33,665 bases of DNA from Candidatus Omnitrophota bacterium (GTDB taxonomy: Bacteria > Omnitrophota > Gorgyraeia > Gorgyraeales > JBBIOC01). This document shows, piece by piece, positions 1 to 33,665 of this stretch; position 1 is the stretch's first letter, and each line of letters starts with the position of its first letter. The notes beneath the pieces are model-generated. The model was not told the origin of the DNA. It did not search any database and saw only the letters and a program-made list of their open reading frames with translations. A program made the translations under genes and the position numbers. Location of the stretch: contig JBBIOC010000001.1 in the NCBI GenBank assembly GCA_037443585.1, positions 1 through 33,665 of the forward strand, written 5' to 3'.

Positions 1-1016
1 TGCATAAAGGCAGTCAACTTAAAAAATTCTATAGGTGTCTGAATCAGATATTTTAAGGGATGTGCCTTAATCTTTATCAAGGCCTCTTTTTTTAAGATTT
101 GACCTATCTCCCTTTCACTCTTCCCTTCTTCTAAAAGTTCTTTATGTCTATCGTAAACCCTGTAGTCTTCCATTAATAAAAAATCCCTCGAAGTTATTGA
201 GGTATCTGGAAAAAACTTATAGCCAAGATATTCTGAGATACTATAGATTATTGACTCTTTAATTTTCTGAAAGGAGTAATCTACCTTATTGGCCCGTATC
301 AATAAGTTCATCTCGCCTCTATTCGCTAAATTAAATGTTCTAAAAGTGTGATAATTTCTCAAAAACCAAGGCATTATGATTAAAAGTGATGTCAAAAAAA
401 ATAAGATTATCTTTTTAAGGTCTTTTCTATTCAAATATAAATAAAGCCCAAGTGGTATAGTAAAAAATAACATAATGGCTTTACACAAAACCAGTAATCC
501 TGATAATATCCCTAAAAACAAAAACCATATTGTTGAATTAGAGTTTTTTGCATTTATTAGAGAAAAGATAGTGCAAACCAGAATGAAAATAAAAAATATT
601 TCTGAATATAGAAGGATTGTATAGTTGGCTAAGGTAGGACAGAACGATGTTAGAAAGGCTGAGTATTTGGCCACCTGAATGTTAAAGGCCTCTCTTGCTA
701 TAAGAAATATCAAAATACAGGCAATAGAAAAAAGGAAGATCTGGATAAAATATACAGCTTTTATATTATGACCAAGGAATCTATAAACAAGGAATAAAAA
801 GAAGACATATCCGGGCTCCCTTAAATTTGAAGGCCTATAAGGAGGATTCGCATCTAAAGAATAACCATTGCCTGAAACCAAATTCCAAGCTAAGGTATCA
901 TATTGAGAATCGTCCTTTCCACTGAGCTCAGGTTTAGTTACAGAAAAAAAGATAATTCCCATACTAAAGGCAACAAAAAAAATCCAGATTTTTATGTCTA
1001 ATCTTTTTTTATCCAT
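1..1016 (-). CDS. GT-C fold polytopic membrane glycosyltransferase (ArnT/PMT-like), C-terminus cut by window edge; absent from supplied ORF track
   Basis: My own minus-strand translation from ATG 1016..1014 stays open to base 1 (338 codons + 2 nt): MDKKRLDIKIWIFFVAFSMGIIFFSVTKPELSGKDDSQYDTLAWNLVSGNGYSLDANPPYRPSNLREPGYVFFLFLVYRF... It has repeated hydrophobic helices. The acidic DD followed by Y..LA.NL..G.GY in the first loop is typical of ArnT/PMT_2 GT-C enzymes. The gene starts 7 nt downstream of a polyprenyl-phosphate-type GT2. Confidence 0.6.
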   Translation of the reverse strand, partial: MDKKRLDIKIWIFFVAFSMGIIFFSVTKPELSGKDDSQYDTLAWNLVSGNGYSLDANPPYRPSNLREPGYVFFLFLVYRFLGHNIKAVYFIQIFLFSIACILIFLIAREAFNIQVAKYSAFLTSFCPTLANYTILLYSEIFFIFILVCTIFSLINAKNSNSTIWFLFLGILSGLLVLCKAIMLFFTIPLGLYLYLNRKDLKKIILFFLTSLLIIMPWFLRNYHTFRTFNLANRGEMNLLIRANKVDYSFQKIKESIIYSISEYLGYKFFPDTSITSRDFLLMEDYRVYDRHKELLEEGKSEREIGQILKKEALIKIKAHPLKYLIQTPIEFFKLTAFM

Positions 1017-1023
1017 CTAAACT

Positions 1024-1737
1024 TTATTTCTTAAGTCTAAATATTAGAAAGACCAAGGGCCTCATTATACTCCACCAATCTATTATTGGTCTTATATGAG
1101 TATATTTTACATTCTTTTCTTTTGGATAAATCTTTGATACAGGGACCTCTTTAAATCTGTAACCTAATTTTAATACCTTAAAATGAAGATACGTTTCAAA
1201 TTCATACCTATCAAGCCAATCCTGCCAGATATTTATTCTTGGGTCATTAAATACAGACAATCTGTAAGCCCTAAAACCATTAAGCGCATCAGTGCATTTC
1301 TTTCCTGTCAAAAGTGTCAATAGTAAGGCATGGACTTTTACCATTGCGTATCTAAAAAGAGGCAGATTGTCCCATCTGCCACCTTTTAAAAATCTTGAGC
1401 CTTGTATATAATCAAATCCTTCTTCTATTATAGGTTTAAATAACCGCTCTATTTCATTCGGGTCGTCCTTATTATTTCCTGCCAAAATTGCTATTGCATA
1501 ATAATGATTTTCTAAGGCATATTTTATACCTGTCTTTATAGCAGCTCCAACACCTCTATTCTGAATATGTGTAATTACTTTAAATCCAGAAGAAATTATA
1601 TACTCTTGGGTTCTATCTGTGGAACCATCATTAACTACTAAAATATCATAGTCTATTTTTAGTGGAAATTTATTTAAAGTAAATTTAGTCTGTTCAGCCG
1701 TGTTATAGCAAGTTAAAACTGCAAGAGTCTTGTTCAA
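1024..1737 (-). CDS. GT2 glycosyltransferase, polyprenyl-phosphate sugar synthase type (DPM1/ArnC/GtrB-like)
   Basis: 237 aa with GT-A/GT2 motifs LAVLTCYN, VVNDGSTDRT, NRGVGAAIKTG, NNKDDP and QGSRF. It is a short form with a single C-terminal hydrophobic helix (WWSIMRPLVFLIFRL). TTG start at 1737, 2 nt after the upstream stop. Confidence 0.75.
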   Translation of the reverse strand: MNKTLAVLTCYNTAEQTKFTLNKFPLKIDYDILVVNDGSTDRTQEYIISSGFKVITHIQNRGVGAAIKTGIKYALENHYYAIAILAGNNKDDPNEIERLFKPIIEEGFDYIQGSRFLKGGRWDNLPLFRYAMVKVHALLLTLLTGKKCTDALNGFRAYRLSVFNDPRINIWQDWLDRYEFETYLHFKVLKLGYRFKEVPVSKIYPKEKNVKYTHIRPIIDWWSIMRPLVFLIFRLKK

Positions 1738-1739
1738 AT

Positions 1740-2516
1740 TTATATTTTTCCCAGAACATACATGAATTGATGACTTGCCCCACCATCAAAATCGATATAT
1801 TCTCTACCAATAAGACTGGCAATTTTATTGATCTTTGCTCCATATTGTGGTATCTCAGGCGCAACTAAAAGTGGATGAACAATTTTGGAAATCAGGCAGT
1901 AAATGCCAAAACGCTTAATATCTTTGATAGCAAACTTACCTACAAGAAATTGCTGCAACATATTTTCATCTATATAAAGATTGTGCCAATGTTTCTTCAT
2001 TTCTTCTATTCCAAATTTTTCCCTCATTTCGTCTAACTTTGCCATGCCTTGGACAGATACCTCAAGAAGAATCAATCGACCACCTTTTTTTAATACCCTC
2101 CATATATTTTTTAAAGCTTTCATTTGGTCTTCCCATGTTGAAAGATTAATCAACGTCCGTTCAGATAACACCACATCAAATTGATCGTTATTAAAAGGAA
2201 GGGCAAGAACATCTGCTTGTAGAAATCTAAGTTTATTGCGATTAGCATCATTTAGATACAATCTATTTGCCCAATCGATAAATTCTTGAATATAATCAAC
2301 GCCTATGATTTGACTTACATTCTCTAAGTAACAAAATGTAGAAAAACCATTGCCGCAACCTATGTCCAGAACTACATCTGTTGGTTTAAGGTATCTAGAA
2401 ATTATAGCTATCTCCATTTCTCTAAATTCATGATCTTTTATTGTAGAACGAGGGTCGTTACCTTCATTAATAGCCCTTATCTTCCAATATTCTTTAATCT
2501 CTTCTCTCCTAGGCAT
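1740..2516 (-). CDS. class I SAM-dependent methyltransferase
   Basis: 258 aa with motif I VLDIGCGNGFST, then GVDY, LQADVLALPF and KKGGRLILLE. An AGGAG Shine-Dalgarno sits about 6 nt upstream of ATG 2516. Confidence 0.8.
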   Translation of the reverse strand: MPRREEIKEYWKIRAINEGNDPRSTIKDHEFREMEIAIISRYLKPTDVVLDIGCGNGFSTFCYLENVSQIIGVDYIQEFIDWANRLYLNDANRNKLRFLQADVLALPFNNDQFDVVLSERTLINLSTWEDQMKALKNIWRVLKKGGRLILLEVSVQGMAKLDEMREKFGIEEMKKHWHNLYIDENMLQQFLVGKFAIKDIKRFGIYCLISKIVHPLLVAPEIPQYGAKINKIASLIGREYIDFDGGASHQFMYVLGKI

Positions 2517-2540
2517 ATATTTCTCCTTTTAATTAAAATT

Positions 2541-2954
2541 TCATTTTTTCATAAGCATATAAAAATGTCGGTCTGTATAATTAGGATCATATTGCCTATT
2601 GGCATAATCGAGTAAAATAACTGCGTTGCTCAAAGATTTAAAAGCATGAGCTATTTCAATGCCTATCTTTAATCTCACAAATTCGGTCTCATCGTAATGT
2701 AATTCAAAGGTCTTTCTTTCCTTAGTATTAACATCTTCAAGAACTACTAATACAGAGCCAGATAATACCCCAAACCATTCCTCTGTTTCTTTATGATAAT
2801 GATTTCCTCTGATGACGTTTTTCTTGTTAAAAGTTACAAAATAAATCTGACCAAAATTTTTATTAGGCGCACTGAGTTCACTATTTTTCAAAAACTCTAC
2901 CAAATATCCGCGTGGGTCATTATGTTTTGTCAAATGCATAATTTCAAAATCCAT
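2541..2954 (-). CDS. sugar-nucleotide cupin (WxcM/FdtA-like ketoisomerase or RmlC-like epimerase family)
   Basis: 137 aa. DPRGYLVEF and IRGNHYHKETEEWFGVLSGSVLVVLED match by eye the D.RG.L / RG.H.HK...G...V.L.D pattern of FdtA/WxcM and short RmlC-type cupins. It is a visible paralogue of the cupin at 28798..29247 (GQIYFVT vs GQVYITT). Confidence 0.6.
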   Translation of the reverse strand: MDFEIMHLTKHNDPRGYLVEFLKNSELSAPNKNFGQIYFVTFNKKNVIRGNHYHKETEEWFGVLSGSVLVVLEDVNTKERKTFELHYDETEFVRLKIGIEIAHAFKSLSNAVILLDYANRQYDPNYTDRHFYMLMKK

Positions 2955-2966
2955 TAGTTGTCTCTC

Positions 2967-4253
2967 TTAAATATAATTAATAGAGATGATTGCAGACTTT
3001 CCCTTTATCCCAAATTTATTAATAGAAGTTACCTTTAGTATATTTAATCCTTTCTGCAATTTCCATTCGAAAACTGGTTCTGTAATATAAACCATATCTT
3101 TTCCTCCATTTAAACTAATTAAAAATTTGTCAAAGTTAGGTGTAACAGTATCTAAATAAACTCTAAGAATAATTCCATCCTGCAAGACATCATAATCCAC
3201 CAGTGTTATGTAAACTTGGTTTAAGGTCCAGTATAAATCTTCTGTTCTATCTGTCTCATTGGCAATACGAATCTCATTCTTTGTATATCTATCTGACCAT
3301 TCCAAGCCATTCATTATAGAATTAGATTTAGGATGCCACCGAGGATAAAGATTTGTAAACCAGTCATTTCTCATCCTGATAAAAAAATTTTCATAATAAT
3401 CTATCAACTTAAATGGATATTTCTCTATTTCTTTACCCTTATTACCTAAGACAACATTTACTCCCCTCCAATCACCCTGCACCCAAATGTTATGTAATTC
3501 CAAAGCATTAATGGGTATGCCATCCATCTCATAATAAAGATTAAATGTTGGGTCAATGACAACCCATTTATTATAGTCCTCAGACCAGACTTCAGCTACA
3601 GCATGCCCCTTAAAAAGCCCTACATATCTTGCAGTTATGCCAAAAGAAGCAAGGAGCTGTATATAGGTAGTGGTGTATTCGCTACAAAAAAACCTCTCCC
3701 CTTTTTCTGCCCTCTCCAATATATCCAAGGCATTAAAATTATAAGATATATTGTGTGGAATACCAAATCTCCAACGAGAATTTACCCACTTTCTAATTAT
3801 CAATATCTTATCAAACTCATTTTTTGCTGGCCCTATAATCTCAACCGGGTTATATTTTTTTCTCAAAGTCTCTAATTTTTTTTCATTAAATGGTTGATAA
3901 TCAAAGCTAAAATTACTTCTGACAATAGGCTTATTATCATATTTTATAATCTTTAGATGCTCCTTTAAATAATCATTCTCATTAAGCGTGGCATAAAAAT
4001 CTTTAGAACCTATTTTTAAACTAAGCAGCCTTTCAGTAACAACAGGCCCTAAATCAGCTTCTTCCCTTTTTTCTTTATAGGGGTCATAAATCTTTGTAAC
4101 AAAACCTCCAGCCTCAGCTGCAATGCGTTTGGTAAGATTGATTGCAAAATTATCTACACTTATTGGTTCAAAGATTCTATAAAATAAAGTAGCGGCTGTA
4201 ACGATACTAAATATACTAATTAAGGGTAAAACTTTTTTAAATTTTTTTTCCAT
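2967..4253 (-). CDS. membrane-anchored transglutaminase-like (Cys-His-Asp) domain protein
   Basis: 428 aa with an N-terminal anchor VLPLISIFSIVTAATLFY preceded by KKFKK. The transglutaminase core has C190 (FFCSEY), H217 (KGHAVAEVW) and D234 (VVIDPT), at approx 3552..3686. The start overlaps the upstream GT4 by 17 nt. Confidence 0.7.
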   Translation of the reverse strand: MEKKFKKVLPLISIFSIVTAATLFYRIFEPISVDNFAINLTKRIAAEAGGFVTKIYDPYKEKREEADLGPVVTERLLSLKIGSKDFYATLNENDYLKEHLKIIKYDNKPIVRSNFSFDYQPFNEKKLETLRKKYNPVEIIGPAKNEFDKILIIRKWVNSRWRFGIPHNISYNFNALDILERAEKGERFFCSEYTTTYIQLLASFGITARYVGLFKGHAVAEVWSEDYNKWVVIDPTFNLYYEMDGIPINALELHNIWVQGDWRGVNVVLGNKGKEIEKYPFKLIDYYENFFIRMRNDWFTNLYPRWHPKSNSIMNGLEWSDRYTKNEIRIANETDRTEDLYWTLNQVYITLVDYDVLQDGIILRVYLDTVTPNFDKFLISLNGGKDMVYITEPVFEWKLQKGLNILKVTSINKFGIKGKSAIISINYI

Positions 4254-5376
4254 TTTTTTCTTCTAAAAGTTTATTATAAAGACACTCCATACGTTGCACA
4301 TATCTTTCAGGGGTAAAATATTCTAAGAATCTTTTCTTTGCATTAAAGGCCAAATATTTAGCATATTCTTTTTCATTCAATATTTTTATAATAGAACTAC
4401 TCAATGCCTCTATATTTTTAGGTGGAACTAATATACCTGTCTTCTCATTTTCAATTAATTCTGGTATGCCACCTACTGAAGTAGCAACTACTGGCTTTTC
4501 ACACATCATAGCCTCTAAAATCACAACTGGCTGCCCTTCATATAACGAAGGAAGGACTAATACATCAATAGTATTAAAAACAGATAAGATATCCTCATAT
4601 CTACCTAAAAATATAACATTCTCTTCTAACTGCATTTGATGGACATACTCTTTTAATTCTTGCTCAAGCGGTCCTTCCCCAGCCACCAAAACCTTTACAT
4701 TAGAAAAAACTTTTTTTATTTCAAATAAACTTTCAAATAAATACTTGTGGCCCTTTTGAGTATGAAGTCTTCCGACTATGCCTATGACAGGACCATTTTG
4801 GGATATATTTAATTCTTTTCGTAAATCTCTTGCTAAAGATATATCCTCAAATCTTTTTTGATCTGCTGTATTCGGAAGGACAAACACTTTATCAGGCGAT
4901 ATCTCTTCATTGCTAATCATATAATTCTTTACCTCTTCTGAGACCGCAATGACCTTATCCAGTAGAGAGAATACAATCTTATCAATAATCTTATGGTGCA
5001 TTCTTTTCCAAACCTCAATGCAGTGCTCTTCTGAAAGGATAACTGGAACCTTTAAGACTCTGGCTGGAAAGGTCGAAAAGATTGTAGCAATAAACATGCA
5101 CGATTGCACAATCTGGAAGCCCTTTTCTTTTATCAAATTAAATAAAGCGGAGAAGACTCGCAGGTCATAGAAATTTCCAGAAAAACCTAATTCTACAACA
5201 GGAATACCTAAACGCTCTATACGCTCGCCGATCAGACCCTTCTCTTTTATACAACAGACAAATGGCTCAAATCTCTCTTTATTGAGTCCTTGTAAAAGTA
5301 TGAATCTTAATTCCTCAGCTCCTCCTATAGGAAGTGCTGTATGAACATATAAAATCTTTATTTTATTCATAGTCAA
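4237..5376 (-). CDS. GT4 (GT-B fold) glycosyltransferase
   Basis: 379 aa with GRLHTQKG and the E-x7-E region EGQPVVILEAMMCEKPVVATSVGGIPELIENEKTGILV. Confidence 0.85.
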   Translation of the reverse strand: MTMNKIKILYVHTALPIGGAEELRFILLQGLNKERFEPFVCCIKEKGLIGERIERLGIPVVELGFSGNFYDLRVFSALFNLIKEKGFQIVQSCMFIATIFSTFPARVLKVPVILSEEHCIEVWKRMHHKIIDKIVFSLLDKVIAVSEEVKNYMISNEEISPDKVFVLPNTADQKRFEDISLARDLRKELNISQNGPVIGIVGRLHTQKGHKYLFESLFEIKKVFSNVKVLVAGEGPLEQELKEYVHQMQLEENVIFLGRYEDILSVFNTIDVLVLPSLYEGQPVVILEAMMCEKPVVATSVGGIPELIENEKTGILVPPKNIEALSSSIIKILNEKEYAKYLAFNAKKRFLEYFTPERYVQRMECLYNKLLEEKNGKKI

Positions 5377-6240
5377 TTAGGCCCTTCTGGCTATAAATCC
5401 GATTAAATAGCTTAAGGTCTTAACAAATCTATTATGACCATGCCTTATATGAAAATTCTTAGACAATGAATATATTTCTGCTGCTACTTTCGTAGAAAAT
5501 GGCTCAATCAGAAGCCATGGCATAGAGCAGACAGAAAATGATTTTATAATCTTAAACCCATTTGCTTCTATAAGACGGCGCCAATGCAAAGGTCTCTGCT
5601 GAATAAACTCTTCAAAAATATTTTTATAGTTGCCGTGCATTTCAGGCAGAGGAAAAGAAGGATGATTTGCCCAGAACCGCTTCCATAGAGAGATACTATT
5701 TTCACCGCTCTCACCCTTAAAAGTAGGAATGTGGTTTTCGTTTTTGACAAACAATTGCAATATCCTTGCTATAGGATAAAGAAAGGTATGTACACAGGCA
5801 TAGAGGCATGGCATGTGAGTAGGCAGGATTATAATTAGATGGCCTTCAGGCTTTAATACCCTTCTCATCTCTCTCAAAGCAAGTCCTCTTTCTTTAATAT
5901 GTTCCAGGCTGGAAGACGAAAAGATAAAATCAAAGCTATTTTCTTTAAAAGAAATCTGACAAGCAGAGCATCTGATGAGTTTTATATTTTTGCTTTGAGA
6001 ACTCATTATATTATGTCTTGCCATATCAAAAGATACTGAATCAACATGATTACCCTTTAAAAATAAATCAAAAGCAACTACTCTGCCTGAAAGCTCAGCC
6101 AGAAGCGTAGACTCGAAACCATCCCCACATCCTACCTCAAGTCCGATATATGCCTTGTTAAATAAGAAATTCTTCTGGAGTATTTCAACTTCTATTTTTT
6201 TTGCAAGTGAATGGCCAGGCCAAATTTCTAATTCTTTCAT
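5377..6240 (-). CDS. class I SAM-dependent methyltransferase with C-terminal extension
   Basis: 287 aa with motif I GLEVGCGDGFEST, then VVAFDL, FDFIFSSSSLEHI and LKPEGHLIIILP. It abuts the downstream GT4 with no gap. Confidence 0.75.
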   Translation of the reverse strand: MKELEIWPGHSLAKKIEVEILQKNFLFNKAYIGLEVGCGDGFESTLLAELSGRVVAFDLFLKGNHVDSVSFDMARHNIMSSQSKNIKLIRCSACQISFKENSFDFIFSSSSLEHIKERGLALREMRRVLKPEGHLIIILPTHMPCLYACVHTFLYPIARILQLFVKNENHIPTFKGESGENSISLWKRFWANHPSFPLPEMHGNYKNIFEEFIQQRPLHWRRLIEANGFKIIKSFSVCSMPWLLIEPFSTKVAAEIYSLSKNFHIRHGHNRFVKTLSYLIGFIARRA

Positions 6241-6247
6241 ATTAAAT

Positions 6248-7051
6248 TTATTTTTTTAAAATAATGGCATAGCCTAAAAAAATGGTATAAGGAGACCAAA
6301 GCCTGTTCCATTTAAAAAATATTTTATCTAAACAAAGAGAAAAAATATTTATTACAGGAACAATAGTGAACATAGTTAAATAACAGAGATATTTGTTTAT
6401 ACTCTTAGTTGACTCGGTTATTAGAAACGCAAGCTGGAGCCCAAAACATTGAAAAAAACCGCCAATACTTTCAAGCCCTATCTGTCTATAAGCAAAATTA
6501 TCACCTATTAATTTAATTATCCCTGCCTGTGTCCACCTCCAATAGTCAGGATAGGTCGGACCTTCTACCTCCATCCCAGGAATATATCTTTCAACTCCTG
6601 GATGGTAACAAAAGCATCCGGGAATGGTAAGAAAAGCTTGCCCTCTTTTTTTTAATAGTCTGTAGATTTCTCCTAAAACTTTTAAAGGGTCATTGACATG
6701 TTCAATCGTCTGAATTGATATAACAATATCGCAACTTTCATCAGGAAGATTAACGGTCTCAGCTGGACAGACTATATCTACTCCTTTACGATTATTAACA
6801 TCGCATCCGATATATTTTGCCGTGTAAGGAGAGAAGAATTCCATGTATGGCTTATCCCCGCAGCCCAAATCAAGAACTATCAAATCTTTTGCACCCTTTA
6901 AATACTCCTTAATGAATCTCTTTAGCAATTTAAGCTGCGCAGAGTGTAATAGATATAATGCATCATAGATCCTTGGTCTCCTCTGGAAATTGCCTCGCTT
7001 TAATCCAAGAATTAAGCTTAGATGCTCTTTTGCCTTAGTTTTAAGTCTCAT
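6248..7051 (-). CDS. class I SAM-dependent methyltransferase with hydrophobic (membrane) C-terminal tail
   Basis: 267 aa with motif I VLDLGCGDKPY, then IGCDV, CDIVISIQTIEHV and LKKRGQAFLTIP. The last ~70 aa contain two hydrophobic helices (FFQCFGLQLAFLI, YLTMFTIVPVINIFSLCL). It overlaps the upstream radical SAM gene by 11 nt. Confidence 0.75.
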   Translation of the reverse strand: MRLKTKAKEHLSLILGLKRGNFQRRPRIYDALYLLHSAQLKLLKRFIKEYLKGAKDLIVLDLGCGDKPYMEFFSPYTAKYIGCDVNNRKGVDIVCPAETVNLPDESCDIVISIQTIEHVNDPLKVLGEIYRLLKKRGQAFLTIPGCFCYHPGVERYIPGMEVEGPTYPDYWRWTQAGIIKLIGDNFAYRQIGLESIGGFFQCFGLQLAFLITESTKSINKYLCYLTMFTIVPVINIFSLCLDKIFFKWNRLWSPYTIFLGYAIILKK

Positions 7052-8645
7052 TCAAATTAAGTGTTTCTAATACCTCGCTATTTCTTCTAGGTACAAAATG
7101 ACCAATGGAGGTCTGTTTTTCTATGCGAAAACTTCTTTTAAAAAATTGAAAGACTCTGGAAGACAAGATAATACTTAATATAAACTTCTCCAACTTAGGT
7201 GAAAGTATATACAAAGTATAAGAAAAAAATGAAAGGCAAAATGTCGCATATTTCTTTCTATGGCTGAATCTTCTCCCGGCCTGCAGTAACCAAACCTTTA
7301 TAAATATTTTCTTAATAAATAGCCTGTGCAATAAATCATATTTATAGAAATTATTCCTCAATTGGCTATGGTCTAAAAAAAACATATGTCTCTTAAAAAA
7401 TGGCTGATAATTATCTTCATCATATTCAGGGATAAAATTTTTCTTATCAAGCCACCAATTTGTAAAACCATATCTTTCATGATATCTGTTATATAATCCT
7501 GTCCGTGGGTAGGGAATTGGAATCCAAAAAGAGTGACTAACTGGAATATCATCTGGAATGGATTTATTTAATCTATAAGTATTTAGTATATTTTTTCTTG
7601 TTTCCCAAGGGAACCCAATCATATTATTTATTCCAAAGGTCGGAATTCGACTCTTTATAGTATATTCTATGCCTTGTTTAATATGTTCCAAAGTCATCCT
7701 TTTATTTATTTTTTCTAGAGTAACGAGGTCCCCGCTTTCTACGCCAAAGACAATTTCCTTTAATCCTACACTTACCATCCTATTTATAAATTCGGTATCT
7801 ATATTGGTTATCCTTGCCAGTGCTGTCCAGCCAATATTGAGATTATTCTCTACGAGTAAAGCCGCAAGACGATATAATCGCTCTTTTTTCATCATAAATT
7901 CATCATCAATGAAATATATGTATCTTGCATTAAATTTAGTATAAAGTTCTTTGATTTCCTGAAAGACATTCTCTGCGCTTCTAAATCTGTAGCCTCTGCC
8001 AAACACATCGGCATTCATACAGTACAAACAATCAAATGGACAACCTCGGCTGGATGAAATAATCCAGAAATATGGGTCGGAATTAGGGTCCTTAAACCCG
8101 GTATAGTTTTCGATTGGAAATAAATCCCGTTCGGGGAAAGGCAGAGAATCAAGGTCTTTAATCAAAGGTCGCGGCGATGTTATAACAATTTTATTGTAAT
8201 ATTTATCCAGGAAGGCAATTCCCTTTACCTTTTCAAAAGTGTTTGTGCTATTTTCAATCATTTTTACCAATTCTACTATGGTCTCCTCCCCTTCGCCTAC
8301 CACAACAAAATCAAAGCCATTCCTTATAGCCTCTTCCGGCATAGCTGAAGGATGAGGCCCGCCGGCGATAAAAATAACATCTCTGAATAGTTTTTTTAGC
8401 TCCTTAACAAAATCATATACATCCGAAATGAAATTTATAAATAATGAAAATCCTACAACGTTTGGTTTATAGTCTTTTATCAATTCTTTAATATTCTCTT
8501 TAGAATATTTTTTAAATGGCGCAATAGCATCCACGATTTTTACTTCATAGTTTTCCTTCTTTAAGGCTCCATAGATATACGACAATCCAATTGGAAAAAA
8601 TGAATTTTGGACAGGTATAGGAGCGGTCAGTAATAAAATTCTCAT
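7041..8645 (-). CDS. B12-binding-domain radical SAM protein (class B), paralogue 1
   Basis: 534 aa. The N-terminal Rossmann-type B12-binding region has VVGFSL, IAGGPHPS and VVVGEGEETIVEL. The radical SAM cluster motif RGCPFDCLYC follows (C202/C206/C209, approx 8019..8042), then GVESG. The C-terminal tail is hydrophobic (FCLSFFSYTLYIL, FILSIILSS). Confidence 0.85.
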   Translation of the reverse strand: MRILLLTAPIPVQNSFFPIGLSYIYGALKKENYEVKIVDAIAPFKKYSKENIKELIKDYKPNVVGFSLFINFISDVYDFVKELKKLFRDVIFIAGGPHPSAMPEEAIRNGFDFVVVGEGEETIVELVKMIENSTNTFEKVKGIAFLDKYYNKIVITSPRPLIKDLDSLPFPERDLFPIENYTGFKDPNSDPYFWIISSSRGCPFDCLYCMNADVFGRGYRFRSAENVFQEIKELYTKFNARYIYFIDDEFMMKKERLYRLAALLVENNLNIGWTALARITNIDTEFINRMVSVGLKEIVFGVESGDLVTLEKINKRMTLEHIKQGIEYTIKSRIPTFGINNMIGFPWETRKNILNTYRLNKSIPDDIPVSHSFWIPIPYPRTGLYNRYHERYGFTNWWLDKKNFIPEYDEDNYQPFFKRHMFFLDHSQLRNNFYKYDLLHRLFIKKIFIKVWLLQAGRRFSHRKKYATFCLSFFSYTLYILSPKLEKFILSIILSSRVFQFFKRSFRIEKQTSIGHFVPRRNSEVLETLNLNET

Positions 8646-8697
8646 AATTTAGGAATCACAATATTATCTTTGATCTACAAGGAAATTAAATATAAAT

Positions 8698-8798
8698 GAT
8701 TACACAGATTAAAGATAAGATTACAGAGATTAAAGCTTTGTTAAACAATCACTGTAATCTCTAATTGCACATTCTATGAGCAAGAAATCTCTGTAATC
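8698..8798. repeat. cluster of GATTACA(G/C)-AGATT short repeats: two direct plus two inverted copies
   Basis: GATTACACAGATTAAAG is at 8698..8714 and GATTACAGAGATTAAAG at 8719..8735, a 21-nt register. The reverse-complement octamer CTGTAATC is at 8752..8759 and 8791..8798, a 39-nt register. AATCTCTGTAATC at 8786..8798 is a perfect 13-nt inverted copy of 8719..8731. All copies lie in the 170-bp wzx-to-radical-SAM intergenic gap. Confidence 0.8.
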
Positions 8799-8815
8799 AA
8801 GAAAAATCTCTTAAG

Positions 8816-10288
8816 TCATCTTGCCCCGAAAGGGGCAAGATTTTTCTTGACCTTGATATATCCCAAAAGATTATCCCAGTATCCCTTTAATTCTTTTATA
8901 GTAAAGGTTATAAATAGCCAGCCAAATAATAAAGGAATGGTGATTAGCTGGAGATATTTGTTCTGAGCTAAAAGAAAGCATATAACCATTAAAAGGCAAG
9001 AGAATAATATTATTTTATAATTACTTGTAGAGATATAAATATTATGTTGCTTTTTTAAAAAAAGTGAAAGTGCCATAAATACCAAGAGTGTTGATATTAA
9101 ATAAGCAACAAAATAGCCTGTAAAACCAAGGTATATGGGAAAAAACAGTGAAAGCAATAGAATAAGTCCATTATAAATCAATGACACTGATAATACAGCC
9201 CTGTAATTGGAATTTGCTACAAATATAAATGTTATGGCGCTATTTATCAGAAAGAAATAATCTCCAATAAATCTCAATGGCAAAAATTCAAAGGCTGATA
9301 GGAACTGCTTTGAAAACAAAATTTTTATTAAAAATCTGCCAATATAAGTAATCACAATAATTATTGTAGGGACTGAGGTTAAAATAATAAACCGGATGGC
9401 TTTATTCAGCTCACTATTTCTTTCATTCATTTTCATATTATTGCAGACTGTTGGCAAAAAATATCCCATTAAGACATCAGAAAGAAACGAAAAAATAACT
9501 ACACTTAATAGCACCACTGATTCATAGATTCCATTGCTTTTGAAATCAAAATTTTTGACAATCATAATCTTTACTAAAAATAAGGTCAGGATATAAAATA
9601 TCCTTGGCAGAAAATAGAGCAGAAACCCTGCTTTGACAAGGTTTCCAAGGAAATGGTAAATAACACTGATTTTTTTTAGACTATTTAATATACCCTGCTC
9701 CCTGAAAATGAAGAGAGATAATATAATGAAAGAGATTATCCCGGTAACTAAAATCTGTAGAAAACCCCCTTCGGTCCTAAAAAAATAAATCAATGGGATA
9801 GCTATTGAAAGCGATAGGACTGAGATAATGGAATTTCCAAGTGCAATGGAAGTTATAGACCTACGCCCTTTTAAATAGTGAACTAATATCTCACAGAAAG
9901 AATAGAATGGAAACGCCACTATTATTAAAAATATCGCATACAAATAATTCTTCCCCATAAATATCCAAAGCGAAAGTCTTTCTTTAAAGATAATCAAAAA
10001 GGCACATAATATCAAAGAATTAAACATAGTAAAGAGTATTCCAGTAAATAATACTTTATGTGCATCCATAGCAGTCTTGCTTTCTGCAGAATATTTAACA
10101 ACACTGAGCTCTGACCCAAGGGTCGATAAAGGAATCAAGGTATTGATAGCGTAAGAGCCCATGGAAACTATCCCCAATCCTTCAGCCCCTAAAAACAATG
10201 CGATGACCTTATTTTTTATAACCCCAGTTAGCAATTTAATTAAATTTGGTATTCCAAGAATTATAGTTGTTGCAAGATATTCAGACAT
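8816..10288 (-). CDS. wzx: Wzx-type oligosaccharide flippase (MOP superfamily polysaccharide biosynthesis protein)
   Basis: 490 aa, hydrophobic throughout (roughly 12-14 helices). The N-terminus LIKLLTGVIKNKVIALFLGAEGLGIVSMG matches the PST-family flippase pattern. It sits among GT genes. Confidence 0.75.
   Translation of the reverse strand: MSEYLATTIILGIPNLIKLLTGVIKNKVIALFLGAEGLGIVSMGSYAINTLIPLSTLGSELSVVKYSAESKTAMDAHKVLFTGILFTMFNSLILCAFLIIFKERLSLWIFMGKNYLYAIFLIIVAFPFYSFCEILVHYLKGRRSITSIALGNSIISVLSLSIAIPLIYFFRTEGGFLQILVTGIISFIILSLFIFREQGILNSLKKISVIYHFLGNLVKAGFLLYFLPRIFYILTLFLVKIMIVKNFDFKSNGIYESVVLLSVVIFSFLSDVLMGYFLPTVCNNMKMNERNSELNKAIRFIILTSVPTIIIVITYIGRFLIKILFSKQFLSAFEFLPLRFIGDYFFLINSAITFIFVANSNYRAVLSVSLIYNGLILLLSLFFPIYLGFTGYFVAYLISTLLVFMALSLFLKKQHNIYISTSNYKIILFSCLLMVICFLLAQNKYLQLITIPLLFGWLFITFTIKELKGYWDNLLGYIKVKKNLAPFGAR
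8819..8840. terminator. GC-rich stem-loop TCTTGCCCC-GAAA-GGGGCAAGA at the 3' end of wzx (candidate terminator, orientation ambiguous)
   Basis: Perfect 9-bp stem with a 4-nt loop. The T-tract (TTTTTCTT) follows it on the plus strand, while on the coding minus strand it is preceded by AAAAA. The hairpin encodes the last wzx codons (LAPFGAR) before the stop at 8816. Confidence 0.3.
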
Positions 10289-10289
10289 C

Positions 10290-11843
10290 TTATTCCTTTA
10301 TTGCATTTTCATAAAATATATATCTCAGGGTATAATTCATTTGTCCTATTATCTTTTTAAATCTTTCTTGGAGGTATAAAGGTAAATATAGAAAGCCTAT
10401 ATGCAAAATCAAAAAAATCAATTTTTTTAGACTTTCATAGGAATCAACTCTTAAATTATTTTTAAACTCAAAGAAATAATTTGTATAAAGATAGATATCC
10501 CTCTTTAGTTTATTGAGAAGCTCTTTGAATCTTTTTTGCGACATATTGGCAAAGGTAAAATCACTCTCTACATATCTTTCGCAAATCTCATCCCAATTCT
10601 CATATTCTCCTTTGAGGATCTTCTGTTCTGTAAGTCTGTCGTAGTCTAATGAGCCTGGCAGGGGTATAAATTTTGCAATTTCAATTCTGCTTGGATGCGC
10701 CTTTTTAAGAAATTTAATGGTCTCAATGATATCTCCCTCTGTCTCTCCGGGTGTCCCAACCATTATATTTACAGTGCAGTTAATTCTATATTTCTGCGAC
10801 AATCTAATTGCATCTAAATTTTTATCCACATTACTTTTCTTATTCATGCGCTTCAGTGTCTCATTCGAACCTGTCTCGCATCCAAAGATAAGCTGAAAAC
10901 ACCCTGAATCTCTTAATGCCTGCATCAACTCATCATCAACGGCATCTACCCTCGTCTGAACAATATATTTGATCCTTCTATTCAATCCACTCTGAATTAA
11001 CTTTCTGGAAATGGAAAGTGCCCTTGCTTTATTTATAGAGAACATATCATCAAGAAAGAAAACCCCTTCAATTCCATAAGTCTCAACGAGGTGTTCTATT
11101 TCCCTGATAATATATTCCGGAGAATGTATTCTAAAATATTTACCCTCTCCTGCTTTGGATAATTGGGGGCTCTGGCAAAAAGTGCACTCAAAAGGGCAGC
11201 CTCTGGCTGTATAAAGAGTTACACTCTTCATAAAAACCCCTCGCATAACTGAGCGATTATTGCTGAAGTAAAATCTTGTATCAAATAGATCCCGCGCAGG
11301 ATAAGGCAAACTGTCCAATTCGCTAATAAATTTTCTCTTTGGATTTGAAACTATCCTTCCATCGCGACGATAGGTTATCCCATCTATTTCATCCCAGGAA
11401 ACGCCATTAGCTATCTCAAGGGTCGTAATCTCACCCTCGCCGCGACATACGATATCAAGTTCTGGAGACTGTTTTAAGGTAAATTCAGGATAGGCAGTTG
11501 GATGGCAACCTCCAACAATAGTTATAATATTAGGATTTACTTCCTTAGCTATCTTAATTGTCCTCAAGGCATCCATTATCAATGGAGTAGAGGCAGTCAC
11601 TCCAACTAAATCAGGCATAAAATCTTTGATTGCCAATCTGGTCAAATAATTAACTGATTCCATAACTTTATCATCCCAATAATCTGCTTTATAGAAAAAC
11701 CTGCGTTCAATAATCTTGACCGAATGCCCGTTCTCTCGCAGAAATGCTGCAATATATCCCAGCCCCAAAGGCATATACAAAATTTCCTGTTCGCGCCATG
11801 ACAATATCCGCTGCCGAAGAGGATTAATTAACATTACTTTCAT
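10290..11843 (-). CDS. B12-binding-domain radical SAM protein (class B), paralogue 2
   Basis: 517 aa with N-terminal LVGVTAS, VGGCHPTAYPE and CRGEGEITTLEI. The cluster motif is RGCPFECTFC (C216/C220/C223, approx 11175..11198). The C-terminal segment is hydrophobic (LIFLILHIGFLYLPLYL). The stop lies 1 nt from the wzx start. Confidence 0.85.
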   Translation of the reverse strand: MKVMLINPLRQRILSWREQEILYMPLGLGYIAAFLRENGHSVKIIERRFFYKADYWDDKVMESVNYLTRLAIKDFMPDLVGVTASTPLIMDALRTIKIAKEVNPNIITIVGGCHPTAYPEFTLKQSPELDIVCRGEGEITTLEIANGVSWDEIDGITYRRDGRIVSNPKRKFISELDSLPYPARDLFDTRFYFSNNRSVMRGVFMKSVTLYTARGCPFECTFCQSPQLSKAGEGKYFRIHSPEYIIREIEHLVETYGIEGVFFLDDMFSINKARALSISRKLIQSGLNRRIKYIVQTRVDAVDDELMQALRDSGCFQLIFGCETGSNETLKRMNKKSNVDKNLDAIRLSQKYRINCTVNIMVGTPGETEGDIIETIKFLKKAHPSRIEIAKFIPLPGSLDYDRLTEQKILKGEYENWDEICERYVESDFTFANMSQKRFKELLNKLKRDIYLYTNYFFEFKNNLRVDSYESLKKLIFLILHIGFLYLPLYLQERFKKIIGQMNYTLRYIFYENAIKE

Positions 11844-12756
11844 AAAATTTATTAAGCGCCTTTCTTTTTATAATATCCAATATGAAAAAAGGATAGATAC
11901 CTATTAATTTCAAAACAGTAAAGATACAATGAAGTATCTTTTTCTCCCTCTTATACGCATCAGCCAGACAGAAATATTGCATAGCAATGCGCTTATTGGC
12001 TTTCATTCCAAGCCTCTCTCTAATCTGCTTATTTTGATTTAGTGCATTTAATCGACACCTGACCTTCTCTCTGTATAACAAAGAAAGATTCTTAGAAATA
12101 CTACCATTGTGTATTCTATATCCTACCAGAGGCTCATTATAATAATAAATCTTATATGTAGGATTTGCTGCAACCCTTAAAAAGAAATCTTCATCCCAGG
12201 CAATTTTATAGTCTGTATTTAAAAATCCAATTTCATCAATCACGGCCCTTCTTACCAAGGCACCACAGCTGTGAATCCCATAAAAAAATATATAGTCAAA
12301 ATCCTTTATTCCTGATGAAAGAATTATATCTCGGTGGTCAATTGTGGTTTGAAAAAATGTCTGCCCGTAGATATTCTTTCCATCTCTATCTATACAATAG
12401 GCATCACAACCAACTACCCCAATTGATGGGTCGGATTCAAGAATGTCTAAAACAGTCTTAAGGTAATCTGGCGTATAAAGAATATCATCGCTATCAAGCA
12501 AGGCTAAGTATCTTCCCTTGGCATATCCTAATGCGGTATTTCGGCTGAACGCAACGCCGCGATTGAAGGCGGATTTGTAATATCTTATCCTACCAGAGTA
12601 TCTCTCTTTGATTAAACTCTCTGTGTTGTCAGTTGAGCCATCATCTATAACTATAATTTCAAAATCTCTATAACTCTGAAAGAGAATACTTTCAATACAT
12701 TTACCTAAAAAGCCTGCCCGATTATAAGTGGGGATTAAAAAACTTATAGTTGGCAT
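11824..12756 (-). CDS. GT2 (GT-A fold) glycosyltransferase
   Basis: 310 aa with ISFLIPTYNRAGFL, IIVIDDGSTDNT, NRGVAFSRNTAL and LDSDD. It overlaps the downstream radical SAM gene by 20 nt. Confidence 0.85.
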   Translation of the reverse strand: MPTISFLIPTYNRAGFLGKCIESILFQSYRDFEIIVIDDGSTDNTESLIKERYSGRIRYYKSAFNRGVAFSRNTALGYAKGRYLALLDSDDILYTPDYLKTVLDILESDPSIGVVGCDAYCIDRDGKNIYGQTFFQTTIDHRDIILSSGIKDFDYIFFYGIHSCGALVRRAVIDEIGFLNTDYKIAWDEDFFLRVAANPTYKIYYYNEPLVGYRIHNGSISKNLSLLYREKVRCRLNALNQNKQIRERLGMKANKRIAMQYFCLADAYKREKKILHCIFTVLKLIGIYPFFILDIIKRKALNKFYESNVN

Positions 12757-12757
12757 A

Positions 12758-13795
12758 CTAACAACCTCGAATCCTTTCTTTTAAGATTCTTTTTAATGGG
12801 CGTATATAATAATTCTTAATCCATCTTAGATTTAATCCTTCTATGCGATAACCCGATTCACAAAATTGGCAATTTTTCAGTTTATTATTCTTAACAAGTC
12901 GCCTGAGTTCTTGATATTTGTCTGAATACCAGATATCTTTAAGAGGGGTTTTGAGAATATTTCCAACGTCTATCTTTTCCTGTGGCATTATTCCATTGCA
13001 GGGGCTGACATTTCCATCTGAATGAATCATAATAAAGTCCCATAACTGATAACATCTGCCATATTCATTTCCATCGAGAAAACTTAAATTTACTTTTAAT
13101 CTTTTAGCAAACTTGCGAGCCTGTTTTACCAATGAAGGGACCTGGCTCAATGGGGCATTTATATCTTTTAGCTTATCAAAGATTGTGGTCATCTGAAAAA
13201 ATTCTACTAAATCTACTCCTAATTCACTGCCTAATTCAATTATGTCTGGCATCTCTTTAAAATTCGAATGATTAATGACTGTATTAATACAAATCTTTAT
13301 GTTAGGAAAATTTTTCTTAAACTTTATAAGAACCTTTATATTTTCTTTGACCTGTTCAAAGGCCTCTTCTTTATCCTGCCTGACATATGCAAAGGTCTTT
13401 GAGTTGGCGCTGTGGATGGATATCTGTATACGTGTTATCCCGGATTCCAACAATCTCTGAGAATATTCCTCATTCAGCAATGTTCCATTTGTAATCAAAT
13501 TTATGAATGGGACCTTTCTTTCTTTTACAATCCGTATCATTTCAAAGATGTCCTTATTAAGCAAAGGTTCTCCTATTCCGCAGAATATAAATTCCCTTAT
13601 ATCTGAAAATTGGTCAAAGATTTTTTTAAAATTATCAAGCGATAGAAAAAAAGAGGTACCATCTTTTGTATTCTGATAATCACACATTATACAGCGGAGA
13701 TTACAGGCGTTGGTGGGTTCTATCATGATAATCCGTGGCAGATCAGGCAAAGGACTATTGTAATAAATGCTATTTAGTTTATCTAAAAGAATCAT
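12758..13795 (-). CDS. radical SAM protein with twitch/partial-SPASM C-terminal domain
   Basis: 345 aa. The cluster motif is EPTNACNLRCIMCDY (C31/C35/C38, approx 13682..13705), followed by GIGEPLLN. The C-terminal Cys set is C248-x12-G-x4-C266 plus C309-x2-C312 (approx 12860..13054). That is enough for one auxiliary Fe-S cluster, and the full CX2CX5CX3C SPASM block is absent. Confidence 0.8.
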   Translation of the reverse strand: MILLDKLNSIYYNSPLPDLPRIIMIEPTNACNLRCIMCDYQNTKDGTSFFLSLDNFKKIFDQFSDIREFIFCGIGEPLLNKDIFEMIRIVKERKVPFINLITNGTLLNEEYSQRLLESGITRIQISIHSANSKTFAYVRQDKEEAFEQVKENIKVLIKFKKNFPNIKICINTVINHSNFKEMPDIIELGSELGVDLVEFFQMTTIFDKLKDINAPLSQVPSLVKQARKFAKRLKVNLSFLDGNEYGRCYQLWDFIMIHSDGNVSPCNGIMPQEKIDVGNILKTPLKDIWYSDKYQELRRLVKNNKLKNCQFCESGYRIEGLNLRWIKNYYIRPLKRILKERIRGC

Positions 13796-13802
13796 TCTTT
13801 TA

Positions 13803-15332
13803 TCATTCTCTGTTAAGTCTGCATTGTAATTTTCTGCTTAAAATCGACCGCAGTGTATTTAATTTATTCACAATCAGCTGTGGCTTCTTTATAACTGAAA
13901 AAATATCTTTAATTGTGTGGTTTAATAACAGTTTTATATCTAAGCCCTGTGCATTTCTTGCGTCTATCCAGGAAGCTAAATTATGGATGAAATTAGTAAA
14001 TTCATCTTTTGACACATACTTTACAAAATGATTCTCTGGACTTTGGTGTGAATAGTTGCTCCAATCAATATACTGAGGTATTAACCCGTGATTTTTGGCA
14101 ATTTCAAATTGTTCTGTCCCCGGATAAGGCGTAAATATGCTTAGGCATATACTCCCCTGTTTTAATTCTTTCATCAATTCAAAGGTCTGATTTATATCTT
14201 CTCTTGTCTCTTCCGGAAATCCAAACATAAAAAATAATTCATATCTTATGCCATATTTCTTTAGGAGTTCTACAGCCCTCTTAACCTGTTCAGGTGTTAT
14301 ATCTTTTTTAATATTCTCAAGAATTCTTTTGCTACCCGATTCTATACCCAATGATATATAATCACAGCCTGACTTCTTCATTGCTGCCAATAATTCTTCA
14401 TCTATGAGGTCAGCTCTGGTTGTGCAACCCCAATAGATATTTAATCTCTCTTCTAGGATTTTCAAACACAGCCTGATTATCCTATTTCTATCAAGTGTAA
14501 AACTGTCATCCCAGAAATATATCTCATTAGTTTCATAATTATCAATGATATCTTTAATCTCATTTATAACCTTTACCAGCTTCCGGTTGCGAACCTTTCT
14601 TGACCATAGATTGTGCGACCCACAATAGCCACATCTAAATGGACAGCCACGGCTAGTAATTAAGTTTCCGAAAGTAGAGGGCCTAAAACGTTCTGAAAAT
14701 ACAAGATGGTTTTTTTCTTTTAAAGGATAAGAAACAACATCTAGATCTTCAATCAGTTCTCTCTTAGGATTGTGAAATACATCTGAATTTGCACGATATG
14801 ACAATCCACTAATTCTGTTTAATAAAGAATAATTTCCTTTTTCTAAAACATCAATCAATTCAGCTATCGTGACTTCGCCTTCCCCCTTTATAATAAAATC
14901 TATATTTTCACTTTGCATAACCTCATCGGGCAGAATAGTTGGATGTGGGCCGCCCCAGACTATTTTGCAATCCTTGTCAATCTCTTTAATTATTTCAGAT
15001 ACCTTTAGTGCAGAGCCATATTTGGCGGTCATAACAGTTATTCCAGCAAAATCAGGACGAAATTTTTCAACAACCTCATAGACCTCTTTCCATACATAGT
15101 GTCCTCTATTTTTTAATGCTTCTGTATATTTAAAGTGGCCATTTAAGGCATCTTTGTAACTTAAATTATAAGAAACCACTTCAGAGGCACTGGGTAATTC
15201 TGCATTATAAAGCATTACCTCGCACTTTTTTAACTTTGCAACCGCGCCAATATATCCCAGACCTAAAGGAAAATAGATATTTCCTATACCTTTCAGTCTT
15301 TCAAAGGGGGGATTAATCAAAAGAATTCTCAT
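13803..15332 (-). CDS. B12-binding-domain radical SAM protein (class B), paralogue 3
   Basis: 509 aa with N-terminal FAGITVM, WGGPHPTILPDE and IKGEGEVTIAELI. The cluster motif is RGCPFRCGYC (C230/C234/C237, approx 14622..14645), followed by GIESGS. Confidence 0.85.
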   Translation of the reverse strand: MRILLINPPFERLKGIGNIYFPLGLGYIGAVAKLKKCEVMLYNAELPSASEVVSYNLSYKDALNGHFKYTEALKNRGHYVWKEVYEVVEKFRPDFAGITVMTAKYGSALKVSEIIKEIDKDCKIVWGGPHPTILPDEVMQSENIDFIIKGEGEVTIAELIDVLEKGNYSLLNRISGLSYRANSDVFHNPKRELIEDLDVVSYPLKEKNHLVFSERFRPSTFGNLITSRGCPFRCGYCGSHNLWSRKVRNRKLVKVINEIKDIIDNYETNEIYFWDDSFTLDRNRIIRLCLKILEERLNIYWGCTTRADLIDEELLAAMKKSGCDYISLGIESGSKRILENIKKDITPEQVKRAVELLKKYGIRYELFFMFGFPEETREDINQTFELMKELKQGSICLSIFTPYPGTEQFEIAKNHGLIPQYIDWSNYSHQSPENHFVKYVSKDEFTNFIHNLASWIDARNAQGLDIKLLLNHTIKDIFSVIKKPQLIVNKLNTLRSILSRKLQCRLNRE

Positions 15333-15347
15333 AGCTATTTAAATCAA

Positions 15348-16673
15348 TTATGAATACGAATTAGTATAAAGCCTTGAATGTAAACCCAGACCTATAAATA
15401 TGAAAGTCAACATAACGACTATTGCTTTATGTCTATACATAGTTCCAACATTCCCCTCGTAAATTGCTAAAAGAATACTAAAGATTATAATTGTGGCAAT
15501 GAGTAAATAGCTATCCTTTATTTTATTTTTTATCGCAAGGCGCATACCTTTTATAGCAAAAGGCAATAATAAATACCAGGCGAGCATTTCCGGAGCAGCA
15601 AAAATTTGATTTAAAGAAAAGACCTGCCATGGAAAAGGTGCAAACCAGACTGCAAAAAGTCCTAATGGTAAATAGACCAAAAGGCTTCCTAAAGAAAAAA
15701 TTTTAAAATTTGAAAAATAAGCAAGCCTGCCATATGACCTCAATTGTCTTTCTGTGCTGATTGTTTCAAAAAAACTAGCGTTAAGGTAATTTGTAAAAAT
15801 CTGTCTGGATACAGCAAAGGTTATAATTGCTAGAAAGATTATAATTGCTAACTTTATTTCTTTTTTAATCCTGATGAAAAATAAAAAATAAATTAAGTAT
15901 AATAAAAAAAGGGGGGCAATAGTGTTGATTCGTAAATAATATAAAATTACCAAGCAGAAACAAGAAGAAAAAAAAGAACTAATTTTAAAACTGTATCGCA
16001 ATTTAAGCAAAAAATATAAAAAGGATAGTATTGCTAAATTAGTTATGGGGTCCTTCAGGTTCTGAGTAGACCAGAGAATAAGAGAAGGCCAAAAGGTGTA
16101 AAATGCACTTGCAAACAGTGCTATTTCTCTATTAAATATCTTGTTTGAGATAATAAAGATAAGTATAATTGGCAGGCTACCTGCAAGGCAATTTATAAAA
16201 AATAAGGAGAAGGGGCTATAACCAGTGATTGAATAAACAATCGCATTAAAGAAATCATAATTACTAACTGTCCCACTTGCAGAACCAAAATTTGGAACAA
16301 AATTGATTTTATTAACTTCTATTCCTCTATCCCAGAGCTGAGAAATCGCCCATCCGTTTAAAGAATAATTGTATCCATCTCCAAAAAAAAAGCCTTCATC
16401 TCTTTGCAAAATTGACATAATAAAATATAAAAAGACTGATATTAAAATTCTGATTAAAAAACCCGCAATAAATAAAAAGAAAATGCTATCAAATTCCTCT
16501 GGACAATCAAATGATATTATAATGATGCCTGCTAATAATCCTCCAGCGACAATCAGAAATGGAAAGGAATATTCTAAAGGCAACAAACTGAATAAAATTG
16601 TGATTAGTGCGCCTGCAATTAAAATCCATATCTTTTTATAAGTTCTTATAAATGTTAATGACTGAATCTTCAA
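15348..16673 (-). CDS. polytopic inner-membrane protein, candidate Wzy-type polymerase or GT-C glycosyltransferase
   Basis: 441 aa with about 10-12 hydrophobic segments and no soluble domain. An acidic/aromatic loop RDEGFFFGDGYNYSLNGW follows the early helices. Its position between the PCP gene and the GT/flippase genes fits Wzy, but I cannot separate Wzy from GT-C by eye. Confidence 0.5.
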   Translation of the reverse strand: MKIQSLTFIRTYKKIWILIAGALITILFSLLPLEYSFPFLIVAGGLLAGIIIISFDCPEEFDSIFFLFIAGFLIRILISVFLYFIMSILQRDEGFFFGDGYNYSLNGWAISQLWDRGIEVNKINFVPNFGSASGTVSNYDFFNAIVYSITGYSPFSLFFINCLAGSLPIILIFIISNKIFNREIALFASAFYTFWPSLILWSTQNLKDPITNLAILSFLYFLLKLRYSFKISSFFSSCFCLVILYYLRINTIAPLFLLYLIYFLFFIRIKKEIKLAIIIFLAIITFAVSRQIFTNYLNASFFETISTERQLRSYGRLAYFSNFKIFSLGSLLVYLPLGLFAVWFAPFPWQVFSLNQIFAAPEMLAWYLLLPFAIKGMRLAIKNKIKDSYLLIATIIIFSILLAIYEGNVGTMYRHKAIVVMLTFIFIGLGLHSRLYTNSYS

Positions 16674-16677
16674 TTTT

Positions 16678-17310
16678 TTATTTTTTTATAGATGTCCAGG
16701 TCTTAAAGTATTCTGCGCCAAAGGCAAAGAGAACGGCTATAAAGAATGCAAAGATTGCTGCTATGGCTATACGCTTGAGTATATGTCTTGGGTCTGGTCT
16801 TGTAGCAGGGATAGCCGGATCGAGAACCTTTACCATTGGACGTTGAGGGGTTATGTTCAATTCAGCATTTATTACATCTAAATTTTTGATGCAGAAATTA
16901 GCAATCTCTGAGACCAGTTTTGGTTCGCGACCTTTTACTTCGATTATAAGCGTGCCCTGTTTTGTATCAAAGGCCTCTAACTTAAGTTTAAAATTGGAAA
17001 TTCTGCTTAGCTCTTTAAAATTTGAATAGATGTCATCGAGCATCCTCCTGCTTTTCACAATGGAGATTATAGTATTTGCTGAAGAACTACTGAATGAAAG
17101 CTCAGGAAGGCCAAGGAATCTGCCAAAGGCAGACGTTGTTGTGCCCGAACTTTCTGTTAACAATATCGAACACCTTGAAGTATATGATGGTTTTTTAATT
17201 ATTCCACTTAAAAAACCAAAAAAAGCAGCAAGAACTATCAAAAAAAGAATCATTTTGTAATTTTTTTTGAAGATATTAAAATAATAGAAAATGCCAATTT
17301 CATATTCCAT
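16678..17310 (-). CDS. short polysaccharide co-polymerase (Wzz/PCP family) without kinase domain
   Basis: The Wzz-type N-terminus is FNIFKKNYKMILFLIVLAAFFGFLSGIIKKPSYTSRCSILL. A proline-rich segment DPAIPATRPDPRH lies just before the C-terminal TM helix (IAIAAIFAFFIAVLFAFG). I prefer ATG 17310 because it is preceded by AGGAGGGG; the track's TTG at 17331 is the alternative start. Confidence 0.65.
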   Translation of the reverse strand: MEYEIGIFYYFNIFKKNYKMILFLIVLAAFFGFLSGIIKKPSYTSRCSILLTESSGTTTSAFGRFLGLPELSFSSSSANTIISIVKSRRMLDDIYSNFKELSRISNFKLKLEAFDTKQGTLIIEVKGREPKLVSEIANFCIKNLDVINAELNITPQRPMVKVLDPAIPATRPDPRHILKRIAIAAIFAFFIAVLFAFGAEYFKTWTSIKK

Positions 17311-17405
17311 ATCCCCTCCTGTATCTCTCAAAATCTCCCTTTGCCATCATTTTTATTAAATTTTCAAAATTTCATAATATTGCAGTATGTCGGTTAAGTA
17401 TTGTT

Positions 17406-18377
17406 TCATCTTTGAATTCTCCTCGTATCTGCATCAACCATTAATTTAACTAACTTTTCAAAATTGACCTTTGGTTGCCAGCCAAGGACTCTTTTGGCTT
17501 TGCTAAAGTCGCCTCTTAATTCGTAAACTTCAGCAGGGCGATATAAGGTTTTGTCTATTACAACATAATCTTTCCAATTAAGACCAACGTGACTAAATGC
17601 CAATTCTACAAATTCTTTGACTGAGTGGGTTTCGCCAGTGGCGATTACGTAGTCATCGGGTTTGTCCTGTTGAAGCATAAGGGACATTGCTTCAATATAA
17701 TCTTTAGCATATCCCCAGTCTCTCTTTGCATCTAAATTGCCGAGTCTTAATTCTTTGCTCTGTCCTGCTTTAATCTCAGCTACTGCATTAGTTATTTTAC
17801 GAGTAACAAACTCAAATCCGCGCCTGGGGGACTCGTGATTAAAGAGTATCCCATTACAGGCAAAGAGTCCGTAGGATTCCCGATAATTCCGGGTTAAATC
17901 AAAGCCAGCAACTTTAGAGATGCCATATGGAGAACGAGGGTGAAAAGGTATATTTTCATTTTGAGGGGTTTGTTTTGTCAACCCAAACATTTCACTACTT
18001 GCTGCGAAATAAAATTTGCAATCAGGTGCTTTTTGTTTAATAGCCGATAAGATAAAATGTGTCCCATTAATATTTGTGTTAATCGTAGAGAAGGCGTCTT
18101 CGAAGGAATAACTTACAAAACTCTGAGCTGCTAAATGGTAACATTCGTCTGGCTTGACCTTCTCTACAACATTAAATAGACTTGCATAACTTTCCAAAGA
18201 AGCAGGGTGTAGAATCAATTTATTTAAGATATGCCTTATCCGCCAGAGTCTGTGTTCAGGGTCTTCAAGCGCTACGCGCCTGACAATGCCGTGAACCTCA
18301 TAGCCCTTTTCTAAAAGAAACTCTGCCAAATAGGAGCCGTCCTGGCCAGTAATACCTGTGATTAGGGCTTTTTTCAT
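17406..18377 (-). CDS. gmd: GDP-mannose 4,6-dehydratase
   Basis: 323 aa with a near-canonical Gmd N-terminus MKKALITGITGQDGSYLAEFLLEKGYEVHGIVRR, plus SPYGISKV (YxxxK), NHESPRRG and RDWGYAKDY. Confidence 0.95.
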   Translation of the reverse strand: MKKALITGITGQDGSYLAEFLLEKGYEVHGIVRRVALEDPEHRLWRIRHILNKLILHPASLESYASLFNVVEKVKPDECYHLAAQSFVSYSFEDAFSTINTNINGTHFILSAIKQKAPDCKFYFAASSEMFGLTKQTPQNENIPFHPRSPYGISKVAGFDLTRNYRESYGLFACNGILFNHESPRRGFEFVTRKITNAVAEIKAGQSKELRLGNLDAKRDWGYAKDYIEAMSLMLQQDKPDDYVIATGETHSVKEFVELAFSHVGLNWKDYVVIDKTLYRPAEVYELRGDFSKAKRVLGWQPKVNFEKLVKLMVDADTRRIQR

Positions 18378-18435
18378 AATTTATCTAAACCTATAATTTA
18401 CCTGTGCCTTCCCTTCTTGGCTTGCCTTTGACGTT

Positions 18436-18467
18436 AAATTAGCCCTCGCCTTCGGCTCGGCTAATTT
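18436..18467. other. imperfect extended hairpin AAATTAGCC...GGCTAATTT downstream of the small-ORF cassette, upstream of gmd
   Basis: Perfect 9-bp outer arms at 18436..18444 and 18459..18467, with an inner GCC-TTC-GGC mini-stem. It may be a weak terminator for the cassette; the U-tract on the minus strand is poor. Confidence 0.3.
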
Positions 18468-18572
18468 CACAGATGATCGCAGATTGCCAGTTAAACTATA
18501 CGCTTTTACAGATGATCGCAGATAAATCCATCTGTGATCATCTTGTATCTTTTCATCTGTGCCCATCTGTGT
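18468..18572. repeat. cluster of CACAGAT/ATCTGTG-core short repeats
   Basis: ACAGATGATCGCAGAT is a perfect 16-nt direct repeat at 18469..18484 and 18508..18523 (39-nt register). An inverted near-copy ATCTGTGATCATCT is at 18530..18543. CATCTGTG occurs twice, at 18554..18561 and 18564..18571. Confidence 0.8.
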
Positions 18573-18623
18573 ATTTTATACTTTCCTATACTGTAAAGAT
18601 ATATAAAGGGCTTACACAACGAT

Positions 18624-18803
18624 TTAACCCTCTGATTTGAATTTTTTAAAAAATTTAGCTCTTTCATACAACCCGAATGCAATCCTGATCTTTTTTTCAA
18701 AACTCTCTTTTGCAAATATTTTACGACATTCTTCTTTTGATCTGAAAATTTTCTGTCTATACCTCTCAATATCTTTTTGATTCTTTGCAATTACACTATC
18801 CAT
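18624..18803 (-). CDS. small basic hypothetical protein (59 aa), translationally coupled to the upstream nucleotidyltransferase-fold gene
   Basis: ATG 18803 is preceded by GGAGAG with a 5-nt spacer and overlaps the upstream stop as ATGGATAG. Product: MDSVIAKNQKDIERYRQKIFRSKEECRKIFAKESFEKKIRIAFGLYERAKFFKKFKSEG. I recognise no family. The track's longer version starts at TTG 18827 without an RBS. Confidence 0.35.
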   Translation of the reverse strand: MDSVIAKNQKDIERYRQKIFRSKEECRKIFAKESFEKKIRIAFGLYERAKFFKKFKSEG

Positions 18804-19314
18804 AATATCTCTCCATAAATTCATCAAACTTTTTATCTAATCCGTTCCTTCTTAAGATATCTGATAGGAAAGTTTTATCAATTTTTGTTTGGTCTAAAAG
18901 TCTTATCAATTTGTCCCTGTCCTTTGGCCTATAAACTTTCAAGAATATCGCTATCAAATATTCAGGTTTTAAGATTTTCACTTCAATATTTCTATATTTC
19001 ACAGAAATTGCATTTTTAACTGCCTCTTTCTCTAATTCAGTGCTTGCAGGGATAAACTGAATTGGTATATCCCCTATCATAATGTATTCTTTGTATGTCT
19101 TATATCCTTTCTTTAATAAGAAATCATAGAAAGGTGTCAATAGTATTATCTTTTTTTTGAGTGGAATAAAAAAAATGTCAATATCTTTAGTAGCAAAAGG
19201 TTCGGTATAATAAATTGTAGCAACTGCACCTCCAATAGCGTAGTTCTTAAATAATCCTTCTTGATACATTTTATTTATTACTTTGAATACTTTCTCTATC
19301 TTTCTATTTTCCAT
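18796..19314 (-). CDS. minimal nucleotidyltransferase-fold protein (Pol-beta superfamily, MNT/AbiEii/DUF-type)
   Basis: 172 aa. The motif AIGGAVATIYYTEPFATKDIDIFF (G-G ... D-x-D, approx 19177..19233) is followed by a later LKVYRPKDRDKLIRLL motif, as in small KNTase/AbiEii-like NTases. The gene is AT-rich relative to its neighbours. Confidence 0.55.
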   Translation of the reverse strand: MENRKIEKVFKVINKMYQEGLFKNYAIGGAVATIYYTEPFATKDIDIFFIPLKKKIILLTPFYDFLLKKGYKTYKEYIMIGDIPIQFIPASTELEKEAVKNAISVKYRNIEVKILKPEYLIAIFLKVYRPKDRDKLIRLLDQTKIDKTFLSDILRRNGLDKKFDEFMERYYG

Positions 19315-19356
19315 AACTCATTCCTATAAATCAAAATAATCCGCTCTTTTTCTTAT

Positions 19357-19392
19357 CTATGGGGGAGGCGGAGGGGAGGCGGACTCCCATAG
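19357..19392. repeat. palindromic element CTATGGG...CGGACTCCCATAG (expanded copy)
   Basis: The sequence is CTATGGGGGAGGCGGAGGGGAGGCGGACTCCCATAG. Its arms CTATGGG/CCCATAG pair, and the interior holds a GGAGGCGGA duplication. The last 13 nt (19380..19392) are identical to 25757..25769. TTTTT follows on the plus strand. Confidence 0.75.
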
Positions 19393-19406
19393 TTTTTAAT
19401 TCGCCC

Positions 19407-19424
19407 TGCCCCATAAATGGGGCA
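19407..19424. terminator. stem-loop TGCCCCA-TAAA-TGGGGCA 15 nt downstream of the wza stop
   Basis: Perfect 7-bp GC-rich stem with a 4-nt loop. The TGCCCC/GGGGCA core is the same as in the hairpin at 8819..8840. No clean U-tract follows on the minus strand. Confidence 0.35.
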
Positions 19425-19438
19425 ACTACACCTTAAAT

Positions 19439-22177
19439 TTAATCCAATGTAGCGATGATGCCTACGCCAAGTGCCACCTGTGAAAGTATCTGGACTGTGT
19501 CCTTCAAGAGTGTGCCTGGAGGAGCCCAGTATTTAAACTCTTGGGGCACTACTATAGTATCGCCACGTTTCACCTCTTTTGCCATCATAAACTTGCTGAT
19601 TGCTTCGCCATTTGCACGGATAACATAGATGCCAGATTTGTCAGCGTGCTTTGTAAGGCCGCCTGTTTTTTGAATATAGTACTCAATACCTTTTTTCTCT
19701 TCATATGGGACTGCAGTTGGGTTATTGATACTGCCTATTACAGTAACTGCTGAAGGTGTCTGCGGGATTTTTAATGTATCGCCATTCTCAAGCAATATAT
19801 CATCTTTTGTGCCTTTTATTTCCTTAGGGTCTTTAAGTTTTATAACCATCCGTCCTTCAATCTCAGCAGAAGCAATCATATCTACAATCTCTTTGTGAAT
19901 CTTTAAAGACTCTGTTACACTAGCAATATCAATATTCCCTCCTGCGCGTAAGGCAAGCGCCTGCTGCTCTTCTAAGATTGCCCTGTTTTCTCTTTCCAGG
20001 AAGGTCTGCCGCATCTTCTCCTGTGCTTCCTTGATAGACTGCCGCGTAAATACAGCACCATCTAAAAATGCATCCTTTGTAAAACCTCCTGCGCGCTCGA
20101 TAAGGGAACTAAGGGTTTCGCCTTCCTGTGCTGCATATTCTCCAGGAAATCTTACCTCCCCTTCAACTATTACAAGCCTTTTTTCAGTCAACTTTGGTTC
20201 TGAGCGGATAAATAACTTATCCCCTTCTTTTAAGAATATATCTTTATCAACGATGGTCCTGTTGCCCTTTTTTATCAATTTGATATCTCGAACTACCGGC
20301 TGTTTGTCTGGAATTATATGAAAAAGCTCTCCTATCTTAACGACCTCACCAGACTTAACCCCCCCTGCCTTAAAGATTAGATCGGAAACCTTCATATTAG
20401 GGGAGATTTCATATTGACCCGGCCTGTTTACTGCACCATCTATCTCAACAAATGCAGAAGGCTTAATATCCGACTCTGAATAGATTAGGAGTATATCCCA
20501 TTCTGAAAGTTTCAAATTCTCTGTTTTATCGCCAGCCATAACCTTATGAAGGTCTATTGGAATAATCTCTCGGGTGCGCTCAACACTGACCCTTGCTATT
20601 TCAGCACGAGGAAAATAGGTGCCCGGAAGGAATCCCTTTGCGCGGTCCATAAGGTCCCTGACTGTCATATCCTTTGTCAGACCGTAGTCACCAGGATGCT
20701 CTACATTTCCGATGACTGTTACAAAATTATGGCGTAGCCTAACAATAGGCGAAACAAGCACAAGGTCTCCATTTTTAAGACTTATATCTTTAAGCGAGAT
20801 TTCTCCATTCGGAAGGGTTTTGAGCTCCATATCTTGAACAACCCTGCGCTCCTGGTCCTTTATGCGCTCAACCTGAAGCCGCTGAAGATTTCCTACAGGG
20901 GTGATTCCACCAGAGATATCCATTAAGTCACTCAGTAAAATCTCACTCTTCGTCTCATAGATTGCAGGTTTTTTTACATTGCCTGTTATGCCGACTACAT
21001 CGCCAATAGTTGGGACAAATATTGTATCTTCTGGTTGAAGCCTGGGGTCCTGAGTCTTATCTCCTTTTAATAACAAGGGATATAGGTCAATCTCCTGCTG
21101 TGTGCCATTTGAACGGCCCAGCTTTATTCTTCGCAATGTCCCTAATTTTGTAGGTCCGCCTGCAGCATAAAGCCCATGGAATACAGTAGACTGAGAACCC
21201 AAGATATAAGCACCTGGCTTCTTTACCTCACCTAACACAAATACACGAATACTGCGCAGCCTGCCCATAGATACATCCACATTAAAATTTGTATAGAATT
21301 GATTCAACCGTCCGCGAATCTGATTCTCGGCCTCTTCAAACTTTAGACCCCAAAGATACAATGGCCCTGCCTTTGGCAGAAGTATCTTTCCTTCAGCATC
21401 TATAGTTATAGGAAAAGATTCCTGGACGCTTCCCCAGATATTTATAATAAGCGTATCACCAGGTCCAAGTATATAATCAGGGTTTACAGGAATTGTAACT
21501 GTAGGCAGAAAAGAACCTTTGTCAAATCCGACAGCAGGCTCTGCCACAAAGGTACTCTTCAGTTTCCCAAAGGCAGTCTTGAGTTCCGGTTCTTCGGGTG
21601 CTGATTCTAAAGAAGGCTCAATGGGTGTAGCAAATAGCTCATAACCAAACTGGCTTAACTCCTTTGAAACGCCAAAGGGTATATTCTTTGTAAAGCTTGC
21701 TTCAATGGGAGAAGGCGTCTCGCTGAGTTCTTTTGCAAATAATTCCTCTGCTATCTTCTCTTTTTCAGGATAAAATTTATAGCCATCGTAGGGACAGGTA
21801 AGCATCTGAAAAAGCTTAAATTTGGGTTTTTCAGCCTCAAACCTTGCTGGTTCTTCTTTTTTAAAATCTATTATATTGAAGGCTTCTTCTTTTGTAACTT
21901 TTTCTTTTGGACCTTTTGGCAAACCTACCTCAGTCTCAACTGGAGCAGGGGATTCAGGTTCTGCAATCTGGTGCATTATCCAGCTTGTATAAAGCCCGTC
22001 CTTGCCCGGTGTATAGAAAAACTCCATACCGCAGTTTGGGCAGCGAATATTTTGAAAGGCAGCTGGCTGCAGAATTTCTGGCTTCTTTTCAAAAGAAAGT
22101 AAATCAGGCGGCAAGACTACAGTTGTTAAAAACAGAACCAAAACTAAAAGCGTTGGATTTAAGATTTTTTTGGACAT
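19439..22177 (-). CDS. wza: outer-membrane polysaccharide export protein (Wza/OPX family), large multi-SLBB form
   Basis: 912 aa with signal peptide MSKKILNPTLLVLVLFLTTVVL. It has FGYELF and the Poly_export/PES motif PDYILGPGDTLIINIWG. Six G-x-V-x-x-P-x-x-Y-like SLBB repeats are visible: LGEVKKPGAY, TGNVKKPAIY, IGNVEHPGDY, DGAVNRPGQY, EGEVRFPGEY, IGSINNPTAV. The C-terminal helix is hydrophobic (VQILSQVALGVGIIATLD). A strong SD (AAGGAGGGGG) precedes ATG 22177. Confidence 0.85.
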   Translation of the reverse strand: MSKKILNPTLLVLVLFLTTVVLPPDLLSFEKKPEILQPAAFQNIRCPNCGMEFFYTPGKDGLYTSWIMHQIAEPESPAPVETEVGLPKGPKEKVTKEEAFNIIDFKKEEPARFEAEKPKFKLFQMLTCPYDGYKFYPEKEKIAEELFAKELSETPSPIEASFTKNIPFGVSKELSQFGYELFATPIEPSLESAPEEPELKTAFGKLKSTFVAEPAVGFDKGSFLPTVTIPVNPDYILGPGDTLIINIWGSVQESFPITIDAEGKILLPKAGPLYLWGLKFEEAENQIRGRLNQFYTNFNVDVSMGRLRSIRVFVLGEVKKPGAYILGSQSTVFHGLYAAGGPTKLGTLRRIKLGRSNGTQQEIDLYPLLLKGDKTQDPRLQPEDTIFVPTIGDVVGITGNVKKPAIYETKSEILLSDLMDISGGITPVGNLQRLQVERIKDQERRVVQDMELKTLPNGEISLKDISLKNGDLVLVSPIVRLRHNFVTVIGNVEHPGDYGLTKDMTVRDLMDRAKGFLPGTYFPRAEIARVSVERTREIIPIDLHKVMAGDKTENLKLSEWDILLIYSESDIKPSAFVEIDGAVNRPGQYEISPNMKVSDLIFKAGGVKSGEVVKIGELFHIIPDKQPVVRDIKLIKKGNRTIVDKDIFLKEGDKLFIRSEPKLTEKRLVIVEGEVRFPGEYAAQEGETLSSLIERAGGFTKDAFLDGAVFTRQSIKEAQEKMRQTFLERENRAILEEQQALALRAGGNIDIASVTESLKIHKEIVDMIASAEIEGRMVIKLKDPKEIKGTKDDILLENGDTLKIPQTPSAVTVIGSINNPTAVPYEEKKGIEYYIQKTGGLTKHADKSGIYVIRANGEAISKFMMAKEVKRGDTIVVPQEFKYWAPPGTLLKDTVQILSQVALGVGIIATLD

Positions 22178-22195
22178 CTTCCCCCTCCTTTTGGT

Positions 22196-23761
22196 TTAGA
22201 ATTTTCGACTTACCTCCACACCTAAAAAATGATTCCTCACAGACTTCGACGTATTCTGGTAGTTATTAATCCGCTCAAATTCATAAGAAATACTTATGTC
22301 GATATTCTCAATATTATACTGCTTCAGCCCATTTATCAAAGAAAATTCTAAACGAATCTCATCAGTGGTTTCAATTAAAGCGCTATTTAATCCCCGTCGC
22401 TGGTGGCTTATAGTACCAGTCAATTTTGCCTCATTTGGAAAATGGGCTATGCCTGATATTGCAAAGTCGTCAGCATTTTCTCCGACGTGATGGCCAATTA
22501 TGTTTCCTCTGTGGGTATACCCTGAAGTATATCTAAAATGCTGATACCAGCCAGACTCAAATCTTGCATATTCTATCTTTCCATCAAGTCCAGGGACTTT
22601 AAAAATATCTGTAAAAAACGCCCCAATAATCCCTGCAAGAATCTTTGGAATATTTCCTGCTTCATCCTCAGCACCGCCTTCTATGTATAATTTTGCGCCT
22701 GTTGCAATCGGCAGGAAGCGGTCAATCCGTCTTAAAAATAATTGAATATCCCCAGAGATTATGTGATTTTCAGTCTCTGTCTCGCCTCCTGCAGGGCTAA
22801 ATACCAAAGATGCAGAACTTATAAAATTTGCAAATCCAAGCCGCTTGACGCCCTTTCCCCCAAACATAAGTATATGTCCTGCGCCGAACTTTAAAAAACC
22901 CCAGGGGGTGTAGTCAAGCCTCCAGCCAGCAACAGATACATTTGGAACAGCGCGCTTCTCTTCAAGCCTCGATACAAAGAAGATACCATTGAACCTGCCC
23001 AGTCTTCGGAATATCCACGGAAGCCGAAAAGGCGTCTTATTATTCAATCTGACCATATCCAAAGGAAATGCATTATCAGTCATTAGAAGCGAGCCGTGGA
23101 ATCCAGGCCCCCACCACATAGAATTCCGGCCCAAAGCCAACTCAAGGTTGAGCCTTGGGTGGCTAACCCTTATATGCGCATTTTCAAAATCTGCGTCAGT
23201 GTCTTCTCTGCTATAACGAATGCCTGGCGTAAGCGATACAGCAAAAAAATTCGCTGCCTTTGCCCATGATGTAATCCTTGCGCGGATGTTAAAACCATCC
23301 TTCGGCTTCCAACCATCCTTATTTTCAAAGAGCGCCTGATCTATGTCTAATTTTGTATATAATTTCTCTATTCTTATCGGGTCTGCAATCTTGAATCTAT
23401 ATTTTTTTGGGCCCCCATCGTGGTTTACAGCTACCTCAACACCTATTGTTATAAGCTCTTCGCGAAATTCTTCTATTAAGTCATAAAGAAGCGTCTCATA
23501 ATACTCTTGAGCTTGCCAGTCAAAATCTATGTTGTAGTCCCTTGCCTTCTCAATGGCGCTCTTTATTATATAAGCCATCTTTATTCGAGAGACTGGCCGA
23601 GCGCCTATATCAGCTATGTCGCAGAGTCCAACGATTGCAAGTTTCTCTATCGCATCGTAGCTCCAGTGCCTAAGCGGCACATCCACTGAAGGGTTTGCCC
23701 ATATTAAAGGTGGTATCAGAATTGTAGTGCATAATATCAAGATGCTGATTCGGCGAACCAC
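22196..23761 (-). CDS. outer-membrane beta-barrel protein, Wzi (capsule assembly) family-like
   Basis: 521 aa with signal peptide [22 protein letters not shown]. The N-terminal motif [19 protein letters not shown] resembles the Wzi N-terminal (and SLH-like) W....L...G pattern. The body has alternating beta-strand-like character and ends in a terminal aromatic (VEVSRKF). GTG start at 23761. Confidence 0.55.
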
Positions 23762-24675
23762 TTTATAGTCTCTTTTAATCCCTCTTCTAAATTGACCTTC
23801 GGCTCCCAGCCTAAAAATTTTTTTGCCTTAGTAATATCTGGCCTGCGCTGTTTTGGGTCATCCACTGGCAGTTTGTTAAATTTAATCTCGCTCTTTGAAT
23901 TTGTGAGAGCCTTTATTATCTGGGCAAGCTCTAAGATACTTATCTCCTGCGGATTGCCTAAATTTATAGGAATATGAACCTCTGAATTGAGTAATTTAAA
24001 GACTCCTTCAACCAGATCTGAGATAAAACAAAAACTGCGCGTCTGTATGCCATCGCCAAAAACTGTAATAGGCTCATCCTTTAATGCCTGAGTTATAAAA
24101 GTGGGAATCGCTCTTCCATCACCCTTTCTCATTCTTGGCCCACTTGTATTAAATATACGTGCTATATATGTCTTTAAATGATGGGCATTGTGATATGCCA
24201 TTGTGATAGCTTCAGCAAAACGCTTTGCCTCATCGTAAACCCCACGAGGACCAATGCAGTTGACATTGCCATAGTATTCTTCAGGTTGAGGGTGGACTGT
24301 TGGGTCGCCATAGACCTCTGATGTTGAGGCCAGTAAAAATTTAGCATTCTTTGCCTTTGCAACCCCGAGTGCGTTGTGAGTGCCTAAGGAACCCACCTTT
24401 AGCGTCTGAATCGGATAAGTTATATAGTCAATAGGGCTTGCCGGCGAGGCAAAATGAAGTACGCAATCAAGTTCGTCTTCAATATCAATATATTCGCAGA
24501 CATTGTGATTGATGAACTCAAAATTGGGATGGCCTTTTAGGTGGGATATATTAGCTAAAGAGCCTGTGATAAGGTTATCCATGCAGACTACCTTATAGCC
24601 TTCTTTTATTAAACGGTCACAGAGGTGGGAGCCAATAAACCCTGCCCCACCTGTAATTAGGGCTGCCTTTGACAA
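23737..24675 (-). CDS. uxs: UDP-glucuronate decarboxylase (UDP-xylose synthase)
   Basis: 312 aa with [39 protein letters not shown] (YxxxK), [12 protein letters not shown] and [12 protein letters not shown] start at 24675 with AAGGA about 9 nt upstream. Confidence 0.9.
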
Positions 24676-24745
24676 AGCAGGGATTCCTTTTAAATAGATA
24701 TGGCCAATTTTAGTTGATTATAGGCCTTTAATTAGGCGAATTCAT

Positions 24746-24774
24746 ATTTTATGCAAAATTATCATATAAGTCAA
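24746..24774 (-). promoter_or_regulatory. sigma70-like promoter TTGACT-N17-TAAAAT upstream of uxs
   Basis: On the minus strand the -35 TTGACT is at 24774..24769, the spacer is exactly 17 nt, and the -10 TAAAAT is at 24751..24746. It lies about 70 nt upstream of the uxs start, in the only sizeable gap (121 bp) in this part of the locus. Confidence 0.45.
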
Positions 24775-24796
24775 TAGAAATTTAAGGGTTTGAAAT

Positions 24797-25738
24797 TTAA
24801 GGGTTGCGGGCTGCCTCAGAAAAGTATTGAAGAGTAAGTCTGAGGCCTTCTTCGAAGTCAATCTTTGGGGAAAACTTAAGGAGTCTTTCTGCCTTTGTAA
24901 TATCTGCAAGAGTGTGCTTAACATCGCCAGGACGTGGCGGGGTAAATCGGGGCTTTATATCCTTTTTTAGAATCTTATTTAAGGTTTTTACTATATCGAG
25001 GACTGAGATAGCCTTGCCGCAGGCTATATTAAAGACCTCCCCTGATATATTTGAAGCAAAAGCAGCCTTCAGATTTGCCTCAACCACATTATCAATATAA
25101 GTAAAATCACGGGTCTGTCTGCCATCGCCGTGAATGGGCGGAGGCTCATCTTTTAACATACAGGTAATAAACTTAGGTATTACTACAGCATATTGATTCT
25201 CTAAGCTCTGGCGCGGGCCAAAGACATTGAAGTAACGCAGGGATGCTGTCTCAAGGCCAAAAACCTTAGAAAATATCCGACAATAATGCTCGCCAGCTAA
25301 TTTTGTGGCAGCATAAGGAGAGATGAGTTGAGGATAAAAATCCTCTTGCTCGGGAAGCTTTTCAGTCTCGCCATAGATAGAGCTGGAAGAGGCAAAGATA
25401 AACCTCTTTACCTTCGCTTCTAAAGCAGCTTGTAATATAGTAAGAGTGCCATTTATATTGACATCATTATAAAGAAAGGGGTTCTCCAAAGATTTCGGCA
25501 CAGAGCGCAGCGCAGCCTGATGAAAGATATAATCTATGCCTTGAACAGCCCTTCTTGCAATATCCTTGTCTCTTATATCTCCTTCTATAAGCTCTATCTT
25601 ATCCAGCACTTCGCTGAGATTCTCGCGAGTTCCTGAGCTGAAGTCATCTAAGACTATAACCTTATCGCCATTTCTGACTAAGGCATCTACTATATGCGAA
25701 CCAATAAAACCCGCACCACCAGTAACAAGAAATCTCAT
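24797..25738 (-). CDS. NAD-dependent UDP-sugar 4-epimerase (GalE/WbpP/TviC-like SDR)
   Basis: The motifs are [33 protein letters not shown] (YxxxK), RYFNVFGPRQ and GDGRQTRDFTYIDNV. I prefer ATG 25738. The track's GTG at 25747 would put the start inside the 25747..25769 palindrome. Confidence 0.8.
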   Translation of the reverse strand: MRFLVTGGAGFIGSHIVDALVRNGDKVIVLDDFSSGTRENLSEVLDKIELIEGDIRDKDIARRAVQGIDYIFHQAALRSVPKSLENPFLYNDVNINGTLTILQAALEAKVKRFIFASSSSIYGETEKLPEQEDFYPQLISPYAATKLAGEHYCRIFSKVFGLETASLRYFNVFGPRQSLENQYAVVIPKFITCMLKDEPPPIHGDGRQTRDFTYIDNVVEANLKAAFASNISGEVFNIACGKAISVLDIVKTLNKILKKDIKPRFTPPRPGDVKHTLADITKAERLLKFSPKIDFEEGLRLTLQYFSEAARNP

Positions 25739-25746
25739 AATATTCA

Positions 25747-25769
25747 CTATGGGAGTCGGACTCCCATAG
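25747..25769. repeat. palindromic element CTATGGGAGTC-G-GACTCCCATAG (compact copy)
   Basis: Perfect 11-nt arms at 25747..25757 and 25759..25769, between the dehydrogenase stop (25775) and the epimerase start. It shares CTATGGG and CGGACTCCCATAG with the element at 19357..19392. Confidence 0.8.
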
Positions 25770-25774
25770 TCTGA

Positions 25775-27076
25775 CTATATCTTTACTATTTTTTTATCCT
25801 TAAACTCCTTCAGCACATTCCGCGTATCTACAATAAGTTTGGAATTATCAAGGACAAACTTATAATCCAATTCAGAGTGGTCTGTAATAATCACTGTGCA
25901 ATCTTTTAAGCTTAAATCCTTTTTAGTCAATTTTACTGATTCAAGGCTCATCCCATTAACCTGAAGCCTTGGAACAAATGGGTCATGATAAGATACCTCT
26001 GCGCCCTTTTTTTGAAGTAGTGTAATTATTTCAAGCGCAGGCGATTCTCTTGTATCGCTTACGTCTTTTTTATATGTCACCCCCAATATTAGAATCTGGG
26101 AACCCTTTAATGATTTTGAATTCTCATTCAGGCCGCTCGCAATCCTTTCAACTACAAAATTTGGCATATATGAGTTTATCTGTGAAGCCAATTCAATAAA
26201 ACGCGCCTCAAAGCCGTGCATGCGTGCCTTCCAGGAAAGATATATGGGGTCTATCCCGATGCAATGTCCGCCTATGCCTGGCCCGGGATAAAAAGGCATA
26301 AACCCAAATGGTTTTGTCTTTGCAGCATTAATCACCTCCCACACATCAATCCCTAATTTGTTGCACATAAGCGCAATCTCATTTACCAGACCTATATTTA
26401 CTATGCGGTATGTATTCTCTAAAAGCTTTACCATCTCAGCAACCCTCGTTGAAGAAACCGCAATAACCTCATTTATTATCTGACTGTATAAAAGTCTTGC
26501 AAGTTCAGTGCAATTCTTGGTAACGCCACCTACGACTTTAGGAATATCCTTAGTCTTATAAATCTTATTTCCCGGGTCCACCCGCTCTGGCGAAAAGGCA
26601 AGAAAAAAATCCCTGCCGGCCTTGAAATCTTGCGAATCTAATTTTGGCAGAATCACCTCTTCTGTTGTCCCAGGATAGGTAGTGCTTTCAAGGACTATAA
26701 GTTTTCCCTTTGTTAAGTTCTTAGCAATCTCATCAGTTGCAGAGATGATATATGAGATATCAGGCTCGCGGGTCTTGCGCAAAGGCGTAGGCACGCATAT
26801 TATTATGACGTCCATCTCTTTTAGAATCTCTGTATCAGATTGGGCTTTGAGGATTTTCTTTGATACCAGAGCCTTAACTTCCTCTGAGGAGACATCCAGA
26901 ATATAGGAAAGGCCTTTATTAATCCTAAGAATTCTCTCTTTATCTGTATCTACGCCTGTTACAGAAAAGTTTGCCTTTGCAAATTCAACTGCCAAAGGTA
27001 GCCCGACGTAACCCAGCCCAATAATGCCTATCCTTGCCTTTTTATTTAATAATTTCTCTTTAGTCTTTTCAAACAC
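25775..27076 (-). CDS. UDP-N-acetyl-hexosamine 6-dehydrogenase (WecC/WbpA/WbpO/TviB/Cap5O-type nucleotide-sugar dehydrogenase)
   Basis: 433 aa with Rossmann N-terminus IGIIGLGYVGLPLAVEFA. The catalytic-Cys motif GPGIGGHCIGIDP is the HexNAc-dehydrogenase form, unlike the Ugd form GGSCFPKD. It lies next to the WbpP/TviC-like epimerase. Confidence 0.85.
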   Translation of the reverse strand: MFEKTKEKLLNKKARIGIIGLGYVGLPLAVEFAKANFSVTGVDTDKERILRINKGLSYILDVSSEEVKALVSKKILKAQSDTEILKEMDVIIICVPTPLRKTREPDISYIISATDEIAKNLTKGKLIVLESTTYPGTTEEVILPKLDSQDFKAGRDFFLAFSPERVDPGNKIYKTKDIPKVVGGVTKNCTELARLLYSQIINEVIAVSSTRVAEMVKLLENTYRIVNIGLVNEIALMCNKLGIDVWEVINAAKTKPFGFMPFYPGPGIGGHCIGIDPIYLSWKARMHGFEARFIELASQINSYMPNFVVERIASGLNENSKSLKGSQILILGVTYKKDVSDTRESPALEIITLLQKKGAEVSYHDPFVPRLQVNGMSLESVKLTKKDLSLKDCTVIITDHSELDYKFVLDNSKLIVDTRNVLKEFKDKKIVKI

Positions 27077-28028
27077 CTTTAAGCCTCCTCCACCATTTAG
27101 GGTTTTTTCTATACCAATCTATTGTCTCTTTCAGGCTAAACTCGAAATTGTGTTTTGGACTCCACCCAAGACCACTTATCTTTGTTGAATCAAGTGAATA
27201 CCGCCTATCGTGACCAGGCCTGTCTTTTACATATTGTATAAATCTCTTGGGTTTTCTAAGAAACTTCAATATGAGTTCGGTAAGTTTTATGTTTGGAATT
27301 TCAAAACTACCGCCAATATTATAAATCTCGCCAATCCTGCCTTTGTGCAGTACTAAATCTATTGCTTCACAATTATCCTTAACATAAAGCCAGTCACGGA
27401 CATTCAAACCATCGCCGTACAATGGAACCTTTTTATCTTCAAGAAGGTTTGTTATAAAAAGCGGGATAATCTTTTCTGGATACTGATATGGGCCGAAATT
27501 ATTGCTCGACCTTGTAATAATTACAGGGGCTCTGTAGGTAGTATAGTAAGCGAGTGCAAGATGGTCTGCAGCTGCCTTTGATGCGGCATAGGGGCTGTTG
27601 GGATGAAGTGGGTCAGTCTCCCTAAAAGAGCCGCTTGCAATACTGCCATAGACCTCATCAGTCCCTATTTGAATAATTAGTGTAAGTTTATTTGTTTTAA
27701 CAGCCTCCAAGAGAACCTGTGTTCCTTTTACATTTGTGTGTATAAAATCTGATGGGTCAATGATTGAACGGTCTACATGGGTTGCAGCAGCAAAATTCAA
27801 GATTGCATCGCACCCTTTAGAAATTTTCTTGACCAGCTCAAAATCACAGATGTCCCCCCTAATAAATCTATACCGTGAGTCTTTCTCTAACTCGCAGAGA
27901 TTTTCCAAATTCCCACAGTAGGTAAGTTTATCCAAATTTATGACTTTATAGTCAGGATATCTATTGAGGATATGCCGTATAAAATTTGACCCAATAAAAC
28001 CGCATCCGCCTGTTACAAGTAACTTCAT
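27069..28028 (-). CDS. rmlB: dTDP-glucose 4,6-dehydratase
   Basis: 319 aa with MKLLVTGGCGFIGSNF, THVDRSI, GTDEVYG, SPYAASKAA, NNFGPYQYPEKIIP and GDGLNVRDWLYV. Confidence 0.9.
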   Translation of the reverse strand: MKLLVTGGCGFIGSNFIRHILNRYPDYKVINLDKLTYCGNLENLCELEKDSRYRFIRGDICDFELVKKISKGCDAILNFAAATHVDRSIIDPSDFIHTNVKGTQVLLEAVKTNKLTLIIQIGTDEVYGSIASGSFRETDPLHPNSPYAASKAAADHLALAYYTTYRAPVIITRSSNNFGPYQYPEKIIPLFITNLLEDKKVPLYGDGLNVRDWLYVKDNCEAIDLVLHKGRIGEIYNIGGSFEIPNIKLTELILKFLRKPKRFIQYVKDRPGHDRRYSLDSTKISGLGWSPKHNFEFSLKETIDWYRKNPKWWRRLKGV

Positions 28029-28045
28029 ATATTTTCTACACCCCT

Positions 28046-28088
28046 AAAAAGTTTACATTTCTGTCACTGTCAAAAATGTAAACTTTTT
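28046..28088. other. perfect 15-bp A/T-rich inverted repeat spanning the rmlA stop codon, just upstream of rmlB
   Basis: AAAAAGTTTACATTT at 28046..28060 pairs with AAATGTAAACTTTTT at 28074..28088 around a 13-nt loop. The right arm encodes the rmlA C-terminus (KSLHF-stop). On the minus-strand RNA the stem is followed directly by AGGGG and the rmlB ATG. Confidence 0.7.
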
Positions 28089-28801
28089 TGTTTCTTGGCT
28101 ACTAGATTATTTGCCCGCAATAGCGATTCGTGCGTGCCGCAATCGGTCCACCAGCCATCCAATATATCGAATGTCATCTCGTTATGGGCAATATAGTCAT
28201 TATTTACATCGGTAATCTCTAGTTCCCCCCGCTTAGAAGGTTTTATGTTCCTTATTATCTCAAAGACCCTTGAGTCATACATATAGATACCAGTGACAAT
28301 TAGATTTGACTTTGCCTTTTTAGGCTTCTCAGTTATCTTTATGATTCTATTTCCCTTTACCTCTGCTACGCCAAAACGCTCCGGGTCATCGACCTTCTTT
28401 AATATAATCTTTGAGCCCTTTGGCTGTTTCTTAAAATCCTCAACATATCTTTTTATGCCTTTTTCAATTAAATTATCCCCTAAGATTACAACTATCTTTC
28501 CATTATCTGCAAAATGCTCTGCGAGGCCCAATGCCTCTGCAATCCCGCCTTCGCCCTTCTGATATGTATAATTTAAGTGCTTGAGCCCAAATTCTGCTCC
28601 ATTCCCTAAAAGCCTTAAAAATTCACCTGCGTGATTTCCACCAGTAACTATTAAAATATCTCTTATTCCTGCATCAACCAAGGTTTGAATCGGATAATAT
28701 ATCATTGGCATTCGGAAAACGGGCAAGAGATGCTTATTTGTTATGCGCGTGAGCGGCTCAAGCCGCTTTCCAAGCCCACCGGCAAGTATGACACCTTTCA
28801 T
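28070..28801 (-). CDS. rmlA: glucose-1-phosphate thymidylyltransferase (short form)
   Basis: 243 aa. By eye it is collinear with E. coli RmlA: GVILAGGLGKRLEPLT, NKHLLPV, MPMIYYPIQTLVDAGIRDILIV, DPERFGVAEV, EKPKKAKSNLIVTGIYMYD, KPSKRGELEITDVN and WTDCGTHESL. Confidence 0.85.
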   Translation of the reverse strand: MKGVILAGGLGKRLEPLTRITNKHLLPVFRMPMIYYPIQTLVDAGIRDILIVTGGNHAGEFLRLLGNGAEFGLKHLNYTYQKGEGGIAEALGLAEHFADNGKIVVILGDNLIEKGIKRYVEDFKKQPKGSKIILKKVDDPERFGVAEVKGNRIIKITEKPKKAKSNLIVTGIYMYDSRVFEIIRNIKPSKRGELEITDVNNDYIAHNEMTFDILDGWWTDCGTHESLLRANNLVAKKQKSLHF

Positions 28802-29247
28802 GATTTTCTCCAGTCATAAGGTATATCATTCTCAAACGCATCTATCCTATACTCATCAGGTTCTTCTCTATTATAAGGAAGCGTTGGCACATTTATGACG
28901 ATTGCCTCTGTATTGCTGATACATTTAAAACCATGATAAACATTAGGCGGAATCTGTATGAGAATAGGTTCATCTAAATTCATAATAAATTCATTCAATT
29001 CTTTATGTGAGGGCGAATCTTTTCTATCATCGTATAAGGCAAGTTTTATTATACCAGATACACAGGCAAAATTATCAGTTTGTTTTTTGTGGCAATGCCA
29101 GGCCTTGACTACTCCAGGCTTAGCGGTCGTTATATATACCTGTCCGAATCTCTGAAATATCTCATCGTCATTGCGCAAAATCTCCATCAACCTTCCGCGC
29201 TCATCAGGAATAATTCTTAGTTTTTTAATCTTCACGCCTTTTATCAT
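28798..29247 (-). CDS. rmlC: RmlC-like cupin, putative dTDP-4-dehydrorhamnose 3,5-epimerase (short family)
   Basis: 149 aa with PDERGRLMEI, VKAWHCHKKQTDNFACVSGIIKLALYDDR and PPNVYHGF. It overlaps rmlA as ATGA and abuts ugd with no gap. Confidence 0.65.
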   Translation of the reverse strand: MIKGVKIKKLRIIPDERGRLMEILRNDDEIFQRFGQVYITTAKPGVVKAWHCHKKQTDNFACVSGIIKLALYDDRKDSPSHKELNEFIMNLDEPILIQIPPNVYHGFKCISNTEAIVINVPTLPYNREEPDEYRIDAFENDIPYDWRKS

Positions 29248-30540
29248 TTATGACCTACCTATCGAGACATACCTAAACCCCATCTCTTTCATCTTCTCGG
29301 GTTCATATATATTTCTTCCATCTATAATCAATGGCTGTTTGAGCAATTTTTTTATTCTGCGAAAATCTAATTCTTTAAACTCATTCCATTCTGTTACTAT
29401 TACAAGGGCATCACTACTCTTAGCCACCTCATATGGATTTCTACAGAATTCTACCTTCTTTAGAATAAGTTTTGCCTTTTCCATAGCCTGTGGGTCATAG
29501 GCCTTTATCTTTGCGCCGCTTTCTAAGAGAGAATTGATTATGTTGATAGAAGGTGCATTCCTCAAATCATCTGTGCCTGGTTTAAACGAAAGGCCCAAAA
29601 TCCCTATTCTTTTATCCTTCAAAATCCAGAGCGATTCTTCAATCTTTCTTATAAAAAAAGCCCTCTGCTCATTATTAATCTTTTTAACCGCTTTGAGCAG
29701 ACCAAAATCATATCCCAATTTTGCAGCTATCTGGATAAAGGCATCCACATCCTTTGGAAAACAGGAACCGCCATAACCTATGCCGCTTTCTAGAAACTGT
29801 CGGCCTATCCTTTTATCATAGCCCATCGCCTCTGCCACCTTTGTAATATCCGCCCCAGAGCGCTCGCAGATATTCGCTACTGCATTTATAAAAGAGAGCT
29901 TTGTTGCAAGAAATGAATTGCAAGCATGTTTTATTATCTCAGCACTCTTTATATTTGTTATAACAATAGGCACATTGAAGGTCTCATAAAGATTCAAAAT
30001 GAGCTCCTCAGCTCTCTTTGATTCAACACCTATTACTATTCTCTCAGGATGCATAAAATCTTCGATTGCAGAGCCCTCCCTTAGAAACTCTGGGTTTGAG
30101 GCAACATCAAACTTTATCTTCTTTTTTATATTAATCTTAATAGTATGCTCGACCCATCTCCCTGTTTCTACTGGAACTGTGCTCTTTTCAACAATAAGTT
30201 TGTAAGAGGTGATGTACCTAGCAATCTGACGTGCAACATTCTCAACATAAGAGAGGTCTGCTTCGCCGTTTGGCCTTGAAGGCGTCCCAACTGCAATAAA
30301 GATAATCTCAGAATTTCGGACTCCTTCTTTGATACTGGTCGAAAATTTAAGATTTCTTTCCTTAACGCATCTCTTCACCATTTCTTCAAGCCCAGGCTCA
30401 TATATAGGCATAATCGATTTCTTAAGCATCTGAATCTTTTTTGTATCGCTGTCAACGCATATTACATGATTTCCTAAATCTGCAAAACAAGCCCCTGTCA
30501 CCAAACCAACATATCCTGCTCCAATTACACAGAGTTTCAT
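29248..30540 (-). CDS. ugd: UDP-glucose 6-dehydrogenase
   Basis: 430 aa with MKLCVIGAGYVGLVTGACFADLGNHV, the catalytic-Cys motif GGSCFPKDV, and EPGL. Confidence 0.9.
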   Translation of the reverse strand: MKLCVIGAGYVGLVTGACFADLGNHVICVDSDTKKIQMLKKSIMPIYEPGLEEMVKRCVKERNLKFSTSIKEGVRNSEIIFIAVGTPSRPNGEADLSYVENVARQIARYITSYKLIVEKSTVPVETGRWVEHTIKINIKKKIKFDVASNPEFLREGSAIEDFMHPERIVIGVESKRAEELILNLYETFNVPIVITNIKSAEIIKHACNSFLATKLSFINAVANICERSGADITKVAEAMGYDKRIGRQFLESGIGYGGSCFPKDVDAFIQIAAKLGYDFGLLKAVKKINNEQRAFFIRKIEESLWILKDKRIGILGLSFKPGTDDLRNAPSINIINSLLESGAKIKAYDPQAMEKAKLILKKVEFCRNPYEVAKSSDALVIVTEWNEFKELDFRRIKKLLKQPLIIDGRNIYEPEKMKEMGFRYVSIGRS

Positions 30541-30552
30541 ATAGACACCTTG

Positions 30553-32685
30553 CTATTTCGGCCTACGGTAATAATCCTTAAATGCAAATGGCAATTTCGG
30601 AGAGGCCTTGAGTTTCATTGTAAAATAAAATGCTGTCCCTAAATCCCTGTCCACAGTAAATGTAAATTCACCTATCCAGCAGTGGAGGTCTTTTGTGATG
30701 GAAACCTCCCTCTCCCCAAACCTATTTATATCCTTTCCTCCTGTTGAGGTTACCTCTTTTAAATCAAATCGAGTAAATGTCCTGAAAGCCCACTGTGGAT
30801 TAAGCCTATATATTACTTCAGCTGTCAACTCGTGTTCTGAATTCTGCCAGTATCTTGAACCAAAACCAATTCTCAAATCCTCCCCCTTGTCTAAATATAT
30901 ATCAAGGTTCCAGTTCTGGAAATCCTTTGAAGGGGGGTCATACTTTGTATCTGATTCTATCCGCAACCAATTATACGGAATAAACTCAAGGTCTCCATAA
31001 AAGTTAGAAAATTCACTACCTTTTTCAGACTTATAAAGGTAGTCGCCAGTTATCAGAAGATAACCTAACTCATAATTTCTTAAAGCGCCTTTCTCTAATC
31101 TTTTGGTCTGTAATTTATTTTCAAAGCCAAAGGTAAATATATTCTTTCTGGCAAGTGTATCTAGGTCATCAAAATTCTGAAGCTCTGAAGCTGAGATAGT
31201 TGGCTCATGGATATATTTATACTCTAAGGTGGGTGTTAAGATATGGCGCAATCTATTTATCTGGATGCCTAAAGGGTTTCCTGAATAATTATGAGTCTTA
31301 TATAATTTTGTACTCAAATCCACACCTGTATAAAATGCCCCTCTTGTCTTATCCTCATCCCCATTCAGAGCCTTACTATAAAAACTCTGCCTTGTCCCAA
31401 TAAAAGGGACAACATTCAATGCGCCTTTTATCCTGTCAGGTGCAAAAGAGATTTCATTGTATGTATCAAATCTCGCTACGTCCGAATCATCGCTTGAATC
31501 TCCATTCTTTTTATTTAGATTCGCAATGCTGGTATCCCCTTTATAATAAAGGTGTGTATCCCATAACCTCTGACTCTTTATATCAAGCTTTGCCTCTGGC
31601 AGGCGCTCAGTAACAGTCTGAAACCTATTAACGCGTTTCTTTGTTAATAGACTCAAAGAATAGTCTGATTGAGTATCTAAAAGATAGAGATATGATTCAG
31701 GGGTTGAATCCTTCTCAAACTCTTCCCTGTAAAAAAAGTCCTTTGTAAAATTAGCATCAGAGAGTTCATGGTATTCTAATAGTGCATACTTTGAAGGGTC
31801 TATATCCCATCTATGCCTGACTTGGGCCCTGTAACGTTGCTCCTCCCCCCTCGAACCATCTGAACGCGCTCTATCCCTCTGAAAAGTATAATAGAACCGC
31901 AATAGTCCACCGCCAAAATTATGTGAAAGATATTTAAAATCCAGGCCTTCAGCCAGGCCCCAGTTCTCTCGTTCATCCAGGCGCAGGTTTATCTTATTAT
32001 CATCGTTTATATTATACCTATAATTTGTAAGCAGGAATGCTCCCCAATCCTTCTTTCTGCCAGGCAGGGCTGAAATAGAAGGCCAATCTGCTTTTAAGGA
32101 ATAGTTATATGAAGGTAGATAAAGTAAGGGGAGATTTCCAACGCTCATGACTACATTCTTTGCAACAACTTTATTATCAGGGTAGATTGTTATATTCTTT
32201 GAGCGAATCCTGTAATGGGGGTTTGGCAGGTCGCAACTTGTGATATAGCCTTCTTTTACCTCAAATTCCTTTTCAGATTTTATCTGGACCTCTTTTCCAA
32301 CTGCCCGCCATTCGCCAAGGCTTGCTTCTGAGTTTAAAATTATTCCCTTTTTTGTACCAAAATTATAATTAATTCGTTCGCCTTTCAAGACCCCGATGAG
32401 CCCTTTTAAAACCACATTCCCTACTGCCTCTACATCCTTTGTATCCATAAAGACAACTACCCTGTCACAGGTAAGTCTTGCATCCTCGTATTCAATAACT
32501 ATATTCCCAGAGCCCACTACCTTTTTTTCTTCAGGAAAATATTCCACCACTTCGCCATTGACTTCGATTGGCCGCTTCTTCATCTCTTCCTGAGCAAACA
32601 CAGATTCTAACCTGGTTAGAATTGTCAGATTACAAAGGGAAAATAATAAAAAAAATTTAAAAAAAATCTTTAACCAGGTTAACAT
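30553..32685 (-). CDS. lptD: LPS-assembly outer-membrane protein LptD (OstA family)
   Basis: 710 aa with a signal sequence. The OstA_N-like region is VVGSGNIVIEYEDARLTCDRVVVFMDTKDVEAVGNVVL, followed by YITSCDLPNPHYRIRSKNITIY and VGNLPLLYLPSY. A long beta-barrel-like C-terminal part follows. Confidence 0.85.
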   Translation of the reverse strand: MLTWLKIFFKFFLLFSLCNLTILTRLESVFAQEEMKKRPIEVNGEVVEYFPEEKKVVGSGNIVIEYEDARLTCDRVVVFMDTKDVEAVGNVVLKGLIGVLKGERINYNFGTKKGIILNSEASLGEWRAVGKEVQIKSEKEFEVKEGYITSCDLPNPHYRIRSKNITIYPDNKVVAKNVVMSVGNLPLLYLPSYNYSLKADWPSISALPGRKKDWGAFLLTNYRYNINDDNKINLRLDERENWGLAEGLDFKYLSHNFGGGLLRFYYTFQRDRARSDGSRGEEQRYRAQVRHRWDIDPSKYALLEYHELSDANFTKDFFYREEFEKDSTPESYLYLLDTQSDYSLSLLTKKRVNRFQTVTERLPEAKLDIKSQRLWDTHLYYKGDTSIANLNKKNGDSSDDSDVARFDTYNEISFAPDRIKGALNVVPFIGTRQSFYSKALNGDEDKTRGAFYTGVDLSTKLYKTHNYSGNPLGIQINRLRHILTPTLEYKYIHEPTISASELQNFDDLDTLARKNIFTFGFENKLQTKRLEKGALRNYELGYLLITGDYLYKSEKGSEFSNFYGDLEFIPYNWLRIESDTKYDPPSKDFQNWNLDIYLDKGEDLRIGFGSRYWQNSEHELTAEVIYRLNPQWAFRTFTRFDLKEVTSTGGKDINRFGEREVSITKDLHCWIGEFTFTVDRDLGTAFYFTMKLKASPKLPFAFKDYYRRPK

Positions 32686-33644
32686 CTTTCTCGCACTAAC
32701 TCAGCTGCACCAATAATGCCTGCATCCTCCCCGAGTTTGGCAGGGACTATCTTGACATCTCTTCGCGGAAAAGCCATTGCCCTGACTCTGATAGCATCTC
32801 TTACAGGGCCAAAAACAAACCTTCCTGCCTTGCTCATCCCGCCGCCAATTATTATCCTCTCAGGATTTAAAAGATTTATAACGCCGCTGAGGCAGATTCC
32901 TAATCTTGTGCCTGCCTCACGCCAGACTCTCTTTGCAAGTCTATCTTTTAATCTTGCTGCTTTTGTTAAAATCTCAGGGGTAAGTTTTGAAAGCCTTCCA
33001 GAGACAAGTTGTGAAATTATCTTGGAAGGCTCTTTTTTCAGCAATCTTTTTGCCTCTTCAATAAGATATCTATTGCCTACATACCTTTCAATGCATGCAC
33101 TCCCACCGCAGTTGCACTTAGGTCCATATTCATTTATCGGGATGTGACCTATTTCTCCAGCAACCATTGAACTGCCTCTATACAGTCTGCCCTCTATGAT
33201 TAAGCCGCCGCCAATGCCTGTCCCTAAAGTCAGACAAACTAAATTCTTAGAACCCTTTCCTGCGCCGAATCTGAATTCGCCCAAGGTTACCACATTTACA
33301 TCATTATCAATAGCCACAGGCAAGCCTAATCTCTTCTCAAGGATTCTCTTCAATTTCACATTCCTCCAGCCCCTTATATTGACCAGATAATGGATAATGC
33401 CTTTCTTTGAATCAACAAGACCTGGCACGCCAATACCGACTCCAATAATATTATTCAGTTTTATTCGTGATTGAGAGATTATATCATTTATATTTTTTCT
33501 AAGGATTTCTATTAAGGTCTTTTTCGTCTTATAAGTACTTGTCGGGATAGTCCTTTTAAAATAGACCTTTCCTTGATTATCAACCAATCCAATTTTGATA
33601 AATGTTGCGCCAAAGTCTACGCCGACTGCATAAGACTCTTTCAT
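32679..33644 (-). CDS. ROK family sugar kinase (glucokinase-like)
   Basis: 321 aa with GVDFGATFIKIG, LGTGIGGG and the ROK zinc motif GHIPINEYGPKCNCGGSACIERY. It overlaps lptD as ATGTTAA. Confidence 0.85.
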   Translation of the reverse strand: MKESYAVGVDFGATFIKIGLVDNQGKVYFKRTIPTSTYKTKKTLIEILRKNINDIISQSRIKLNNIIGVGIGVPGLVDSKKGIIHYLVNIRGWRNVKLKRILEKRLGLPVAIDNDVNVVTLGEFRFGAGKGSKNLVCLTLGTGIGGGLIIEGRLYRGSSMVAGEIGHIPINEYGPKCNCGGSACIERYVGNRYLIEEAKRLLKKEPSKIISQLVSGRLSKLTPEILTKAARLKDRLAKRVWREAGTRLGICLSGVINLLNPERIIIGGGMSKAGRFVFGPVRDAIRVRAMAFPRRDVKIVPAKLGEDAGIIGAAELVRERC

Positions 33645-33665
33645 AATTTAAACCCTAATTTTACA

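Follow-up and report, generated by a model that had tools for sequence, protein, structure and literature searches.

Three class B radical SAM paralogs in a recurring glycan-assembly cassette are candidates for radical tailoring of lipid-linked sugars

The window, a 33,665-nucleotide stretch of DNA from an uncultured diderm bacterium, contains a surface-polysaccharide locus whose product depends on Wzx and is exported by Wza/Wzi. Three class B radical SAM paralogs (r1, r2, and r3) lie in its low-GC, variable part, together with the following features:

6248..7051, minus strand: class I SAM methyltransferase with a C-terminal TM-like segment (MT_6248; PF08241, 53.4 bits)
7041..8645, minus strand: class B radical SAM paralog 1 (r1), 534 aa (PF02310, 84.5 bits; PF04055, 81.8 bits)
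8646..8815, minus strand: 170-nt intergenic insert with a GC hairpin at the wzx stop
8816..10288, minus strand: MOP-family (Wzx-like) flippase, 490 aa (weak WzxE match, 52.7 bits, residues 15-407)
10290..11843, minus strand: class B radical SAM paralog 2 (r2), 517 aa (PF02310, 73.5 bits; PF04055, 100.4 bits)
11824..12756, minus strand: GT2 glycosyltransferase with a C-terminal hydrophobic helix (GT2b), 310 aa (PF00535, 117.5 bits)
12758..13795, minus strand: radical SAM enzyme with a Twitch-like SPASM domain, 345 aa (PF04055, 86.6 bits; PF13186, 53.1 bits)
13803..15332, minus strand: class B radical SAM paralog 3 (r3), 509 aa (PF02310, 65.9 bits; PF04055, 107.6 bits)

The three paralogous reading frames described in a first-pass annotation were all present, and HMM searches detected a B12-binding domain (PF02310; cut-off, 32.1 bits) and a Radical_SAM domain (PF04055; cut-off, 29.5 bits) above cut-off in each. 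The motifs quoted there were likewise recovered and are invariant among the trio. These are GGPHPS/GGCHPT/GGPHPT, GEGE, and RGCPFDCLYC/RGCPFECTFC/RGCPFRCGYC, and a CX3CX2C cluster motif is found in each paralog. The GG and GE motifs are Cbl-binding motifs of class B radical SAM enzymes (PMC9204698), and, as in TokK, TsrM, and OxsB, r1 to r3 carry the Gly-Gly motif at beta4 and the Gly-Glu motif at alpha5. Confident AF2 models place GG where beta4 ends and GEGE where alpha5 begins, and both align with their counterparts in the cobalamin-bound structures of TokK, QCMT, and OxsB. The top-ranked fold matches of the modeled paralogs were exclusively class B radical SAM enzymes and their relatives (for r1, pLDDT 91.2, TsrM, QCMT, OxsB, CysS, AprD4, and TokK; for r3, pLDDT 89.7, AprD4, QCMT, TsrM, OxsB, and TokK). 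Cobalamin binding by r1 to r3 is predicted from motifs only; AprD4 and ArsL homologs, which are members of the same network, do not bind cobalamin (PMC12931638). Neither a cobalamin riboswitch nor B12 genes were found in the window.

As pairwise identity among r1, r2, and r3 is only 28 to 29%, the trio represents ancient paralogs rather than recent duplicates. Each falls into its own ortholog clade (50 to 74% identity), with window-to-ortholog identities of 68 to 74% for r1, 65 to 72% for r2, and 50 to 51% for r3 (in L001, L002, and L084). The r1 family is narrow, comprising only 8 clusters at 68 to 73% identity before the next relatives fall to 40%, whereas r3 belongs to a broad family and always adjoins the Twitch/SPASM gene.

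Genes encoding wzx, a GT2, and a fourth radical SAM enzyme are interleaved with the trio as originally claimed. The reported spacing, with gaps or overlaps of 1 to 20 nt, holds at every junction except between the wzx stop and the r1 start, which are 170 nt apart. GT2b and r2 overlap by 20 nt, and MT_6248 follows r1 with an 11-nt overlap. The 170-nt insert contains four copies of GATTACAGAGATT in a nested inverted-repeat arrangement, and its predicted RNA fold has an energy of -54.3 kcal/mol (z = -5.0). It is absent from the syntenic locus L084, where wzx and paralog 1 overlap. The flippase has many hydrophobic segments and no Pfam match; its positional counterparts in L001, L002, L096, and L100 carry PF01943/PF13440, and its identity to counterparts is 27% in L001/L002 and 64% in L084.

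The rest of the polysaccharide locus comprises the following features:

1024..1737, minus strand: short GT2 of the polyprenyl-phosphate sugar synthase type (GT2a; PF00535, 60.5 bits)
1740..2516, minus strand: third class I methyltransferase (PF08241, 78.5 bits)
2541..2954, minus strand: small WbuC/FdtA/RmlC-like cupin (PF05523 and PF00908 matches)
2967..4253, minus strand: membrane-anchored transglutaminase-core protein (PF01841, 39.2 bits)
4237..5376, minus strand: GT4 glycosyltransferase (PF00534, 151 bits)
5377..6240, minus strand: second class I methyltransferase (PF08241, 72.1 bits)
15348..16673, minus strand: polytopic membrane protein of PMT_2 / GT-C type (PF13231, 30.1 bits; cut-off, 26.1)
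16678..17331, minus strand: short Wzz-type chain-length determinant (PF02706, 40.3 bits)
17406..18377, minus strand: GDP-mannose 4,6-dehydratase for precursor supply (TIGR01472, 415.4 bits; cut-off, 415)
19439..23761, minus strand: export proteins, Wza-like (Poly_export plus six SLBB stretches) and Wzi (PF02563, PF10531, PF14052)

The best NCBIfam matches of GT2a (PpgS, AglJ, Dol-P hexose transferase, and ArnC) were all below threshold, and its orthologs in L084 and L088 are 66 to 69% identical. The same two loci encode orthologs of the cupin (62 to 68%; WbuC match, 32 bits versus a cut-off of 42) and of the transglutaminase-core protein (55 to 62%), which has an N-terminal hydrophobic segment (residues 7-28) and co-travels with the cassette. 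A Transglut_core gene also adjoins wzx in L094. The GT4 enzyme, with orthologs at 33 to 37% identity, matched the PEP-CTERM/XrtA-associated stp2 family best (187 bits; cut-off, 409), and orthologs of the second methyltransferase (47 to 48%) adjoin GT4 in L001, L084, and L088. The PMT_2-type protein contains many hydrophobic segments and might double as a polymerase; it has a 59% identical ortholog in L084, and PMT_2 genes adjoin GT2-radical SAM-wzx in L100 and lie inside the cluster in L094. Two terminal TM segments were found in the Wzz-type protein (62% ortholog in L084), and the export genes matched EpsE and pepcterm_export. Enzymes of NDP-sugar metabolism include Gmd, two UDP-sugar dehydrogenases, four SDR-type epimerase/dehydratase proteins, a nucleotidyltransferase, and two cupins. 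The window revealed neither an initiating phosphoglycosyltransferase nor an obvious Wzy, which leaves the type of pathway only partly established.

The linkage of the trio to wzx and GT genes is conserved in relatives and recurs across several loci (L001/L087, L002/L003, L084, L088, L096, L099, and L100), with GT2, Wzx, SPASM, methyltransferase, GT4, and PMT_2 genes as partners. Orthologs of r1 to r3, the SPASM enzyme (45 to 55% identity), GT2b (54 to 62%), the methyltransferases, GT4, and the flippase occur together in L001/L087 and L084, while L002 (an Omnitrophica MAG), L088, L096, L099, and L100 contain subsets. Among named relatives, the closest cassette comes from a Candidatus Omnitrophica MAG. 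As the same gene set is present on the independent metagenome contig L084, the arrangement in the window is not an assembly artifact. Gene order is shuffled among loci and paralogs are sometimes swapped; MT_6248 orthologs (62 to 63%) directly follow paralog 1 in L002 and L084. Overall, the trio, the Twitch/SPASM enzyme, GT2, membrane-anchored methyltransferases, GT4, and the MOP flippase form a conserved, shuffle-able cassette.

Among more distant relatives, a GT was present in 43 of 80 loci, a raw co-occurrence count without a background control. One r1 relative (37% identity) is located in a nonulosonic-acid cluster with a Wzx; the neighbors of another, P0130 (40%), are an AMP-ligase and a Liv-type ABC transporter, a non-glycan context. 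The Amarolinea array L097 likewise contains no GT, so that relatives beyond the ortholog groups do not always have glycan genes as neighbors, which speaks against a glycan role. B12-radical SAM domains also occur as fusions, with GT4 in P0276 and P0277 (from JGI, Logan, and ENA assemblies) and with a TylF-type methyltransferase in P0056, and these provide independent support for a link to glycan tailoring. A GT4 fusion protein is found in the sister clade of r2.

None of the three paralogs reached the cut-off of any NCBIfam isofunctional family, placing them outside clades of known non-glycan function. This result, the conserved wzx/GT linkage, and the GT4 and TylF fusions support the glycan-tailoring function originally proposed. 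The best NCBIfam matches were BchE and HpnJ (139 to 198 bits versus cut-offs of 481 and 578; for r3, HpnJ 198 and BchE 195), and scores for the QCMT, PhpK, HpnR, RiPP C-methyltransferase, and AprD4 families were all far under cut-off. Function prediction within class B is notoriously unreliable (PMC9204698).

It is quite possible, though not our favored reading, that the glycan context is right and at least one of the enzymes does not methylate. Such an enzyme could be a 1,2-diol dehydratase like AprD4, with a deoxy or keto sugar as its product, or it could contract the ring as HpnJ and OxsB do, or act as an epimerase or oxidase. The B12-like domain might then serve a structural role or employ cobalamin in another way. 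Indeed, HpnJ and BchE are non-methylases, and AprD4 was the best PDB sequence match of r1 (51.7 bits) and r3 (100.2 bits) and the second best of r2 (62.6 bits, after QCMT with 66.1 bits). AprD4 was also the top fold match of r3, with which it shares three extra conserved Cys in the radical SAM domain, and a Twitch enzyme akin to BtrN and BlsE invariably accompanies r3. However, the AprD4 alignment is limited to the radical SAM domain, whereas the N-terminal domain matches TokK, QCMT, and OxsB at their Cbl-binding GG/GE motifs, and every score was far under the family cut-offs. Furthermore, the majority of characterized class B enzymes are methylases (PMC9204698).

The SPASM domain of the fourth radical SAM enzyme contains only four conserved C-terminal Cys (C248, C266, C309, and C312), and its best PDB sequence matches were BlsE and BtrN. 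Both of these use carbohydrate-derived substrates, and we therefore counted this relationship in favor of glycan tailoring. Pairing of B12-radical SAM and SPASM enzymes is also typical of RiPP clusters, and the cassette might instead mature a RiPP by class B C-methyltransferases and a SPASM maturase. Sub-threshold matches to ApyD and the RiPP C-methyltransferase family TIGR03975 would fit, as would the Amarolinea array without GTs (L097; six class B radical SAM and two SPASM enzymes). We consider this highly improbable, as the SPASM domain has four rather than seven Cys, the neighborhood is consistently one of glycan assembly across loci, and no precursor-peptide ORF, protease, or peptide exporter was found; the only intergenic gap has ORFs of 20 to 22 aa within its palindromic repeat.

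The hydrophobic C-terminal tails that the first-pass annotation attributed to r1 and r2 are weak in r1 of the window (Kyte-Doolittle, 1.18) and borderline in r2 (1.63), but are conserved across both clades (1.5 to 2.15 in the r2 clade); the r3 clade has none. TM-like segments were also detected in GT2b (2.08 at residues 274-297), which gave a full-length but sub-threshold match to PglI, and in MT_6248 (1.96 at residues 221-246). Together, these segments support the proposed preference for lipid-linked substrates. The tails would also be accounted for if the trio were passengers in a glycan locus and acted on the polyprenyl carrier or a membrane lipid (tailoring of the hopanoid, ladderane, or ether-lipid type), and the top NCBIfam matches include HpnJ, HpnR, and the ladderane-associated lipid-biosynthesis B12-radical SAM family (TIGR04072). 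This appears very unlikely, as all three scores were less than half of the family cut-offs and no hopanoid, squalene, fatty-acid, or ether-lipid genes were found in the window or any orthologous locus. The trio is also translationally packed with GT2, Wzx, and methyltransferase genes, and GT4 and TylF fusions occur among relatives.

Somewhat less doubtful, but still unlikely, is tailoring of soluble nucleotide-activated sugars before glycosyl transfer. The many NDP-sugar enzymes in the locus would agree with this, as would the lack of a hydrophobic segment in r3 and the SPASM enzyme. However, precursor genes vary by locus (Gmd in the window, HldE/GmhA in L099, DegT plus an acetyltransferase in L002, and none in the 21.5 kb examined of L001) while the radical SAM/GT2b core is constant, which argues for tailoring after glycosyl transfer. 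The hydrophobic segments conserved in the r1 and r2 clades, in GT2b, and in MT_6248 also speak against soluble substrates, and the GT4 fusions suggest action on the acceptor or product of the transferase. Likewise, the sugar-acting analog MoeK5 acts on a lipid-anchored sugar. HpnJ, another such analog, is described as using a lipid-anchored sugar as well (PMC9204698).

The best reading, to which we assign a probability of roughly 60%, is that the cassette performs radical tailoring of polyprenyl-linked sugars before flipping, most likely by C-methylation, with some members perhaps catalyzing ring contraction or dehydration. The predicted substrate is a sugar or oligosaccharide linked to polyprenyl phosphate, which would be modified on the cytoplasmic side of the inner membrane once GT2b and/or GT4 had completed glycosyl transfer and before Wzx flipped it. 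Reductive SAM cleavage at the [4Fe-4S] cluster of each paralog would yield a 5'-deoxyadenosyl radical that abstracts a hydrogen from an unactivated carbon of the sugar or a sugar substituent, to which, in the most likely case, methylcobalamin would then deliver a methyl group. The class I methyltransferases would supply O- or N-methyl groups, and the Twitch partner of r3 may carry out an oxidation-, epimerization-, or elimination-type step. At least one of the trio, with r3 as the best candidate, may catalyze AprD4-like dehydration or HpnJ-like ring contraction in place of methylation.

In agreement with the first-pass annotation, which knew of no characterized polysaccharide pathway using three such enzymes, a literature search found no class B radical SAM enzyme in a polysaccharide pathway. 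Radical tailoring at unreactive sugar carbons would thus be without a characterized example among the bacterial polysaccharide pathways found. Also in favor of the best reading, the main cluster of the class B sequence similarity network includes the sugar-acting enzymes GenK, Fms7, MoeK5, and HpnJ (PMC9204698, PMC12931638).

Every large open reading frame (ORF) of the window lies on the minus strand. In transcription order, the genes are as follows.

33644-19439 (-), first part: ROK kinase and OstA-like protein
33644-19439 (-), next part: two UDP-sugar dehydrogenases, a cupin, a sugar-phosphate nucleotidyltransferase and three SDR-type epimerase/dehydratase proteins
33644-19439 (-), last part: Wzi, then a 912-aa Wza-like exporter with six SLBB stretches
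after Wza (-): small DUF2204-like ORF, then Gmd (TIGR01472, 415.4 bits) and a short Wzz
15348-16673 (-): PMT_2/GT-C-type polytopic protein
13803-15332 (-): class-B radical SAM (rSAM) paralogue 3 (r3)
12758-13795 (-): SPASM-domain rSAM, the fourth rSAM gene
11824-12756 (-): glycosyltransferase GT2b
10290-11843 (-): class-B rSAM paralogue 2 (r2)
8816-10288 (-): MOP flippase (wzx)
7041-8645 (-): class-B rSAM paralogue 1 (r1)
6248-7051 and 5377-6240 (-): two class I methyltransferases (MT_6248, MT_5377), followed by a GT4
2967-4253 (-): membrane-anchored transglutaminase-core protein, followed by a small cupin and a third methyltransferase
1024-1737 (-): short PpgS/ArnC-like GT2 (GT2a)

The Wzx/Wza-type machinery encoded in the window consists of a Wzx-like MOP protein, Wzz (PF02706), Wza (Poly_export plus SLBB) and Wzi. 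Neither a Wzy_C/EpsG-type match nor an initiating phosphoglycosyltransferase of the WbaP/WecA type was recognized within the window, and the contig may end short of these genes; the PMT_2-like polytopic protein is the sole polymerase candidate present. Judged by family similarity, the combination of PMT_2/GT-C protein and PpgS/ArnC-like GT2 hints at a periplasmic branch using a polyprenyl-P-sugar donor. The G+C content is 30 to 38% (mostly 32 to 35%) in the cassette half (positions 1 to 19000) and 38 to 43% in the export and precursor half (19000 to 33665). A low G+C content, as in the distal 19 kb, is a usual mark of the variable region that determines the serotype in surface-polysaccharide loci, and the split would fit a variable glycan cassette that is exchanged horizontally. 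No tRNA was found in the window, an Rfam scan returned neither a cobalamin riboswitch nor any other RNA element, and a promoter/terminator scan was uninformative (92 promoter-like sites versus 85.6 expected).

Some further features of the window were observed. The Wza-like exporter (19439-22177) is unusually long, with approximately 230 residues ahead of its Poly_export domain. The DUF2204 (nucleotidyltransferase-like) ORF at 18796-19314 stands isolated between wza and gmd (region 18378-19438), and downstream of it are 418 nt without a convincing gene and a hairpin with a 14-bp stem (18510-18543); this region may be a toxin-antitoxin or mobile-element remnant bordering the variable region. Positions 1 to 1023 form an AT-rich contig end (31.6% G+C) with no ORF of at least 100 aa on either strand and a single ORF of at least 40 aa, which encodes 49 aa (475-624, plus strand). 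GT2a appears to be the last gene of the operon.

The r1, r2 and r3 proteins (534, 517 and 509 aa, respectively) share the architecture described in the first-pass annotation, each scoring above the Pfam cut-offs of PF02310 and PF04055, and the motifs quoted there were found in all three. The N-terminal Rossmann-type B12-binding domain (PF02310) is followed by the radical SAM TIM barrel (PF04055). Pairwise identity is only 28 to 29%, which indicates that r1 to r3 are ancient paralogues. The CX3CX2C [4Fe-4S] motif (C202/C206/C209 in r1) has equivalents that are invariant across the three family alignments. Confident AlphaFold2 models (pLDDT of 91.2 for r1 and 89.7 for r3) retrieved AprD4, MgmA/QCMT, TsrM, OxsB, TokK and CysS as the top PDB folds, with TM-scores of 0.43 to 0.72 against TsrM, QCMT, OxsB, TokK and CysS. 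By all tests applied to the sequences and models, r1 to r3 are class-B radical SAM enzymes.

The cobalamin-binding signature of the class is a Gly-Gly on β4 and a Gly-Glu opening α5 of the Rossmann domain, and OxsB, TsrM and TokK bind base-off cobalamin through these motifs (PMC9204698). In both the r1 and r3 models, GG(P/C)HP comes after strand 4, and GEGE lies at the start of the next helix. These motifs are invariant across the r1 to r3 family alignments and align with AGGPH/GEGEV of TokK, GGP/GEGE of QCMT and VGN/KEGE of OxsB. AprD4 aligns with the window proteins in the radical SAM domain only and does not bind cobalamin; AprD4 and ArsL homologues share a similarity network with class-B enzymes yet bind no cobalamin (PMC12931638). 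From the position and alignment of the motifs, we infer on good grounds that r1 to r3 bind cobalamin.

Comparison with curated isofunctional families placed r1 to r3 outside each characterized one. The best NCBIfam scores were those for BchE and HpnJ (139 to 198 bits), far under the cut-offs. For BchE (TIGR02026; cut-off 481.35), r1, r2 and r3 reached 168.6, 192.0 and 195.4 bits, and no chlorophyll genes were found near them. Likewise, HpnJ (TIGR03471; cut-off 577.6) gave 139.3, 191.7 and 198.1 bits, and neither the window nor the orthologous loci contain shc or hpn genes. Scores of 73 to 160 bits against cut-offs of 282 to 750 were obtained for QCMT/MgmA (TIGR04014), PhpK (TIGR04479), Sden_1168 (NF038361), HpnR (TIGR04367), RiPP C-methyltransferases (TIGR03975), ApyD (NF050148) and the ladderane-associated B12-rSAM (TIGR04072). 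AprD4 (NF033070; cut-off 500) matched in the rSAM domain only, at 52.8, 82.0 and 115.1 bits. By profile score, r1 to r3 thus fall outside every characterized isofunctional family tested, and, going by their pattern of NCBIfam matches, they belong to the main, large cluster of the similarity network of class-B enzymes. In this cluster, BchE, HpnJ, the ladderane enzyme and SD1168 stand alongside GenK, Fms7 and MoeK5, which act on sugars, and within it similarity cannot predict function (PMC9204698).

The first-pass annotation had proposed a glycan-tailoring module of rSAM, flippase and glycosyltransferase (GT) genes, and the linkage of the trio to wzx and GT genes was conserved in related loci from other assemblies, as a whole (L001/L087 and L084) or in subsets (L002, L088, L096, L099 and L100). 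The refuting case named in the first-pass annotation, a linkage that is lost in relatives, thus does not apply. The loci are composed as follows.

L001/L087: GT2b, Wzx, r3, SPASM, r2, r1, MT, MT, GT4, MT, in this order
L084: the full window set at 34 to 73% identity (Wzz, PMT_2, GT2b, r2, Wzx, r1, MT_6248, r3, SPASM, GT4, MT_5377, transglutaminase, cupin, GT2a)
L002 (Omnitrophica MAG GCA_016783325.1): GT2b, Wzx, r3, SPASM, r1, MT_6248, GT4, GT2a, without an r2 orthologue
L088: r1, SPASM, GT4, MT_5377, transglutaminase, cupin, GT2a; r2 and r3 are replaced by two other class-B clades
L096 and L100: SPASM or PMT_2, GT2, r2-like (45 to 47% identity), Wzx, MT and further class-B rSAMs
L099: r2, r1, MT, GT4, MT, joined to the heptose-precursor genes HldE and GmhA
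Extra class-B clades replacing r2 or r3: L088 8406-10001 and 13310-14818; L085 2025-3545 and 5390-6922; L002 2485-4023; L096 6177-7703

A neighbor-joining tree resolved three orthologue clades and at least two further clades standing in within some cassettes. This replacement suggests, by analogy with glycosyltransferase swapping in O-antigen loci, a combinatorial swapping of radical tailoring enzymes. Near the L002 cassette, IS fragments were found together with a different class-B paralogue. Several sub-units are stable, namely, r3 with the SPASM gene, r1 with MT_6248, and GT4 with MT_5377; GT2b and r2 form such a unit in four of the six loci having both. The families differ in breadth. The r1 family is narrow (eight clusters at 68 to 73% identity, the next at 40%), the r2 family is intermediate (seven full-length clusters at 64 to 72% and approximately 20 at 42 to 49%), and the r3 family is broad, with more than 3,000 matches, the best at approximately 51% identity. 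Among the matches listed from a paralogue-3 profile scan of the genome collection, relatives were 28 to 43% identical, and a GT was present in 43 of 80 loci and at least two class-B rSAMs in 33 of 80, these counts being descriptive and uncontrolled. Distant loci combining multiple rSAMs with GTs were found in DPANN and Bathyarchaeia archaea, Patescibacteria and Planctomycetota. A transglutaminase-core gene travels with the cassette (L084 13152-14417; L088 18789-20075) and also adjoins wzx in an unrelated locus encoding fusion proteins (L094, 367-1548).

The tight packing attributed to the module held at the other junctions but not between wzx and r1, which are split by a 170-nt palindromic insert. 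The region (8646-8841) carries four copies of the 13-mer GATTACAGAGATT as nested inverted repeats, and a GC-rich hairpin at 8818-8841 overlaps the wzx stop codon. Its predicted RNA fold has an energy of -54.3 kcal/mol (z = -5.0). The syntenic locus L084 lacks the insert, and wzx and r1 overlap there. The insert resembles either a regulatory palindrome or an insertion of a MITE/REP-like element.

The fourth rSAM carries a SPASM domain (PF13186, 53.1 bits) and has BlsE and BtrN as its closest solved relatives. The seven-cysteine SPASM motif for two auxiliary clusters is absent; only four C-terminal cysteines are conserved in the seven orthologues, which agrees with a Twitch-like domain holding one auxiliary cluster. 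Wherever r3 occurs, it is paired with this Twitch-like rSAM gene.

Gene fusions provided a further link to glycan enzymes. In two proteins of 886 and 891 aa (P0276 and P0277), a GT4 domain is joined to a class-B rSAM that has 36% identity to r2, and this fusion was found in three assemblies (JGI, Logan and ENA; L094/L095, 10001-12661). The same locus encodes Wzx, a Transglut_core protein, four more class-B rSAMs, another rSAM, three GT2s, PMT_2, a methyltransferase and epimerases. A 782-aa r3 relative (P0056; 48% identity) is fused to a TylF-type O-methyltransferase, and a nonulosonic-acid cluster that includes a flippase encodes an r1 relative (37% identity). As read from their domain composition, the fusions connect the rSAM family with glycan enzymology. 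Beyond the orthologue groups, relatives do not always lie in glycan loci. One protein 40% identical to r1 (P0130) occurs with an acyl-CoA-ligase-type gene and a Liv ABC transporter. In Candidatus Amarolinea (L097, GCA_900491745.1, 631-11071), six class-B rSAM and two SPASM rSAM genes form an array with no glycosyltransferase within 8 kb and two adjoining GH17 glycoside hydrolases; its function may differ from that of the window cassette.

The constant and variable parts of the loci bear on where the enzymes would act. Precursor genes vary (Gmd in the window, HldE and GmhA in L099, DegT and an acetyltransferase in L002, and none within 21.5 kb in L001), while the rSAM/GT2b/MT core is constant, which suggests that the substrate is a common sugar supplied by a conserved GT and modified after transfer. 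Hydrophobic C-terminal segments are conserved in clades r1 (Kyte-Doolittle values of 1.2 to 1.9) and r2 (1.5 to 2.15), in GT2b and in MT_6248, and are absent from clade r3 and the GT4-fused relative. The window's own r1, at 1.18, does not support a true transmembrane helix, so that the feature is convincing at the clade level only. Together, variable precursors with a constant core, the hydrophobic tails and the flippase favor polyprenyl-linked intermediates at the cytoplasmic membrane face. In such a scheme, the conserved GT would install the common sugar on a polyprenyl carrier, the rSAM enzymes would tailor it at the cytoplasmic face, and the PMT_2/GT-C protein with the PpgS/ArnC-like GT2a could add an Und-P-sugar branch following an Arn-like logic. 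Action on a lipid-linked sugar would be analogous to that of HpnJ, which acts on glucosaminyl-bacteriohopanetetrol (PMC9204698, PMC12324291).

As most characterized class-B members are methylases (PMC9204698), C-methylation is the prior favorite. The fold search confirms the class and does not discriminate the chemistry, since AprD4, QCMT, TsrM, OxsB, TokK and CysS match alike. The r3 family conserves three cysteines beyond CX3CX2C (C289, C303 and C323, r3 numbering), which align with AprD4 cysteines (LELC/WWCETR/AGCVG); they are absent from r1 and QCMT, and r2 has the third only. These residues may represent an auxiliary site or catalytic residues. AprD4 is also the best solved-structure match of r3 (100.2 bits). 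This match, the shared cysteines and the constant Twitch partner keep nonmethylating options open, for r3 especially. Speculatively, the coupling of r1 to a methyltransferase and the rSAM-TylF fusion would permit a CysS-like extension of an O-methyl group. RiPP maturation and lipid tailoring were also considered and rejected, as neither a precursor ORF nor lipid genes were found.

Overall, the locus is supported, as far as computation allows, as a conserved, modular and uncharacterized radical-SAM glycan-tailoring cassette. We give a probability of roughly one in three to the more specific reading that it makes an undescribed glycan whose sugars are C-alkylated, ring-contracted or have an O-methyl group extended to a larger alkyl ether while on a polyprenyl carrier, the extension being the work of coupled class I and class-B methylases. 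Class-B rSAM tailoring as such is known; new is its setting, a type of pathway from which no characterized case of it was found. In the literature outside subscription journals, no account of O-antigen, capsule or EPS biosynthesis that involves class-B rSAM enzymes was found, which is suggestive only. The terms "polysaccharide," "glycan" and "capsul" never occur in a 2026 review of class-B enzymes, and a 2026 preprint on Omnitrophota genomics mentions hypervariable polysaccharide cassettes and does not describe these rSAM enzymes.

Class-B rSAM enzymes are known for difficult C-H functionalization in antibiotics, cofactors, pigments and lipids. That several of them occur in one conserved cassette within glycan loci suggests that radical chemistry, probably dependent on cobalamin, modifies sugars of the cell envelope in uncultured anaerobes. 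Such chemistry is relevant to surface variation (for example, against phages or in host contact) in these largely host-associated or ultra-small organisms and to environmental cobalamin demand, and it would add late-stage glycan C-alkylation or deoxygenation to the enzyme toolbox. If the undescribed-glycan reading is true, uncultured anaerobes would quite generally diversify their surfaces by exchanging at least five class-B rSAM clades in varying combinations, with Omnitrophota among the candidate lineages. Concrete, testable entry points are offered by the three defined orthologue clades and by the naturally occurring fusions to GT4 and TylF.

Among known systems, the hopanoid branch of HpnI, HpnK and HpnJ resembles the proposed scheme, as the glycosyltransferase HpnI adds a sugar to a membrane-anchored acceptor and the class-B-type HpnJ remodels that sugar radically (PMC9204698, PMC12324291). 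HpnJ is also the best or joint-best NCBIfam match of r2 and r3. However, the scores of 139 to 198 bits fall far short of 577.6, the window has no hopanoid genes, and it encodes three rSAM paralogues and a Twitch enzyme where the HpnJ branch has one rSAM. The acceptor in the window is presumably a polyprenyl-linked glycan that would be flipped by Wzx and exported via Wza. A second parallel, drawn by description, is with three sets of cobalamin-type rSAM enzymes from antibiotic pathways, namely, MoeK5 (moenomycin), GenK/GenD1 (gentamicin) and Fms7 (fortimicin), which methylate sugars at unactivated carbons. For MoeK5, the assigned substrate is a sugar within the lipid-linked scaffold of moenomycin. 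All of these sugar C-methyltransferases belong to the main network cluster that also contains HpnJ and BchE (PMC9204698). These enzymes come from actinomycete secondary-metabolite clusters, not from Wzx/Wza loci.

The radical SAM 1,2-diol dehydratase AprD4 (PDB 6FD2) is the best solved-structure match of r1 and r3 and the second for r2. Like the Twitch/SPASM rSAM enzymes BtrN and BlsE, it acts on a carbohydrate-derived substrate. In contrast to the cobalamin-free AprD4 (PMC12931638), the window proteins keep the GG/GE cobalamin motifs, and they score 53 to 115 bits against a cut-off of 500. The iterative class-B methylases CysS and TokK/ThnK, which extend methyl or methoxy groups, have a fold in common with the r1 and r3 models, although the sequence relation is remote (13 to 18% identity in fold alignments). 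CysS extends a methoxy group by radical methylation (PMC9204698). A class I methyltransferase coupled to r1 and the fusion of an r3 relative to TylF are the gene logic expected if O-methylation came first and radical extension followed.

The Arn pathway consists of the GT2 ArnC, ArnD, which tailors the Und-P-sugar by deformylation, the flippase ArnE/F and the GT-C enzyme ArnT. The window likewise has a short PpgS/ArnC-like GT2, a PMT_2/GT-C membrane protein and a flippase. The tailoring would differ in being radical chemistry, and no window protein reaches an Arn family cut-off. In both L084 and L100, the genes run in the order PMT_2, GT2, class-B rSAM and Wzx, which suggests that a lipid-linked monosaccharide is made and tailored in the cytoplasm, flipped and then transferred.
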